A stretch of 64,000 bases of DNA from positions 2,849 through 66,848 of the forward strand of contig JAISFN010000096.1 in the NCBI GenBank assembly GCA_031263585.1, given 5' to 3'. Position numbers and translations under genes: made by a program. Within the stretch, counting starts at the first letter, position 1. Every line of letters starts with the position of its first letter. Source of the stretch: Prevotellaceae bacterium (lineage in GTDB: Bacteria; Bacteroidota; Bacteroidia; Bacteroidales; UBA932). Under the pieces are notes generated by a model. That model was not told the DNA's origin. It saw only the letters and a list, made by a program, of their open reading frames with translations, and did not search any database. Positions 1 to 64,000 of the stretch are shown here, in pieces.

Positions 1-1
1 C

Positions 2-241
2 ATTACCATATACCTTAAATTTACTATTTTCAGTGCATTAATTGCAGCCTGTCTTATTCCTACCGAAATCGGGTTTGTATGGTACTTGTCTTTATATTTT
101 ATCATCGAAATTGCTTGCGCCATTGTTATCGGATTTCTTGAGAGCTTCAGGGCACGTTACCGTTTGCCGCGTAACCCATCATACATGATTACTATAACAG
201 CCATGGCCTTTGTTGCGCTTATAACGGCTGCCGTAATGTAA
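2..241 (+). CDS. 3' end of a NuoH-family membrane subunit of a group-4 [NiFe] hydrogenase / formate hydrogenlyase complex (HyfC/HycD-like); the 5' part lies outside the window
   Basis: The frame is open from the window edge to TAA at 239-241. The hydrophobic tail ...FLESFRARYRLPRNPSYMITITAMAFVALITAAVM resembles the C-terminal E-x3-AR-x-RL region of HycD/HyfC as I remember it. A clear HyfE homologue follows 30 bp later. Confidence 0.5.
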   Translation: MTIYLKFTIFSALIAACLIPTEIGFVWYLSLYFIIEIACAIVIGFLESFRARYRLPRNPSYMITITAMAFVALITAAVM

Positions 242-270
242 ACCGTTCAATTAAAAATCGGACAATAAAA

Positions 271-900
271 ATGATAAAGCTATTTATATTACTTTTTGCA
301 TTTTCGCTTATATTTTTATCAATTACCGAGCGTTTCCGTACCTATGCCATGCTCATACGCCTACAGGGTTTCCTCCTTTTTGGCATATCGTTTTATTTGC
401 TCGAAGATATCAACCCGTTAAACTTGATATTTATTGTTCTCGAAACATTGATATTTAAAGCGATTATTGTACCATGGCTATTGTACCGGATAATTCATCA
501 AACAGGTATTGCCCGGGTTCATAAAAATGCTTTACCCAGCTTTTACTCCGCTATTTTAACAATTATCGCCTTGCTGATAAGCATTGTTACCGCCTATGCT
601 TTGTCCGACTCGAAAATCGATGCCTCATTCCTTACCATTTCGATATTCACCATGCTTACCGGATTATTGTTGATTATAACGCACAAACGTATTTTCTCAC
701 ATATGGTCGGCTTCTTGGTTATCGAAAATGCCGTATTTCTGTTTTCGATTGCAGCAGGAACCGAAATGCCTATGCTGATAAATACGGGAATTTTGCTTGA
801 TATATTCATAAGCGTACTAATACTAAGCTTTTTCATAACCAAAGTAAACGATAGTTTACATACGGCCGATAGCGAAAACTTAACCGAACTTAAAGATTAG
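271..900 (+). CDS. hyfE: Hydrogenase-4 component E-like membrane subunit
   Basis: 209-aa polytopic membrane ORF. The C-terminal part ...FLVIENAVFLFSIAAGTEMPMLINTGILLDIFISVLILSFFITKV...TADSENLTELKD matches the HyfE pattern (..ENG..L......P.L...GI..D.....V........K....T.D..NLT.LK) recalled from E. coli HyfE. Confidence 0.75.
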   Translation: MIKLFILLFAFSLIFLSITERFRTYAMLIRLQGFLLFGISFYLLEDINPLNLIFIVLETLIFKAIIVPWLLYRIIHQTGIARVHKNALPSFYSAILTIIALLISIVTAYALSDSKIDASFLTISIFTMLTGLLLIITHKRIFSHMVGFLVIENAVFLFSIAAGTEMPMLINTGILLDIFISVLILSFFITKVNDSLHTADSENLTELKD

Positions 901-1232
901 GTTTAGGCAAATGAAAATTTATGCGACTCAATAAGAAATATTTGCTTTTACAAAAAGAAAATCGGGAAAACTAAACAATACGCTAACCGAAGTGTATACC
1001 CATTAGTAATTAAACACTTTCGGCTGGATATTTTGAAAAAAACATGCATAGTGAAAAAATATGTGCACTAAGAAATCAAAACACTGTCTTAAAAGATATT
1101 AAAATACTATTGTTAAAAAATAAATTTACTATTTTTGTAAATTATTCATTATCCGTATTGCAATAGCGCTTTACAAATCTGAATGCAATCATTGATAAAT
1201 ACTGAAATACAGACATATTAAGTTATACCACA

Positions 1233-3830
1233 ATGAAAAAACTTTTCACAATATTAGTTTGTGTCCTTATAAGTCTTTCGTTATTTGCCCAAAAAACTAA
1301 AAAAGCCGAAAAAGCGTATAACGAAGGAAATTATCCTTTGGCTATCGAAGAATACACATTACTTAAGGAACAAACCGGTGACTCCCAGCTAAAATCCCAG
1401 TTCGATTATTATATCGGAGAGTCGTACCGGAAAATGAACCGACCGGACAGGGCAGAAAAACCTTTTTTGAATGCCATTCGAGGCGGGTACATGTCCAAAG
1501 ATATTTTCCGTTCATTGGGCGAAGTTCAGTTGAAGTTGGGCAAATATGAAGACGCCCTTTCTTCTTTCGAATCATATAAACGTTCGAGTCCCAGTGATCC
1601 ATTAGCTGAAGTCGGTATAGCATCCTGCAAATATGCCCAGGCAAATACATTCGTCAATCCGTTTTTCGATCCCAAACCGCTGGATCGTGTTAATTCCAAT
1701 AAAAACGAACTCGGTGTAAGTTATTTTAACGACGGGTTAATCTTCTCGTCAACCCGTGCGGTTTACTCCAATAGCAACAAGGATGACGAAGAAGATGACG
1801 ATTCGGATAAAAAAGAAGTATATACCCGGTCGGGTTTAGGACAAGCAAGGGTATTTATGGCCTCGGGAAACAACGGTACATTCGGGCGAGCCATTGAAGT
1901 TACCGAACTAAACAAAATGAAAGATTTTTCAAATGATGGCGTATTTTCGTATGATCCTTACAGCCGGCAAGGGTTTTATGCCCGTTCCGATGGAAAAAAA
2001 TCCTATATCCAGTTTATGGAGTATAAAAATAACAAATGGATAAAGAAAGATAAAATAGAAATCGACAGTAAACGTGAACCTATCGGGCATCCATTTATAA
2101 CCCCCGACGGCAACCGTATTTATTTTACATCAACTATGGCAGGAGGCTATGGTAAAAGCGATATCTGGTATATCGAACGTACCGGAAGCGGATGGACTAA
2201 CCCCATAAATGCCGGAGACAAAGTAAATACTGCCGGTAATGAAGTATATGCCACTGTTGCCAGCGATTATCTGTTTTTCGCTTCCGACGGGCATGTTGGG
2301 TTTGGAGGGTTTGATATTTTCGCTTCCAAAATGGTCAACGGTATACCGCAACAGGCTTTTAATATGGGACATCCGTTTAATACTTTTGCCGATGATTACA
2401 ACTTAGCCATGCGTACCGATATGGAAGAGGGGATTTTTGTTAGCGGACGCAATGTTCGTGGAGGCGATGATATCTATTATTTTAAAGGGTTACCCAGTGC
2501 AGTTATTGCCTCGGGCGCAATTACCGATGCCGAAAGCGGGATGCCGGTTACCAACGTACTGGTTGAATTAGTTCAAGGTAAAAATAATACGGTAGTAAAT
2601 AAAACAACAACTAATACCGATGGTAAGTTTTCGCTTTTTGCTGAACCCGAACGACAATATATACTAAAAACCACGGTCGCCGGTTATCCGTCGGCTTCAT
2701 TAAATTTGCCAACCGATGCTAACCGTTTTGGCAAGCTAAATGATTTGGACATAAAATTATCATCGAACGCTTCTGTTATTTCCGGAAGAGTATATGCCCG
2801 AAATACTTTTATATCGCTTGAAAATATTGATGTTTCTCTTTTGGTTAATGGTAAAGTTACTCAAACAGCAAAAACTAATTTCGATGGTATATATAAGTTT
2901 GGCGATATCAAAGGAAATACGCAATATACTATAAAACTGTCTCCTGAAGGTTATTTTTCCGATAGTAAACAATTGGCAACACCGGCTCTAACTCGCAATT
3001 TCGATTTTAGCAAGGCCGGAGGTTATGATAACGATTTTGCATTAGAAACCCTTGAGGTAAATAAAGAGATTTTTATGAATAAGGTTGATTTTCCGAAAGA
3101 AAAATCCAATTTATTATCCGAGTCGTTCCCAGAATTAGACCGTTTAGCCGATCTATTTATTAAAAATCCGCAATGCCGGATTCTTATAACAGCTTATACC
3201 GATGTCCGGACCAACGCAAAAACCGCGACAGACCTGACTACACAAAGGGCAGATGCCGTTAAAAGCTATTTTACCGCAAAAAGTGTAAGTACCGGCCAAT
3301 TAACTACAAAGGGCATGGGAAGAAACCGGCTACTGATTTCGAATGCAAAAACTGAAGAAGAACATAAACGCAACAACCGTGTAACTTACACCGTTACGAG
3401 TGTAACAAAGCTTAACGAACCGGTTACTGCCCCTACAACAACACCGGGTAAAACAACAACTACACAACAACCGTTAACAACGCCGGGTACAACGGCTAAT
3501 CAGCAAAAACCAGGGGATAGTACACCTACCCAAATCACTACACCGGTAACAACACCGGGTATAACAACACCTGTGACAACAGACGATTACGAAAGCTTAC
3601 CGTTTCGTATACAAGTAATGACGCTAAAGGCGCTAAAAATCGATAATCCATTATTTAAACGCATTAAATCGGAATTAAAAATGGATGTGCACCATGCTGT
3701 TGGAGCCGATGGCTTGTACCGTTATTATGTAGGCGGCTTTGCTACAAAAGAAGATGCCACGAAAGTGCTTCAACAACTTAAGGCGATGAAAATTGAAGGT
3801 TGCTGGGTTAGACCCAAAAGCGAATATTAA
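1233..3830 (+). CDS. Multidomain envelope protein: signal peptide, TPR, TolB/PD40-like repeats, carboxypeptidase-regulatory-like Ig domains, OmpA-family peptidoglycan-binding domain, Thr/Pro-rich linker, C-terminal SPOR domain
   Basis: 865-aa ORF with an N-terminal signal (MKKLFTILVCVLISLSLFAQ). TPR-like YNEGNYPLAIEEY. PD40-like PFITPDGNRIYFTS / DIWY. OmpA-like block LDRLADLFIKNPQCRILITAYTDVR...NRRV. TTPG/TTPV low-complexity linker (about 3421-3590). SPOR-like tail FRIQVMTLK...YRYYVGGFATKEDATKVLQQLK. Confidence 0.8.
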   Translation: MKKLFTILVCVLISLSLFAQKTKKAEKAYNEGNYPLAIEEYTLLKEQTGDSQLKSQFDYYIGESYRKMNRPDRAEKPFLNAIRGGYMSKDIFRSLGEVQLKLGKYEDALSSFESYKRSSPSDPLAEVGIASCKYAQANTFVNPFFDPKPLDRVNSNKNELGVSYFNDGLIFSSTRAVYSNSNKDDEEDDDSDKKEVYTRSGLGQARVFMASGNNGTFGRAIEVTELNKMKDFSNDGVFSYDPYSRQGFYARSDGKKSYIQFMEYKNNKWIKKDKIEIDSKREPIGHPFITPDGNRIYFTSTMAGGYGKSDIWYIERTGSGWTNPINAGDKVNTAGNEVYATVASDYLFFASDGHVGFGGFDIFASKMVNGIPQQAFNMGHPFNTFADDYNLAMRTDMEEGIFVSGRNVRGGDDIYYFKGLPSAVIASGAITDAESGMPVTNVLVELVQGKNNTVVNKTTTNTDGKFSLFAEPERQYILKTTVAGYPSASLNLPTDANRFGKLNDLDIKLSSNASVISGRVYARNTFISLENIDVSLLVNGKVTQTAKTNFDGIYKFGDIKGNTQYTIKLSPEGYFSDSKQLATPALTRNFDFSKAGGYDNDFALETLEVNKEIFMNKVDFPKEKSNLLSESFPELDRLADLFIKNPQCRILITAYTDVRTNAKTATDLTTQRADAVKSYFTAKSVSTGQLTTKGMGRNRLLISNAKTEEEHKRNNRVTYTVTSVTKLNEPVTAPTTTPGKTTTTQQPLTTPGTTANQQKPGDSTPTQITTPVTTPGITTPVTTDDYESLPFRIQVMTLKALKIDNPLFKRIKSELKMDVHHAVGADGLYRYYVGGFATKEDATKVLQQLKAMKIEGCWVRPKSEY

Positions 3831-3912
3831 CAGGATAACCCATAAAATACACAGAGGATGTCAGAAATATATTCCGGCATCCTCTGTTTTGCAACTATAA
3901 AACCTGTAAATA

Positions 3913-4046
3913 ATGAATATCGAAACCATATGCGAACATTGCTGACAAAAGCTGAAGTAACGGAATCGTCGCCATTTGGCGATGATAATATTGTGTTTAA
4001 AGTATGCGATAAAATATTTGTTTTGCTTAGCCTCGACAAACCCTGA
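3913..4046 (+). pseudogene. Eroded MmcQ/YjbR-family gene fragment
   Basis: ATG at 3913 gives MNIETICEHC then a stop. A shifted frame continues LTKAEVTESSPFGDDNIVFKVCDKIFVLLSLDKP, which matches the N-terminal consensus of YjbR/MmcQ proteins (MNIE.IREYC......V.E..PF.....VFKV..K.F.LLSLD.P). The C-terminal half of the family is missing. Confidence 0.5.
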
Positions 4047-4154
4047 ATTAACTTAAAAATGGATTGATGAGTCATACAGGCTTGTTGTAACTAAGTGTTG
4101 CCCAAAAAAATTACAACAATTGTTCGATCAATAGCTTGCTTTATCCGGATGTAT

Positions 4155-4985
4155 CTACCCCACAAATAATTGTTCGGGCAATTGTGCTATTATTTTTATG
4201 CGTATGGCCTCATTTAAAAAGAATTCGACAGCCTGGCGTCCTTCTTCACCCAAATTAACTGTATAATTATTCACAAACAACGCAATATGTTTTTGCATTA
4301 CATTTTCATCTATTTCCTGAGCATGGAAACGGACAAAGTCGCAGCTTGCACTGGGATTTTGCAAGGCAAACTCCACGCTACGGTGCAAAACTCTGTCGAT
4401 TTTACGTTGAGTTTCAATTGGTAATTTCCGCGATACGGCAATACAGCCTAATGGGATGGACTTACCCGAATAACCCTCCCAAAAAGCCCCCAAATCGCTG
4501 ATTAATTGTAAGCCTTTTTTTGCATACGTAAAACGGCTTTCGTGAATCAATACGCCGGCATCCGTTTCGTTGCTCAAAACGACCTCCTCGATATCCGAAA
4601 AAAGGTACTCCCTCGGTTCCTTTATTTCCTGAAAAGCTGTTTTCAACAAAAATGCGGCGGTAGTATAGCGTCCCGGAACGGCAATAGTAATATGCGGAAC
4701 TTCATCGAGGTAAACCTTCCGTTTACTTACAAACAAAGGCCCATTACCACGCCCAAGGGCACTGCCTGCATTTAAAATGGCATATTTATCGGCAACATAA
4801 GCATATGCATGATAACTGAGTTTACTAACATCCATATCCGCTTTTATGGCATGATGGTTCAATTCTTCTACATCGGCCATAAATACCTCAAAACTCAATC
4901 CCTCCGTATCAATACGTTTATTAACAATAGCGTCAAAGATAAATGTATCGTTGGGGCAAGTTGAAAAACCAAGAGACAGTTTCAT
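4155..4985 (-). CDS. mqnD: 1,4-dihydroxy-6-naphthoate synthase (futalosine pathway of menaquinone synthesis)
   Basis: The 276-aa ORF is collinear with MqnD: MKLSLGFSTCPNDTFIFDA..., SKLSYHAYAYV, GRGNGPLFV, AVPGRYTTAAFLL, DAGVLIHESRFTY, IPLGCI, NLGEEGRQAV. Confidence 0.85.
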   Translation of the reverse strand: MKLSLGFSTCPNDTFIFDAIVNKRIDTEGLSFEVFMADVEELNHHAIKADMDVSKLSYHAYAYVADKYAILNAGSALGRGNGPLFVSKRKVYLDEVPHITIAVPGRYTTAAFLLKTAFQEIKEPREYLFSDIEEVVLSNETDAGVLIHESRFTYAKKGLQLISDLGAFWEGYSGKSIPLGCIAVSRKLPIETQRKIDRVLHRSVEFALQNPSASCDFVRFHAQEIDENVMQKHIALFVNNYTVNLGEEGRQAVEFFLNEAIRIKIIAQLPEQLFVG

Positions 4986-4995
4986 TACAAATATT

Positions 4996-5760
4996 TTATT
5001 TCCGTACTAAATAAATAATTTCGTTGGCTGGTAAAGCATACCGGATTATATCCGCTTTAGGCAAGGTTTTTACATAATCATCTTCAACAACAATAAATCC
5101 GCCTTTTTCCAAACGCTTGCCATAATCGGCTCCAAACTCGCGCAAATGGTCGCATTGCCCGAAATGCCTAGCACGTTCTTCGGGTGTAGTAATACACGGA
5201 TCTTCATAGGTAATTTCCCGACTATAATTAACAGGCGATTGAATGATTCCCCACCCGCCCGGCCGCAGTACTCGGCATAATTCCTGTAAAGCCTTCAAAT
5301 CGTTGTCTACATGTTCCATAATATGATTACATAATATCACATCGAACGAATTATCAGGAAAAGGAATATCCTGCACATCCATCTTTACCTTTGCTAAAGG
5401 CGATTCCAAATCAGCTGTAATATAGTTGTCGTCCAATAATTTTTCAAAACGTTTGATAAAACAAAATTCCGGGGCTACATGTAAAACTTTGGGATTAGCT
5501 GTATAAAAATCAGTTTTATTCTGTAAGTACAATTGTATCAACCTATGTCGTTCCAAAGCCAGACAATGAGGGCAAAGCGCATTTTCGCGTAGTTTGCCAT
5601 ATCCGTAAGGCAAAAATTTATGGTAATGATTGCAGCATACTGTGCATTCAACCTTATCTCCTATATAAAAAACTGATATAGTGCGCGTTACTAATTGAGC
5701 GAACAGTTGCAGGTATTTACGAGGCACATGCTTTAAAAAAAAACGGATAATTTGTTTCAT
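4996..5760 (-). CDS. Class I SAM-dependent methyltransferase with an N-terminal Cys-rich (zinc-ribbon-like) segment
   Basis: 254 aa. CTVCCNHYHKF...CPHCLALERHR is followed by methyltransferase-like motifs (VLHVAPE, FDVILCNHIMEHV, VLRPGGWGI). Confidence 0.7.
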   Translation of the reverse strand: MKQIIRFFLKHVPRKYLQLFAQLVTRTISVFYIGDKVECTVCCNHYHKFLPYGYGKLRENALCPHCLALERHRLIQLYLQNKTDFYTANPKVLHVAPEFCFIKRFEKLLDDNYITADLESPLAKVKMDVQDIPFPDNSFDVILCNHIMEHVDNDLKALQELCRVLRPGGWGIIQSPVNYSREITYEDPCITTPEERARHFGQCDHLREFGADYGKRLEKGGFIVVEDDYVKTLPKADIIRYALPANEIIYLVRK

Positions 5761-5827
5761 AAAACAATTTTAAAATGCGTTGATGAGTTGATTTGCCTAT
5801 TCTCTAATCGGTACAATAAAATAGCTA

Positions 5828-6664
5828 TTATAATTTTATATTTCCCGTTATTTCCGATATTTTTTGTAAATACATCTCGGGGATATTTTGCTTTAACATT
5901 CTCTGTAAAACGCTTATATCTCCGCTCGAATAAAAACGATAGTTGGCATCCAAACCAGTATTGTTCACTAAGTTCTGTTCTTCCAGCAATTGCTTTGTGC
6001 GTATAGCAATTGCCGGAGCCGGGTCAAGCACAAGCAATTCGTTTCCTGCTATTTTCCGGATATTATCTATTAAAAAAGGATAATGTGTACAACCCAGCAC
6101 CAAATGGTCGATACGGTCGACCAACATCGATTCGATATATTTTCGTAGTAAAGCTTCTGCTTCGGGCGTTCCTGTTTTGCCCTGCTCAATCAATTCCACT
6201 AGTCCCTCTCCCACCCTGATATCTACATTTACATTCGATGCAAAACGGGCTTTTGTCTCGTTAAATAACCGTCCCTTTAACGTCCCTTCAGTTGCCAGTA
6301 TTCCTATCGATCCGGTTTGCGAGTTAAGCGCAGCAGGCTTTATTGCCGGCTCCATTCCCACAAAATTTATCCCGGCAAATGTTTTACGCAAATAATCAAT
6401 GGCTGCCGATGTTGCCGTATTACACGCAACCACTATAATTTTGCATGTTTCGGAGAGTAAAAAACGTACTATTTTATCGCACAAGCTAATGACAGCCTCC
6501 TGCGGTTTCGGGCCGTACGGACAATTTCCACTATCGGCAAAATACACAACTGATTCGGATGGTAAAAGTTTTACAAGCTCTTTCCAAACCGATATCCCAC
6601 CAACACCCGAATCAAACATTCCGATAGGTTCCTCCGATTGTCTATTCCGATTTATTATATTCAT
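5828..6664 (-). CDS. murI: Glutamate racemase
   Basis: Motifs MFDSGVGGISV, VVACNTATSAA and LGCTHYPF are present. I chose the start at the internal Met (6664) because the longer ORF runs into the upstream terminator hairpin at 6689-6722. Confidence 0.9.
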   Translation of the reverse strand: MNIINRNRQSEEPIGMFDSGVGGISVWKELVKLLPSESVVYFADSGNCPYGPKPQEAVISLCDKIVRFLLSETCKIIVVACNTATSAAIDYLRKTFAGINFVGMEPAIKPAALNSQTGSIGILATEGTLKGRLFNETKARFASNVNVDIRVGEGLVELIEQGKTGTPEAEALLRKYIESMLVDRIDHLVLGCTHYPFLIDNIRKIAGNELLVLDPAPAIAIRTKQLLEEQNLVNNTGLDANYRFYSSGDISVLQRMLKQNIPEMYLQKISEITGNIKL

Positions 6665-6688
6665 TATAAGCAATATATAATCAAGTAA

Positions 6689-6722
6689 AATTATAGCCAT
6701 CCTTTAAAGGATGGCTATAATT
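6689..6722 (-). terminator. Perfect 15-bp stem hairpin downstream of the last skp paralogue
   Basis: AATTATAGCCATCCT-ttaa-AGGATGGCTATAATT lies 19 bp after the stop of 6741-7262 (minus strand). Confidence 0.6.
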
Positions 6723-6740
6723 TATTAAATTCTACTGGAA

Positions 6741-7262
6741 TTACTTTGTTATACCTAATTCTTTTTTCACTAAATCGAGCACATTGATTGCCTGCGCTTC
6801 GTTCATGTATGGCAGTGCTCCTGCGCTTGTATCAAAAATATAGGTAAACCCATTGTCCTTACCCACTTTAGTAATGGCATTACGGGCTTTAGTTAAAATA
6901 GGCATCATCAACTTTTGCGACTCCTCGTTATACTCATTTTGAGAACTCTCCATTTTTTCTTGTACCCTACGCTGCATATCGTTAATTTCGGTTTGCTTAG
7001 CTGTTTTAACAGCATCTGTCCATCCTGCTTCGCCTTTTTGGTAAGCATCAACCTTTTTATTAACCTCCACTTGCATTTCCTCAATTACCAGTTCCAAATC
7101 TTTACCGTAGGCTTCCATTTTCTTTTGCACCGAATCAATATCGGGCATAGCCTGCATTAATTCGGAACTGTTGATATAGCCAAACTTATACGATTGCCCC
7201 GATAAATTACCACCAGATACGGCAAGCAAAGCTAATATTAAAAAAATATATAATTTATTCAT
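6741..7262 (-). CDS. OmpH/Skp-family periplasmic chaperone (paralogue 3)
   Basis: 173 aa with a signal peptide and a coiled-coil Lys/Glu/Gln-rich body. It sits downstream of bamA. It is close to the neighbouring paralogue (FGYINSSELMQAMPD / FGHINTQELIQAMPE; both end LVKKEL.ITK). Confidence 0.85.
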   Translation of the reverse strand: MNKLYIFLILALLAVSGGNLSGQSYKFGYINSSELMQAMPDIDSVQKKMEAYGKDLELVIEEMQVEVNKKVDAYQKGEAGWTDAVKTAKQTEINDMQRRVQEKMESSQNEYNEESQKLMMPILTKARNAITKVGKDNGFTYIFDTSAGALPYMNEAQAINVLDLVKKELGITK

Positions 7263-7298
7263 TGAAATTCAAATTATTAAATAAAGACACTCAGCTGC

Positions 7299-7820
7299 CT
7301 ATTTCGTTATATTCAATTCTTTTTTCACCAACGGCAAAAGGTCTGTACTTTGTGTTTCGTTAAAATATACAAGTACATTGGTGCTCAAATCAAAAATAAA
7401 AGTAAAGCCATTCGCTTTTGCCACTTTATTTATTGCTTCGCGGGCTTTTGTAATAATCGGTTCTAGTAACTTCTGGCTTTCGCGGGCATAATCCTGTTCT
7501 GAATTTTGGGACTGTTCACGTAACCTGTTCATAACATCGACCAATTCTCTTTGCTTGGCTGCTTTTACCGCATCTGACCAGGTATTCTGCTTATCATTAA
7601 AATCATTCAGCTTTTTTTGATAGTCTGTTTGCATATCCTGAATTATCTCATGCAAATCCTTTTCATAGGCTTGCATCTTTTGCTGATACGACTCTAACTC
7701 CGGCATAGCCTGTATTAATTCCTGGGTATTAATATGCCCGAATTTAAGCGATTGAGCAGATACTTTCCCTGCAGATAAGGCAATAACAGCAGCAATTACC
7801 AATGTAAATATTTTCTTCAT
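7299..7820 (-). CDS. OmpH/Skp-family periplasmic chaperone (paralogue 2)
   Basis: 173 aa, with the same architecture and length as 6741-7262. Confidence 0.85.
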   Translation of the reverse strand: MKKIFTLVIAAVIALSAGKVSAQSLKFGHINTQELIQAMPELESYQQKMQAYEKDLHEIIQDMQTDYQKKLNDFNDKQNTWSDAVKAAKQRELVDVMNRLREQSQNSEQDYARESQKLLEPIITKAREAINKVAKANGFTFIFDLSTNVLVYFNETQSTDLLPLVKKELNITK

Positions 7821-7868
7821 AAAGATTTATAATTTAAAATTCGTGTTTTTTCACGTGTAAAGTTACTA

Positions 7869-8384
7869 TTAATTTTTATATCCCAATTTTTCCACCACCT
7901 TATCACTAAGGTCATATTTCGGGTTATTGTAAATAATCCCGGGATTATTGCTTACGTCAAAAATAGTTGCATAGCCGCCATCATTCGCTAGTGTTTTTAT
8001 TGCATTAAAAACCTGGTCTTGTATCGGCTTCAACAATTCTTCCTGTTTTTTCGCTATGGTTCCTTCAGGGCCGAAATACTTTTGCTGCAAATCCTTAACC
8101 TCCTTTTCACGATCAATAATTTCCTTCTCACGGGTTTGCCGCATCGATTCACTTAACAACACTTTTTCCGACTGGTATTTTTTAAACAAATCATCTACCT
8201 TTTGATAAGCCGCTTCAACTTCTTTCTGGTATTGGGTAGAAAGTTTTTCAAGTTGATCCTGAGCAGTTTTATACGAAGGAACTTTTTTCAAAATATATTC
8301 AGTATCAACATAGGCAAATTTTTGGGCTGAAGCTATACCTACCACAAATATAATAATACCCAAAGTAATAAATAACTTTTTCAT
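7869..8384 (-). CDS. OmpH/Skp-family periplasmic chaperone (paralogue 1, more divergent)
   Basis: 171 aa. Signal peptide, then KFAYVDTEYILKKVP and a coiled-coil body. It lies directly downstream of bamA. Confidence 0.8.
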   Translation of the reverse strand: MKKLFITLGIIIFVVGIASAQKFAYVDTEYILKKVPSYKTAQDQLEKLSTQYQKEVEAAYQKVDDLFKKYQSEKVLLSESMRQTREKEIIDREKEVKDLQQKYFGPEGTIAKKQEELLKPIQDQVFNAIKTLANDGGYATIFDVSNNPGIIYNNPKYDLSDKVVEKLGYKN

Positions 8385-8577
8385 TGTATTGATATTTAAA
8401 TAAGTAATTCTAAATATTTATTTTACACTTCAATTTATACCTCGCTTTTAACTATATAAGGTACTTTATTAAATAATTATTATTAACCGTGTCAAATATT
8501 GTGCCAGGCAGTTCCGCATACATGTATCTTGTTTAATATTAGGTTATTCAATGAGAAATTAACAAACAAATATTCCC

Positions 8578-11109
8578 TTAAAATTGTTGTCCGAGAACAA
8601 ATGCCAAATTACCCCCGTTTGCACCGGGACGTCCTGGGATTGTATCGAAACCATATCCCCAATCTAATCCTAACATACCAACAATTGGTAAGAATATACG
8701 TACCCCAAATCCGGCCGAGCGTTTAAGCGAAAACGGATTAAACTGTTTTATATCCGACCATGCATTACCGGCTTCCAAAAAGCCTAGTACATAAATTGTC
8801 GATTGCGGTTGAAGGATAATGGGAAAACGAACTTCTGCAGTAATTTTATTATACACGTTTCCGGCATAAGCTTTACCGGCCAAAGGCGTTAACGAGTTAT
8901 CCTCATAACCGCGCAGTGCAATAATGTCTTGCCCGTACATAACATAACCCGACATACCGCCACCACCAACAACAAAGCCACCGAACGGAGAATATCCCCA
9001 ATCCTTATTATAGTAACCCAAATATCCGAACTGCCCCCGGGCATGCAATATCAAATTGCCCACAATAGGAGTATAAACAGCTCCGTTAAAAGTCCATTTA
9101 TGATATTCAATCCACTTGTATCTTTCTTCTTCCTTTACTTCTTTCCAATGTTTGTTACTAAACAGGGAATATGGGGGCGTAAATTGTACGCCAATGGAAA
9201 AATCGGAACCAACACGGGTAAATATAGGCTGGTCGATAGATTTTCGCCCAAATACTATCTTAAGACTCAAATCGTTAGAATTACCATCTTCAAAAATAAA
9301 GTTACCGCGCCAGTTATTCAACATATAACGCTGTAAATTCAATTCATAATAAAGCGAGAACATGTGATCGGGCCATTTTAACCGGTAACCTAAGCCCACC
9401 GAAAGCCCCATAACTTTCATGCTTTCTCCGGTTGTATTCATATTGCCATAGTAACCATACGGGTCGTAATAATATGCTGAAGTTTGATTTGAAAAATAAG
9501 CGCTTATCGATAACGAAACAGGTTTTTTACCTCCAACCCAAGGCTCCATAAAGCTAATGCTGTATTGCTGGTAACGCTTACCGTTGGTTTGCGCCCGGAC
9601 TGACAATGTCTGCCCGTCTCCCGAAGGAACTGGTCGCCATGATTTAAAATCGAAGAAACGGCGAATTGAAAAGTTTGTAAAACGTATCCCTAAAGTACCC
9701 ACAAACATATTGGCTCCCCAACCTCCCGATATTTCGAGCTGGTCGTTTGCTTTTTCCTCTACTGCATAAGTAATATCGACAGTACCGTCTATTTCATTAG
9801 GTTGTATTTTTGGGAAAGATGTATACAACTTTTCGGCATCAAAATAACCCAGGTTTGCCAGGTTACGAATCGATTCGCGGAGCTTGGTTATCCCGAAAAG
9901 GTCGCCGGGAACCGTATATAATTCACGGCGGGCAACATGTTCATTTGTCTTTGTATTACCTATGATATCAATACGGTTAAAACGGGCCTGGTCTCCTTCA
10001 AAAATACGTACTTCAAGGTCAATGGAATCATTATCAATATTTGTTTCGACCGGGGTTACCCTTGAAAACAAGTATCCTTCATCCTGATACCATGTATTGA
10101 TGGATTGTTCGTCGTTAAGAAGCATTTTATTAAGCGTTACCTGATCGTATACATCGCCTTTATCTATTTTCAGCATCCGGGATAAATTGTCCGATGAAAT
10201 TTTAGTATTTCCAATCCAGCTTATATTACGGAAATAATAGCGCTTACCTTCTTTAACTTTAATATAAATACCTACTTGCTTATCGTTGATTTTATATACG
10301 GAGTCTTCCAGAATTTCGGCATCCCGAAAACCTTTTTCGTTAAAATAATTAATTAGGTTATCTTTATCTTCTTCAAAATTTTCTTCGATATATTTTTTCG
10401 ATTTAAAGAAATTACGTAAGCTCTTTTGCTTTGTTTTCTTCATCGAAGCCTGCAACTTACGGCTCTTTAACTCTTCGTTACCATCAAATGTAATTTTTTT
10501 GATTTTTACCTTGCTTTTTTTATCGACATGAAACGTAAGCTTCACCGAATTTTTAAAATAATTGCTTGTATCGGTTGTTTGTGTTACTTCAACAGTTGTA
10601 TTTAAATAGCCTTTGTCAGCAAAAAACTTTTTTATTTTGTCAACAGCATTTTTTACGGCATAATCAGAGTATGCGCCATTACGCCTAAGCCCCAAATTAT
10701 CTTGTAAATCTTTCCGTTGCCCTTTACGTATACCTGTAATTTCCCAATTATATATACGAGGACGCTCTTGCAAATCGATATTTAGCCAAACTTTATCCCC
10801 TTCAATTTTTGTTATTGTTAAATCGACATTACCAAAAGAGCGTTGCATCCATAAACGTTTTACAGCCTGCTTTGTTGTTTCGCCGGGGATATCAATCATA
10901 TCGCCTTTTATCAATCCCGATATCGAAATAACCTGCTCCGGACTAAAGAAATTAATTCCGGTAACTGTAATATCTTCTATTAGATATTTTTTACGATTAT
11001 CATAATCAACCTTATCCAATGAAATTGAAGGTTTGGTAGTCTCTTGTGCAAATAAATTAACACAAAACAATAAATTTAAAATACCTCCTAATACAATCCA
11101 TTTATTCAT
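8578..11109 (-). CDS. bamA: Outer membrane protein assembly factor BamA
   Basis: 843 aa. Signal peptide, repeated POTRA-like modules, and a C-terminal beta-barrel ending ...GNLAFVLGQQF. It has the classical uppS-bamA-skp context. Confidence 0.9.
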   Translation of the reverse strand: MNKWIVLGGILNLLFCVNLFAQETTKPSISLDKVDYDNRKKYLIEDITVTGINFFSPEQVISISGLIKGDMIDIPGETTKQAVKRLWMQRSFGNVDLTITKIEGDKVWLNIDLQERPRIYNWEITGIRKGQRKDLQDNLGLRRNGAYSDYAVKNAVDKIKKFFADKGYLNTTVEVTQTTDTSNYFKNSVKLTFHVDKKSKVKIKKITFDGNEELKSRKLQASMKKTKQKSLRNFFKSKKYIEENFEEDKDNLINYFNEKGFRDAEILEDSVYKINDKQVGIYIKVKEGKRYYFRNISWIGNTKISSDNLSRMLKIDKGDVYDQVTLNKMLLNDEQSINTWYQDEGYLFSRVTPVETNIDNDSIDLEVRIFEGDQARFNRIDIIGNTKTNEHVARRELYTVPGDLFGITKLRESIRNLANLGYFDAEKLYTSFPKIQPNEIDGTVDITYAVEEKANDQLEISGGWGANMFVGTLGIRFTNFSIRRFFDFKSWRPVPSGDGQTLSVRAQTNGKRYQQYSISFMEPWVGGKKPVSLSISAYFSNQTSAYYYDPYGYYGNMNTTGESMKVMGLSVGLGYRLKWPDHMFSLYYELNLQRYMLNNWRGNFIFEDGNSNDLSLKIVFGRKSIDQPIFTRVGSDFSIGVQFTPPYSLFSNKHWKEVKEEERYKWIEYHKWTFNGAVYTPIVGNLILHARGQFGYLGYYNKDWGYSPFGGFVVGGGGMSGYVMYGQDIIALRGYEDNSLTPLAGKAYAGNVYNKITAEVRFPIILQPQSTIYVLGFLEAGNAWSDIKQFNPFSLKRSAGFGVRIFLPIVGMLGLDWGYGFDTIPGRPGANGGNLAFVLGQQF

Positions 11110-11127
11110 TCGTTACTTATTTTCTTG

Positions 11128-11871
11128 TTAGGCGTTTTTAATTTGTTCGCTTGTTTTACCAAATCTCCGTTCACGCTTTTGATATTCAATAATTGCTTCC
11201 CAAAGGTGCTTTTTCCTGAAATCAGGCCAAAGTACTTTCGGAAAATATAGTTCAGTGTAAGCGACTTGCCATAACATAAAATTACTTATCCGCTGCTCGC
11301 CACTTGTCCGAATCAACAATTCGGGGTCGGACATTTCAGCAGTTGCCAAATATTCGGCAAATATATCGGTTGTAATGGATCCGATTGATAAACTTCCGTT
11401 TTTCACTTTCTCCGCCACCTTTTTAACGGCCTCTACAATTTCCCAGCGTGAGCTATAGCTCAATGCCAGTGTTAAAACAAGTCCCGTATTGTTTGATGTG
11501 TATTGAATAGATTGGTTTAATTTGTTTCGAACATTTTCAGGGAACGAGCCAATGTCTCCAATAGCCCTCAGGCTGACATTATTTTGGTGCAGTTCATCCG
11601 TTTCCTTTACAATAGCCTCAACAAGGAGGGACATCAGCGCTTCTACTTCAGAAATTGGGCGATGCCAGTTTTCTGTCGAAAATGCATATAAGGTAAGGTA
11701 TTTAACACCGGCCTCGGCAGCAGCTTTCACACTATCGCGAACAGCTTCTACCCCATTCCGGTGCCCGAAAATACGCCCTAACCCGCGCTTTTTTGCCCAA
11801 CGCCCATTCCCATCCATTATGATAGCAATATGCTGCGGTACTTTATTTTTATCTATCTCCAAAGGGATCAT
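11128..11871 (-). CDS. uppS: Isoprenyl transferase / undecaprenyl-diphosphate synthase
   Basis: HIAIIMDGNGRWA, YLTLYAFSTENW and LLIRTSGEQRISNFMLWQ motifs. Confidence 0.9.
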   Translation of the reverse strand: MIPLEIDKNKVPQHIAIIMDGNGRWAKKRGLGRIFGHRNGVEAVRDSVKAAAEAGVKYLTLYAFSTENWHRPISEVEALMSLLVEAIVKETDELHQNNVSLRAIGDIGSFPENVRNKLNQSIQYTSNNTGLVLTLALSYSSRWEIVEAVKKVAEKVKNGSLSIGSITTDIFAEYLATAEMSDPELLIRTSGEQRISNFMLWQVAYTELYFPKVLWPDFRKKHLWEAIIEYQKRERRFGKTSEQIKNA

Positions 11872-12054
11872 AATTCAAATTTGCCTTTACTTCTGTAAAA
11901 CTTACAAAAGTAAGTCTTTATTTTTATTCTACAAGTCCTTTTGAAGGAAAGCTTACTATAAAATAGAGTATTTTTTCGAGTTTTTTTAATGAAAAGCCAA
12001 GGAAATAAGTACATTCTTAAAAAAAGGAAGCAACATAGATGTTATAGCCTGACT

Positions 12055-12930
12055 CTATTTTTTCTTATTCCTCGATTTTTTACCGGAATTGTCGTACGAA
12101 TTATAAAACCGGTTAATTCCTTTTTTAAAATCTTTTGATGACTCCCAAGGGATAAGAGCAGGACACTTTTTATTTGTTTTTAAGCGATAAGCTATTGATA
12201 CTCCAAATGTAGAAATCCAATCGCTGTTTAACAATTTTGATCCGCCGTTGGTATTATCAAACCGGTCGATTTTATCCCAAAACGACTTTTTAAATTGCCA
12301 CTCAACCCCTAATGTCCAGCGTTCCCAAGGAGTCCACTTAATACCCATAGCAATAGGGATGGTGAAAATTTGCGAAGACCCCTCATTATCCTCTTTTGAG
12401 CCGTAAAGTTCGGGGAAAGAAGCTCCTGCCGCCCTATTTTCGGTCTCATTACGATACGTGTCGGGATATAAAATTGTTAAGCCCAAACCTAAAAACAGGT
12501 AAGGCGTCCATTTTTGTTTCAGTTGGTGGAGTGCAGGATCGAATGCCCTGAATCCAAGTTCCATTCCCATATTAATATCGACAAACGTACGGCTGAATTT
12601 TATCACATAATCCGGAAAGTGTTCATCATAATAAGGTAACTCGCCCGAATAGTTTTTCGAATTTCCGTCAACTTTTCCCATCGTTACCGAAGTGCGGATA
12701 GAATATAGCATGTTAAATGAGTAACGATGAAAAACGGTTCCGTAGTATCTGGGATTATTAAAGGGAAACCACTCATTAAAGTCGCCCAAATAGAAAGTAG
12801 TCCCCGCTCCTAATCCCAAATCGGTTTTTTCGGGGGTAAAGAAGGATTGTTTGCTCCTATTAACCTGGGCTTGTGTAAAAATTGCCAACCCTGCCATCGC
12901 TACAATTAACAGCACTATCTTTTTCATCAA
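12055..12930 (-). CDS. Outer-membrane beta-barrel protein of unknown function (DUF6089-like by recollection)
   Basis: 291 aa. Signal peptide, alternating aromatic/Gly beta-strand pattern, Lys-rich tail. It occupies the position between nadK and uppS that is typical of Bacteroidales. Confidence 0.55.
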   Translation of the reverse strand: MMKKIVLLIVAMAGLAIFTQAQVNRSKQSFFTPEKTDLGLGAGTTFYLGDFNEWFPFNNPRYYGTVFHRYSFNMLYSIRTSVTMGKVDGNSKNYSGELPYYDEHFPDYVIKFSRTFVDINMGMELGFRAFDPALHQLKQKWTPYLFLGLGLTILYPDTYRNETENRAAGASFPELYGSKEDNEGSSQIFTIPIAMGIKWTPWERWTLGVEWQFKKSFWDKIDRFDNTNGGSKLLNSDWISTFGVSIAYRLKTNKKCPALIPWESSKDFKKGINRFYNSYDNSGKKSRNKKK

Positions 12931-13044
12931 TTATTTCTTAGTAAATATCTTCAAGCCAACGACAAAATTACAAAAAACTACGAGTTTATAAAATAATCCA
13001 TGTGAAGTATTAACAGAGTTTAAGATGAGGCGTCGAATCTTAAC

Positions 13045-13923
13045 TTAATTTCGCGGATCGAAACCCCAGTGCAGTTTATTTTGCAGAGTTTTAAAAAAAC
13101 TTGTTGTATTCAGTTTTATAAAATTTAAATTATATTTCGACCTCTTTATATAAAATTTCATACCCGACTCTACCTCAAACATTTGGTTGTCAATTGTAAT
13201 ATTAGCTTTGCCCTTGCGTGTTACAATTTCGATTTCGATGATCGAATCTCCCGAAATTATAATAGGACGAATATTAAGATTATGAGGAGCAATGGGGGTT
13301 ATGATAAAGTTTTCGGAATTAGGCAGTATTATCGGGCCGCCTACACTAAGCGAGTATGCCGTTGACCCTGTGGGTGTAGATACTAACAACCCATCCGACC
13401 AATAAGAGGATAGCATTTCATTATCTACTTTTACTGTAGTTTTTATCATTACCGGGGTATTTCGCTGTACCGACACTTCGTTTAAAGCGTGGGGAAAATC
13501 ATTTTTGCCGATAAATGTTCCTATAACTTCCAGTAAACAACGTTTTTCGATACTATATTTATTTTTAAACAAATCGTCCAATGCCTGTGTTATTTCCGAA
13601 GGCGATGCTTGGGCTAAAAATCCCAGGCGCCCCAAATTAACTCCCAATATCGGGATGTTTTTTTGAAGTACGAATTTTGCAGCCTCCAAAAAAGTTCCGT
13701 CACCACCCATGCTCAACATATAATCAATAGACGGGTCCAACTCATTGGATGAATTAAACAGCTTGCATTCGGGGAAATCTATCCCAAGCTCGGCTGTAAT
13801 AAAACAGTAAAAAGGTGCATATATGTATGTTGATGCCCCATACCTAAGTATTGCATCAACTAATTGTTTGGTTTCAGGAGAATAATCCAATTTATAACAA
13901 CGACCGTATACTGCAACTTTCAT
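13045..13923 (-). CDS. nadK: NAD kinase
   Basis: MGGDGTFL, GVNLGRLGFL, STPTGSTAYSLS.GGPI and an NE motif. Confidence 0.9.
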   Translation of the reverse strand: MKVAVYGRCYKLDYSPETKQLVDAILRYGASTYIYAPFYCFITAELGIDFPECKLFNSSNELDPSIDYMLSMGGDGTFLEAAKFVLQKNIPILGVNLGRLGFLAQASPSEITQALDDLFKNKYSIEKRCLLEVIGTFIGKNDFPHALNEVSVQRNTPVMIKTTVKVDNEMLSSYWSDGLLVSTPTGSTAYSLSVGGPIILPNSENFIITPIAPHNLNIRPIIISGDSIIEIEIVTRKGKANITIDNQMFEVESGMKFYIKRSKYNLNFIKLNTTSFFKTLQNKLHWGFDPRN

Positions 13924-13980
13924 AATTGTATTTTATTTTATAATAAACTTTAGAAGCAAGAATCAAGTAGCAAGATTTTC

Positions 13981-14102
13981 AATGTGCTAATTTGCTGATA
14001 TGCCAATGTGTCAATGGTTAATCGTAAAGTGTAAATATTAATTTACGAATGAAAAAATTAGAAAATTATTTTTAAATCCACTCATTTACGAATTAGCACA
14101 TT
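13981..14102. repeat. AT-rich nested-hairpin intergenic element (family C, copy 1)
   Basis: Bounded by a perfect 12-bp inverted repeat, AATGTGCTAATT (13981-13992) / AATTAGCACATT (14091-14102). It also has inner CGTAAA/TTTACG stems. It is about 75 percent similar by eye to 49606-49722. Confidence 0.6.
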
Positions 14103-14155
14103 AAAAAATATTGATACTCAATATATAATACCTGATATCTGATACTCTTTACTTT

Positions 14156-14944
14156 TCACTCTTTAAATAAATATATATACCCGTACAAAAACCCTACAAA
14201 AACCACTCAGCCTGTAATATTTCCAGGTGTTGCCGAAATCAGGTTTACTATACCGAACTCGTACCAGCTGATATCGGCGCCTGAAAATATGGCTGCTGGA
14301 GTAAAAAACATATTGGTGACGGAGTATTCATAACCCAATGTAACGAATAGCATTACCGGAGTCCATATACCAATGGCTTTACCTGTCAAGTCTTTGGCGG
14401 CAAAGCCCATCTAGGTCCCCAAACATACCAGCCAGTTTGTCCTTATACCTCTTAAAAATATGGTAAAAAAAATCCATCGAAACTTTGTTACCGGCCAAAT
14501 TGTACAAATAGCTATTCCACGGTTTGGCCGATAGCAAGCCTACTCTGGTAGCCATAAAATAAGTCACAAATAAGGCTCCCGCAAAATTAAATGCATATGC
14601 TAAAACCACACTTTAAAAAGCTGTTTAACGGGTAATTTCTTCTTCAAAACAGGTAATACCATAGCGGTACAATTGCTTGTATACAAATCGGCCCCGGCTA
14701 CCGACACCATCATCAAACCAATAGGGAACATAGCCTCTCCGACAAATTTAACCAAACCCTGATTAGCAGCCATTACACCGGGCATACCGCCCGCAACTAT
14801 AACAGAGAGCAGACCGCCAAAAGCAATAAAAACCCCACCCAAAAAGATCAGCAATGCAAAACGGGAAAAAGCCGATTGAGCTTTATAAATCCCCGACTTA
14901 CAAAAATCAGCGGCAATTTCCTTAGGTGTAATTATATTCGACAT
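14156..14944 (-). pseudogene. Formate/nitrite transporter (FNT, FocA/NirC-like) gene with four inactivating lesions
   Basis: Three ORF fragments (14600-14944, 14379-14609, 14207-14410) plus a tail (14156-14206) together rebuild one FNT protein. There is a frameshift near 14605 and a frameshift at the A8 run 14465-14472. An in-frame TAG at 14411-14413 falls where homologues have Trp (LVCLGT*MGFAAKD). An in-frame TGA at 14207-14209 falls where homologues have Gly (GNITG*VVFVGFLYGYIYIYL). Confidence 0.85.
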
Positions 14945-14991
14945 TTTTTATAATTGATTTGATACGTTTATTTTTAAATACGATTAACAAT

Positions 14992-15014
14992 AAACCCCGC
15001 ATGACACGGGGTTT
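14992..15014 (-). terminator. Hairpin downstream of the acidic-protein gene
   Basis: AAACCCCG-catgaca-CGGGGTTT lies 30 bp after the stop at 15045. The T-tract on the minus strand is weak. Confidence 0.45.
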
Positions 15015-15044
15015 AATCATTCTCAAAATATCTAGTTATTTAAA

Positions 15045-15308
15045 TTAATCTTCGTCGTCATCAAAATCTTCGTCAAAGTCTTCACCATCAAGATATTTTT
15101 CATCGTCATCGTCGTAATAGTCTTCTATCGAATCCACATTCCGCTTAAATTTAAAATACTCGATTTCTTCATCTTCTTCTATCTCTTGATATAAAACACG
15201 TTTAACATTTTTTTCTTTTTTTTCGGGTACTAGTCGCTTACCCTTTCCATTTTGATCGCCGCCAGCAAAACTATCACTGTCTGTGCGAAAATTTACCTTC
15301 GTTTTCAT
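15045..15308 (-). CDS. Small hyper-acidic protein of unknown function
   Basis: Start set at the internal Met (MKTKVNFRTDSDS...). The basic N-half (KGKRLVPEKKEKNVKR) is followed by a tail that is almost entirely D/E/Y/F (EEDEEIEYF...DYYDDDDEKYLDGEDFDEDFDDDED). Confidence 0.55.
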   Translation of the reverse strand: MKTKVNFRTDSDSFAGGDQNGKGKRLVPEKKEKNVKRVLYQEIEEDEEIEYFKFKRNVDSIEDYYDDDDEKYLDGEDFDEDFDDDED

Positions 15309-15561
15309 TCGAACTAAGACTAAAATGAATTTTTGTTTAACCTCCTTTTTAATGACACATAATAAACGATAATCAATTAACAAATAAAATAACTTTACAT
15401 GCTCAATCAATTAATCAATTGCAAGTTTAGCTATATTTTTTGAATAAAAAAACACTTACGGCTAAGTTTTTGATTTAAGATTACAGATTTAAGATTTTTA
15501 AAAGCATAACTATATGTAAATATTTATTATAAGGCTTATATTTTGTCCGATATAAATATTT

Positions 15562-16203
15562 CTATTTTTTACGGATTGCCATTATTCCATCGCGAAAGGG
15601 TAATAAAATACATTCAACACGTACATCGGTAACCACAAAGTCATTAAACTCAACTATACCTTTAGTATACCTGTCATTATGTTTAATTTCTTTCACTATT
15701 TTCCCGTCCCACAGCACATTATCGGCAAAAATAAAACCGCCGGGGGCTACTTTGTCAAAAACCGTATGATAATACTCCAAATACTCACGTTTATCTCCAT
15801 CAATAAACACAAAATCAAAAAGAATGTTTAACTGCGGAATAATGGTTAGAGCATTACCCTCGTGAATAATAATCTTACCCACTACGTTTGACCGTGAAAT
15901 ATATTCGCGGGCAATTTCAAGGGTTTCATCATTGATATCAATAGTATGCAGCACTCCTTCATCGGTTAATCCCTGTGCAAGACATATTGCCGAATAGCCT
16001 GTAAATGTGCCTATTTCAAGAATATACTTAGGCGAGATCATTTTGCTGAACATTTGAAGGATACACCCTTGTATTTTCCCCGATAACATACGGGGCTGCA
16101 ATACCTTAAGATGAGTAATACGGGTTAATTCCCGTAAAAGCTCGTCTTCGAGCGAAGTATGCTCTAAAATATATTTTTCGATATCCTTATTTATTTCCAA
16201 CAT
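15562..16203 (-). CDS. Class I SAM-dependent O-methyltransferase (caffeoyl-CoA OMT/YrrM family)
   Basis: ILEIGTFTGYSA, LHTIDIN, FDFVFIDGDKREY and GGFIFADNVLW motifs. The start is at MLEINKD (16203), directly abutting the stop of the upstream ORF. Confidence 0.8.
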   Translation of the reverse strand: MLEINKDIEKYILEHTSLEDELLRELTRITHLKVLQPRMLSGKIQGCILQMFSKMISPKYILEIGTFTGYSAICLAQGLTDEGVLHTIDINDETLEIAREYISRSNVVGKIIIHEGNALTIIPQLNILFDFVFIDGDKREYLEYYHTVFDKVAPGGFIFADNVLWDGKIVKEIKHNDRYTKGIVEFNDFVVTDVRVECILLPFRDGIMAIRKK

Positions 16204-16204
16204 T

Positions 16205-16531
16205 TTATTCAGGATTGTAGAACACACAAGGCGACAGGTCGCAATCTTCCAATCGCTGGTTATCACTTAACAGTCGATTGATTATACTAAACGTTGAACT
16301 ATGTACCAATATGGCAAATAAACACTCGTCGGACAATTCCTTGCCGGTCAGTTTTTGCCGGATAACATTAGTTGCAATATTATATAGCTGATTATTAATG
16401 TACATATATTCAGTGCCGTCATCTTTATTTTTGAATAGCATGTAATAGTCGAGATGTCTGGCTTCCGGAAATAATATATGGCATAAAACCACTGAATAAA
16501 CAAAGGTCGTTTGCAAGTTTTGTATCGCCAT
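16205..16531 (-). CDS. Hypothetical protein
   Basis: 108-aa ORF whose stop abuts the start codon of the O-methyltransferase gene. I recognise no motif. Upstream frames look broken (see findings). Confidence 0.4.
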   Translation of the reverse strand: MAIQNLQTTFVYSVVLCHILFPEARHLDYYMLFKNKDDGTEYMYINNQLYNIATNVIRQKLTGKELSDECLFAILVHSSTFSIINRLLSDNQRLEDCDLSPCVFYNPE

Positions 16532-16581
16532 TGGTAATAATTGTTAAAGCCGAAATGATATTTTCCGTTTCTTTTTCCTTG

Positions 16582-16725
16582 TTATCCTAAAAAAACAGAA
16601 ATATACTCATTAATAAATTGTTCCAATTCAAGCTCTGAAAAATTATACCTGATTTTTTCAACTGACTTTTTTATTTCAGGGGCTTCTTCTTTCTTTTTCT
16701 TTTTAAAAAAGCCGAATATTCCCAT
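16582..16725 (-). CDS. Short ORF (47 aa), possibly the detached N-terminus of the gene at 16205-16531
   Basis: The manual translation is MGIFGFFKKKKKEEAPEIKKSVEKIRYNFSELELEQFINEYISVFLG. It ends next to a T7 run (A7 on the plus strand at 16589-16595). Confidence 0.25.
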   Translation of the reverse strand: MGIFGFFKKKKKEEAPEIKKSVEKIRYNFSELELEQFINEYISVFLG

Positions 16726-16758
16726 GGCTGCAAATCTAAAATATTAACCGATTAAATA

Positions 16759-18426
16759 CTAAGCATAAAGATAACGTTTAATCTTTTGTGTAGATGTTTT
16801 TTCAAAATCGTTTTGCAAAGCAACCACCAGCGATATTTGCGAAAAGCGGTTAACCCGTGAGTTTACGTACATTAACAACTCCATCTTCAATTGTTCTATC
16901 CGCTGTTCCAACTCCTGCCTTTTAAGCCCTAAATTCTGTTTAAATTCCTCCTTAAATTGTTGGAACTGTTTCTCCAATTCCTCGTAATTAAAGCGTACCA
17001 TAGCCACAAGTTTACCCTCTTGCTCCAGAACCAGCGAGTCGTTCACATATTTAAAATTATTGATAACCGACTCTATTTCTTCGGGATATATGTTTTCACC
17101 ACTCGATCCTAAAATTACATTTTTTAAGCGACCCTTAATAAATAATCTGCCATTGCGGTCGAACACTCCCAAATCGCCCGTTTTTAACCAGCCATCGAAT
17201 GTTAGCACCTCGGCAGTCATTTCAGGTTCTTTATAATAGCCCTGCATAACATTGGCTCCTTTTGCCCATATCTCGCCTTCTCCCGTAGCCGGATTCGGGT
17301 TATTAATTGTCAGTTCTACTTCCGGTAAAGCAAAGCCTGTTGATTGATGCTTTACAATCCGAGGTGTTGCCGCGGTTATCAACGGCGCTGTTTCGGTTAG
17401 TCCGTAACCGATTGCATACGGAAATACCTTCCCTTCGTATAGAAAAAGTTCAACTGTAGAATCCAGCTTTGCTCCGCCAATACCAAAGAACTTCAGCCGT
17501 CCCCCGAATGTTTCATTTAGCTTTTTCGCAGCACTACGATGAATCATTTTACGTGTAAACGGTATTTTATATAAGGTACGGGTTACCGGATTTTTCTTGA
17601 TAGTCGGCAACACACTGTTACGGTATATCTTCTCTATAATCATGGGAACCGAACACATGTATGTAGGCCGTATTTTCTTTAACGCCGGCAATAATATGCT
17701 TACTGTCGGTGGTTTTTCAAGGTAGTATATCGAAGCTCCGTTATTTATCGGGGTCAAAAAGCCTAACGAACACTCGTACATGTGCGATAAAGGTAGAATA
17801 GACAGGAAAATATCGTCTTCCCATACTTTTTGGATGATATTTACCATATCCAATTGCGCCAACAAATTGGCATGGGTAAGCATTACACCCTTCGACTTCC
17901 CCGTTGTGCCCGAGGTATATACAATAGCTGCCAAATCGTCGGGTTTCACCGTATAAACGGTTTCCGTAGTTTCGCTTTCATTTAAGCATGCACTCTGGTA
18001 GACAAAAAAATTATCCAATTCGATTTTAATTTCCAATGAATTGATGAACAGTTCATCAACTTTCGACTTTAACCGCTGCGATACAAATATTGCCTTACTC
18101 TCCGAGTGGTTCAGCACATTTTCGACTTCGGTGGCCGAAAAATCTGGAAGCAAAGGTATAACTACGGCTCCCATTGTAGCAATGGCAAAATAAGCAATTC
18201 CCCAATTGGGCATATTGTGACTTAAAACAGCAACTTTATCACCGGGTTTAATGCCCAGTCCACACAGCATAGCTTGCACATTTTCAATAGTATCACTAAA
18301 TTCTCTATATGTAATAAAAGATCCGTCAACAAAAGAAAGGGCATTACGTTCGGCATATTGTGTTACGCTTCGTTGTAATAATTGTTGTAACGTTCTAACT
18401 TGTATTGTTCTCAATTTTTTCTTCAT
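16759..18426 (-). CDS. AMP-dependent long-chain fatty-acid--CoA ligase
   Basis: 555 aa. AMP-binding motif IVYTSGTTGKSKGVMLTH, then GYGLTET, TGDLG and a C-terminal ...KIKR. Confidence 0.85.
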   Translation of the reverse strand: MKKKLRTIQVRTLQQLLQRSVTQYAERNALSFVDGSFITYREFSDTIENVQAMLCGLGIKPGDKVAVLSHNMPNWGIAYFAIATMGAVVIPLLPDFSATEVENVLNHSESKAIFVSQRLKSKVDELFINSLEIKIELDNFFVYQSACLNESETTETVYTVKPDDLAAIVYTSGTTGKSKGVMLTHANLLAQLDMVNIIQKVWEDDIFLSILPLSHMYECSLGFLTPINNGASIYYLEKPPTVSILLPALKKIRPTYMCSVPMIIEKIYRNSVLPTIKKNPVTRTLYKIPFTRKMIHRSAAKKLNETFGGRLKFFGIGGAKLDSTVELFLYEGKVFPYAIGYGLTETAPLITAATPRIVKHQSTGFALPEVELTINNPNPATGEGEIWAKGANVMQGYYKEPEMTAEVLTFDGWLKTGDLGVFDRNGRLFIKGRLKNVILGSSGENIYPEEIESVINNFKYVNDSLVLEQEGKLVAMVRFNYEELEKQFQQFKEEFKQNLGLKRQELEQRIEQLKMELLMYVNSRVNRFSQISLVVALQNDFEKTSTQKIKRYLYA

Positions 18427-18637
18427 TTATTATAAAGTATGCAAATCTAATCAATATTATTTTAAACCGTATAGCTTTTCCCTGTTTACAGTACATTAAT
18501 GTATCAAATCATGTGCCACTAAAGTAATTAACTATAATATAATGCATTAAATTGTAAAAAAGAATTATAATAGCATTCATAATTTTTGTTAAGCAAAATC
18601 ATCATTTCTTGCGATTGATTTAAGCTTGCACATGTAT

Positions 18638-18645
18638 TACCTTTG
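18638..18645 (+). promoter_or_regulatory. Bacteroidota -7 box (TAnnTTTG) upstream of the flavodoxin gene
   Basis: TACCTTTG ends 32 bp before the ATG at 18677. Confidence 0.45.
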
Positions 18646-18676
18646 GATTGTATTTAAACTTACTAAATAATATACA

Positions 18677-19171
18677 ATGGAAAAAATTGCAATATATTAC
18701 GGTTCGTCAACCGGAAATACAAAAGACATAGCCGAACTAATTGCTCAAAAACTGGAAACAACTCATATTTTCGATGTTGCTTTAGCAAAAGCCGATTTTT
18801 TGGAATACGACGTATTGTTATTCGGCACATCAACCTGGGGAATCGGTGATTTACAGGATGATTGGGAAGGCTTTCTGAATAAAGTAGAATCGGCCGATTT
18901 AACCGGTAAAAAAATAGCCTTATTTGGTTGCGGAGATTCAGTGTCTTACAGCGACTCATTTTGCGATGCTATTGGCAAAATTTACAAAGCCATAAAAGAG
19001 AAGGGCTGTACAATCATCGGGAAATTCCCAATCGACGATTACTCCTTCGATGCTTCGGAAGCAGAGGTCGGCGGCTCATTTGTCGGGCTGCCGCTCGATG
19101 TGGATAACGAAAGCGCCCAAACCAACAGTCGGGTTAACACATGGGTAGAACAACTTAAAACAGAGATATAA
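18677..19171 (+). CDS. fldA: Long-chain flavodoxin
   Basis: MEKIAIYYGSSTGNT, FGTSTWG.GDLQDDW and ALFGCGD motifs; 164 aa. Confidence 0.9.
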   Translation: MEKIAIYYGSSTGNTKDIAELIAQKLETTHIFDVALAKADFLEYDVLLFGTSTWGIGDLQDDWEGFLNKVESADLTGKKIALFGCGDSVSYSDSFCDAIGKIYKAIKEKGCTIIGKFPIDDYSFDASEAEVGGSFVGLPLDVDNESAQTNSRVNTWVEQLKTEI

Positions 19172-19218
19172 AACATTTTTCAATATAATCGTCACAAATA
19201 CGTAACAGTTTTTTAATA

Positions 19219-19542
19219 ATGAGAATTTTTACCTGCAATAACTGCACACGAATACACATTGAAGCCGGAAATATACTATTTCATTTTGCCAATAAAGAAA
19301 AACTGGCAAAGTATTTAAACGAATTGGATGTTATAGATGCAGAGTATTATACTGCCCTTAATGCCGACAAAGCATTTTGTAAAGATATTTTCCTGCCGGT
19401 TGCCGATACTAATATTAATTTAGGCTTTAGCCTGAATGAATTCAAGGAGTTTAGAGAAAGAATAAGAAATTATTTAAACCTTAAAAATCATATGCCAATC
19501 ACATTTATCAGGGCAAATAAAATGGACATTTGCCTAAATTAG
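19219..19542 (+). CDS. Hypothetical protein (CNNC motif near the N-terminus)
   Basis: 107-aa ORF 47 bp downstream of fldA on the same strand. I cannot name a family with confidence. Confidence 0.5.
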   Translation: MRIFTCNNCTRIHIEAGNILFHFANKEKLAKYLNELDVIDAEYYTALNADKAFCKDIFLPVADTNINLGFSLNEFKEFRERIRNYLNLKNHMPITFIRANKMDICLN

Positions 19543-19612
19543 TAAGAAATTATCGCAAGAAAGTATTATTTTTACATGGTAAAAGTTAACAGACCGGGTT
19601 TTAGGTAAAACA

Positions 19613-19780
19613 GTGAAAAAATTTTTATTGCCATTATTAATATTCATGTTTTCAATATATTACATGTATATTAGTTTTTTTCACTCACACATTGTTGATT
19701 GAGTTAGTGTAGTCCATTCGCACCCATACGATAAGGGGATACTTCAAACGGATTTCCGGTTAAACGCTATCATACTTCAG
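19613..19780 (+). pseudogene. Small membrane-anchored His-rich ORF interrupted by an in-frame TGA
   Basis: A GTG start gives VKKFLLPLLIFMFSIYYMYISFFHSHIVD*VSVVHSHPYDKG.... The TGA lies at 19700-19702, where a Gly (GGA) would give HSHIVDGVSVVHSHPY. That resembles small HxH...HSHP proteins I recall from Bacteroidales. The reading frame then runs through the terminator. Confidence 0.3.
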
Positions 19781-19815
19781 AGGGTGTCCAAAACTTTTTG
19801 GACGCCCTCTTTTTA
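19780..19815. terminator. Bidirectional hairpin between convergent genes
   Basis: GAGGGTGTCCAAAA-cttt-TTGGACGCCCTC is followed by TTTTT. It lies between the + strand genes ending at 19542/19780 and the - strand GNAT gene ending at 19816. Confidence 0.65.
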
Positions 19816-20280
19816 TTACTTATTTGTATAATATCGCATTGCTGAATATTCAACCTCCTTAAATCCGAGTTTTTCATATAATCGCTTTCCCGCTTTGGTT
19901 GAATAAAGGTCAAGAACCGATATAAAGATATTATCGGCATCGACAATCAGGGAACTCATTACAGAAGTAGCATAGCCTTTACCTCGATGTTCGGGATAGG
20001 TAAATACATTCATTATCGTTCCATATCTACCATTTGGATTGTTTAATCCCGGAGGTCTTTCATCAATAATAAGAAAAGCCACCGAAACAATTTCACCGTT
20101 AATTTCCATAGCGTAAGCGGTAAATTTTTCTTCCGGTGCATTTTCCTTAAAATACTCTCGAAGTTGAGGCTCAAGCTTAGCCTTATCCTCTGCATTCAAT
20201 TCTATTTCGGTTGAAATATAATCGAAACGGAGCTTAACAAGCGCATCTATATCGGATATGATTCTAATTCTATTATCCAT
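19816..20280 (-). CDS. GNAT-family N-acetyltransferase
   Basis: 154 aa. It has the acetyl-CoA binding-type motif HRGKGYATSVMSSL and a ...LYEKLGF tail. Confidence 0.8.
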   Translation of the reverse strand: MDNRIRIISDIDALVKLRFDYISTEIELNAEDKAKLEPQLREYFKENAPEEKFTAYAMEINGEIVSVAFLIIDERPPGLNNPNGRYGTIMNVFTYPEHRGKGYATSVMSSLIVDADNIFISVLDLYSTKAGKRLYEKLGFKEVEYSAMRYYTNK

Positions 20281-20517
20281 CGGTGATATATTATCCTATC
20301 TGTGAATTAATTTCACGTTTGAATGCAAGCGGATTGGCTACAATTAAATACATGGAAAATGATAATTGCTCAACCGGATATTCGCATTGAGCCTGTTTTA
20401 AGGCGTTCGTGAGGGCTTCGCCGTTGCCTCAAGACAAAAGCACGGATAAAACAATAATTTATAAGAATTTTCACGGCTACCACTATTTTTTAGTCGTAAA
20501 ATTTGAATAGGCTCTAT

Positions 20518-20550
20518 AACTGTAAACTGTAAACTGTAAACTGTAAACTA
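20518..20550. repeat. Heptanucleotide tandem repeat (AACTGTA) x4.7
   Basis: The sequence is aactgta aactgta aactgta aactgta aacta. It is intergenic, about 240 bp upstream of the GNAT start. Confidence 0.9.
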
Positions 20551-20745
20551 TATATTTTATATAATAGTATAAACTAATTTTGTTGAACTACTTATAGATT
20601 CTATACCATAAAGAATTATTTATTTCCTTCAAAATCGTAAAAATTTTCATGCAGGCTGTTTATTTATTATACGTCTGGTAGATTCGCCGTTGCCGTTTGT
20701 TTAGCATAAATGCCAGCTTATGCCATTGGTTTTTGTCCCATAGTT

Positions 20746-21282
20746 CTACTTCCTGTCGAAAAACGGGCTTTTTGAACTTGAGGTTAAAGGAATTCCAAAC
20801 AATATTTTTATATCCTTATCTACAAGTCCCAGTTCAATGGCCGCTTTACCCACGCTGAACATAACGCGGTTATCTGCCTTACAAGCAGCTGCTACAGTTA
20901 CGGCCGACCCAACAGCAATGCCCAAATCAACACCGTTAAATACACAAGGTACTTCGGGGTATTTATCCTTTCCTGCACAATTTGTAAACCCGCAATAACC
21001 GCATGCAGGTATCCCCCCTGCAAGTATTTTTGAACCAATAAATACAATAACAGGAGAAAGGCGGATATTACCGGCATCGCGTATAAAAAAGTGAGCATCC
21101 TCACGTTCTCCTATTTTTTCCATTTGCAGGGCAAGCTGCTCAATAGTATCACCTTCGGCCAAAAAAACGGCCAAAGTATCCCGCCCTCGTCCTTTAGGCG
21201 CAGTACAGGCGGCAATTATTATTTGCCGGGCAATATCCAGCAAAGTTTGTCTACGTATAGTTTCTTCGGATACTAATGCCAT
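20746..21282 (-). CDS. DUF2148-type ferredoxin-domain protein
   Basis: Start set at MALVSEETIRRQ (21282). The Cys cluster is PACGYCGF.NCAGK...PC. The longer ORF would overlap the divergent nth promoter region. Confidence 0.65.
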   Translation of the reverse strand: MALVSEETIRRQTLLDIARQIIIAACTAPKGRGRDTLAVFLAEGDTIEQLALQMEKIGEREDAHFFIRDAGNIRLSPVIVFIGSKILAGGIPACGYCGFTNCAGKDKYPEVPCVFNGVDLGIAVGSAVTVAAACKADNRVMFSVGKAAIELGLVDKDIKILFGIPLTSSSKSPFFDRK

Positions 21283-21334
21283 ATCTAATTTTATGATTAA
21301 ATTTGTCCAAAAGTAAAGATTTTTCAAAACGAAT

Positions 21335-21979
21335 ATGCAAAGGAAAGAACGTTTTAACCTAGTTTTAACATGGTTTAAAGAAAATATGCCGATTGCAGAA
21401 ACCGAACTGCAATACAAAACTCCTTACCAATTATTAGTAGCTGTTATACTGTCGGCACAATGTACTGATAAAAGGGTAAATATGATTACACCTGCGTTTT
21501 TTAAAGATTATCCCACTGCCGAAAAGTTGGCCGAAGCGGAAATCCCTGAAATATACGAACTCATAAAATCTATTTCATACCCCAATAACAAGGCTAAGCA
21601 CCTTTCGGGAATGGCTAAAATGCTGGTAAACAATTTTAATAGCGTTGTACCTTCGGATATCGACAAACTGCAAAAACTGCCGGGTGTAGGTCGCAAGTCG
21701 GCAAATGTTATTGCATCGGTTGTATACGATAAGCCGACATTGGCTGTCGACACGCATGTTTTTCGCGTATCGGCTCGTATAGGCTTAACAACTAATGCAA
21801 AAACACCATTAGAGACGGAAAAACAGCTTATAAAATATATACCCGAAAATTTACGCGCCATTGCCCATCACTGGCTGATATTACACGGTCGTTACATATG
21901 CGTTGCCCGTAAACCCAAATGCGGTGAATGCGGAATAAGCGCTTATTGTAAATACTACGAGAAATTTAAAGATGAATAA
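21335..21979 (+). CDS. nth: Endonuclease III
   Basis: HhH-GPD motif LPGVGRKSANV, catalytic-region DTHVFRV, and the 4Fe-4S cluster C.....C..C.....C (CVARKPKCGECGISAYC). Confidence 0.9.
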   Translation: MQRKERFNLVLTWFKENMPIAETELQYKTPYQLLVAVILSAQCTDKRVNMITPAFFKDYPTAEKLAEAEIPEIYELIKSISYPNNKAKHLSGMAKMLVNNFNSVVPSDIDKLQKLPGVGRKSANVIASVVYDKPTLAVDTHVFRVSARIGLTTNAKTPLETEKQLIKYIPENLRAIAHHWLILHGRYICVARKPKCGECGISAYCKYYEKFKDE

Positions 21980-22197
21980 CGGCAACGGAAAATCAACCGA
22001 CCAAACTCTTTTTCAGCATTGCAATTCTGCGAGACTAATGTCAACCGCTTGTTGACTACTGTGATACTATAAATCCAAAGATTTTCAATTCATGGCTTTT
22101 AATATATAAAACGGCACTAATTCGAATAACTTTTCACTGTCGTTGAAGGCAAATAGGTTTCTTACCGATAACGAAAAAATCCCGACTCCGATATTGA

Positions 22198-22665
22198 TCA
22201 TACTCCCAGGCTACCCGTTATCTGTTTGTAATCAGGAATTTCATTTAAAAATGTATACGATTGAGCCGTAAAATCAACTTTGCAACAATAATGCTGTAAG
22301 CCGTTTGTAACAACTAAGTAGGAGACTTGCAACACTAAGTTGTAACGGGTTAGCTGGTCGAAAATATCCTGCGTTATTTTAACGGTCGCGGCTTTGCACT
22401 CAACAGCCATTAACGCCAAACCGTTGCGGTTGTACACAACAACATCGCTACGCCGTTGCATGCCGTTCAACGTAAGCGATGCCTCGACACGCATTAATTT
22501 CTGCGGAGTATTTTTATCTTCAAGCAAATAACGGACAAAGTTTTGCCGCACCCATTCTTCGGGGGTTAATGCAACAAATTTGCAACGTACCGGATCAAAA
22601 ATCTCCAATACATTGTTGTACTTACGCATACGATGCTCATATTCGGGTAAATTCAACTTTTGCAT
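22198..22665 (-). CDS. Stand-alone HsdR-N-terminal-like (PD-(D/E)xK fold) domain protein
   Basis: 155 aa. It has the ...PEEWVRQNFVRYL....SDVVVYN....LMAVECKA... pattern typical of the type I restriction enzyme R-protein N-terminal domain family that is conserved as a single gene in Bacteroidota. Confidence 0.65.
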   Translation of the reverse strand: MQKLNLPEYEHRMRKYNNVLEIFDPVRCKFVALTPEEWVRQNFVRYLLEDKNTPQKLMRVEASLTLNGMQRRSDVVVYNRNGLALMAVECKAATVKITQDIFDQLTRYNLVLQVSYLVVTNGLQHYCCKVDFTAQSYTFLNEIPDYKQITGSLGV

Positions 22666-22764
22666 AACCCTGCAAAAATAACTAAAGCAAGTGATAAATC
22701 CGCATTAAATTTACCAGTTTTTAGCAATCAATGATATTGATTATACTCAGCGTATTATATGGTT

Positions 22765-23367
22765 TTAAAGAGCAAGCAAGCATTCTTTGATTTTCTCTTC
22801 CAGTATTGATATTTCTTTTTTAACTCCATCTACCCATACCTTACCCCCTGTTTTCAAATAAATTATTTTCCATGTTTTATCTATTATTATATTGGTAGAA
22901 AAGTTGTTATCTAAATTTAAACGCTGGCATTCACCGAGTGATACAGGGACAACTGTATACTGTATGTCATACTTTGCGCTTGTGTTTTTGGTGTCTTCGG
23001 TGTCTTCGGCGCTATCGCTTGTAAAGGAGATCAATTGAAAATTGCTATTGTCGATATATTTATGATACAGATTATTAAGATATTTAAATTCGGCTATGCA
23101 AGGTGCGCATTCTTTAAACCAGAAATTTAATAGTGTTACTTTCCCTAATAACTGTTGTTCGGGTATGGTATTATTATCCAAATCGGTAACGATAAAATCC
23201 GTATATTGTTTTCCAATACTTGTCTTATTAAGGTTATCGGCATCTTTCATCAATTGTTCAAACAGTTTTTCATACTCTAACTTAGGTTTAATTTGAGCCG
23301 ATATGTTTGCAGAGTAAAATACAGATAAAAAGAAGAATATAAGCATAAACCGGATATAATTTTTCAT
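22765..23367 (-). CDS. Secreted thioredoxin-fold (TlpA/redoxin-like) protein, CAPC active site
   Basis: 200 aa. Signal peptide, then LLNFWFKECAPCIAEFKYLN. Confidence 0.7.
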   Translation of the reverse strand: MKNYIRFMLIFFFLSVFYSANISAQIKPKLEYEKLFEQLMKDADNLNKTSIGKQYTDFIVTDLDNNTIPEQQLLGKVTLLNFWFKECAPCIAEFKYLNNLYHKYIDNSNFQLISFTSDSAEDTEDTKNTSAKYDIQYTVVPVSLGECQRLNLDNNFSTNIIIDKTWKIIYLKTGGKVWVDGVKKEISILEEKIKECLLAL

Positions 23368-23445
23368 TAAATATGGTTTCTAAAGCTTTGATTATTATAC
23401 GATAAATTATCCCATCGCAAGCCGCGGTAACAAATTAAAAGGGAG

Positions 23446-24573
23446 TTAATTATTCACTAACTTGTATAACTTTTCCAAATCTTCTTTTCTGCTGATAGAT
23501 ATCTTTTCTTTTTGCATCGTATTCGGATGTACCAATATCATCATAGGTATGCTTCCTACAAGGTATTTTTCTTTAATTTCACGTAAACTATCAACAGCTA
23601 ATAACGCGCGCCATGTAATTTCTTCCTTTTCCATTAATTTGGACCATTCGGCAACAGTTTTACTGTCGTCTATCGATATATATGTCATTTGCAACTTGTT
23701 ACTCAAATTACTGTTTATTTCTTTCAGTAAAGGAATTAACCGGTGACAAGGACCGCACCACGATGCCGAAAACATTACCAAATTATATTTTGAAGAATCT
23801 TGAATTATTGGCTCAGGTTCCCCTGTATCCCATGCAGGTAATGTGCTGTTTTCAAAAATGGTATTTATTAATTCAACTATTTTTTGCCCGTAATGGCTTT
23901 GCCGGCTTTTTTTCGAAAAACAAGCAAACACCTTCGATATATCTTCATATGATTTAAAAGTATATGAATGTTTTAATAAGGATACCAGAAGAAAGCGCGA
24001 GTCGGGATATTTTTTTGCAAGGCTAATATTATCAGCCAAATACTTATCATAATCACCAGCTGTATATAATGATATCATAGACCAGAATACCCCGGTTTTG
24101 GCAAATACTTCGGTATCGGTTGCATGCGAATCGGCCAGAAAATAATCCGAAATGAGATTCGGATGATTTATTGTATGGCTATAATTCCCTTTAATGAACG
24201 AAACGGGTTGGCTTACAAAAAAGTCGCCGGATTTTAACGTATCATTGTCAATTATACATAGCAATGCCACATTACGTTCCAATGCATTGGAATCTGCTCC
24301 GTTCGGAACAATTATTTTGAAAACAAAAATCGAATCGTATTGGCTGGCGGGATAGGCAAACTCCCATAAATAACCGTCATCCGAATGCCCTTTATATTCA
24401 ACATATTTAATAGTTGTATCGTAAGCTTGTTCTAACCTTGCCTGCAGGGTTAATTCATCATATTTTTTACCTTCGAGCGATAAAGTAATGATATTCATAT
24501 TACCGGCTTTTTCTTGCTTGCAAGCAAAGCTGTGAAACACAATACACAATAATACTAAAATTTTAGTTTTCAT
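23446..24573 (-). CDS. Lipoprotein with an unknown N-terminal domain and a C-terminal TlpA-like thioredoxin domain (CGPC)
   Basis: 375 aa. Lipobox-like LCIVFHSFAC, then ...NLVMFSASWCGPCHRLIPLLKE... and ...GSIPMMILV. Confidence 0.7.
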   Translation of the reverse strand: MKTKILVLLCIVFHSFACKQEKAGNMNIITLSLEGKKYDELTLQARLEQAYDTTIKYVEYKGHSDDGYLWEFAYPASQYDSIFVFKIIVPNGADSNALERNVALLCIIDNDTLKSGDFFVSQPVSFIKGNYSHTINHPNLISDYFLADSHATDTEVFAKTGVFWSMISLYTAGDYDKYLADNISLAKKYPDSRFLLVSLLKHSYTFKSYEDISKVFACFSKKSRQSHYGQKIVELINTIFENSTLPAWDTGEPEPIIQDSSKYNLVMFSASWCGPCHRLIPLLKEINSNLSNKLQMTYISIDDSKTVAEWSKLMEKEEITWRALLAVDSLREIKEKYLVGSIPMMILVHPNTMQKEKISISRKEDLEKLYKLVNN

Positions 24574-24618
24574 ATGTTTATCACTTATTTAAATTAAATA
24601 GGGAGACATGCTCCTTAT

Positions 24619-24852
24619 TTATAAATTAATCACATGTACAATTGAACTTCCGTCGCCAGTTGACACGAGTTGACAAGGGCCACCAAAATGGTCCTTACTT
24701 TGATCTAAACAACCTCCACTACAACCACCTTCAGAAGTTGGCTCACCTATACACATCACTCCTGAAGAAGTAAATTCCTCGTATCTGCCTGCAATTTTTT
24801 TCATTTCATCATCGTTTAGTACGAGATTTTTTTTGATAAAACTCTTTTTCAT
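24619..24852 (-). CDS. 77-aa Cys/Gly-rich peptide with a double-glycine-type (bacteriocin/RiPP-like) leader
   Basis: MKKSFIKKNLVLNDDEMKKIAG | RYEEFTSSGVMCIGEPTSEGGCSGGCLDQSKDHFGGPCQLVSTGDGSSIVHVINL. The leader matches the L.....EM..I.GG pattern of Bacteroidota GG-leader precursors, with AG at the presumed cleavage site. The core has 4 Cys and about 20 percent Gly. Confidence 0.6.
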   Translation of the reverse strand: MKKSFIKKNLVLNDDEMKKIAGRYEEFTSSGVMCIGEPTSEGGCSGGCLDQSKDHFGGPCQLVSTGDGSSIVHVINL

Positions 24853-24881
24853 AATAAAAATATTTTAAATTATGTTGCAGA

Positions 24882-25529
24882 TTAATAATATAATTTAATG
24901 TGCCTTTGACTGAAAAGAGAGCATATTTTATCGGCATATTCGTTTTGAATATGGAATTGCTTTAAAACAAAAAGATAGGATAAATATACGCCTATGAAAT
25001 TGGTAATCAACAATAATGATATTCCCCAGCTATAAATAGCATTATTAAAATACATATACAGTATAAAAAAGGGGACGGAAAGTAAAAATATTGCATTGAA
25101 AAAATTATGAATCAATTCCCGCTTTTTATTTTGTTGGTAATCGGGCTCTATTGAATTGTCATTTTTTTCTACTAATAATACAACCCCCGACCATGCCTCA
25201 ATAAATTCATTTATCGGCAATTTTACATTCTTATCCCGCCAAATATAAAAAACGTCTGTTGCGGTAATCTTAGTAACTACAACAAACTCTCCGATATGGG
25301 CAATAAACGGAACTTCGATATCAAAAATATTATCCTCTTTATCGCCAGTTTTAACGCCGATGTTATGAATGTTATATTCCGAAAGCATTTTCGACAATCC
25401 AAATAAATTGTATTTATGAAGATGTTCATTATAAAGTTTATTGGAGTACCGTTTTGTATGTTTAACATTTAAAACATCTAAAACGCAGGCGAATACGTTT
25501 CTATTCTTTGTAAAAGGTAAAAACATCAT
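24882..25529 (-). CDS. Peptidase-C39-like domain protein with two TM helices; it looks like the N-terminal part of a C39-like/VKOR fusion, truncated just after the first VKOR-type Cys
   Basis: 215 aa. The C39-like block is ...NVFACVLDVL...SLSKMLSEYNI...VPFIAHIGEFVVVTK...INEFIEAWSGVVLLVEK. It is followed by two hydrophobic helices and ...ADKICSLFSQRHIKLYY*. Confidence 0.55.
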   Translation of the reverse strand: MMFLPFTKNRNVFACVLDVLNVKHTKRYSNKLYNEHLHKYNLFGLSKMLSEYNIHNIGVKTGDKEDNIFDIEVPFIAHIGEFVVVTKITATDVFYIWRDKNVKLPINEFIEAWSGVVLLVEKNDNSIEPDYQQNKKRELIHNFFNAIFLLSVPFFILYMYFNNAIYSWGISLLLITNFIGVYLSYLFVLKQFHIQNEYADKICSLFSQRHIKLYY

Positions 25530-26193
25530 AATAAAGAAAGTTTAAGGTTTTGTAAAATTAATAAAGATACAAATTACACTTTTGTTTGAGACATTTTTTT
25601 ACATTAAGCTAAATTTTTATAAAAAAAGAAATACCGGAGCGGGCTTCCCCGCCACTACTAAACGATTGTATTGCGTGTTAATACTAAACTACACAGCACA
25701 TGGTAGTTATTTTTATTAAGCGCCTTAAAATATTTATTGCCGTATTATTTTATATTTATGCCACATTTAGTAAATTTGTGTCGTAATAAATTTATTATTA
25801 GAATTATAATATTATCGAAAAAAGAAAAACAAGAACTCGGGAAACCATATAAAACCAACCTCTACTCGGTAGTCCGTAAACGTTGTTTAAGATTACGTTT
25901 GTCCAAAACGCATGACACTATTCCGCCGCTTACGCGATCATAAACGTAAACGAACCACGCTTTATTGGGTTTTTTGTATATTCAAAATTTACTCACTTTA
26001 AACAACTCATAATAAAGATATTATTGTTACAAACGAATTGACGATAACAGGATTTACACATATAATTTTGCTTATTATTAGTTTTCGTACCGCTTTTTTG
26101 TTATATTTGCACCTTGGCAATAAGGTAATGAAGGATGATTTTTATTTACACATACAAATATATCCTTCTTATATTTAATTATTATTAAATACT

Positions 26194-26201
26194 TATATTT
26201 G
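26194..26201 (+). promoter_or_regulatory. Bacteroidota -7 box (TAnnTTTG) upstream of the surface-protein gene pair
   Basis: TATATTTG ends 38 bp before the ATG at 26239. Confidence 0.4.
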
Positions 26202-26238
26202 GCATACTTTTTGAGTCGCCACTTAATACATTATTGTA

Positions 26239-27399
26239 ATGATAACGATAAAACAAACCGGAACAAAAAATTTGATTCGTAACGTATGCATTATGTTATT
26301 CTACTTTTTAATAACAGGCAATGTTTGGAGTCAGGGAATTACGATTGGAGCAGACCTCGATCATTTAAAAGGGGCCTTGTTGGATATTAAAAGCCAACAA
26401 GCCGATGTATTAAGTAATGTAACTTCGGACAAAGGCGGGCTGGTATTGCCCCGTGTTAAGCTGGTTGACTTAAATACCCTCCAGCCGTTTATTGCTGTAA
26501 CAGATCCGGATTGGATAAGCAACGCTGATGAAATCAAGTTACTGCATGTTGGATTGATTGTTTATAATTTATCTACTGTATCCCCTTTTGTTGAAGGCTT
26601 ATACGAGTGGAATGGTACGGAATGGATAGCAATTACTACAGGAGCGGCCAATGGTTTAAATAAAAACGGTGCAAATATCGAATTGGGTGGAATATTAAAC
26701 AAAGCCACTAACATTAACATGAATGGCAACAGCTTTAGCGTAACTACCGGCCCTGCTAAAAGAATGACTATTGATGGAAGCCTGCAAACAGATTCCCTTT
26801 ATATTACAGATATTTCTTCTACACAGGGAAATTCAAGGATACTGGTACGCAATATCATTACTGGAAAAATCGAAACGGCCATCGACGAAGTTTCTACGAT
26901 GTGTTTCCTCCAGTCTACCGACGAAACATCTATTTCCAAGGCAGCTATCGAAGCGACGTACGTAGTTACATGGAAATACGATGATGTTGTAACCAACAAC
27001 CTAATGGAACCTATTACTTCTTTTACGGGAAACAGGACGTATTTTGAATTTTCCGACTATGCAAATGTCGAGATAAGCGGCTATGTCGGATATATAGCTA
27101 CTAATGGAACTAATACCGACAGCACTATTGTCGTTAATGCTATAATACAGGTGCAAAGGAATAACCAGAGCACTTGGGAAAATTACACCTCGATGCGTGG
27201 AGTATATCCAAAAGATATAACCGCCTATCGCCAAACATTAAACATACCTCCTGCAATGGTAATCGGGAATCCGGGAGACAAGATCCGCATGGTTGTTGTT
27301 TTGAGGCCATCTAATCTTGGAGGTGGTCACGATGCTCCAAAAATTGTAGTTCCCTATGGTACTAAATTTTCCAAGTCATTAAAAATTATAGCATTGTAA
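26239..27399 (+). CDS. Secreted/cell-surface protein of unknown function
   Basis: 386 aa with a signal-like N-terminus. The N-terminal module is GITIG....LKGALLDIKS...KGGLVLPRVKL......HVGLIVYN....EGLYEWNGTEWI. This is the pattern I recall at the N-terminus of many uncharacterised Bacteroidota surface proteins (VGIGT...L.V.S..KG.L.PR.T......G..VYN....W). Confidence 0.6.
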   Translation: MITIKQTGTKNLIRNVCIMLFYFLITGNVWSQGITIGADLDHLKGALLDIKSQQADVLSNVTSDKGGLVLPRVKLVDLNTLQPFIAVTDPDWISNADEIKLLHVGLIVYNLSTVSPFVEGLYEWNGTEWIAITTGAANGLNKNGANIELGGILNKATNINMNGNSFSVTTGPAKRMTIDGSLQTDSLYITDISSTQGNSRILVRNIITGKIETAIDEVSTMCFLQSTDETSISKAAIEATYVVTWKYDDVVTNNLMEPITSFTGNRTYFEFSDYANVEISGYVGYIATNGTNTDSTIVVNAIIQVQRNNQSTWENYTSMRGVYPKDITAYRQTLNIPPAMVIGNPGDKIRMVVVLRPSNLGGGHDAPKIVVPYGTKFSKSLKIIAL

Positions 27400-27500
27400 A
27401 CAATGGGATACCTCGTTATGAAATAAGAAAGTTCTACATTACCAATATACTTTTGCCCCCTTATTTAAGGGTTATATAATATAAACGGAAAGATTCTATC

Positions 27501-29621
27501 ATGAGGAAAATTTATATTGAATTGATCTTACTGCTTACAGTATTGTTTTTTTTACCAATTGATGTGTTATCACACGATTACTACGTAAAAATGGCAGGAC
27601 AAGGAAGTAAGACTGGAGGAGACTGGAATAATGCGATGGGAAACGAAGAATTTGCGACAGCGCTTATCACAGCTACACCCGGAGATATTTTTCATATTGC
27701 AGCAGGCACCTACTACCCTGTATTAGACATCAACGGGCAGGTGCCGACCGATTCGCGGGCGAAAACATTTTTATTGAATAGCGGCCTGGTGTTGAAAGGA
27801 GGTTATGACGAAAATGGGGATATTCCTACCGGAGAGGTGGACAATACCCTGGTTCAAGTGTTTTTTAGTGGCGACATAGGGGTGGTCGGCGATTGCAGCG
27901 ACGACGCCTATGGAGTGGTTAGCTATGCAGGAAGCGTAAGCGGTATCGTTCTGGAAAACATTCATATTATCAATGGCTACGATAATTGTAATTTGTTCCG
28001 TCACCTGTTATTTAATGAAGACTTCGGTGGAAATGACGCCTCTGACCCGAGGGTTAGCCAGAACCCGTTGCCGGGCGATGTCGTTACCGATTATCCGTTT
28101 TCGAATGAAAATAAGAATGCTCCCTTTTCCCAAGGTATCTATTACTGGCTATTCAAATATAACATTAACAAGTTTGGGAGCATAAACTCGTCGAAAATAA
28201 CATGGCATACGGAATTCGACGATTGTACCTCTCCGAGTGATACTGTCACCGGCTATATGATGGCTGTTGAAACAGGACGGAATACAAATAAGATATACGA
28301 ACGTACAATCGCGAACCTTCCCGGTTCTACCGAATTGTTTTTTTCAGTAAAACTGGGCAACTTGAATGCGGAGCTGCCCCACACATGGGGATGGGAGCAG
28401 GATCCTATAATCAAGTTCGAATTGCTTGATGCAGGCAATAATGTGCTTATTACCCACATTACCGGCAAGCTTCCCCGCGACGTTGTCGATGGGTTCCAAT
28501 GGCGCAGCTATGGATTTCCTTTTATACTGCCCCCAGGCGCGTCGCCGATTAAACTGCGGGTATCGAACTACCTGACAACCGGATGGCAGGAATCCGCATT
28601 TGTAATGGATGATATCCAAATAGCTTTATACGACTCGAAGATACACATTAAGGCAATCGATAAACAGGAGCAAGAGGTATCTGCGTTATGTGAAAATAGC
28701 GGTCTTAAAATACTGGGCACCTATAAGGATATAGGAGTTTATGGTAACGATTTGGCAGCGCAGGTCGAATTCAAGGCAAAAAACAGCATGAACTGGGTTG
28801 TCTTGAGCACGAATATGGATAAATTGAAGGACCCTGTGGAAATATGGTGGGAAACCGATAATTTCAAAGAGGTGCATGAAGGATATTACAGGATACGGGT
28901 AAGCAATCCGGCCAATATTGATAATGTGAATGCTTCTACTGTATCAGACAGTATATTTGTCGCTTTCAAAGCAAAACTAAGACTGCCGAACATACGTGTG
29001 CAATTATGCCCTTATCCTGAACGTGAAATACAGTTGGGCAGCTATATCGATACTGTCGGTATAAATTTTCTGGGCTGGGAGAGGATGAATACTCTAATAC
29101 CAGCCATTACGACCGGAACCGAAACAACTACTGGTACGATTTATACCGGCGATTTTGGAGAAGGTACATATGCATATAAATATACGGGACAGGGAGAATG
29201 TGATATTGTTTCTGCAAAACTGTACATTACAACCATTTCCAAAACAAAAGGATCATACGCCGATACTATAGTCGTATGCAGAGAAATAGAATCGTCCCGG
29301 CATCTCAACATTAACCAGATAATAGGTATAGAGGCGGAAGGAAACTGGTTGTTTGACAGCAGTATAAATCCTGACAATGTCGTAGCGAATAATATAATGC
29401 TGGTTCAGGCTCCAGCAATAAATGAAGGCGCCTATATATTTAATGCAGCGAATGCCTGGAATGAAGCTACCGATGCGGGATACTTGGTGCAGGGAGGATA
29501 CATGGGAGATATGAACGCCAAAATGTTTAGAATACGCTATACGCTGAACTCTGCTAACAATTGTTTGCAGGTCAGTGTAAAAGAACTGGTAATTATTGTC
29601 ACGGAAAATATAATCCCTTAA
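27501..29621 (+). CDS. Large secreted protein; the N-terminal region resembles right-handed beta-helix / pectate-lyase-fold surface proteins
   Basis: 706 aa. Signal peptide, then YYVKMAGQGSKTGGDWNNAM......ATPGDIFHIAAGTYYP...FLLNSGLVLKGGY, which matches the typical Y-V...G.G..DG.SW.NA...GD.I.VAAGTY start. I do not recognise the remaining 500 aa. Confidence 0.6.
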   Translation: MRKIYIELILLLTVLFFLPIDVLSHDYYVKMAGQGSKTGGDWNNAMGNEEFATALITATPGDIFHIAAGTYYPVLDINGQVPTDSRAKTFLLNSGLVLKGGYDENGDIPTGEVDNTLVQVFFSGDIGVVGDCSDDAYGVVSYAGSVSGIVLENIHIINGYDNCNLFRHLLFNEDFGGNDASDPRVSQNPLPGDVVTDYPFSNENKNAPFSQGIYYWLFKYNINKFGSINSSKITWHTEFDDCTSPSDTVTGYMMAVETGRNTNKIYERTIANLPGSTELFFSVKLGNLNAELPHTWGWEQDPIIKFELLDAGNNVLITHITGKLPRDVVDGFQWRSYGFPFILPPGASPIKLRVSNYLTTGWQESAFVMDDIQIALYDSKIHIKAIDKQEQEVSALCENSGLKILGTYKDIGVYGNDLAAQVEFKAKNSMNWVVLSTNMDKLKDPVEIWWETDNFKEVHEGYYRIRVSNPANIDNVNASTVSDSIFVAFKAKLRLPNIRVQLCPYPEREIQLGSYIDTVGINFLGWERMNTLIPAITTGTETTTGTIYTGDFGEGTYAYKYTGQGECDIVSAKLYITTISKTKGSYADTIVVCREIESSRHLNINQIIGIEAEGNWLFDSSINPDNVVANNIMLVQAPAINEGAYIFNAANAWNEATDAGYLVQGGYMGDMNAKMFRIRYTLNSANNCLQVSVKELVIIVTENIIP

Positions 29622-29714
29622 AATATAGTAAATAACAAATATTTCACAAATATCAATTAAGTAATTGTTCAAAATACTACGATATTAAGATTAATATTTT
29701 TTATTTTAGCGTCT

Positions 29715-30691
29715 ATGTCAAGACGCATAAAGAAATTAGTTTTCATGGCCAAAGTTCTGCACTGTTCGGAGTTGGGATAAGCTAATGGAGAAAGGCGCCG
29801 TTTCAGCGTGCGATGTATGGTGGTAAGTCTTCAAGTAAAAGGATTAAGCGTTGCTATAATAGCTTCCTAATAGAGATGACGCCTGCTTTGGTCAACCCTT
29901 GGGTGAAGCGATAGCAAAGTGAAGGTCTTTCATGTTTACATGCCAAGCATAGACAAAGATGCACGCCACTCATGGTGATACGGATGAAGAGCCTGTCCTT
30001 GCCGCAACCAAAGCCGTCCGACCCTAATGACTGAGGGAGTATGCTATCGGCGTTTGTGTGGTTATATACAGGGAAATGCTTGTAATAAAAAGAATAAAGC
30101 ATAACGACCTGATTGATATTGAATGTATTTCGAAAAGAAAGGAACGTAAAAAAATATGAATTCGGGAACAAGGCAGCCTCGCTTTATACCGAGAATACCG
30201 AGGTCATCATTGGGGCATTAAGTTTTCGCAAGCCGTACGGCGGGCATATACTTTCACAAGTACTTGAACAACACAAGCGCTTAACCGGTATAACGGCAAA
30301 AACGGTCATCGGCGACCGTGGTTACCGTGAAGGGGCAGAGATTAACAGGAAAAGGGTTCAAATAGCTAAACCATTCAATGATAAAGTATTAAGCAAGTAC
30401 AGGCAGAGGAAGATTCGGATGGCTTTTCGTCGACGGGCGGCTATTGAACCAGTTATCGGGCATGTTAAATCCGATCATCGATTAAGCCGTAATTTCTACA
30501 AGGGTCGTCTTTGGTGACTACATCAACGTGTTATATTGGCAGCTGCGACCTTCAACTTCAAGAAGAGAAAATGAACAAGTGGAAACGCTCGTTGTCTTTC
30601 TGGTTTCTGAGGATTGTGCGACCCAAAAACATATATTCTAGATCCATTTCAATTAACCGTTCCATAATCTGGTTTTTTAAGGGTTGACTAG
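29715..30691 (+). mobile_element. Degenerate IS5-family (DDE_Tnp_1) transposase remnant
   Basis: ORF 30113-30517 reads ...KKYEFGNKAASLYTENTEVIIGALSF..YGGHILSQVLEQHKRLTG...IGDRGYR...FRRRAAIEPVIGHVKSDHRLSRNFYKG. It then needs at least two frame changes to continue GDYINVL / LAAATFNFKK / ...SGFLRVD* (stop 30689-30691). Upstream (29715-30112) only scattered transposase-like pieces remain. I did not identify terminal inverted repeats. Confidence 0.7.
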
Positions 30692-30736
30692 ATAGGGAGG
30701 ATCACATATTTTTTAAAGTGCCACCAAAAAATTTAA

Positions 30737-30935
30737 TATACCAACGGTGAATTAAGTATTATTTGACAACCAGCTCTTTGTAAGCATGCCAGCGTATATG
30801 TAAAACCATCCCGACAGTGTATAATCCGCAGGAAAGGCACTGGATAAAATTGAAAATGCAACTAACGCACAATTAATTGCCCAAATTGAAAAATGCCCGT
30901 CAGAGGCATTGAGCTACCGGATGAATAACAAATGA
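30737..30935 (+). pseudogene. Eroded divergent 4Fe-4S mono-cluster (Fer4_19-type) small protein gene
   Basis: The pieces YTNGELSII*QPALCKHAS / CQRICKTIPTVYNPQERHWIKL / ENATNAQLIAQIEKCPSEALSYRMNNK* lie in three frames. Together they rebuild the family pattern (YTNGEI.V.W.P.LC.HS..C...LP.VF.P..RPWI......T...I..QI.KCPSGALSY). There is an in-frame TGA at a conserved Trp plus two frameshifts. Confidence 0.6.
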
Positions 30936-31130
30936 TAATGCTGAAGTATATGATTTGATACTAAACCACTATCAAGTTGTCATGTTGATATATACAAAGC
31001 ATCTCTTTTTTAGCTTATTAACTTCTTCCAAAATGACAATATAGTAATAGCTGTATATCATACAATAAATATTAAGGATGGATATATTGAAACAAATATA
31101 GCCTTGCATTTCATTACTGCAAAGCTGTTT

Positions 31131-31955
31131 TTAAATAATGGCTTGTAACAATATTTCCATTTGCCGTTGTATTTCCCAGGCTTTTTCGCCGACAATTCCG
31201 GCGAAGCGGGTAGTTTTATTGGCATAAATTATTGCTCGCGACGAGTTTACCAGTAAACCACATTGGCGGTTCATCCCATATTTGCAAACCTTGGCCAAAC
31301 TGCCTCCTTGTTCGCCTACTCCCGGAATAAGTAAAAAGTGATTGGGGATAATTTTGCGGATATCTCTTAACATTTCAGCTTGTGTTGCCCCTACCACATA
31401 CATGGTATTATCCTCGTTACCCCATTGTTTAGATTTTTCGATAACAGACTCGAACAAGCGTTTGCCGTTTTTATCCTCGATAAATTGAAAATCGGCAGCC
31501 GATGGGTTAGATGTTAATGCCAACAAAATGATCCATTTATTTTCAAATTCGAAAAATGGTTTCACGGTATCTTCGCCCATATAAGGTGAGAGTGTAATCG
31601 AATCGAAATCGAACGATTCAAAAAATGTTTTGGCATACATCCCCGATGTGTTGCCGATATCTCCGCGCTTGGCGTCGGCAATAATAAACATTCCGAGGTG
31701 GTTTTTACGGATATATTCAACGGTTTTGGCTAATGCCCTCCATCCGTTATCGCCCGCTACTTCGTAAAAAGCCAGGTTGAGCTTATAGGCTACTGTATAA
31801 GGCGCTGTTACATCTACAATAGCTTTATTAAACTCGAATATTGCATCATCCTTTTCGTGGAGGTGTGGTGGTATTTTGTTGATATCGGTATCCAAACCAA
31901 CGCAAAGGAAACTGCGTTTGTATTTTATCTGTTCAAATAATTGCCGGGCAGTCAT
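31131..31955 (-). CDS. pyrF: Orotidine-5'-phosphate decarboxylase (type 2)
   Basis: 274 aa. [16 protein letters not shown] and [13 protein letters not shown] motifs. Confidence 0.9.
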
Positions 31956-31964
31956 AATAATTTG

Positions 31965-32043
31965 TTAATGTATTAATGTACTAATATGTCAATATGAATT
32001 ATTTAGATATAGATATTAACACATCTGCACATTGCCACACTAA
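31965..32043 (-). repeat. Long imperfect hairpin that folds much better in the minus-strand transcript (G-U asymmetry)
   Basis: The arms are 31965-31993 and 32015-32043, each 29 nt. There are 20 Watson-Crick pairs on either strand. Six further positions are G-U wobbles only in minus-strand RNA, against one in plus-strand RNA. It lies between two minus-strand genes. Confidence 0.55.
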
Positions 32044-32044
32044 T

Positions 32045-33121
32045 TTACATTCGTTCGTATAATTTGCGTAATTTTTCAGGAGTCATAATATCCCGCCAGT
32101 TTTTACCAAGGGCATTTTCCCACAGCGGAGCCATACCTAAAGATACGTTTATCATGGTATTAAACTGTTCATTGGTACAATTAGCACAAACGTTTTTAGG
32201 CAAATCGATATCCCATTTGCGTATCATTTCGTGGAATTTTTCTACACCGGCAGGGTAATATTCTTCCAAGTAGTTAAATACTATCGAATTACCTACTCCG
32301 TGATGGGTACCCAAAACAAATGCCATACCATAGCTTATAGCATGTGCTACACCCACTTGCGAGTAAGCAATACTCATGCCCCCTTGCCACGATGCCATCA
32401 TCAGTTCTTCGTCGCTTTCGTCGTCCCAAACGCTTTTATTTAAATAAACATGTTCGCACATTTCTTCAGATTTCTCACCGTAACTTTTACTGAAAGCGTT
32501 AAGGTATGTCCCGTTTAACGACTCGATACAATGGATATAACAATCCATCCCTGTAAAAAAGTGTTGATTTTTAGGCACGCCTTTTACTAATGCGGGGTCG
32601 AGTATAACCTGGTCGAAAGTAGTATAATCTGAATTTAAACCTAATTTTTTCTCGGGGCCGGTTAAAACCGCCGTACGCGATACTTCGGCGCCCGTTCCGC
32701 TTATGGTAGGGATACCGGCATGGTAAACACCCGCAACTTTTACCAAATCCCAGCCCTGGTATTGCACCGACGAGCCTTCGTTTGCCATCATCAGGGCAAC
32801 GGCTTTTGCCAAATCCAGTATACTGCCACCGCCAATACCAATGATACCCGATACTATGCCAAACTCTTTTCTCAATTCATCGCGCAAGGCGTCAACTTGT
32901 TTGGTTTTGGGTTCGTCGGTAGTATTTACAAATATAATTTTGTCTTTCCCTTCAAGCGGAATATGTTTAGTAAGGCTTTCGCGTTTTTCGAACACATCAT
33001 CTACAAAAAAAATGAAAGGCGCATTGCCTTGACGTTTGGGTGCAATAATTTCGCCAAGCTGGTCGAATGAACCACGACCGTATACCACGCGCGATACCAT
33101 TGGAAAGTTTCTAAATTTCAT
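32045..33121 (-). CDS. Iron-containing (group III) alcohol dehydrogenase family protein
   Basis: 358 aa. GIGGGSILDLAK nucleotide-binding loop and His-rich metal-site region (HCIES..., HAISY, THHG). Confidence 0.75.
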   Translation of the reverse strand: MKFRNFPMVSRVVYGRGSFDQLGEIIAPKRQGNAPFIFFVDDVFEKRESLTKHIPLEGKDKIIFVNTTDEPKTKQVDALRDELRKEFGIVSGIIGIGGGSILDLAKAVALMMANEGSSVQYQGWDLVKVAGVYHAGIPTISGTGAEVSRTAVLTGPEKKLGLNSDYTTFDQVILDPALVKGVPKNQHFFTGMDCYIHCIESLNGTYLNAFSKSYGEKSEEMCEHVYLNKSVWDDESDEELMMASWQGGMSIAYSQVGVAHAISYGMAFVLGTHHGVGNSIVFNYLEEYYPAGVEKFHEMIRKWDIDLPKNVCANCTNEQFNTMINVSLGMAPLWENALGKNWRDIMTPEKLRKLYERM

Positions 33122-33178
33122 AATATAATTTTATTTATTGATTACTTTTTACAACTATATTTTTTATAAAATAAGAAT

Positions 33179-33397
33179 TTATTGAAAATTCGCCAATGTT
33201 TCACGGATTGATTTAGAACGCTCTTCAAACATTATTTTAAGGCTGTTATCTACTCTATTGCTGAAAAACTTGCGCAAGATTTTATTTTCGCACAGGCGGA
33301 GATCGATGACCAAAGAAGTACTTTGTGCATATGCCTTAAGTATTTCGCCCGATTTATTCTGCAAATGATAGTCGCTTTCAAGTTTAAGCGTCTCCAT
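33179..33397 (-). CDS. Hypothetical 72-aa ORF, possibly the C-terminal fragment of an eroded gene
   Basis: The ORF is METLKLESDYHLQNKSGEILKAY.... The frame stays open upstream without a start codon, and neighbouring frames hold further fragments. Confidence 0.3.
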   Translation of the reverse strand: METLKLESDYHLQNKSGEILKAYAQSTSLVIDLRLCENKILRKFFSNRVDNSLKIMFEERSKSIRETLANFQ

Positions 33398-33837
33398 TTT
33401 GGTATAAATACCCAGATTGACTGTATAAATATCTTGTTTTTTATCTGCCTTATCGTCCCCGAATTCTTAAACATTTCAAAAGCGTTTGTTTTAAAGGATA
33501 TAAAAACAACTTTATTATATATCCCTGTATTTTTCCAAAGTATTTACACCCATTTTTTCAGGATTGCTATCATTCTGTATCAAATAACCTCCAAACTAGT
33601 ACGACTTTGCATAATAAATCGCCTTTCTCCGCCATAATTTTTAAATTCTCTTCTATTTCAAATATAAGGGCATTCAAATACAACTACAAGTCATTTTTTC
33701 ATTTCTATTATTTATCCAATTATTTATTATATAAGTTATGGCGCTACCAACCACCATCACTGATAGTTCGCACAAATATTTTATTGTTTTTTTACTATTA
33801 TTTCCTGTTCTTTCATTGGTAATAATTATCTTGTAGA

Positions 33838-34569
33838 TTATTCCACGATAAATTTTTCGGCATTAATCAAATCTTCGGGCGTATCTATTTCAATACCCAT
33901 ATAATCAGTTACCACCATTTTTATTTTTTTGCCGTTTTCGAGGTAACGCAAGCATTCTATTTTTTCAATACTTTCGAGTGGACTCATCGGTGTTTTCGAG
34001 AAATCGAGCAATGCCTGTTTACGGAAAGCGTACACACCGATGTGCTCGTAATACGTCGGTTTAACATCCATATTACGGTGGAAAGGAATGGGCGAACGCG
34101 AAAACATCAACGCAAAATTGTTCAAATCAACGGCTACTTTTACATAGTTGGGGTCCTGTATTTGTACACTGTCATGCATAACCTGCATTAACGATGCCAG
34201 GTCAATCTGTTCCGCACCGGACTCGTTAAACACGGCCAACAGCTTTTCCAATGGTTCACGGCGGGTAAAAGGCTCATCTCCCTGCACGTTTACAATAATA
34301 TCGGCATTTATATTTTCAGCCGCTTCGGCTATGCGGTCGCTGCCTGTTTCATGGTTTTTCCAGCTCATAATTGCCTTGCCTTCGTGGGCGCTTATATCAT
34401 CATAAATTTCTTTACTATCGGTAACTACAGCTATATCGTCAAACAATCCGGTAGCTAATATCGCTTCGTATGTCCGACGGATAACGGGTACACCTTTCAG
34501 CAGGGCCATCATTTTACCGGGGAAACGGCTTGCCCCGTAACGGGCAGGAATTAATGCTACTATTTTCAT
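33838..34569 (-). CDS. kdsB: 3-deoxy-manno-octulosonate cytidylyltransferase (CMP-Kdo synthetase)
   Basis: Start at MKIVALIPARYGASRFPGKMM (34569). VQGDEP motif; 243 aa. Confidence 0.9.
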   Translation of the reverse strand: MKIVALIPARYGASRFPGKMMALLKGVPVIRRTYEAILATGLFDDIAVVTDSKEIYDDISAHEGKAIMSWKNHETGSDRIAEAAENINADIIVNVQGDEPFTRREPLEKLLAVFNESGAEQIDLASLMQVMHDSVQIQDPNYVKVAVDLNNFALMFSRSPIPFHRNMDVKPTYYEHIGVYAFRKQALLDFSKTPMSPLESIEKIECLRYLENGKKIKMVVTDYMGIEIDTPEDLINAEKFIVE

Positions 34570-34725
34570 TATCAGAGCAAATAATAAATTGAATTTAATG
34601 TCGAATATACATAAAAACTCGCTACTGCACAAAATTAAATTTTGCGGTTGTAACATGTTGTTTGATATCAAATATTTGTTAAGCAAAATAAGCAATTAAT
34701 GATAATCAATAATATTTTTTGTTCT

Positions 34726-34806
34726 TATCATGCTGAACGTTAGTGAAGCATCTTGTACCTTATTAAATTAAAGAGATCCTCCGCTTCGCTTAGGATGACA
34801 AAATAT
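34726..34806 (+). repeat. MITE-like intergenic element, family A, copy 1
   Basis: tatCATGCTGAACGttAGTGAAGCAT...GATCCTCCGCTTCGCTTAGGATGACAAAATAT is homologous to 44636-44724 and to the reverse complement of 48541-48630. Confidence 0.8.
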
Positions 34807-34936
34807 AATGATAAATATTTTTAAGAACTTATAATGAGTTTACGATAAAAAAATTTGCTTTTATTGAATTTTTGAACTAAGCCTGTTATGTGTTTTATAA
34901 AATACAATAATGAGTATGTGATGGTATAAAAAACGC

Positions 34937-35608
34937 TCAATCAAATGCGTTGAAGTGGATAAACAGACTCTTGGAAAAAAAGCAAGTTTTACGAAATATT
35001 CGCCTGATACGGTGTCTCAATCTGCAATTATTTCCTCAAATACCCTGGGTATTTCCTTTGCCTATAATATGGTTATCTTTCTGAAAAACAGCGGTAAAAC
35101 TATATACTTTATCCGTATAGACCGTATCATAAGCGATACCCATTGGCTTCAATTTGCCGCGTAACTTTTTTGCTGTTTTGTAATTGAGCTTGCCCCAAAC
35201 ATAACCCGCAATCCCGTCTGCGGCACGGAGGTAAGCATAAATCAACCAGACTTTATTTTTTGTTACCGGCGTAAGTCCAAAACACATCAACTTCCAAACA
35301 ATCATAATACTCCTGTTTGGGTTTGATTTGATTTGATGATTGGAACGAAGCAAAACCGGCAATACTTTCTTTATGCTAACATGCTAAATAACAGATATGC
35401 CTCTAATGCCAATACCACTGACAAGCATCAATAATATCTTTTGTGTCAGGGAAGAATGACAGCCTTTGTACTTCAATGCGCGGCCGCTGATAAACTGGCG
35501 GCCACATGTTTTACACAAATAATTCTGTTTTTTGTACGGTTTCCTGCCGTTTCTTTTTATCTTTGTACTGTGACAAGTAGGACAGTAAAGTGTAATTTCT
35601 ATCTCCAC
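34937..35608 (-). mobile_element. Degenerate IS1-family transposase remnant
   Basis: The N-terminal zinc-finger/HTH part is MEIEITLYCPTCHSTKIKRNGRK...YLCKTCGRQF (35384-35608). It is followed in the same frame by TAG, then ...SIKKVLPVLL.... An internal double frameshift hides YYDCLEVDVFWTYAGNKK. Then ...NKVWLIYAY...GIAYDTVYTD...GKGNTQGI, an in-frame TGA at 35036-35038, then GNNCRLRHRIRRIFRKTCFFSKSL...* (stop 34937-34939). Confidence 0.75.
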
Positions 35609-36078
35609 AAAACAAAAATAACGCTTTTTGCCATGATTGCCAATTTTTTATGTTGGCATACTTTTTACAACATTACCAGAAACATTAAATCCAAAATTGA
35701 AATGGCAAAATGTTCTGTACATGGAGAACATCCAAAAGTTACTTTTACACAACAAGGATTTACGATTTCTTACTGTTGTGAGAAGTTTCGTAAAAATACT
35801 ATCGCTAAATGAGAAAAGCAGTAGGGGATGCTTTGCAAGAAGAAATCTTCAAACCACTAAAGGGATTGAGATAGTTTCTTGGTAACTACAACAGCTACGA
35901 TATTAGAAACTTCTTCACTGTCTTTTGTTAGTTCTTCTACTTTTTCGGTAAATTCGTTTAAAGTAGAAGCTGTCGCTTCCTTTATTTCAAAGGAAGCAGC
36001 ATACTTTATTTTCATCCATAATTTTACTTGTTCTTACTTTAGGTTAGAAAAGTATATAATTTCGAATATTTAAATACC

Positions 36079-37392
36079 ATGTTACTGCAATTAGTTTTTG
36101 TATTAGTCGCTATTATAATTGGCGCCCGTTTAGGGGGGATAGGGCTTGGCGTGCTGGGAGGAATAGGGCTTGCTATCCTCACTTTTGTGTTCGGGCTTGA
36201 GCCGACATCGCCTCCTATTGATGTTATGTTGATGATTGTTGCGGTGATAGCTGCCGCATCGTGCATGCAGGCTGCCGGAGGCTTGGATTTAATGGTAAAA
36301 ATGGCCGAAAAACTTTTGCGTAAAAACCCCAAACGAATAACCCTGTTAAGCCCCTTTATAACTTACTTGTTTACATTTGTGGCAGGTACTGGGCATGTGG
36401 CATACTCCGTTTTACCCGTGATATCCGAGGTTGCCGCCGAAACAAAGATACGCCCCGAGCGCCCGCTGGGTATTTCGGTAATTGCCTCGCAACAAGCCAT
36501 TACAGCCAGTCCTATTTCGGCGGCAACCGTTGCTTTATTAAGTATGTTAAGCGGTTACGGCATTAGCTTACTGAATATTTTAATGGTGTCGATTCCCTGT
36601 ACCTTAGCCGGGGTTTTTGCAGGAGCCTTATATTCTTTAAAAGTAGGTAAGGAACTGGAGGATGATCCTGAATTCAAAAGACGGATAGCTTCCGGCGAGT
36701 TCAGCGTTAACCGGTACGAAGCTGTCGATGTGAAAAATAAACGTTCGGCATCGTTTTCTATAATCATATTCATGGCGGCAACGGCGGGGATTATCCTGTT
36801 CGGCTCTATCGAAAGTCTCCGGCCGGCTTTTATGACAGAAGGGGTGGAAACCCGTTTAAATATGTCGTATATTATCGAAATTTTGATGCTTTCGGCTGCC
36901 GCCCTTATCCTGATCATTACTAAAACAGACGGGCTTAAGGCGACACAAGGCTCGGTATTTACGGCTGGTATGCAGGCTGTAGTTGCTATTTTCGGTATTG
37001 CCTGGATGGGCGATACGTTTATTGCCGGAAACATGACCGAGCTGAAAAGTTCTATCGAAGGTATTGTAACGCAAATGCCCTGGTTATTTGGTTTGGCCTT
37101 GTTCCTTATGTCGATTCTTTTATTCAGCCAGGCGGCTACGGTCAGGGCGCTCGTGCCTTTGGGCCTTACATTGGGTATCTCTCCATACATGTTAATTGCG
37201 CTTTTTCCGGCGGTAAACGGGTACTTTTTTATACCGAACTACCCGACCGTTATAGCCGCAATAAATTTCGACCGCACGGGGACAACACGCATTGGTAAGT
37301 ATATTTTAAACCACTCGTTTATGATACCCGGTTTAATTGCTACAGCAACGTCCGTTTTGCTAGGGTTATTGCTTATACTATTGATATGGTGA
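36079..37392 (+). CDS. Anaerobic C4-dicarboxylate transporter, DcuA/DcuB family
   Basis: 437 aa. It is collinear with E. coli DcuA as I remember it: ...IIIGARLGGIGLG..., AVIAAASCMQAAGGLD, LLRKNPKRITLLSPFITYLFTF.AGTGH, QQAITASPISAA. Confidence 0.9.
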   Translation: MLLQLVFVLVAIIIGARLGGIGLGVLGGIGLAILTFVFGLEPTSPPIDVMLMIVAVIAAASCMQAAGGLDLMVKMAEKLLRKNPKRITLLSPFITYLFTFVAGTGHVAYSVLPVISEVAAETKIRPERPLGISVIASQQAITASPISAATVALLSMLSGYGISLLNILMVSIPCTLAGVFAGALYSLKVGKELEDDPEFKRRIASGEFSVNRYEAVDVKNKRSASFSIIIFMAATAGIILFGSIESLRPAFMTEGVETRLNMSYIIEILMLSAAALILIITKTDGLKATQGSVFTAGMQAVVAIFGIAWMGDTFIAGNMTELKSSIEGIVTQMPWLFGLALFLMSILLFSQAATVRALVPLGLTLGISPYMLIALFPAVNGYFFIPNYPTVIAAINFDRTGTTRIGKYILNHSFMIPGLIATATSVLLGLLLILLIW

Positions 37393-37681
37393 AATTTGTA
37401 AGTAGTTAAGGGTTAAAATATTTCTACGCACGTATCACTACGCGCAATTTTTTTAATTTTTATCCTTTTATCATGATTAAGCGCTCGAAAAAATTCATAC
37501 GGTAGCGGGGGCTAAAAGCTGTTGCGGTTTTGCAAATCGTACTTTGCTTGAAAATTTAATTGAAAATGATGCTCTAATTTTATAATTATCAAATTAACTA
37601 TCCATTTTTAATTGTCAATTATCCTATCTGCGCGCCGATTGTTCGGTTTAGCTTGCGCCAAGTTGAATTTATATAAACAAG

Positions 37682-37816
37682 CTGAGGTTGTCTCAAAAGT
37701 CGGAATCCAATTCGTTTCTGTTATTTTAAATGGAGATAACAACATTATTATAAATAAATTATATTCTTAACTTCATTCGGAATGACAACTCGGAGGACTT
37801 TTGAGACAGCCTCCAG
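37682..37816. repeat. 135-bp element bounded by roughly 20-bp inverted repeats (family B)
   Basis: The left arm is CTGAGGTTGTCTCAAAAGTC (37682-37701). The right arm is GGACTTTTGAGACAGCCTCCAG (37795-37816). They match 19/21 with one gap. The interior contains a ...TTCATTCGGAATGAC... motif. Confidence 0.7.
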
Positions 37817-37877
37817 GTATAACTCAAACAAGGCGCGGGTCACAAGCGCCGCGCCAGCCGGAGGAGCTAATTGCCCG

Positions 37878-39398
37878 TTATTTTAACTTGTGCACAACCA
37901 GCTTGTCGTTATGCAAATATACAAGATAATCGGGGTTCAGGAAACGTAACTGGCTTTGCATGCCTGACCCCGACCGCAATTCGATATTTTGCACGGCGGT
38001 TTGTTTCAAGCTTTTCAAGTCGATATCCCTCAGCAGGCATTTGTCGCCATTGTCATGGCTTTCCCACACCAGCAGCCTGAGCGTGGCGCCGTTTGCCGCC
38101 ACAACGGCGTCGAGTATCTTGTACCCGAAATCGAGCTTGAACTTTTCCTTGTCGTACATCAGTTTACTTTGCACGAGGGGCAGGCGGCGGGTTTCGCCGC
38201 TTTCAACGTTCCATAGCTCGTTGCTGAACTGTGTAATTACGTAAGGGTAGGCCATGATGTTCGAAAACATATAGCCGTCGAGTTTTTTGGCATAGCCCGG
38301 CGGGTAGGTGAAAGGGTAATGTTTGCTGAGGTAAACGCTGTCGGGCGTATAAGCGAATTTCGCAAGGAAACCGCGGCCCTCCTCAGCCTGTCTCAAATCC
38401 ATAATAATGCCGTCGTCCGTCGAATACATTAATTGCATTGATACATCTTCCCCCGTATGCTTGATTTTATTATGCTCAAAGCCTTTCAGGGGAATATACC
38501 GCCTGGTTTTACCTGCGGGGTCGATTTTCCAAAAACCTGTATAGGGTACGTTAGCAACAACTTGAACCGATTCGTTGTCGGTTTTTTGGATCTTTGCAAG
38601 CTCTTCCCTTACCGCTTCGGGAAGATCGGGGAGATCGGCGAGATCGGAGAGTCGCAGCTCGTTGTCGATTATTGGAATGTTTATGTTTATAGGAACCCAG
38701 CCGCCGCCGTTATGCAAATTTTGGCAATAGGGTAGTTTCACCCTGTCGAAACCGTATCCGGCCGTTTGGGACATTTGTTGTTTATATAGCGGCACAGGGC
38801 AGAGATCGAATTCCTCAACAAGGGGCAAGGCCTCGAAAGCCGCGGGATCCGACAGGCTGAAAACCGGTTCGAGGGTTTTCTTGTCCAACATGTATATTTG
38901 TTCGAAAAAAGGGTCGACTATGGTTAGATATTTATCAGACAATGCGATATAGGCATTTTTAAACGATACCGAATCGGGGAAGCTCACTTCGGCGGGCAAA
39001 GCGGGAGCGCCGCCCTTGGGAATATCGCCCTTAAAAGCATGTAACATCCAGCGTCCAAGCTCTTTATCATCGTCTTTCGCAATCACTTCCGACAGTATGT
39101 TTTCCTGTCCGAGGGCATGGTACAGCGAATCAGATTTTTCAATAAATACATTTTTCACGCCCTGCAAACCGTTCATATACCTTTTTAGGATAATGTCCAC
39201 CTCTTTGTCGCTTGTTTTCTCTTTAAATACAAGGTAAACGGGCATGTCCTCTTCCAGCCTTGCAAGGTACATCGATCCGGCATAGCAGTTTGTACAGTCG
39301 TTTTCAAATACTTTAACATACACCTTTTTTTGCGCGCTTAATTCGGAACCGAAAAGGCAAGCAAAGATAAAGATAAGTAAAAAACCGTGTGTTTTCAT
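37878..39398 (-). CDS. Secreted protein of unknown function with an N-terminal beta-strand-CxxC (thioredoxin-fold-like) start
   Basis: The signal peptide is MKTHGFLLIFIFACLFGSELSAQ, with the start taken at the internal Met 39398. It is followed by KVYVKVFENDCTNCYAGSMYL. I do not recognise the remaining 450 aa. The gene is visibly GC-richer than the window average. Confidence 0.6.
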   Translation of the reverse strand: MKTHGFLLIFIFACLFGSELSAQKKVYVKVFENDCTNCYAGSMYLARLEEDMPVYLVFKEKTSDKEVDIILKRYMNGLQGVKNVFIEKSDSLYHALGQENILSEVIAKDDDKELGRWMLHAFKGDIPKGGAPALPAEVSFPDSVSFKNAYIALSDKYLTIVDPFFEQIYMLDKKTLEPVFSLSDPAAFEALPLVEEFDLCPVPLYKQQMSQTAGYGFDRVKLPYCQNLHNGGGWVPININIPIIDNELRLSDLADLPDLPEAVREELAKIQKTDNESVQVVANVPYTGFWKIDPAGKTRRYIPLKGFEHNKIKHTGEDVSMQLMYSTDDGIIMDLRQAEEGRGFLAKFAYTPDSVYLSKHYPFTYPPGYAKKLDGYMFSNIMAYPYVITQFSNELWNVESGETRRLPLVQSKLMYDKEKFKLDFGYKILDAVVAANGATLRLLVWESHDNGDKCLLRDIDLKSLKQTAVQNIELRSGSGMQSQLRFLNPDYLVYLHNDKLVVHKLK

Positions 39399-39418
39399 CT
39401 TGTCATCCAAAAATAAAT

Positions 39419-39459
39419 AATTGCAAGTTATTAGCCTGGACAGGCGATAACTTGCAATT
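39419..39459 (-). terminator. Perfect 13-bp stem hairpin between two same-strand genes
   Basis: AATTGCAAGTTAT-(15 nt)-ATAACTTGCAATT lies 18 bp after the stop of 39477-39830 and 9 bp before the ORF start at 39410. Confidence 0.5.
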
Positions 39460-39476
39460 ACAATGTTAAACGATTA

Positions 39477-39830
39477 TTATTGTATTTCGATATTAATTTC
39501 TCCGGTAGTGGAGGTAATCGATTCCCCATCGGGGAAAACTATGGTTATAGGGTTTTCGGCATCTGGGTTTAATGTGCTTCCCGACTGCAATAAAATAGGA
39601 GTTTTGGAAATGATAATAAAACATATCTTAGATGTGTCGCGGAAACAACCTACGAGCATTCCTCCATTAGCCTGTGGTACAGCACCAACAAATTGACCAT
39701 AAGCAACTGTAATAAAAGCTTCCGTTCCCATATCACCCGGTTCATAGTATTGTCCCTCGCCCGGCATATTAGCCTGTGCCACAAATAAACTTGATAATAA
39801 AACGCTTAACGTAATAATTAGTTTTTTCAT
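39477..39830 (-). CDS. Small secreted protein of unknown function
   Basis: 117 aa. Signal peptide MKKLIITLSVLLSSLFVAQA, with two Cys in the mature part. Confidence 0.55.
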   Translation of the reverse strand: MKKLIITLSVLLSSLFVAQANMPGEGQYYEPGDMGTEAFITVAYGQFVGAVPQANGGMLVGCFRDTSKICFIIISKTPILLQSGSTLNPDAENPITIVFPDGESITSTTGEINIEIQ

Positions 39831-40245
39831 AGTGTAATGAATTTTTTAATGAATAAAATTGGATAATTTTTATGTTACAAACATAGTTGTTTATTTTGAA
39901 GCACAATTGTTAAATAGTAATAACTAATGTTAAAATAAATACAAGGCTTCGCGCTGGAGCGGTTTGCAAAGCCGCCCCTGCCTTTATATTTTTTTTAAAT
40001 TTATTGAACATTAGTGTAACAAATCGAAAAAATCATCGTTATATATATAACGGAGTTAAATAGCAAGACTTTTATGTGATAATTTAATAATTTATATGAA
40101 GAGCGAATTTGAAAATTACCTTCACATTCTCTGATTTTTCTTCCGCTGCTCCTCGTTTCCTGACGAGAAATGGCGAGGAGTTATTATTTTACGCTTTACC
40201 GTTCGCGATTAACAAAAAGTCCTGATATTGTATTGGAAATAATTG

Positions 40246-40253
40246 TACATTTG
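40246..40253 (+). promoter_or_regulatory. Bacteroidota -7 box (TAnnTTTG) upstream of tldD
   Basis: TACATTTG ends 37 bp before the ATG at 40290. It lies inside the longer annotated ORF, which supports the internal start. Confidence 0.45.
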
Positions 40254-40289
40254 AACAAAAAAATTTTTCACATTCAAAATCCACTGAAC

Positions 40290-41807
40290 ATGAAATACAC
40301 CAGACGTAATTTTCTCAAACTTGGCGGCTCGGCAGTGTTAGGAGCAGTTATGCTACCTCAATTCTTGCAAGCGCATGCCCCAAATTCTCAGGAAGGAATC
40401 GCCGCTATTCTTTCAAATTTCGGCGTTGATAAGTCCGATTTGCAAAAGGTTATTACAGCAGCGCTTGAAAAAGGCGGCGATTATGCCGATTTGTTTTTTG
40501 AAAACTCATTTTACAATAGCCTTACTTTAATGGACGGGGCGGTGAATCGCGCTTCGTCGAGTATCGATTTCGGAATGGGAGTACGCGTATTGAAAGGCGA
40601 TCAAACAGGCTATGCTTATGTTGAAGATATTAATCTTGAAAACATGCTGAAAGCCGCGCGTACAGCCTCGGCAATAGCGTCGGGGAATACCAGGAAGCTT
40701 TCCTTAAGTGTTAACGAAAAGAAATTCCCGGCTTATTATTCGGCCAAAAATGACTGGAGGGATATTACAATCCCCCAAAAAGCGCCTTATTTGCAAAAGC
40801 TTAACGACGCTATTTTTAAAGCTGACACGCGCGTGGTAAAAGCTTCGGTATTTCTTTCCGACTCAACATCTATTATTATGTTTTATAACTCCGAAGGTAC
40901 GTTTTACACTGATTATCGCCCGATGGTGGTTTTAGGCGCCAACTGTACCATGGAGCAGGAAGGGAAAAGAGAAAGCGGCGCAGCTAACCGTGCTTATCGC
41001 CATGGTTTTGAATTTATGACTGACGATGTTGTCAATCTTTTGGCAAAGGAATCGGTTGATTTGACTTCGAAGATGTTTGAAGCGGTTAAACCCGATGGAG
41101 GCGAAATACCTGTGGTTATGGGCGCCGGAGGCTCGGGTATATTATTGCACGAAGCTATAGGCCATGCTTTTGAAGCCGATTTTAACCGGAAAAATATTTC
41201 GATTTTCTCGGATAAACTGAATAAGAAAGTGTGTGATGAACATATAAGTGTTGTTGACGACGGAACTATTGTGAACAATCGGGGAGCCGTTAGCATTGAT
41301 GATGAAGGCGCTGAAGGACAAAAAACATATATTGTAAAGGACGGTATACTTACAAGTTATTTGCATGATCGTATCAGCGCGAAGCATTATGGCGTGGCGC
41401 CTACCGGCAACGGGCGCCGCGAGTCGTTCCGCAATATGCCTATTCCGCGTATGCGTGTAACGTATATGGAAAACGGGAATGTAAGCGAACAGGACATTAT
41501 ATCGTCGGTAAAAAAAGGTATATATGTTAAACAATTCACGAATGGACAGGTAAATATCGGGGCTGGCGATTTCACATTCTTTGTAAAATTAGGTTACTTA
41601 ATTGAAGACGGTAAACTTACCCAACCTATCAAGGATATTAATATTATCGGGAACGGGCCTAAGGCGCTGGCCGATATTACAATGGTAGCCAATAATCTGG
41701 AGTTGGATAACGGTGGTTGGACATGCGGAAAGGACGGGCAATCGTGTCCGGTTACTCAAGGTATGCCTTCGGCATTGGTAAAGAAACTTACGGTAGGTGG
41801 TAAGTAG
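40290..41807 (+). CDS. tldD: TldD-family metallopeptidase with a twin-arginine (Tat) signal peptide
   Basis: Start at MKYTRRNFLKLGGSAVLGAVMLPQFLQAHA, a perfect T-R-R-x-F-L-K Tat motif. The zinc motif LLHEAIGHAFEAD is present, along with the family C-terminal GxC...G region. Confidence 0.85.
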   Translation: MKYTRRNFLKLGGSAVLGAVMLPQFLQAHAPNSQEGIAAILSNFGVDKSDLQKVITAALEKGGDYADLFFENSFYNSLTLMDGAVNRASSSIDFGMGVRVLKGDQTGYAYVEDINLENMLKAARTASAIASGNTRKLSLSVNEKKFPAYYSAKNDWRDITIPQKAPYLQKLNDAIFKADTRVVKASVFLSDSTSIIMFYNSEGTFYTDYRPMVVLGANCTMEQEGKRESGAANRAYRHGFEFMTDDVVNLLAKESVDLTSKMFEAVKPDGGEIPVVMGAGGSGILLHEAIGHAFEADFNRKNISIFSDKLNKKVCDEHISVVDDGTIVNNRGAVSIDDEGAEGQKTYIVKDGILTSYLHDRISAKHYGVAPTGNGRRESFRNMPIPRMRVTYMENGNVSEQDIISSVKKGIYVKQFTNGQVNIGAGDFTFFVKLGYLIEDGKLTQPIKDINIIGNGPKALADITMVANNLELDNGGWTCGKDGQSCPVTQGMPSALVKKLTVGGK

Positions 41808-41832
41808 TTATTAACCTGAAAAAAAGAATACA

Positions 41833-43152
41833 ATGATTTCAAACGAACATAAAAAAATAGCACAGCAGGCTATGGAATTTGCGCTTAAAAATGGAGCTCA
41901 GGCTTGTCGCGTAAATATTTCGGCATCAACGAATACCTCATTCGAAATGCGTGATACCCAACTTGACCGTCTGGAGCAGGCTTCGGAAAACGGAATGAGT
42001 ATCGAACTTTATGTCGATGGGCGTTACGGCTCGGTATCATCCAATAAATTGAACAAAGAGGATATCGAAAGACTGATTAAAAATGGTATTGATGCCACTC
42101 GTTTCTTAGCCGAAGACCCTTTCCGTAAATTGCCCGATCCGTTGAGATATTATAAGGGTGAATCACCTGATTTACAACTAATTGACAATAAACAGAATTC
42201 GATTTTACCCGATGAAAAATTGACACTGGCAAAATCGGTTATCAATGATGTTTATGGAACCGATAACCGGATTATTTCAACCGAATCGAGTTATAGCGAC
42301 GGCGATTATTTTACTTACAAAATTACCAGCAACGGTTTCGAAGGCGAAAGCGGAAGTACATGGTATAGCTTAGGCGGTAGCGTTGCCTTGAAAGGCGAAG
42401 GTGATGCGCGTCCTGCGGGCTATTGGTACGAGTCGGCCATTTATTTCGATTTGCTGAATAAAACCAATATCGGCAAAACAGCGCTGGAGCGCGGTTTGAA
42501 AAAACTAGGGCAAAAGAAAATCAAGTCGGGCAAATACCCGATGATTCTTGACAACCTGTCGAGTGGGCGTTTGCTGTCGCCGATGATTAATGCGTTATCG
42601 GGCGGTGCATTGCAGCAGAAAAGCTCGTTTTTGCTTGATAAATTAGGCGAAAAAATTGGTTCGGATAAATTTACATTAATCGATAACCCACACATTGTCA
42701 AGGCATCAGGCGCACGGTATTTCGACTATGAAGGTATTGCTACACAAAAGCGTACAGTGTATGAAAAAGGTATTTTAAAAACATACTTCATTGATACGTA
42801 CAATGCTTTAAAAATGAACACACAGCCGACTATCAGCGGAGCATCGTTGCTGGAAATGGAATTGGGGCAGAAAGATTTTAACAGGATGTTAAAAGATATT
42901 AAATCGGGTATTTATGTAACCGGATTTAATGGTGGTAACAGCAACGGCACAACTGGCGACTTTTCATTCGGTATCGAAGGTTTTTTGATTGAAAACGGCG
43001 AACTTACACAACCGATTAATGAAATGAACATTACCGGCAATATGGTTAGCTTATGGGCTAATTTGGCCGAAGTAGGTAACGACCCTCGCTTGACGTCATC
43101 GTGGCGCATCCCTTCGTTATTATTTAATAATGTTGATTTTAGCGGATTATAA
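41833..43152 (+). CDS. pmbA: PmbA/TldE-family protein (TldD partner), no signal peptide
   Basis: 439 aa. It has TldD/PmbA-family blocks (...GIYVTGFNGGNSNGTTGDFSFGIEGFLIENGELTQPI...), lacks the HExxxH motif, and starts 25 bp after tldD. Confidence 0.8.
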   Translation: MISNEHKKIAQQAMEFALKNGAQACRVNISASTNTSFEMRDTQLDRLEQASENGMSIELYVDGRYGSVSSNKLNKEDIERLIKNGIDATRFLAEDPFRKLPDPLRYYKGESPDLQLIDNKQNSILPDEKLTLAKSVINDVYGTDNRIISTESSYSDGDYFTYKITSNGFEGESGSTWYSLGGSVALKGEGDARPAGYWYESAIYFDLLNKTNIGKTALERGLKKLGQKKIKSGKYPMILDNLSSGRLLSPMINALSGGALQQKSSFLLDKLGEKIGSDKFTLIDNPHIVKASGARYFDYEGIATQKRTVYEKGILKTYFIDTYNALKMNTQPTISGASLLEMELGQKDFNRMLKDIKSGIYVTGFNGGNSNGTTGDFSFGIEGFLIENGELTQPINEMNITGNMVSLWANLAEVGNDPRLTSSWRIPSLLFNNVDFSGL

Positions 43153-43196
43153 ATATCTTACCGAGATAAGCATTATAGCTTAGTTAATAATTTTGT

Positions 43197-43228
43197 GAAG
43201 GTGTCCTCGCACGGATGCCTTCTTTTTT
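43197..43228 (+). terminator. Rho-independent terminator after pmbA
   Basis: GAAGGTGTCC-tcgcac-GGATGCCTTC is followed by TTTTTT. Confidence 0.65.
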
Positions 43229-43436
43229 ATGGAGATATATTAAGTTGGGGATGTTTATTTCGGTATCGAAAACTATTTTCTTTATCTTTGCACCAATAAT
43301 TGTTAACAATTTAGCCGGTTTTTTGTTAATTAGGCCGGTATTGTTTTATTAATTGAATTTAAATATTGTTGCATTATAAGTTAATTTTTTGTAATTTGCA
43401 ATATTTAACTTAAAAACAAAATATTTTATCTGCTTA

Positions 43437-44570
43437 ATGGATAATAACTTTATAGCGAATTTATTAATCAGTCTTTTAGCCGAATATAACAGGATATCGT
43501 TGCCTTGCCTCGGTAGTTTTATGGGGCAATATAAGCCTGCTTATTTTTCGGATGACGGCAGTACAATATATCCCCCTTCGAAACAAATTGAATTTCATCA
43601 GAATGAAATATGGAATGATGAGCGTTTGGAAAAACTTATTGCCGAACGTGAAAATATTTCGCTGGGCGGAGCAAAAGAAAAAATTGCCTTTTGGATTGAT
43701 GATATTTGTGTTAGATTATCGATGGGTGAAACAGTAAGTTTGCCTCATTTCGGAGAGTTTGTGGTATCATATGGGAACCGCTTGAAATTTATCCAGTATA
43801 ATGAACGTAATTTATTATTGGATTCGTTTGGCTTCGAACTCATGAAGCTGGAAACAGGAATACTTCCTGCTTTTGCGCCGGAACCGTCCTCCCCTGATAA
43901 TAAAAACAGGTTTAACAATCTCAATACGAATAATAATACACTGCCTCCGAAGAAAAAAATATCACTTGGATGGCTGTGGATTACCTTGTCGTCATTATTC
44001 TTATTTGTAGTACTGACTATAGCGTTAATTCATTTCCGTATTGTAAACCTCCCCGATAGCGTACTCGATAAATATCCGTGGATAGAATACTATTTAAGAG
44101 ATAAGGGTGATAAAATTGATGATCGTTCGTTATTCCTTGCTGATGAGGATTACGATTACGATTACGATAATTATAAGCAATATGTCGATACGATACAAAC
44201 GCAAATAACACCTCCACTTATTGATACTGGTACTGTTATTACCGATTCGTTACTATATTTGAGTGACTCAACAGAAATAGTGATTAATGATTCGATAATA
44301 AACGATACTATTTCTGTCTCAATCAATGAACTATATCATATTGTGGTAAATACGACTAACAATTACAACGATGCCCGTACAATTGCCAAGGAGTGGGCTA
44401 AAAAAGATTATGTAGTGCAAATACTTTATACTGAGGATAAAGAGCCGTACAAACTGAGTGTTGAGTATTACAACAGTGAAAAGGAAGCAAAAAATAAACT
44501 CGAAGAGCATAAAAAAAACGACAGTGCGTTTAAAAATGCTGTAATTTTTAAACACATTGCCGAAGAATAA
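43437..44570 (+). CDS. HU-like (HU-CCDC81-type) N-terminal domains, one TM segment and a C-terminal SPOR domain
   Basis: 377 aa. ...RISLPCLGSFMGQYKPAYF... and ...VSLPHFGEFVV... are HU-like repeats. The TM helix is LGWLWITLSSLFLFVVLTIALI. The SPOR-like tail is YHIVVNTTNNYNDARTIAKEW...YKLSVEYYNSEKEAKNKL. Confidence 0.7.
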   Translation: MDNNFIANLLISLLAEYNRISLPCLGSFMGQYKPAYFSDDGSTIYPPSKQIEFHQNEIWNDERLEKLIAERENISLGGAKEKIAFWIDDICVRLSMGETVSLPHFGEFVVSYGNRLKFIQYNERNLLLDSFGFELMKLETGILPAFAPEPSSPDNKNRFNNLNTNNNTLPPKKKISLGWLWITLSSLFLFVVLTIALIHFRIVNLPDSVLDKYPWIEYYLRDKGDKIDDRSLFLADEDYDYDYDNYKQYVDTIQTQITPPLIDTGTVITDSLLYLSDSTEIVINDSIINDTISVSINELYHIVVNTTNNYNDARTIAKEWAKKDYVVQILYTEDKEPYKLSVEYYNSEKEAKNKLEEHKKNDSAFKNAVIFKHIAEE

Positions 44571-44635
44571 ATTTGAAGTCTGTTGCATAATAAGTTATTG
44601 ATCATACGACAAGTAAGTAATAATAATTAACGGAA

Positions 44636-44724
44636 TAGTTGCTGTTGTCATGCTGAACGCAGTGAAGCATTTTGTATCTCGTTACATAAATAGATCCTTC
44701 GTTTCACTTAGGATGGCAAAATAT
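44636..44724 (+). repeat. MITE-like intergenic element, family A, copy 2
   Basis: TAGTTGCTGTTGTCATGCTGAACGCAGTGAAGCATTTTG...GATCCTTCGTTTCACTTAGGATGGCAAAATAT is about 80 percent identical to the reverse complement of 48541-48630 over about 90 bp. Confidence 0.85.
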
Positions 44725-44750
44725 AGCAATAAATTCTTTCGACTATTTAA

Positions 44751-45803
44751 ATGCGGTTATCTCGGAAACAAGCCATATTTTTATCAATTATAACCGGGTT
44801 AATTCTGTTTATTTTCTTATGCCGTTGGCAGCAAAGCGTTGCCGAATGGTATATGCAAAATATTTATCCGGCGCTGGCAAGCGTATTGTCTTTTATTTCT
44901 TCTAAAATACCGTTTTCGTTATTCGATATATTTATAACGCTGTATGTCATTGCTTTTATAGTCAGTATTATTTTGTTGATGTTGTGTAAAATTAAATTCA
45001 AAAAATGGCTTAAGATATTACTGTACAGCATTGCCGTTATTTTTGTATGGTTTTATATGGCATGGGGTATCTCATATTTTCGTAAAGATTTTTATGCCCG
45101 TACCGATACGCCTAAAGCCGATTTTGATAGTACCAACTTCAAATATTTTTTAACCGACTACATTGAAGAACTCAATGCTTCCTATATTCCTATAAATAGA
45201 GTTGATTACAAGGATATTGACCAAAGTATCGAATCATCCTATCAAAAATTGCAGAATATACTACGCATACCCTATCCTTGCGGTCATCGTACTGTAAAAC
45301 AGATGATTTATCAAAAATGGGTAACAAAATCAGGAGTATCGGGTTATTTCGGGCCGTTTTTTAACGAGGTGCATGTAAACCGTTACTCTTTGCCGTTTGA
45401 GCAACCCAATATCATAGCTCACGAAAAAGCTCACCAGCTTGGAGTATCGAGCGAAGCCGAATGCAATTTATATGCGTATATCGTGTGTACATTAAGCGAT
45501 AAAGGAACTGTGCGGTATAGCGGTTATTTTGAAGCATTGGGGTATATACTAAGTAATATACGAAAACTATTGTCTGACGAATTTCTGGTATGGTACAATA
45601 AAATCAGACCTGAAATTATAGAGGATTATAAGGCATCTTACGGGCATTGGAATGCGGCAATCAATCCCCAAGTATTTGCAATTCAAAATAAAGTATACGA
45701 TACCTACCTTAAAAACAATAAAATAAAAACAGGGGTTGCCAATTATTCCGAAATGGTTGCCTTGCTTGTTTCATGGCATAATAATCAGCGTAGAATAAAA
45801 TAA
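44751..45803 (+). CDS. DUF3810-type membrane-anchored putative zinc metalloprotease
   Basis: 350 aa. N-terminal TM helices and the HExxH motif IIAHEKAHQLG. The size and layout fit DUF3810 proteins of Bacteroidota. Confidence 0.65.
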   Translation: MRLSRKQAIFLSIITGLILFIFLCRWQQSVAEWYMQNIYPALASVLSFISSKIPFSLFDIFITLYVIAFIVSIILLMLCKIKFKKWLKILLYSIAVIFVWFYMAWGISYFRKDFYARTDTPKADFDSTNFKYFLTDYIEELNASYIPINRVDYKDIDQSIESSYQKLQNILRIPYPCGHRTVKQMIYQKWVTKSGVSGYFGPFFNEVHVNRYSLPFEQPNIIAHEKAHQLGVSSEAECNLYAYIVCTLSDKGTVRYSGYFEALGYILSNIRKLLSDEFLVWYNKIRPEIIEDYKASYGHWNAAINPQVFAIQNKVYDTYLKNNKIKTGVANYSEMVALLVSWHNNQRRIK

Positions 45804-45821
45804 ATCGTTTTTTAGTCAGGT

Positions 45822-45900
45822 CAAACGCATGAAATTATATTTTACACTGGATTACCCGCAGTGAGCTCGCAAAACTCGCCGCGGGTAATCCAGTATTTTT
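45822..45900 (+). terminator. Terminator module (family D, copy 1): conserved 27-mer followed by a 13-bp stem hairpin and a T-run
   Basis: The 27-mer is CAAACGCATGAAATTATATTTTACACT (45822-45848). It is followed by CTGGATTACCCGC-(21 nt)-GCGGGTAATCCAG (45847-45893) and then TATTTTTCATTTTTT. Confidence 0.75.
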
Positions 45901-45999
45901 CATTTTTTATCTCAATAATTAAACATATATCGTTGTGTATTAATAATTTAATATATAATTATTTTTTTATGCATTTGTCGTGATTTTTTAGTTAAAAAA

Positions 46000-46030
46000 T
46001 TTGGAGGGGAAAAAAATAAATGTACATTTG
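46000..46030 (+). promoter_or_regulatory. Candidate Bacteroidota promoter of the TetR gene (-33 TTTG and -7 TAnnTTTG)
   Basis: TTTG lies at 46000-46003 and TACATTTG at 46023-46030, spaced 19 bp apart. The ATG is at 46073. Confidence 0.5.
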
Positions 46031-46034
46031 CATG

Positions 46035-46055
46035 TAATTAACTAAATTGTTAAAC
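46035..46055. promoter_or_regulatory. Palindromic operator-like site 1 (TTAAC-N6-GTTAA), immediately after the tetR -7 box
   Basis: TAATTAACTAAATTGTTAAAC is 18/21 identical to the site at 46705-46725. Confidence 0.5.
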
Positions 46056-46072
46056 AAAAAAGTTAATAATGA

Positions 46073-46690
46073 ATGGGAGAAAAAGATACCGGGACTGAAC
46101 AAGACATTTTGGGAGCCGCTGAAGAAGTGTTTATTAAAAAAGGCTATGCGGCAACAAAAACCACTGAAATAGCCAAACTTGCAGGTATTAACCATGCTAT
46201 GCTGCATTATTATTTTCGCACAAAAGAAAATTTGTTCAATGTTGTTTTCCAAAAAAAGGTGAAGCTTATGGCTGATTCGTTTTTTTTAGTGGCTCAGGAA
46301 AAAAAGCCTTTTCTTGAAATAGTTCAAATGACTGTTGAAAGGCATTTTGATTTTATAAGAGGAAATTCTTATTTAGCAATATTCATTATTAATGAAATAA
46401 ATAGTAATGAAAAAAACAGTCAGGTTTGGCGGAATATTGCGTTACCTATTTTTAAAAATGTAATTAAAACTATTGATATGATGATGAAGGTTGAAATAAG
46501 CAAAGGAACTATTCGTAATATCGATGCAATCGATTTTATTTTGAATATCATATCATTAAATATTTTTGTATTTGCGGCGCAGCCGATATTAAAAGGGTTG
46601 AAAAATGTAAGTGAAGAAGAATATGAAAAGTTTTTAGACAATCGTAAAAAAGAAAATGTGCGTTTAGCTTTGTTGGCGCTACAGCCTTAA
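46073..46690 (+). CDS. TetR/AcrR-family transcriptional regulator
   Basis: 205 aa. The N-terminal HTH is AAEEVFIKKGYAATKTTEIAKLAGINHAMLHYYFRTKENLF. Confidence 0.85.
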   Translation: MGEKDTGTEQDILGAAEEVFIKKGYAATKTTEIAKLAGINHAMLHYYFRTKENLFNVVFQKKVKLMADSFFLVAQEKKPFLEIVQMTVERHFDFIRGNSYLAIFIINEINSNEKNSQVWRNIALPIFKNVIKTIDMMMKVEISKGTIRNIDAIDFILNIISLNIFVFAAQPILKGLKNVSEEEYEKFLDNRKKENVRLALLALQP

Positions 46691-46704
46691 ATTTTTTTAT
46701 TACA

Positions 46705-46725
46705 TAATTAACAGAATTGTTAAAT
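46705..46725. promoter_or_regulatory. Palindromic operator-like site 2 (TTAAC-N6-GTTAA), downstream of tetR and upstream of the efflux operon
   Basis: The sequence is TAATTAACAGAATTGTTAAAT. Confidence 0.45.
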
Positions 46726-46811
46726 AATAGGTATAATATGTTAATGTGGCAATTTATTATATGGTGAATAGTTAATGGTGAAGGGTAAAATGTTATTTGT
46801 TATATTAGGAG

Positions 46812-46864
46812 TCCAATAAATATTTACATAAATATTATTTATATTTATCATATTATCAATATAT
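46812..46864 (+). repeat. 53-bp direct repeat, left copy (upstream of the efflux operon)
   Basis: TCCAATAAATATTTACATAAATATTATTTATATTTATCATATTATCAATATAT matches 53713-53765 at 46 of 53 positions, counted by hand. Confidence 0.7.
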
Positions 46865-47260
46865 TAAAAATAGTGGTAATGCGTTAAAACTAAATCAAAT
46901 TATTTTATTAATTTGAAATATATTGGTGATTGAATATTGTTTTAATAATTTTACAATAAGCATTTTATGATTTTATAAATACGACAATAATTGATTTTGA
47001 CTACTTAATATATTGTTTGTTAGATAATTTAAAAATATGACTTTAACCATTTTAAACATTGAGATATATTTTCAATTCAAATCAAAAAACAAAAATCATT
47101 TATATTTCGTTTACATCTAAGATATTACATGTTTGATTTAAAAGTTAATACATCACTACTATTATTAAAATATAAAATCTTAAATTATATAATTTACTCA
47201 TCGACATATCATTAACAAATTACACATTAATACATTTTTTAACTATTAAAGTTAACTCAT

Positions 47261-48514
47261 ATGAGGTGGATTTTTATTATACTGATTATATTTTGGAGAG
47301 GGTATGTAACATGCCTCGCACAGTTGAGCTTGGATGAATGCCAGCAATTGGCTCGAGAGAATTACCCGATGATAAAGCAATTCGATTTGATTGAAAAATC
47401 GAAAGAAATGAATCTTTCCAATGCGGCAAGAGCCTATTTACCTCAGTTTAGTATGACCGGCATAGCAAGCCTGGTTTACGGTTTATCGGAGATGAGTATG
47501 CTGGGAGCCGAAGCGCCGGAAAATAAACACCATAAATTTCTCGGGATTGCGCAGCTTAATCAAGTTATCTGGGACGGGGGATCAACTAAGGCTCGGCAAA
47601 AAATTATGGCGGCTACAGCCGAGGTGGATCGGCAAAATATCGAGGTGATATTATATACAATTAATGAACGGATAAATCAGATTTATTTAGGTATTTTACT
47701 GATTGACGAGCAATTGAAGCAAGTAGATATTTTAGATGATAATCTGAGTAAGAATTTAAAACGAGCCGAAACCGCCTGTAAAAATGGCACAGTCTACCCG
47801 TCGGATTTGGATAAGATAAGAGTTGAGATATTAAATTCCGGGCAATCCCGTATCAATTTGAATAGCCAGCGAAAGGCATATATCGAGATGCTGTCGGTTA
47901 TGATTAATAAAAACCTGGATCCTGACATCCAGCTCAATACCCTTACCGACAATGGAACAGTTTTGACGGAAACTATTAATCGCCCCGAACTGAGTCTTTA
48001 CAAACAACAACGTCTTTTATACGACGCTCAAAATTTGGTTTACAATTCGCGTATTATGCCTAAAATTGGACTAATGGGTTATGCAATCGGGCTGGCTCCG
48101 GGTATAAAACTAGGCAACAGTAATATGGATCATTTATTAATGGCAGGCGTTAGTTTATCATGGAATATCGGTGGATTATATACTCGTAAAAACGACCGTA
48201 ACATAATAAAAATAAATCAATTGATGCTTGATGCCCAACAAGAGGCTTTTTTATTCAATACAAATCTTGAACTAAAACAAAGCAATGAACAGGTGAAACG
48301 GACAAAACAATTAATGGATAAGGATGATGAAATTATCAGTTTGTGCGAAAATATTAAAAGGGCTACCGAAATTAAATACGAGAATGGAGCTTGTACAATG
48401 ACCGATTTGGTAAACGATATTAACGCCGAAAACATGGCAAGGCAGAATAAAGCCCTGCATAAAATCGAATACCTGATGAGTATTTATATCTATAAAACAA
48501 TATCAGGCAATTAA
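47261..48514 (+). CDS. TolC-family outer membrane efflux protein
   Basis: 417 aa. Signal peptide, LSLDECQQLARENYP start, and two coiled-coil/barrel repeats typical of OEP/TolC proteins. Confidence 0.8.
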   Translation: MRWIFIILIIFWRGYVTCLAQLSLDECQQLARENYPMIKQFDLIEKSKEMNLSNAARAYLPQFSMTGIASLVYGLSEMSMLGAEAPENKHHKFLGIAQLNQVIWDGGSTKARQKIMAATAEVDRQNIEVILYTINERINQIYLGILLIDEQLKQVDILDDNLSKNLKRAETACKNGTVYPSDLDKIRVEILNSGQSRINLNSQRKAYIEMLSVMINKNLDPDIQLNTLTDNGTVLTETINRPELSLYKQQRLLYDAQNLVYNSRIMPKIGLMGYAIGLAPGIKLGNSNMDHLLMAGVSLSWNIGGLYTRKNDRNIIKINQLMLDAQQEAFLFNTNLELKQSNEQVKRTKQLMDKDDEIISLCENIKRATEIKYENGACTMTDLVNDINAENMARQNKALHKIEYLMSIYIYKTISGN

Positions 48515-48540
48515 ATTAGTACTTAAAAATATTTTTCGAT

Positions 48541-48630
48541 ATATTTTGTCATCCTGAGCGAAGCGAAGGACTTCTTTATTTGATGGGATGCAAAATGCTT
48601 CACTGGCACTCAACATGACAACAGCAACTA
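48541..48630 (-). repeat. MITE-like intergenic element, family A, copy 3 (inverted), inserted between tolC and hlyD
   Basis: ATATTTTGTCATCCTGAGCGAAGCGAAGGAC...GCTTCACTGGCACTCAACATGACAACAGCAACTA has imperfect 13-bp terminal inverted repeats, TTGTCATCCTGAG / TTGTCATGTTGAG. Confidence 0.85.
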
Positions 48631-48708
48631 TACCATATAATTATTATCAATTAATTAATACATTATCTGGATAAAAATAAACGGTAAATTATAAACAATA
48701 GTGATAAG

Positions 48709-49605
48709 ATGAAAAAAACGGGATTTATAATTTTAATGATGCCTATATTACTTACGTCATGCAACAGAAATAAGTTCCAGTATGATGCGTCGGGGACTTT
48801 CGAAGCAACCGAAATTCTTGTATCTTCCGAAGCTTCGGGCAGGATAGAGACCCTTGATGTTGAAGAAGGTAAACTGCTTGAAGCCGGTAAAATGGTTGGC
48901 TATATCGATAGCACGCAGCTTTATTTGAAAAAACTGCAATTGATGAGTTCGCGCAAGGCTTTGCAAGTAAGCCGCCCCGATATTAACAAACAAATAGTTG
49001 CCACCCAGGAGGAGATTTCTCAACTTAAAATCGAAAAAATACGTATCGAGAACCTTTTAAAAGGAGATGCTGCAACTCAGCAGCAGTTCGATAATATTGA
49101 CGCGCAGTTGAAAGTGGTTGAAGGTAAGCTGGCAGCCCAAATGAACTCGTTACAAAGCAATATCGGCAACCTTAATGAACAAAGTGTGGCGATAGCTATC
49201 CAGATAACTCAGATTGACAACCAATTGGCAAAATGCCAAATAGTTAATCCGGTTACGGGTACTGTGCTGAAAAAATACGCCGAGGCGTTTGAAATAAACA
49301 GTCCTGCCCGCCCATTGTATAAAATTGCCGATATTGGAACCCTCTACTTGCGGGCATACATTCGCTCGGAGCAACTGACTCAGTTGAAACTCGGGCAAAT
49401 GTTAACCGTATATACCGACTTTGGCGCCAACAACCGTAAAGAATATAGTGGTAAAATAAGCTGGATATCGGATAAAGCCGAGTTTACTCCCAAAACCATC
49501 CAAACAAAAGATGAACGGGCAAATTTGGTTTACGCTGTTAAAATTGCCGTAAAAAATGATGGCTACTTGAAAATAGGCATGTATGGCGATATAAAGTTCG
49601 AGTGA
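48709..49605 (+). CDS. HlyD-family periplasmic adaptor (membrane fusion protein)
   Basis: 298 aa. Lipobox-like LLTSC, a biotinyl-lipoyl-like VSSEASGRIETLDVEEG, a long coiled coil, and a beta-barrel tail. Confidence 0.8.
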   Translation: MKKTGFIILMMPILLTSCNRNKFQYDASGTFEATEILVSSEASGRIETLDVEEGKLLEAGKMVGYIDSTQLYLKKLQLMSSRKALQVSRPDINKQIVATQEEISQLKIEKIRIENLLKGDAATQQQFDNIDAQLKVVEGKLAAQMNSLQSNIGNLNEQSVAIAIQITQIDNQLAKCQIVNPVTGTVLKKYAEAFEINSPARPLYKIADIGTLYLRAYIRSEQLTQLKLGQMLTVYTDFGANNRKEYSGKISWISDKAEFTPKTIQTKDERANLVYAVKIAVKNDGYLKIGMYGDIKFE

Positions 49606-49722
49606 TTATTCGTTAATGCTTAATAGTAAAGTGTAAAGCGTTAATTTGTTAATGAGAAAATTAAAGAATGTGAGAATTGTTTTCAAATTCATTCATTTAC
49701 GTATTATCTCATTAAAAAAATT
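49606..49722. repeat. AT-rich nested-hairpin intergenic element (family C, copy 2), inserted between hlyD and the ABC genes
   Basis: ...TTAATAGTAAAGTGTAAAGCGTTAATTTGTTAATGAGAAAATT...CATTCATTTACGTATTATCTCATTAAAAAAA is collinear with 14020-14110. It contains an inverted repeat, TAATGAGA / TCTCATTA. Confidence 0.6.
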
Positions 49723-49809
49723 ATATGTCGTGTGCCTTGATACGTGATACCATTTTAAAATTATCCTTTTGTCTTCAATCTATATAAGCTCTAATAAATT
49801 ATTGCAGTA

Positions 49810-50694
49810 ATGGTAACGGTGCAAAATATTACAAAACAATACGGTAAAACCGAAGCCTTGAAAAATGTCAGCTTTTCGACAGGAGTGGGAGAGATTTTCG
49901 GTATTATTGGCCCCGATGGTGCTGGTAAAACCACGTTGTTCCGTATACTTACCACATTACTTCTGCCCGACAGCGGAACGGCTATCGTTAATGGACTGGA
50001 TGTTGTGAAGGATTATAAACAAATACGTAATAATGTGGGATATATGCCAGGTCGATTTTCGCTGTATCAGGATTTGACCGTAGAAGAAAATCTGAATTTT
50101 TTTGCTGCGGTATTCAATACCACGGTTAAGGAAAACTATTATCTTATTAAAGGTATTTACAAGCAGATAGAGCCTTTTAAAAAGCGTAAAGCGGGCGCTT
50201 TATCAGGTGGAATGAAACAGAAACTTGCGTTGAGTTGCGCCCTTGTTCACAAACCAGAAGTGTTGTTTTTAGACGAACCCACAACGGGCGTAGATCCGGT
50301 ATCGCGTAAAGAATTCTGGGAAATGCTGAAAGACCTCAAAAAACAAGGTATTACCATTCTTGTATCGACACCTTATATGGATGAGGCCGCTTTGTGTGAT
50401 CATATAGCTTTGATACAACTGGGGCGGATAATGAGCATAAATACGCCGCAACAAATAGTGGCTGAGTACCGGAATAAGCTGTATGCTACAAAATCGGAGA
50501 GTAATTACCGTTTACTTAAGCAATTAAAATTGCGCAGTGATGTTGCGTCATGTTACATATCAGGCGAATATTTACATGTGGTTTTTAAAAACAACACGGC
50601 GCCGTTTATCGAAAATGTAGAAATACACAATATACAACCTACAATCGAAGACTGCTTTATACAACTGATGGGAGTAAATAATGTTGACAGATAA
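49810..50694 (+). CDS. ABC transporter ATP-binding protein (first of two, YbhF-like half)
   Basis: Walker A GPDGAGKTT, signature LSGGMKQK, Walker B LFLDEPT. Confidence 0.9.
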   Translation: MVTVQNITKQYGKTEALKNVSFSTGVGEIFGIIGPDGAGKTTLFRILTTLLLPDSGTAIVNGLDVVKDYKQIRNNVGYMPGRFSLYQDLTVEENLNFFAAVFNTTVKENYYLIKGIYKQIEPFKKRKAGALSGGMKQKLALSCALVHKPEVLFLDEPTTGVDPVSRKEFWEMLKDLKKQGITILVSTPYMDEAALCDHIALIQLGRIMSINTPQQIVAEYRNKLYATKSESNYRLLKQLKLRSDVASCYISGEYLHVVFKNNTAPFIENVEIHNIQPTIEDCFIQLMGVNNVDR

Positions 50695-51424
50695 AATTAT
50701 AGTAGCAGAAAATCTGACTAAAAAATTCGGTGATTTTACGGCTGTCGATAATGTCTCGTTTACAGTGAACAGGGGAGAGATATTCGGTTTTTTGGGAGCT
50801 AACGGAGCGGGAAAAACCACCGCCATGCGCATGCTGTGCGGCCTAAGCAAGCCTACTTCGGGCAAAGGTTGGGTAGCAGGATTCGACATTTGGAAACAAT
50901 CGGAAAAAGTAAAGAAGAATATCGGTTACATGAGCCAAAAATTTTCTTTATACAAAGATTTAAAGGTATGGGAAAATATCCGTCTGTTTGCTGGAATTTA
51001 TGGTATGAAAGATAAAGAGATTGCTGTTAAAGCCGATGAAATGCTTAATCGCTTGGAATTTATTAATGAGAGGAATACTTTGGTAAAACAATTACCCTTG
51101 GGCTGGAAACAAAAGCTGGCTTTTTCCATCGCAATTTTTCATGAGCCTCAGATTGTGTTTCTGGATGAACCTACTGGAGGCGTTGACCCTACAACGCGCC
51201 GCCAGTTTTGGGAACTAATATACCATGCATCCGGTCAGGGCATTACCGTATTTGTTACAACCCATTATATGGACGAGGCAGAGTATTGCAACCGTGTATC
51301 CATTATGGTTGATGGACGGATTGATGCACTGGACACTCCGGCTAAATTGAAACAACAATTCGGCGTTTTGAATATGGATGAAGTTTTTCAACAATTGGCA
51401 CGACATGCAAAACGTAGCGGATAA
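50681..51424 (+). CDS. ABC transporter ATP-binding protein (second of two)
   Basis: Walker A GANGAGKTT, degenerate signature LPLGWKQK, Walker B VFLDEPT. It overlaps the previous gene by 14 bp. Confidence 0.9.
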   Translation: MLTDKIIVAENLTKKFGDFTAVDNVSFTVNRGEIFGFLGANGAGKTTAMRMLCGLSKPTSGKGWVAGFDIWKQSEKVKKNIGYMSQKFSLYKDLKVWENIRLFAGIYGMKDKEIAVKADEMLNRLEFINERNTLVKQLPLGWKQKLAFSIAIFHEPQIVFLDEPTGGVDPTTRRQFWELIYHASGQGITVFVTTHYMDEAEYCNRVSIMVDGRIDALDTPAKLKQQFGVLNMDEVFQQLARHAKRSG

Positions 51425-51430
51425 ATTATT

Positions 51431-52537
51431 ATGAATCAGTTTTTATCGTTTGTAAAAAAAGAATTCCGACATATTTTCCGCGATAAGCGCACTATGCTTA
51501 TTTTGCTAGGCATGCCCATTGCGCAAATTATTTTGTTTGGTTTTGCTATCACTACGGAAGTGCAGAACATCAGGGTAGCCGTACTCGATTCATCTAAAGA
51601 TATTTCGACACAGCGGATTATTGACCGGATAGATGCCAGTAAATATTTCAACATCGCCCAAACAATACATAATTATGATGAGGTCGACAAGGTTTTTCAG
51701 TGTGGGGATGCCGACCTTGTAATAGTTTTTGAAGAACGTTTTAACGAAAACCTCATACATACGGGTAAGGCCCAAATCCAGCTTATTGCTGATGCCACAG
51801 ACCCAAATACGGCAACTACCGAAATCAATTATATTACAAGTATAATCAATAGTGTACAACTCGAATTGATGGGTACAAACTTTGTTCCCATACAAATTAT
51901 TCCCGAAATACGTATGCTTTATAATCCGCAGATGAAAAGCGCCTATAATTTTGTGCCGGGTGTTATGGGGTTGATTTTAATGCTAGTATGTTCCATGATG
52001 ACATCTATTTCGATTGTGCGCGAAAAAGAAATGGGTACTATGGAGATTTTACTGGTATCCCCGATGAGGCCGATTTACATCGTACTTTCGAAAGTGATGC
52101 CCTACTTTTTATTATCGTGCGTTAACCTTACTACTATTCTTTTGCTTTCGGTGTTTGTACTCGGTGTACCTGTTGCAGGAAGTTTGTTCTGGTTAATTCT
52201 CGTCTCGTTCGTTTTCATTGTGGTGTCTTTATCGCTGGGCATGTTAATCTCAACCTTGGCTGTAAATCAGGTTGCAGCTATGCTTATGTCAGGTATGGTA
52301 CTGATGATGCCCGTTCTTTTACTGTCGGGTATGATATTTCCCATTGAAAATATGCCGCAGATATTACAATGGTTGTCGAATATTATTCCGGCACGCTGGT
52401 ATATATCGGCTATCCGTAAATTAATGATTGAGGGAACAGCTATTACGTTTGTACTTAAAGAACTAGCTATTTTATTGTTTATGGCTTTCTTTTTTATTAC
52501 AGTTAGTTTAAAGAAATTTAAAATACGGCTTCAATAA
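51431..52537 (+). CDS. ABC-2 type transporter permease (YbhS/YbhR-like)
   Basis: 368 aa. N-terminal TM, a large periplasmic loop, and a five-TM C-terminal ABC-2 domain. Confidence 0.85.
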   Translation: MNQFLSFVKKEFRHIFRDKRTMLILLGMPIAQIILFGFAITTEVQNIRVAVLDSSKDISTQRIIDRIDASKYFNIAQTIHNYDEVDKVFQCGDADLVIVFEERFNENLIHTGKAQIQLIADATDPNTATTEINYITSIINSVQLELMGTNFVPIQIIPEIRMLYNPQMKSAYNFVPGVMGLILMLVCSMMTSISIVREKEMGTMEILLVSPMRPIYIVLSKVMPYFLLSCVNLTTILLLSVFVLGVPVAGSLFWLILVSFVFIVVSLSLGMLISTLAVNQVAAMLMSGMVLMMPVLLLSGMIFPIENMPQILQWLSNIIPARWYISAIRKLMIEGTAITFVLKELAILLFMAFFFITVSLKKFKIRLQ

Positions 52538-53649
52538 TGGTACTTAAATATTTAATAGAAAAGGAATTTAAGCAAATCAGGCGGAACTCTTTTCTCCCGC
52601 GGTTAATTTTAATATTCCCGTGTTTAATAATGCTGGTTGCCCCGTGGATTGTAAATCTTGAGGTAAAAGATATCGGTCTTAATGTAATTGACCATGACCA
52701 CAGTACATATTCCGGAAAACTGATTCAAAAAATCGGCTCATCTGGATATTTCCGTATAACTGATTTGTCCGGTTCGTATGCCGAAGCCATGCAGAGCATC
52801 CAATCGAATGAATCGGATATTATTTTAGAAATAAAACTGGGGTTTGAATCCGATTTGCTGAAAGAAGGGTCTACGCAGGTTTTGATTGCCGCCAATGCGG
52901 TTAACGGAACCAAAGGCGGGCTGGGTAGCAATTATCTGGCGCAGATAATAAACGAATACTCCACCGAAATCCGTGAAAATTTTCAACCTTTACCAAATAC
53001 TGCAATACCGGTTATTGATGTTGTACCGCAAAATCGCTTTAATCCCCACCTGGATTATAAAGTGTTTATTGTGCCGGCCCAAATGGTTTTGTTATTAACC
53101 ATACTTTGCGGCTTTTTACCCGCTTTAAATATTGTGGGGGAAAAAGAAACAGGTACTATTGAGCAAATAAATGTTACCCCGGTAGTTAAATTTACGTTTA
53201 TTATTGCTAAACTTATACCTTACTGGATAATTGGTTTTGTTGTGCTTAGCCTTTGTTTTGTGATAGCGGCTTTGGTTTACGGTATTGTTCCTACGGGTAG
53301 TTTGTTAACCGTATACCTTTTTGCCGGCCTGTTTGTTTTAAGTTATTCGGGTATCGGGCTGGTGGTATCAAACTATTCAGGCACTATGCAGCAAGCCATG
53401 TTTGTAATGTTCTTTTTTACTATTATACTGATATTAATGAGCGGGATGTTTACGCCGGTAAACAATATGCCGCAATGGGCGCAAATCGTTACAATTTTTA
53501 ACCCATTGAAATATTTTATCCAGGTAATGCACTTGGTTTACCTTAAAGGTAGCGGCGTTTGGGCTCTCTGTTCTCAATTTATAGCTTTACTGGGTTTTGC
53601 CGTTTTCTTTAATACATGGGCTATATTGAGCTATCGAAAAAAAGCATGA
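52537..53649 (+). CDS. ABC-2 type transporter permease (second paralogue)
   Basis: 370 aa, with the same architecture. Its start overlaps the previous stop by 1 nt. Confidence 0.85.
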   Translation: MVLKYLIEKEFKQIRRNSFLPRLILIFPCLIMLVAPWIVNLEVKDIGLNVIDHDHSTYSGKLIQKIGSSGYFRITDLSGSYAEAMQSIQSNESDIILEIKLGFESDLLKEGSTQVLIAANAVNGTKGGLGSNYLAQIINEYSTEIRENFQPLPNTAIPVIDVVPQNRFNPHLDYKVFIVPAQMVLLLTILCGFLPALNIVGEKETGTIEQINVTPVVKFTFIIAKLIPYWIIGFVVLSLCFVIAALVYGIVPTGSLLTVYLFAGLFVLSYSGIGLVVSNYSGTMQQAMFVMFFFTIILILMSGMFTPVNNMPQWAQIVTIFNPLKYFIQVMHLVYLKGSGVWALCSQFIALLGFAVFFNTWAILSYRKKA

Positions 53650-53712
53650 CAATATAAGAGACATAGTATCAGGTAGTAATATTTTTTGCTAATTTTGTAA
53701 ATTATATGAAAG

Positions 53713-53765
53713 TTCAATAAATATTTACATATATATTGCTGATATTTATTATATTATCAATATTT
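53713..53765 (+). repeat. 53-bp direct repeat, right copy (64 bp downstream of the efflux operon)
   Basis: TTCAATAAATATTTACATATATATTGCTGATATTTATTATATTATCAATATTT matches 46812-46864 at 46/53. Confidence 0.7.
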
Positions 53766-54176
53766 CAATAGTCTAAAAATTTAAAATCATAAATTGTACA
53801 ACATTTTACACTTTACAATTAGCCATTAATATAATGCTATTTTTATGGAAAAAATTAAAGGTTAGATAATTGTATCTGAATAACTGATAGAAGTATTTAA
53901 AGATTAAGACGAAGCAAAAACATTTTTCGAAGAATTATCCGATGGCTACAAGTGGGGTTACTGCGATTGGGTTAGAGGAGTCAAGCAAAAAGCTACCCGG
54001 AAAGTAAGAACTGATAAAGCGCTCCTGATGTTGAGGGATAAACAGAAAACATAAAACGTAACATTGGAATTGATGTGTTATGTAGAGGTGTAAAAACATG
54101 TTTTGTATCTCTATTTTATATATCAAAATTACAGCTGTTGCCAGATAGTTTCCGAAAACAGAATTTGAATAGTCTC

Positions 54177-54758
54177 TTATAGCATTTGGATAACGAGCTC
54201 TTTTACATCGTCAAGCATTTGTTTTCGGGCAGTATCATCAACTAACCCTACCGAGCCAAAGTGCAGGTGTTCAATATCGGTCATCCCACAAAACCGAAAA
54301 ATACAAGTGTCTGTGGTTATCTTTAAAGCCTGTAGCATTCCTGTTTTTTCATATACATCGTACGGATTACCCATCGGGGTGAACAGCATTATTTTTTTAT
54401 CAGGCAATAAGCCTTTATTGCCCTCATCAGTATATGTATAGGCAAAGTTGTAAGCATATACACGGTCGATATAACCTTTCATTATGGCAGGCATGTGTCC
54501 CCACCATAAAGGATATATAAATGTTATAATATCAGCCCATATCACAAAATCCTGTTCGGTTTTAATATCGGCAGGTGTTTTGTTCTGGTTCAGCGCTTCC
54601 ATATCATTAGCCGATAATATCGGATTAAAATTAAGGGCGTTTAAATTGCGAACGTTAAGTTCTGCACCCTTTGTTGCCGAGGCATCTAGCACGGTATCTA
54701 ATATTGCCTGCGAAAAGCTTTCGGGGTTAATATGGGTGTAAATAATCAAATGTTTCAT
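54177..54758 (-). CDS. Flavodoxin-like-fold NAD(P)H:quinone oxidoreductase (Flavodoxin_2 family)
   Basis: 193 aa. MKHLIIYTHINPESFS..., ...DIITFIYPLWWGHMPAIMKGYIDRV.... Confidence 0.75.
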   Translation of the reverse strand: MKHLIIYTHINPESFSQAILDTVLDASATKGAELNVRNLNALNFNPILSANDMEALNQNKTPADIKTEQDFVIWADIITFIYPLWWGHMPAIMKGYIDRVYAYNFAYTYTDEGNKGLLPDKKIMLFTPMGNPYDVYEKTGMLQALKITTDTCIFRFCGMTDIEHLHFGSVGLVDDTARKQMLDDVKELVIQML

Positions 54759-54822
54759 TATATTTTGTATATATTTGTAGTCTTACACAAAAATATAAAT
54801 TAAAATTGATTAGATAAAGACC

Positions 54823-55470
54823 ATGAAAAAATTTGCTGTTATACTTGCGGGTTGTGGTGTTTTCGACGGTTCGGAAATACACGAAGCTACCTTAACGTTG
54901 TTGGCCATAAAAAAAGCAGGGCATGACTATCAGGTTTTTGCTCCGGATATTCCGCAATACCATGTAATTAACCATTTAAAAGGTAAGGTGACCGGCGAGC
55001 AACGTAACGTATTGCTTGAGTCGGCGCGTATAGCACGCAGACAGGCTAAGCCTTTAAGCCAATTTATTGCATCGGAGTATGATGCGATGGTATTTCCGGG
55101 AGGTTTCGGCGCTGCAAAAAACCTTTGCGATTATGCTTTTAAAGGAGCTGGATGTACAGTAAATGCCGAAGTTGAAAAAGCGGTAAAAGATATGCATGCT
55201 GCCGGTAAACCCATAGGAGCCATGTGTATAGCGCCGGTTATTTTAGCCCGTATTTTCAGAGGATCCGAAGTTACGGTGGGTGCAGCGGGAAACGATGCTG
55301 CCAATATCGAAAAAATGGATGCCCGCCATGTTGTGACCACCCATGGCGAAGTGGTGGTTGATAAAAGCCATAAACTTTATACAACACCTTGTTACATGCT
55401 CGACGCTACAATTGTCCAGATAGCCCAAGGAACGGAGAATTTAATCAATGCCATGTTAACATCAATGTAA
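54823..55470 (+). CDS. elbB: DJ-1/PfpI-superfamily glyoxalase ElbB
   Basis: MKKFAVILAGCGVFDGSEIHEA..., ...DAMVFPGGFGAAKNL..., ...IGAMCIAP.... Confidence 0.85.
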   Translation: MKKFAVILAGCGVFDGSEIHEATLTLLAIKKAGHDYQVFAPDIPQYHVINHLKGKVTGEQRNVLLESARIARRQAKPLSQFIASEYDAMVFPGGFGAAKNLCDYAFKGAGCTVNAEVEKAVKDMHAAGKPIGAMCIAPVILARIFRGSEVTVGAAGNDAANIEKMDARHVVTTHGEVVVDKSHKLYTTPCYMLDATIVQIAQGTENLINAMLTSM

Positions 55471-55486
55471 TCCGTCGTTTATAATT

Positions 55487-56158
55487 GTGCAAAAATCAAT
55501 AAAAGAGCAGGTACAATACCTTTCGGCATTTGTACTCGAACGGCGTTGGTTGCAACTGAATAAGATGTTAGATTTGCGTACGCGCTATATTACGGTTTGT
55601 CTCGAAAATATTTATCAATCGCAGAATGCAAGTGCGGCGCTACGTACCTGCGATGCTTTCGGGATACAAGATGTACATGTTATTGAGCAAAGTAACGTTT
55701 TTGTGATAAACCCCGATGTTGCCATGGGAACCGAAAAATGGCTGAATCTTTATAAATATAACGACTTAACGGCTATCGACAACCTGCGGAAAAACGGGTA
55801 CCGTATTGTGGCCACAACACCGCGCGAAAATAGTACTGCCCTTAACGATTTCGATTTAAGCAAAGGGAAAACCGCATTATTTTTCGGCACGGAACTTACC
55901 GGCTTATCGGACGGGATGATGGAACAGGCCGATGAATTTTTGTACATACCTATGTACGGATTTGTTGAGAGCTTCAATATATCGGTTTCGGCATCCATCA
56001 TACTGCATCATTTATCAACAAAGTTACGGTGCGGATATATGGCATGGCAGTTGACTGAAGAAGAAAGCGATACCATTTTATTACGATGGTTAAAATCGTC
56101 TGTTCGCAGTTCCGAGTTGTTGCTGGAACGTTTTTTTGAAGATAATAAAGGCTTTTAG
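55487..56158 (+). CDS. SpoU/TrmH-family RNA 2'-O-methyltransferase
   Basis: GTG start. ...NASAALRTCDAFGIQDVHVI..., ...ALFFGTELTGLS..., ...IPMYGFVESFNISVSASIIL... (SPOUT knot motifs). Confidence 0.8.
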   Translation: MQKSIKEQVQYLSAFVLERRWLQLNKMLDLRTRYITVCLENIYQSQNASAALRTCDAFGIQDVHVIEQSNVFVINPDVAMGTEKWLNLYKYNDLTAIDNLRKNGYRIVATTPRENSTALNDFDLSKGKTALFFGTELTGLSDGMMEQADEFLYIPMYGFVESFNISVSASIILHHLSTKLRCGYMAWQLTEEESDTILLRWLKSSVRSSELLLERFFEDNKGF

Positions 56159-56266
56159 CATGTATACCAAAAGCCTTTATTTATTTTTATTTCGATTGTA
56201 TCAGGTTATCCAATAATTAAAAATATATTTATATACAATAACTTACGTCTATATTCCCGATAAATT

Positions 56267-56884
56267 TTATTTACGGCGTTGTTTGTTATTGTTTTTCTGT
56301 TTATTACTCCCGCTTCCACTGTTATTGGTATTGGCATTCAGGTTATAAGCTTGGGCAAGTTTCATATTGGGATCGACTTTTATCCGTCCGTTCGACAGGT
56401 ATTCAATATCCCTGAATATTATCTCGTTACTTACCGATTCTTTATTCCATGTGATGTAAGCTTTTTTCATGTGGTTGGCCATAATTTGCACTAACTGGTC
56501 TTTTAATTCGCCGTCGGGCTTGTTGGCAATCGCTTCAATCATTTCCTGTATATTCCGTCCGTAGTGCTTAATTTTAAGCGGACTACTAGAGTAGGGTATC
56601 GGACGCGGTTTTTCCTGGAATGTGTCGGGAGTAGGCGTGGGATAGGGAGGGTCGATATCTATTTTAAAGTTAGACATCAATTGAATATGGTCCCATAGTT
56701 TGTGCTTAAAATCATTTACATCGCGCAAATGCGGGTTAAGATTCCCCATAATAGCCACTACCGCACGTATTTGCCGGTTGCGTTCGGCACGGTCTTCAAT
56801 AGTACATACCCAGTCAACCATTTTGTGGATAGACCGGCCGTATTCAGGCAAGGCCAGTTTTTTACGTTGTGTATTATAATCCAT
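56267..56884 (-). CDS. DUF4290-domain protein
   Basis: 205 aa. MDYNTQRKKLALPEYGRSIHKMVDW...RNRQIRAVVAIMGNLNPHLRD... matches my recollection of this conserved Bacteroidota family. Asn/Lys-rich tail. Confidence 0.65.
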   Translation of the reverse strand: MDYNTQRKKLALPEYGRSIHKMVDWVCTIEDRAERNRQIRAVVAIMGNLNPHLRDVNDFKHKLWDHIQLMSNFKIDIDPPYPTPTPDTFQEKPRPIPYSSSPLKIKHYGRNIQEMIEAIANKPDGELKDQLVQIMANHMKKAYITWNKESVSNEIIFRDIEYLSNGRIKVDPNMKLAQAYNLNANTNNSGSGSNKQKNNNKQRRK

Positions 56885-57200
56885 CTGAAAATTTATAGTT
56901 ATTTATTTAATTTTTGTATATCTATATAACACAAGTTATAAAGAAAAGTTTTTTGTTGATTTAAGTAGTTGAAAGAATTTACTATCGTATTTTAAAAATC
57001 ATAAAACATGCAATATCGCTGTATTATAAAAGTATAAAATTTTCAATTTAAAACCTTGAATACTTAAAGTCGATTTACTGTACAAAGGTATAAAAAATGT
57101 ATTAACTTATTAACGTTAGGGGAGACTCATGAAAAAACAATTGAATATCAAATTATTTATATACAGTAATATAAATCTGATTGTTGATATGAAAAATAAA

Positions 57201-57301
57201 AAATATTGGATTATTTGCGATGAGCTCACACAGCTCGGTTGCTTCGGGCTTTGCGAACTCGCCATAGGTAATTTAGTGTAAAATATAATTTCATGCGTTT
57301 G
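57201..57301 (-). repeat. Terminator module family D, copy 2 (decayed), downstream of the minus-strand gene 57365-58261
   Basis: The reverse complement starts with the identical 27-mer CAAACGCATGAAATTATATTTTACACT (57275-57301). It continues with a diverged version of the GGATTACC...GAGCTC...GGTAATCC hairpin. Confidence 0.7.
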
Positions 57302-57364
57302 CCTTGGTTATGGATTGTTTTTACAAGAAAAAATTTTTTGGTTTACTTTGTTGAAATAACCGTA

Positions 57365-58261
57365 TTATTCTTTTTGTCGCATTTCTACATTTGGTATTTT
57401 AATCCATTTACCCAGTTTAAACATAAGCCCTTCGTAGGAAGTATCGGGAACGTAATAACGACGGTCGTTCGTTTTTTCCTCAACAATAGGGTATAAGTAA
57501 TTGAAAACGATTTTATCCATATCCTCAAAATAAGCGACTTTCATTACTGATAGTGCCGAATATTCGAAAATTATACGATTTTGCGCTTTTTTCTCCATTA
57601 AAAAAATGGGCGCACCGAAAACCGGATTTCCTCTTTTATCGAATGTAAGTACGTCAATGCATTTTTTGTACGAAATTCCATTGTTAAAATCATGTCCTAT
57701 AAGTGTATAATATGTGTTTTTCCCATCATTCTTTTCTACCATCTGATAATAGGCGCAACCGTACCAGCTTGGATATTTCAAGATGTCGTGTTCGGGCAGC
57801 AACACTTTATCTTTGCTATCTTCAAGCAAAAACACGTCTGAAGTGCTGGTCAATTTAGTTGTGCGCCGCTGGATAACACCGAAATAATTGAATACGCCTT
57901 GTTGCCGAGCCGGTATGCTCCACGAAAACACCCTGACTAAGCCGTCGGCCGAAACTAATGTACTTACATGCGGTATTGTATCGAACAAAAGATCGAACGA
58001 ATTATCTTTCTTTAATTCTTTAATAAGCATATCCCGGAATATGTCCGACAGCTTTTCTTTTTCGGCAACATTTGGGGATGCTTCTGCCATGTGCATGAGT
58101 GTGGCCATCGAATCGGCTAAAATTTCATATGCCGATTTCGGTTTTTCCACAACAACGAAATCATTAAGTTGCTTGTCAGCTTCGCTTTGTGCTACTGCAT
58201 AGCCTGTAAAAAACAGACTGTTTGTTAATCCGTATAATAAAATTTTAAAACATTTATACAT
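57365..58261 (-). CDS. Secreted hypothetical protein
   Basis: 298 aa with a signal peptide ending ...GYAVAQ. It overlaps the upstream aminotransferase stop by 8 bp. Confidence 0.6.
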   Translation of the reverse strand: MYKCFKILLYGLTNSLFFTGYAVAQSEADKQLNDFVVVEKPKSAYEILADSMATLMHMAEASPNVAEKEKLSDIFRDMLIKELKKDNSFDLLFDTIPHVSTLVSADGLVRVFSWSIPARQQGVFNYFGVIQRRTTKLTSTSDVFLLEDSKDKVLLPEHDILKYPSWYGCAYYQMVEKNDGKNTYYTLIGHDFNNGISYKKCIDVLTFDKRGNPVFGAPIFLMEKKAQNRIIFEYSALSVMKVAYFEDMDKIVFNYLYPIVEEKTNDRRYYVPDTSYEGLMFKLGKWIKIPNVEMRQKE

Positions 58262-59453
58262 TGTTGATTACTTTAATTAACGTAGAGCAGACCTCCTCTA
58301 TCTCGCTTTCGGTAATAATTAATGGAGGCGCTATTCTGAAGGCGCTACTGCAAAAAATGAACCAATCGGTAGCAATACCTGCTTCAAAAGCCGCTTTTAT
58401 AAATCGTTGCAAACGTTCCGGCGAGCCTAACTCAATGGCCATCAATAAACCGTCGCCACGGATGTCATCAATTTTTGCCGGAGCTAATAATTTACGGAAT
58501 AAAGCTGCTTTTGTATCGACAGTCTCAATCAATTTTTCGTCCAATATTACTTCTAACGATGCCAAAGCCGCCGCACACGATACCGGATGTCCGCCGAACG
58601 TAGTGATATGTCCCAATACTGGATTGTACGTTAACTTACTCATAATCTCCTGCGACGATACAAAAGCGCCTATGGGCATTCCCCCGCCCATTGCTTTGGC
58701 TATGGTAAAAATATCGGGAATGACGTTATATTTCTGAAAGGCAAATAAATAACCCAAGCGTCCGAAACCTGTCTGCACCTCGTCGAATATCAGTAATGCA
58801 CCTACTTCGGTACATCGTTTGCGCAATTGTTGTAAATAGTTGTTATGCGGAGCAATAGCCCCTGCTTCGCCCTGCTGCGGCTCCACAATAACGCAGGCAG
58901 TACGGTTGCTTATCAACGACAAATCGTCGAACGAATTGAAATTAATGTGCCTGACATCCGGTAATAACGGACGGAATGAGTTGCGGTAATATTCGTTGCC
59001 GAATATGCTCAGCACGCCGTGAGTTCCTCCGTGGTAGCAGTGTTTACAGGCAATGATTTCGGTTCGTCCGGTATACCGTTTGGCCAGCTTTAAGGCTCCT
59101 TCGTTGGCTTCGCTTCCCGAGTTTATAAAATAAACCGATGAAAGCGAGCAGGGTAGTAAGGCTGTAAGTTTTTGAGCGTACAATACCTGTGGCGATTGTA
59201 CGTATTCTCCGTAAACCATTAGGTGCATATGCTTTTCAGCCTGTTCTTTAACAGCGGCAACAACTTTAGGGTGGCAATGCCCTACATTGCTTACTGATAC
59301 GCCTGCAATTAGATCAACATAGCGTTTCCCTGTGGGCGAATACATGTAAATACCCTGTGCCCGCTCAATCTCAATCAGCATGGGTGAACTAGACGTTTGC
59401 CCCAGATGGTTTAAAAACAGTTGCCGTAAATTTTGCATAGTATTGTCTTTCAA
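58254..59453 (-). CDS. Class-III (acetylornithine/ornithine-type) PLP-dependent aminotransferase
   Basis: 399 aa. ...NSGSEANEGALKLA..., ...DEVQTGFGR.G..., and the PLP-lysine region FTIAKAMGGGMPIGA. Confidence 0.85.
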   Translation of the reverse strand: MKDNTMQNLRQLFLNHLGQTSSSPMLIEIERAQGIYMYSPTGKRYVDLIAGVSVSNVGHCHPKVVAAVKEQAEKHMHLMVYGEYVQSPQVLYAQKLTALLPCSLSSVYFINSGSEANEGALKLAKRYTGRTEIIACKHCYHGGTHGVLSIFGNEYYRNSFRPLLPDVRHINFNSFDDLSLISNRTACVIVEPQQGEAGAIAPHNNYLQQLRKRCTEVGALLIFDEVQTGFGRLGYLFAFQKYNVIPDIFTIAKAMGGGMPIGAFVSSQEIMSKLTYNPVLGHITTFGGHPVSCAAALASLEVILDEKLIETVDTKAALFRKLLAPAKIDDIRGDGLLMAIELGSPERLQRFIKAAFEAGIATDWFIFCSSAFRIAPPLIITESEIEEVCSTLIKVINNV

Positions 59454-60626
59454 TCACAAATTATTCTGCTGGTGTAAGCTAAAGATATTTCTTATTTTTG
59501 GTATAATATCAAAAGGGTGGTCGCGATACACAATTTTACCTTCAGGCGAAATTAATATACAAGTAGGTACTCCATCAACCGCATAGCGTTTTTGTATTGA
59601 TTGTCCTTGGGGCGAGTGCGCATCATTTAATTGTGTCCAAACCAAGTTATCATTCTCAATCGCCTTTATCCAGTTTTCATCTTTAGTCTCGCGGCAGGCT
59701 ATGCCTACAAACTCAATATTTGCATCGGCTTGCTTCAATTTGTTGTACAACTCTACCAACTTAGGGCTCGACATGCGGCATGGCCCGCACCACGATCCCC
59801 AAAAATCGAGCATTACATACTTGCCCTCGAAATCCGACAGGCTTAAATCGTGCCCGTCCAATGTTCTCAGTGTAAAACTGGGAGCCACCGCGCCAACCTC
59901 CGAAGCTCTTGTATTATCTATAAAAGTTTTAATAGCAACTCCTACTGGTGTAGCTTGCACCCTTGGGGTAAACGAGTAAAACGCTTCTTCGTATTTATCA
60001 AAGTCTTCCATTAAATCATATTCATAACGGAGGAACACTGCAGAGTAAGCTACATCAGGGTTATTTCTCATAAACGAAGATTCAATATCTTGCATACCCA
60101 TAAACATCTCGTTCGATTGTTGAATCAACTCCATCCCTTGTGTCCGTGCAATACTGTCGTTATTTTTATTGGCTTCGTCAATCAGTTTTATACCGCTTTG
60201 TTGTATTGTTTTAGCACTATCGGTAATAGTCATATATTCCTGTAATGCAGGGTGGTTATATATACCGCCATCCATTTTAATATAATGCCAGTTATCAACA
60301 TGGCCTCTTATGTTTATAGTAGCGTATCCCTCTAAAAAACAAAACGGATAATTGCCTGTTGCGTTAAACTGCTCTCCGGACTTTAAATATACCAGTTGCG
60401 TGTTATAATCGCTCAGTTTAGTTTTAAGAGTAAACTCACCTGCTTTCTCAACAATTACCGAGTCTACTGCAAGCCACTGTGCACCGTCAGGATCTTCAAC
60501 CGATAAAATTATCTTGTCGCCTACTGCCAACCCTTCTATTTTACCATTAATAATATTCTGCTTTTCTTCGCTACAAGCAAAAAACAGTATGGCCATCAAT
60601 ATAACCGATAATAGTTTATTCTTCAT
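59454..60626 (-). CDS. DUF4369-like N-terminal domain plus TlpA-family thiol:disulfide oxidoreductase
   Basis: 390 aa. Lipoprotein-like signal (FFAC), C-terminal ...VMLDFWGSWCGPCRMSSPKL... and ...GVPTCILISPEG.... Confidence 0.8.
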   Translation of the reverse strand: MKNKLLSVILMAILFFACSEEKQNIINGKIEGLAVGDKIILSVEDPDGAQWLAVDSVIVEKAGEFTLKTKLSDYNTQLVYLKSGEQFNATGNYPFCFLEGYATINIRGHVDNWHYIKMDGGIYNHPALQEYMTITDSAKTIQQSGIKLIDEANKNNDSIARTQGMELIQQSNEMFMGMQDIESSFMRNNPDVAYSAVFLRYEYDLMEDFDKYEEAFYSFTPRVQATPVGVAIKTFIDNTRASEVGAVAPSFTLRTLDGHDLSLSDFEGKYVMLDFWGSWCGPCRMSSPKLVELYNKLKQADANIEFVGIACRETKDENWIKAIENDNLVWTQLNDAHSPQGQSIQKRYAVDGVPTCILISPEGKIVYRDHPFDIIPKIRNIFSLHQQNNL

Positions 60627-60697
60627 AACATTTTAATTTATAGTTGTTTAAATATTATTCATTCGATAAACAGCACTTGCACAATGCAGTTTAATGC

Positions 60698-61534
60698 TTA
60701 ATATTCTGTTACCAGTAGATTTTTAGCTGCTTTTACACTGCATTTTTGATATTTTGAATAGGCTAAAGCAGCTTTCTCTCTGATACCTTCATTAGTTTCA
60801 CCACTTATATAACCCGCAATGGCATCGTGTATGGTATAGGCTTCGGGTGCCATTAAACCGGTTGTCCACACAAGCGGGTTTGCCCCCGCCGATTTTAAAT
60901 AAGGCAAAAAATAGCTTTTACTATAGCAGGCAAGAATAACCGCATCTCTTTTCTCTCCATCAACATTCAGGTATTCTTCTGTTAGTTGAAAGTCCATAAG
61001 CCCGTTATGCCCGATATAAGCCACCAGCCTCGAATTTCCGGCCATCCCCAGTATCGTGTTGCCAATGTGCAAAGTATCCTTTAACTGCCCTGCGGTACTT
61101 TTTAAAAAATCTTGTGTGTATTGCTTTATGTATCTGCCGTTATAAACGTCGGCAACTATGTAATAGTTTTTTGTTACGTGCTTAAAAATGAGCCTTTCGA
61201 GCCTTATAGAATCTGGCTTTTGTGTTTTAAGCAATTTCCAATCGTTACTGTTTTTAAAGTACGTACGTATCCCGAAAGCGCGTCCCCAGTACAGGTTATT
61301 TGCGGGGTCGCGCCCGTTACCGATTTTTGAAGGCACAGGCGCTATCCCCTGATATTTGTTGTCGCATAATGCTACAAAAATATGTATAGTATTAGTTGTT
61401 GTATCAAACTCAATGATATTACTTTCTGCACAATCGCTTATTGCTGGCGGTATGCCTTGTTTGCCGCTTGTTTGCGAGTTGCAAGCAATAAAAGCAAAAC
61501 AAAATAACAGTGTAATTATACAATATTTTTTCAT
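60698..61534 (-). CDS. Lipoprotein of unknown function with a clan-CD-peptidase-like His/Cys strand pattern
   Basis: 278 aa. The lipobox is FAFIAC. ...RLVAYIGHNGLMDF... and ...DAVILACYSKSYF... each follow a hydrophobic strand. Confidence 0.55.
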   Translation of the reverse strand: MKKYCIITLLFCFAFIACNSQTSGKQGIPPAISDCAESNIIEFDTTTNTIHIFVALCDNKYQGIAPVPSKIGNGRDPANNLYWGRAFGIRTYFKNSNDWKLLKTQKPDSIRLERLIFKHVTKNYYIVADVYNGRYIKQYTQDFLKSTAGQLKDTLHIGNTILGMAGNSRLVAYIGHNGLMDFQLTEEYLNVDGEKRDAVILACYSKSYFLPYLKSAGANPLVWTTGLMAPEAYTIHDAIAGYISGETNEGIREKAALAYSKYQKCSVKAAKNLLVTEY

Positions 61535-61653
61535 AATCCTGATATATCATTGCAAGATGGCTAAAAATAGTTTGCAACAGCTATTATTGTTTTATCAACG
61601 CATAATTTCTCCCCCAAAATCAGTTTTACAGAATTCTGAATTAATTTCCATGT

Positions 61654-62811
61654 TTACTTTCGCAATGTTGCATTCCTCTGAACTTCACTAGCTTTATAAT
61701 GTGCGCCATTAGTGGGCAATTTTGTTTTCTCTAAATAATTCATAAACTCATCGTTCAGTCTGTATTCTTTGGCAATGGACTTATTGTATAGTTTCATAAA
61801 TTCGACAGGTGAATCAAATGTGCTGATTAATTCTTTTTCGAAACCGGCATTTTTAATCAATGTCGTCATATAGTAGGTATTGGGATGCCCACCGAATTGG
61901 ATAAAGCCGGATACTTTCGAGTTGAACTCTTTTTCACTTATCTCGTTATGGATAAAAGATAACGTCAGTTTTTCCAATTCCTTGATTGTTTGTGGGGTCG
62001 ATTGGTAAATATCATCATACGAATCGACATAGCTTTGGGGCAAACCATACCTGATAAATGCCGAAGAAAGGTCGGATGCTGATTTTTTATCAATTAAATC
62101 GACTATGCCCTCGTTTTGCCAAAGGTAAATTAGCTTAATAAAGCCCGGCGCCTTGCTTTCGTCAACAAAATGCTTGCGATAAGCATGAAACATTTCGTGA
62201 GCAAGCATGTCTATCCTTTCCTCTTCGGTTTGTTTATAAAAAAACTTACAATCCCAAGCTATTATGACAGAGATGATTAACGCGTCAGGCTCCATGCAAA
62301 GAATACTTACAGGGATAGGGGATATAAGCGAATCGACAGGGTTTACAAGAAAATTTTTCAGCCGATTACCGGCATCAGCTAACCATTGTTTGTAATTTAT
62401 TGTTTGAAACTGTTCAGTTATAGCTGAACGATTTTCTTTAATATCCATAAAATTTTGTAATATTACCCGTATAAGAAGGCTTTCCCAATCGGATACGATA
62501 TCGGTCACAGGAATATTCATAATGCTGTCTCTTTGGCCGACTTTTGCCTGATTGAGTGTCAAATCCATAGCTTTGCGAGTAAACAAGTCTCTTTCATCAA
62601 AAGTTTCGGCTATGCATATTTTATACCCTTGTGTTTCAAACCAATCATTCCATTCTTCCTCGATAGGCTCTATACCTGATGCTAATTTATCAGCTATTCG
62701 GAAAAATCCGTTAATCGATGAATGTTCAACAGACACTTCCGATTGGGCATATAAGCAATTGAAAGAAAATAAAATGCTTACGATTATAAAAATAAAGACA
62801 GATTTTTTCAT
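61654..62811 (-). CDS. Secreted putative zinc metalloprotease (HExxH)
   Basis: 385 aa. Signal peptide, and the only HExxH motif lies in ...IDMLAHEMFHAYRKHF.... It is possibly DUF2268-like. Confidence 0.5.
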   Translation of the reverse strand: MKKSVFIFIIVSILFSFNCLYAQSEVSVEHSSINGFFRIADKLASGIEPIEEEWNDWFETQGYKICIAETFDERDLFTRKAMDLTLNQAKVGQRDSIMNIPVTDIVSDWESLLIRVILQNFMDIKENRSAITEQFQTINYKQWLADAGNRLKNFLVNPVDSLISPIPVSILCMEPDALIISVIIAWDCKFFYKQTEEERIDMLAHEMFHAYRKHFVDESKAPGFIKLIYLWQNEGIVDLIDKKSASDLSSAFIRYGLPQSYVDSYDDIYQSTPQTIKELEKLTLSFIHNEISEKEFNSKVSGFIQFGGHPNTYYMTTLIKNAGFEKELISTFDSPVEFMKLYNKSIAKEYRLNDEFMNYLEKTKLPTNGAHYKASEVQRNATLRK

Positions 62812-62890
62812 ATTCCTTCTAAAGAATTTTACAAAATTACATATAAATCGTAAATTTTATCTAAGTTTGTATTTCAAGCTGATAATATTT

Positions 62891-64000
62891 ATGATGAAAA
62901 CAAACTTAACCTCATTTATGCTGAAGCTTTTGGCGCTTCATGTTTTTCTATTTAACATATCTTGTAGTGAGAGAGCGGATAAACTTGACGATCTTACTCA
63001 ATATGTCGACCCGTACATTGGAACGGGAGGGCATGGCCATGTGTTTTTAGGGGCGAATGTTCCTTTCGGGGCTGTCCAACTTGGGCCTGTAAACCATTCG
63101 GTTGGCTGGGATTGGTGTTCCGGTTATCATTATTCCGATTCTACGATAATCGGTTTTTCGCACACTCATTTAAGCGGTACGGGCATCGGCGATTTAGGTG
63201 ATATCGCCTTTATGCCGGTTACAGGAGACGTAAAACTGAAGCAACGAACTAAAGGTGATTTTTATACAAATACCTTTCTTTCCCTGTTTCGCCGGGATAC
63301 GGAGCGGGTACAACCGGGTTATTATGCGGTAAATTTGGAGCGTTATGATATTGATGTAGAGTTAACCGCAACAAAACGAATCGGTATGCACAAATATACT
63401 TTCCCTGATGCGGGGGATAAACGGGTAATTATCGATTTGGTACAAGGTATTGGTTGGGATACGCCGGTTGAAGGTTATTTGTTGATGGAAAACGATACGG
63501 TTATTTCAGGGTATCGCTTTTCTAAAGGCTGGGCAAAAGATCAGCGTATTTTTTTTACGGCTGTTTTTTCAAAGCCTATCGTAAAATTTGCGCTTACGCC
63601 CGATTCGCTTATTAGTGCCGGTATTTCATTGAAAAGCAGTCGTGTAATAGGCGTGGCCGATTTTGATTTTCAAAATAGCGAACCGCTATGCATAAAAGTA
63701 GCCATATCACCGGTAAGTATCGAGAATGCCAAATTAAACATGCAAGCCGAATTACCCCATTGGGATTTTGAGAAGGTTTTTCAGAATGCCGACAAAGCAT
63801 GGAACGAGGAGTTGAATAAAATTAAGGTAAAAACCGGTAATCAAAAGGATCTTAGAAAGTTTTATACGGCTATGTATCACTCGATGGTGGCTCCCGTTGA
63901 GTTTCAGGATGTCAATATGGATTATAAGGGAGCTGATGGGAAAGTATATAAAAATGCCGATTTTAAAAACTATTCAATATTCTCATTGTGGGATACTTAC
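62891..64000 (+). CDS. Glycoside hydrolase family 92 (alpha-mannosidase), N-terminal 370 codons; it continues beyond the window
   Basis: The frame is open from ATG 62891 to the window end. The ORF track does not list it because there is no stop in the window. Motifs are ...LTQYVDPYIGTGGHGHVFLGANVPFGAVQLGP....WDWCSGYHYSDSTIIGFSHTHLSGTGIGDLGD.... Confidence 0.85.
   Translation, partial: MMKTNLTSFMLKLLALHVFLFNISCSERADKLDDLTQYVDPYIGTGGHGHVFLGANVPFGAVQLGPVNHSVGWDWCSGYHYSDSTIIGFSHTHLSGTGIGDLGDIAFMPVTGDVKLKQRTKGDFYTNTFLSLFRRDTERVQPGYYAVNLERYDIDVELTATKRIGMHKYTFPDAGDKRVIIDLVQGIGWDTPVEGYLLMENDTVISGYRFSKGWAKDQRIFFTAVFSKPIVKFALTPDSLISAGISLKSSRVIGVADFDFQNSEPLCIKVAISPVSIENAKLNMQAELPHWDFEKVFQNADKAWNEELNKIKVKTGNQKDLRKFYTAMYHSMVAPVEFQDVNMDYKGADGKVYKNADFKNYSIFSLWDTY

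Follow-up and report, generated by a model that had tools for sequence, protein, structure and literature searches.

The locus analyzed here raises the question of whether four closely spaced genes, combining a Cys-rich peptide with thiol-redox proteins, encode an undescribed secreted-peptide system or the remains of a known one. A previous interpretation, made without database searches (herein referred to as the sequence-only reading), had named both possibilities. The four minus-strand ORFs, the gaps of 29, 45, and 78 bp between them, and their motifs were as described in that reading. In the whole stretch of DNA analyzed (64 kb; herein referred to as the window), four points were observed directly: the gene for the upstream oxidase is cut, the leader of the peptide carries Arg at position -1, the peptide gene has a 1-nt frameshift, and no exporter is encoded within the 64 kb. 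The oxidase, leader, and frame lesions are mutually independent, and together with the lack of an exporter in the 64 kb they leave the export and oxidation steps disabled in the window. The locus probably derives, by recent decay, from a module widespread in Bacteroidota that makes a secreted bacteriocin-like peptide rich in disulfides.

Truncated oxidase gene and the module in related loci

The first gene (24882–25529, minus strand) encodes a 215-aa protein, identified by Pfam and by alignment to relatives as the remnant of a fusion oxidase with C39-like, VKOR, and DsbA-like domains. Of the two domain searches proposed for this ORF, the one for Peptidase_C39 (Pfam: PF03412) gave a match at residues 21–124 (34.4 bits, cutoff 22), whereas the one for VKOR (PF07884) gave none; PF13462 was also without a match in this protein. 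Residues 1–208 are 42–53% identical to the fusion-oxidase family. The alignment to relatives stops at 'KICSLF', past TM1 and the first loop Cys of the VKOR domain, so the ORF ends inside this domain and not where the domain begins, as had been assumed. What remains is the C39-like domain, an additional TM segment, and VKOR as far as TM1 and the first of its two loop Cys residues (C203). The other loop Cys is gone, as are the TM4 CxxC and TM5 of VKOR and the entire Thioredoxin_4 domain (CNPC). Full-length relatives are 514–551 aa long and contain PF03412, PF07884, and PF13462. Compared with them, the window gene has lost ~315 codons through a deletion of ~0.95 kb, and C203 is the only one left of six redox Cys residues (C-x7-C, CPLC, and CNPC in the relatives). 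A tblastn search for remnants of VKOR or Trx4 in the rest of the window gave no match. All residues invariant across 12 relatives are present in the surviving part, so that the lesions would be recent, unless selection still acts on the remnant. Two proteins that end where the window protein ends, P0005 (251 aa) and P0012 (222 aa), were rejected as natural short forms, both lying 20–140 bp from a contig end.

The C39-like domain is predicted to be non-catalytic in the whole family, including the window copy; Pfam and the relatives thus support its earlier description as the non-catalytic C39-like part of a VKOR protein. No conserved Cys occurs in the first 40 alignment columns, the Pfam match beginning at model position 26, and the 'AH'-containing stretch of PCAT1 (PDB: 4ry2; 'RLAHFVV') is aligned to a gap in the family. 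A profile of the C39-VKOR alignment had no match among PDB sequences, and a single-sequence search of the same set gave only weak matches to PCAT1.

In total, ~75 related Bacteroidota loci were compared. A typical module consists of a gene for an oxidase of 510–550 aa (inactive C39-like, VKOR, and DsbA-like domains), followed by a gene for a GG-leader peptide, usually with 6 Cys, and often by a gene for a TlpA-like thioredoxin. The fusion gene is common, with ~1,400 clusters at 50% identity (E ≤ 1e-30). The peptide gene starts no more than 600 bp past the oxidase gene in 41 of the 57 loci with sufficient room, and the window peptide has the same position. Judging by this adjacency, the fusion enzyme looks like a disulfide oxidase dedicated to its substrate. 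Among the 25 loci flanked on each side by 6.5 kb or more, at least one peptide was found in all 25, a C39-ABC exporter (PCAT) with an HlyD-like adaptor in 16, and a full-length thioredoxin of the 375-aa type in 5. In the 64 kb window, neither a PCAT nor an HlyD gene matching the module was found, which extends the earlier statement that none is adjacent. Decay is frequent among loci of this module and takes the form of deletions, frameshifts, and IS insertions. An oxidase gene intact in a single frame was found in 53 of the 74 loci with a match to the window gene; four copies, the window one included, are truncated or internally deleted, and frameshifts were found in nine other loci. One identical 66-aa peptide is accompanied by an intact oxidase gene in L081, by a remnant in L080, and by none in L079.

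Bacterial VKOR-thioredoxin fusions are functional replacements of DsbB/DsbA, and the structure of a cyanobacterial VKOR-Trx is known. The full-length relatives share with these fusions the loop Cys pair, the CxxC of TM4, a further TM segment, and a CxxC-containing domain of thioredoxin fold at the C-terminus; they differ in having a dead N-terminal C39-like domain, one extra TM segment, and a tie to the gene for a peptide substrate. Neither the core of VKOR nor the Trx domain of such fusions is left in the window copy.

By comparison with known families, the precursor, with a GG leader of 24–28 aa and a core of ~40–60 aa usually containing 6 Cys, would be cut after GG and exported by the PCAT with its HlyD-like adaptor. 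The membrane oxidase encoded upstream would make the disulfides; by analogy with cyanobacterial VKOR-Trx, VKOR would pass electrons to quinone and the fused DsbA-like domain would oxidise the peptide. The C39-like domain, which has neither of the catalytic residues (Cys and His), probably serves as a docking site for the leader or the exporter. More speculatively, the adjacent TlpA-like thioredoxin may proofread or reduce the disulfides.

Peptide gene and its lesions

The second gene is a degenerate precursor-peptide gene (24619–24852, minus strand), in which a leader of the TIGR04149/TIGR01847 type precedes C1–C4 of a 6-Cys core. With a family HMM built from 59 peptides at the equivalent position in related loci, this 77-aa ORF was the sole match among 487 window ORFs (20.4 bits). 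The family HMM and synteny uphold the proposed relationship to the GG-leader, Cys-rich precursors of Bacteroidota, and origin of the peptide from a chance ORF was rejected on the basis of this unique match and synteny. Its score is nevertheless among the lowest in the family, most members having 35–69 bits. The peptide forms a singleton cluster among 5.8 billion proteins; the term 'orphan' is therefore accurate for sequence searches, but not for synteny and the profile. Its Cys columns align with those of the subfamily adjoining thioredoxins of the 375-aa type.

The curated leader models TIGR01847 and TIGR04149, proposed as a check of the small ORF, had no match to the window peptide at a threshold as lenient as E ≤ 1, either unrepaired or frame-repaired. 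The same models do match positional orthologues, TIGR04149 with 26.4 bits (cutoff 25) in L042 and TIGR01847 with 17.7 bits (cutoff 15.7) in L013. The module shares the leader pattern MKK..L..L...EMK.I.GG with the PCAT-exported precursors of TIGR04149 (GG_sam_targ_CFB) and TIGR01847. These precursors have Gly at -2 and Gly, Ala, or Ser at -1, whereas the window peptide has Gly and Arg. Positional orthologues are labeled by NCBI as 'TIGR04149 family rSAM-modified RiPP' or 'bacteriocin'; the 'rSAM-modified' label was probably transferred by the leader only, because the conserved module has no radical-SAM maturase.

The mutated cleavage motif is located at 24784–24789 (minus strand), where G22 (GGC) and R23 (AGA) occupy positions -2 and -1, G-G in the family; the leader thus ends in ...IAGR and is followed by Y. 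In the family register it is 23 aa long and ends in G-R, a mutated GG, rather than in 'AG' as the sequence-only reading had it. According to hmmalign with 87 family peptides, position -2 is G in 83, A in 2, and K in 1, and position -1 is G in 83 and S, E, or R in 1 each, the window peptide being the single one with Arg. C39 peptidases require small residues at position -1. The 'AG' was also considered as a tolerated cleavage motif, since AG at -2/-1 occurs in two relatives (L045 and L070), but was rejected, the window AG being shifted by one position relative to the family register. Counted from R23, the 55-residue core contains 4 Cys, 10 Gly (18%), 7 acidic (D/E), and 2 basic (K/R) residues. 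Cleavage after R23 would leave an acidic core of 54 aa, or of 52 aa in the frame-repaired form.

A three-frame translation revealed an out-of-frame ancestral C-terminus at 24626–24649 (minus strand), AAG TTC AAT TGT ACA TGT GAT TAA, encoding KFNCTCD and a stop. The reading frame was shifted at some point between the C60 codon (24673–24675) and 24649, and the loss of one A at 24648–24649 would be the simplest event. The frame-repaired peptide aligns with relatives through C5-x-C6 and scores 22.5 bits against 20.1 bits unrepaired; a 'CxC-x0-5-stop' string is expected by chance ~0.008 times in such a span. The 4 Cys of the unrepaired peptide are C1–C4 of the 6-Cys framework, with C5-x-C6 surviving in the neighboring frame. 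The earlier count of 4 Cys was correct, but the set is not complete.

The bacteroidetocins, proposed as class IIf bacteriocins, are among the closest known systems, and the layout that the sequence-only reading gave for them (GG leader, disulfides, thiol oxidoreductase, and ABC exporter/peptidase) agrees with the published one (Coyne et al., 2019; PMC6671954). Like the window locus, bacteroidetocin loci are found in Bacteroidota. They encode peptides with leaders of 15–16 aa ending in GG and somewhat basic cores of 42–48 aa with mostly 4 Cys at conserved positions, in the gene order 5-TM protein, peptide, oxidoreductase, and ABC transporter/peptidase (PMC6671954); the family of the oxidoreductase is not named in the supplements of that paper. 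By contrast with this published description, the window peptide has the longer TIGR04149/TIGR01847-type leader (23 aa, ending in G-R) and an acidic core of 54 or 52 aa with the Cys spacing of the ancestral 6-Cys framework. In the module and the window, the oxidase gene, with its C39-like domain, precedes the peptide and the TlpA-like thioredoxin gene follows it. The window locus also has no 5-TM gene, an oxidoreductase cut to a 2-TM remnant, and no PCAT in 64 kb.

Thioredoxin genes and interpretation of the locus

Both downstream genes are intact, and searches with Redoxin/AhpC-TSA and Thioredoxin models confirmed the earlier assignment to TlpA/ResA-like thioredoxins. The export signals of both proteins were read from the N-terminal sequences of the translations. 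The third gene (23446–24573, minus strand) encodes a 375-aa exported thioredoxin, a probable lipoprotein, consisting of a β-sandwich, a helical domain, and a C-terminal TlpA/ResA-like Trx domain with CGPC. The C-terminus matches Thioredoxin_8/Thioredoxin in Pfam as well as NCBIfam models; the β-sandwich and helical domain belong to no Pfam family. For the AlphaFold2 model (pLDDT 91.9), the best Foldseek matches were thiol-disulfide oxidoreductases of Bacteroides (PDB: 3fkf, 4grf, and 3fw2). The fourth gene (22765–23367, minus strand) encodes a secreted 200-aa AhpC-TSA/Redoxin protein (Pfam and NCBIfam) of the ResA/TlpA type with CAPC (ResA subfamily, E = 3.9e-16). Fold, CxxC, and export signal are common to both proteins and the TlpA/ResA/DsbE-type oxidoreductases of Bacteroides represented by these three structures, to which the 375-aa protein adds its N-terminal β-sandwich and helical domain.

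These thioredoxins are not specific to the peptide module. VKOR and peptide genes adjoin full-length homologues of the 375-aa protein in L013, L022, L038, L041, L042, L053, L056, L074, and L078, so that peptide and thioredoxin co-occur in at least nine loci. In three of the four sampled long-contig cases (L075–L077), however, the homologue stands among housekeeping genes with neither a VKOR gene nor a peptide, a situation that corresponds in part to what the sequence-only reading had itself named as evidence against its proposal. One of these, from Ca. Symbiothrix (L076), contains a similar tandem Trx pair. In related loci, the 200-aa protein had weak, generic Trx-fold tblastn matches only, and it is not a specific part of that module. 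The intact thioredoxins most likely persist as ordinary periplasmic TlpA/ResA-type oxidoreductases, apart from the dead peptide. They could alternatively have been kept, perhaps along with the C39-like remnant, as an orphan defence, a periplasmic reductase inactivating the disulfide-rich peptides of neighbors after loss of the toxin. Intact Trx genes do adjoin toxin and oxidase genes that are both dead here, and the 375-aa type is a conserved neighbor of the peptide subfamily in the loci listed above. This explanation is very unlikely, given the free-standing members of the same family, the abundance of TlpA-like paralogues in Bacteroidales (another is encoded in the window at 59454–60626), and the lack of immunity in bacteroidetocin producers (PMC6671954).

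Some features run counter to decay. All four ORFs are open, closely spaced, and in the same orientation; the Cys residues of the unrepaired peptide are even in number; and an exporter or oxidase could act in trans from the genome outside the window. Oxidase-less loci with peptide and exporter exist, and unoxidised synthetic bacteroidetocins were reported to be active (PMC6671954), so that loss of the oxidase alone need not kill the system. These features would fit a working reduced variant, in which a PCAT encoded elsewhere cuts and exports a 77-aa product with two disulfides, another oxidase or the adjacent thioredoxins oxidise it, and the C39-like/2-TM protein is a leader chaperone or immunity factor. 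The invariant residues kept in the C39-like part, the absence of an adjacent PCAT from 9 of the 25 well-flanked relatives, and the otherwise intact oxidase-less locus L079 also speak for such a variant. It is nonetheless unlikely: the Arg at -1 is unique among the aligned relatives at a site where C39 peptidases need a small residue, the canonical C-x-C end kept in the alternative frame is a sign of recent frameshift and not of a terminus that arose by design, and the low family score, the failure of the curated leader models, and the lack of any similar sequence among the 5.8 billion proteins all stand against it. Another explanation is that the lesions are assembly or consensus artefacts of a locus that is in fact intact. 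The window comes from a MAG, and breaks within the VKOR domain are frequent among contigs of relatives (L072 and L073). A second assembly (run SRR14710921), 100% identical to the window across 14.9 kb, possibly derives from the same reads, in which case an error in the consensus could account for the 1-nt frameshift. The sequences nevertheless agree across this span although the assemblers differ, and the lesions are of three kinds: ~0.95 kb has been deleted, one base has been substituted, and a single nucleotide has been gained or lost in a run of only two A's. An artefact is highly improbable.

Decay of a common module therefore remains the preferred interpretation, and the result for the window is mainly corrective: what looks like a thiol-redox peptide system of a new kind is a damaged version of a common one. 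Of the two possibilities named earlier, decay is supported by the lesions, and an undescribed working four-gene system is not, its distinctive traits being those lesions. In comparison with intact relatives, the truncated oxidase, the odd leader end, and the 4 Cys are interpreted as lesions, and the anionic, Gly-rich core is not. Annotation as pseudogenes and two ordinary thioredoxins would fit the locus. A terminator-like hairpin upstream of the 215-aa ORF (25635–25651, minus strand), predicted by consensus scan, may delimit the transcription unit at its 5' end, although the number of such sites does not exceed the shuffle expectation. Scans for sigma-70-type promoters and terminators and a search for the Bacteroides-type promoter (TTTG...TAnnTTTG) gave nothing usable on operon structure.

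Defensin-like signature in the peptide family

The signature of defensins and scorpion toxins, C1..C2xxxC3..GxC4..C5xC6, was found in a subfamily of the peptides and in the frame-repaired window peptide; the unrepaired 77-aa ORF has no CxC and so lacks it. Among 87 relatives, C..CxxxC..CxC is present in 20, of which 13 have GxC. When a profile of 17 cores was compared with the whole PDB, all 27 matches were CS-αβ proteins (scorpion α-toxins and 'Defensin-1') with the six Cys aligned; the best E-value, 0.023, is marginal and Cys-driven. In the CS-αβ fold, disulfides C2-C5 and C3-C6 tie an α-helix to a β-hairpin. The AlphaFold2 model of one relative, P0289, has a β-hairpin with no helix at CxxxC (core pLDDT ~74), and its Foldseek search against PDB gave only noise.

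Known bacterial defensins include actifensins/AMSIN and xanthusin (PMC6989792; PMC8819291; PMC11561630), and bacterial cis-defensins are assigned to Proteobacteria (chiefly myxobacteria), Actinobacteria, and Acidobacteria (PMC8819291; PMC11561630). Their leaders are Sec or non-classical, whereas the subfamily found here has a GG leader. A literature search on the C39-VKOR fusion, VKOR with bacteriocins, TIGR04149, and defensins in Bacteroidota returned no description of the module. Tentatively, the intact relatives may form a large undescribed Bacteroidota family of CS-αβ defensin-like peptides with a GG leader, PCAT export, and dedicated C39-like/VKOR/DsbA-like oxidation, to which the window copy would belong as a pseudogene. 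Cultured strains, such as Bacteroides sp. An51A (WP_143270478.1), would be at hand for testing this possibility. If true, it would extend bacterial cis-defensins beyond Proteobacteria, Actinobacteria, and Acidobacteria, provide the first dedicated disulfide-forming machinery for them, and be relevant to the debate on whether eukaryotic defensins originated in bacteria.

Locus layout and the oxidase gene

The locus consists of four minus-strand ORFs separated by 29, 45, and 78 bp: a 215-aa ORF (25529-24882) with a Peptidase_C39 domain (Pfam, 34.4 bits, residues 21-124), a 77-aa ORF (24852-24619) without a curated family match in Pfam or NCBIfam, and, according to both databases, a 375-aa ORF (24573-23446) with a C-terminal thioredoxin domain containing CGPC and a 200-aa ORF (23367-22765) with an AhpC-TSA/Redoxin (ResA/TlpA-like) domain containing CAPC. 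These ORFs and gaps were found at exactly the coordinates given by the sequence-only reading, and its domain assignments for the 215-, 375-, and 200-aa proteins were borne out by Pfam and NCBIfam. The source is labeled "MAG: Prevotellaceae bacterium" in the database; a second assembly, from run SRR14710921, is 100% identical across 14.9 kb. Two genes are divergent from the locus, encoding a 386-aa protein (26239-27399, plus strand; PF26696, PTL_trimer, in the precomputed table) and a 706-aa protein (27501-29621, plus strand) with no match in Pfam or NCBIfam. A TldD/PmbA metallopeptidase pair is encoded at 40170-43152 (plus strand), with no link to the locus seen; this family is known from microcin B17 maturation, but the pair is also a common set of housekeeping genes.

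Homologues of the first gene are far longer than the 215 aa of the window protein, typically 514-551 aa in 74 related loci fetched from genomes and metagenomes, and the family comprises 1,385 representatives (50% clustering, E ≤ 1e-30). Full-length homologues have the domain order Peptidase_C39-like, VKOR, and Thioredoxin_4, with redox cysteines in a VKOR loop pair (C-x7-C), in CPLC or CVLC at TM4, and in CNPC of the C-terminal DsbA-like domain. The alignment of the window protein to these relatives runs to KICSLF, which contains the first loop cysteine, and then ends. Thus, one of six redox cysteines is left and about 315 codons are gone; no VKOR or Thioredoxin_4 remnant was found elsewhere in the 64 kb by tblastn. 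In the retained C39-like part, every residue invariant in 12 relatives is still present.

The oxidase gene is intact in a single frame in 53 of the 74 loci, split between frames in 9, and reaches the contig end in 8; truncated or internally deleted genes were found in four, including the window copy. Most of the nine split cases (L009, L019, L025, L028, L029, L060, L065, L066, and L074) look like frameshifted genes, apparently reflecting frequent decay or phase variation of the oxidase gene; the match in L025 and L028 has its second part elsewhere on the contig. Two metagenome contigs (L072:8001-8896 and L073:8001-8689) break off within the VKOR domain, very close to the residue of the window truncation, and their called proteins, P0005 and P0012, have aberrant tails. 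Paralogous or variable sequence may have broken the assembly at this point.

The C39-like domain is predicted to be catalytically dead in the whole family and not just in the window copy: no conserved cysteine was found in its N-terminal 40 alignment columns across the family, and the His-bearing stretch of PCAT1 lies opposite a gap. Six hydrophobic segments were found in the full-length oxidases (L042:3130-4713, L013:7992-9605, and others), including an extra one ahead of VKOR TM1, which is one more than in VKOR-Trx proteins. Taken at face value, this even number together with a periplasmic C-terminal thioredoxin domain would make the C39-like domain periplasmic, a location hard to square with binding of a leader that C39-peptidase ABC exporters (PCATs) remove in the cytoplasm.

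The peptide gene and its lesions

In 41 of the 57 loci with room for it, a small gene begins just 3' of the oxidase gene, usually 25-130 bp away. Its product has a leader of the form MKK..L..L..E[LM]K.[IV].GG followed by a Cys-rich core, mostly with six cysteines (C1-C6). NCBI labels for these peptides include "bacteriocin," "bacteriocin-like protein," and "TIGR04149 family rSAM-modified RiPP," and two positional orthologues score above the curated cut-offs of TIGR04149 and TIGR01847. A search of 5.8 billion proteins found no relatives of the 77-aa ORF but itself. Nevertheless, an HMM trained on 59 positionally equivalent peptides had this ORF as its sole match (20.4 bits) among 487 window ORFs, and this unique match together with its position identifies it as a real family member. 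Its score is among the lowest in the family, and its four cysteines occupy the C1-C4 columns of the subfamily adjoining homologues of the 375-aa thioredoxin.

The two residues preceding the cleavage site (-2/-1) are Gly-Gly in 83 of 87 aligned family peptides. In the window peptide the leader ends in Gly-Arg (GGC AGA, with AGA at 24784-24786), the only Arg at -1 among the 87; the Ala-Gly end proposed earlier was one position out of register in the family alignment. The neighboring frame at the 3' end of the gene reads ...WRRKFNCTCD-stop. Restoring one nucleotide (GGA AAG TTC ...; the missing A would lie at 24648-24649) gives a peptide ending in ...STGDGKFNCTCD, which brings a terminal C5-x-C6 into the family's columns and raises the HMM score; the chance expectation of such a terminal string in that span is about 0.008. 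A family peptide with a destroyed cleavage motif (...NEMKNISKE...) is also encoded at L012:7268-7501, so degenerate motifs are not unique to the window.

The sequence-only reading had presented the locus as a candidate disulfide-dependent secreted-peptide operon, either an undescribed variant or a decaying one. Two adjacent genes carry lesions of three different kinds, namely the oxidase deletion with its junction at about 24882-24905, the Gly-Arg cleavage site, and the 1-nt frameshift, and no PCAT or matching HlyD gene was found in the 64-kb window; together these argue for decay rather than design. An operon at 47261-53649 (plus strand), encoding OEP, HlyD_3, two ABC ATPase-like ORFs, and two more ORFs of about 370 aa, was rejected as a PCAT system: it lacks both a C39 domain and any ORF near 700 aa in length, and is of the efflux type. 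The lesions appear young, since the ORFs contain no internal stops and the C39-like part has kept its invariant residues. The window locus is probably a degenerate member of an established type, the Bacteroidota GG-leader disulfide-peptide systems that have their own oxidase and export through a PCAT, beside two ordinary thioredoxin genes. The earlier observation stands, and its interpretation holds in part.

Intact modules and the thioredoxin genes

Of the 25 loci flanked on each side by 6.5 kb or more, every one has one or more peptide genes and 16 have a PCAT, usually accompanied by a HlyD-like adaptor; five encode a homologue of the 375-aa protein at full length. A complete module (L081/L074) encodes the oxidase, a 66-aa peptide, DUF4932, a 388-aa thioredoxin, an outer-membrane factor, an adaptor, and a PCAT. 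One identical 66-aa peptide (P0289, WP_143270478.1, Bacteroides sp. An51A) is encoded at 9001-9201 in each of L079, L080, and L081, which represent variants, within a population, of an island that looks mobile and carries genes for resolvase, RhuM, HipA, and GmrSD. The oxidase gene is intact in L081 (522 aa), reduced to a 267-aa Thioredoxin_4 remnant in L080, and absent from L079, whose thioredoxin gene has an IS insertion next to it; each of the three retains an intact PCAT, adaptor, and OEP. Oxidase genes are lost repeatedly in nature, the same peptide occurring with an intact, partial, or absent copy. In the window, the sequence 4.6 kb upstream of the locus contains a truncated IS remnant (134-aa DDE_Tnp_1 transposase fragment, 30113-30517, plus strand).

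The AlphaFold2 model of the 375-aa protein (pLDDT 91.9) has three domains, a beta-sandwich, a helical domain, and a thioredoxin fold, the last matching Bacteroides TlpA/ResA-like oxidoreductases in Foldseek. In L075, L076, and L077, homologues are surrounded by unrelated genes and have no family peptide in their vicinity; L076 has a tandem thioredoxin pair resembling that of the window. The 200-aa protein has only generic fold-level similarity to genes of the related loci. The thioredoxin genes consequently do not depend on the peptide, and the intact window copies are best read as having an independent function. A weak paralogue of the 375-aa protein, a 390-aa multi-domain thioredoxin (DUF4369 with AhpC-TSA/Thioredoxin_8; 59454-60626, minus strand), adjoins an aminotransferase gene, so such proteins exist outside peptide loci in this genome. 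Additionally, L040:9652-14762 contains three tandem units, each pairing a gene for a GG-leader six-Cys peptide (starts 9652, 11381, and 13161) with a thioredoxin-like gene behind it, which looks like a duplicated peptide-plus-thioredoxin cassette.

Relation to known peptide systems

Direct observation covers the gene order shared by the loci, the oxidase's domains and cysteines, the type of leader, the PCAT and adaptor genes often present nearby, and the three lesions. From what is known of these protein families, the PCAT of an intact module would cut the precursor after Gly-Gly and export the peptide, and VKOR with the fused DsbA-like domain would oxidize it, passing electrons to quinone. 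More speculatively, the dead C39-like domain might dock the leader or the exporter, and the TlpA-like partner might proofread disulfides. VKOR-Trx fusions stand in for DsbB/DsbA, and the family oxidase would parallel them. A dedicated oxidase in the module would be accounted for by the absence of general disulfide machinery from Bacteroides (PMC6671954).

Bacteroidetocins have leaders of 15-16 aa and somewhat basic cores of 42-48 aa, mostly with four cysteines (PMC6671954). The family described here resembles them in its working but differs in leader type, cysteine framework, gene order, and accessory genes, and does not belong to them; none of the traits that define a bacteroidetocin at the locus level is present in the window copy. 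No description of the C39-like/VKOR fusion or of its tie to GG peptides was found in the literature search.

The signature C..CxxxC..GxC..CxC of cysteine-stabilized alpha-beta peptides was found in 20 of 87 family peptides and in the frame-repaired window peptide. A profile of 17 cores had 27 matches among all PDB sequences, all scorpion alpha-toxins or "Defensin-1," in which the six cysteines, GxC, a Trp, and the hairpin Gly all align, with marginal E-values (best 0.023). Published surveys place bacterial defensins only in Proteobacteria (chiefly myxobacteria), Actinobacteria, and Acidobacteria, and one of them demanded a Sec signal, a filter that would exclude GG-leader peptides (PMC8819291, PMC11561630). 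The AlphaFold2 model of P0289, moderately confident in the core (pLDDT about 74), has a beta-hairpin with no helix at CxxxC, and Foldseek found no structural neighbors. Since this model does not confirm the fold, the reading of the intact relatives as defensin-like peptides of Bacteroidota is put forward tentatively, as a rather doubtful possibility. The window feature itself is of modest weight; the family-level observations merit pursuit in an intact locus.
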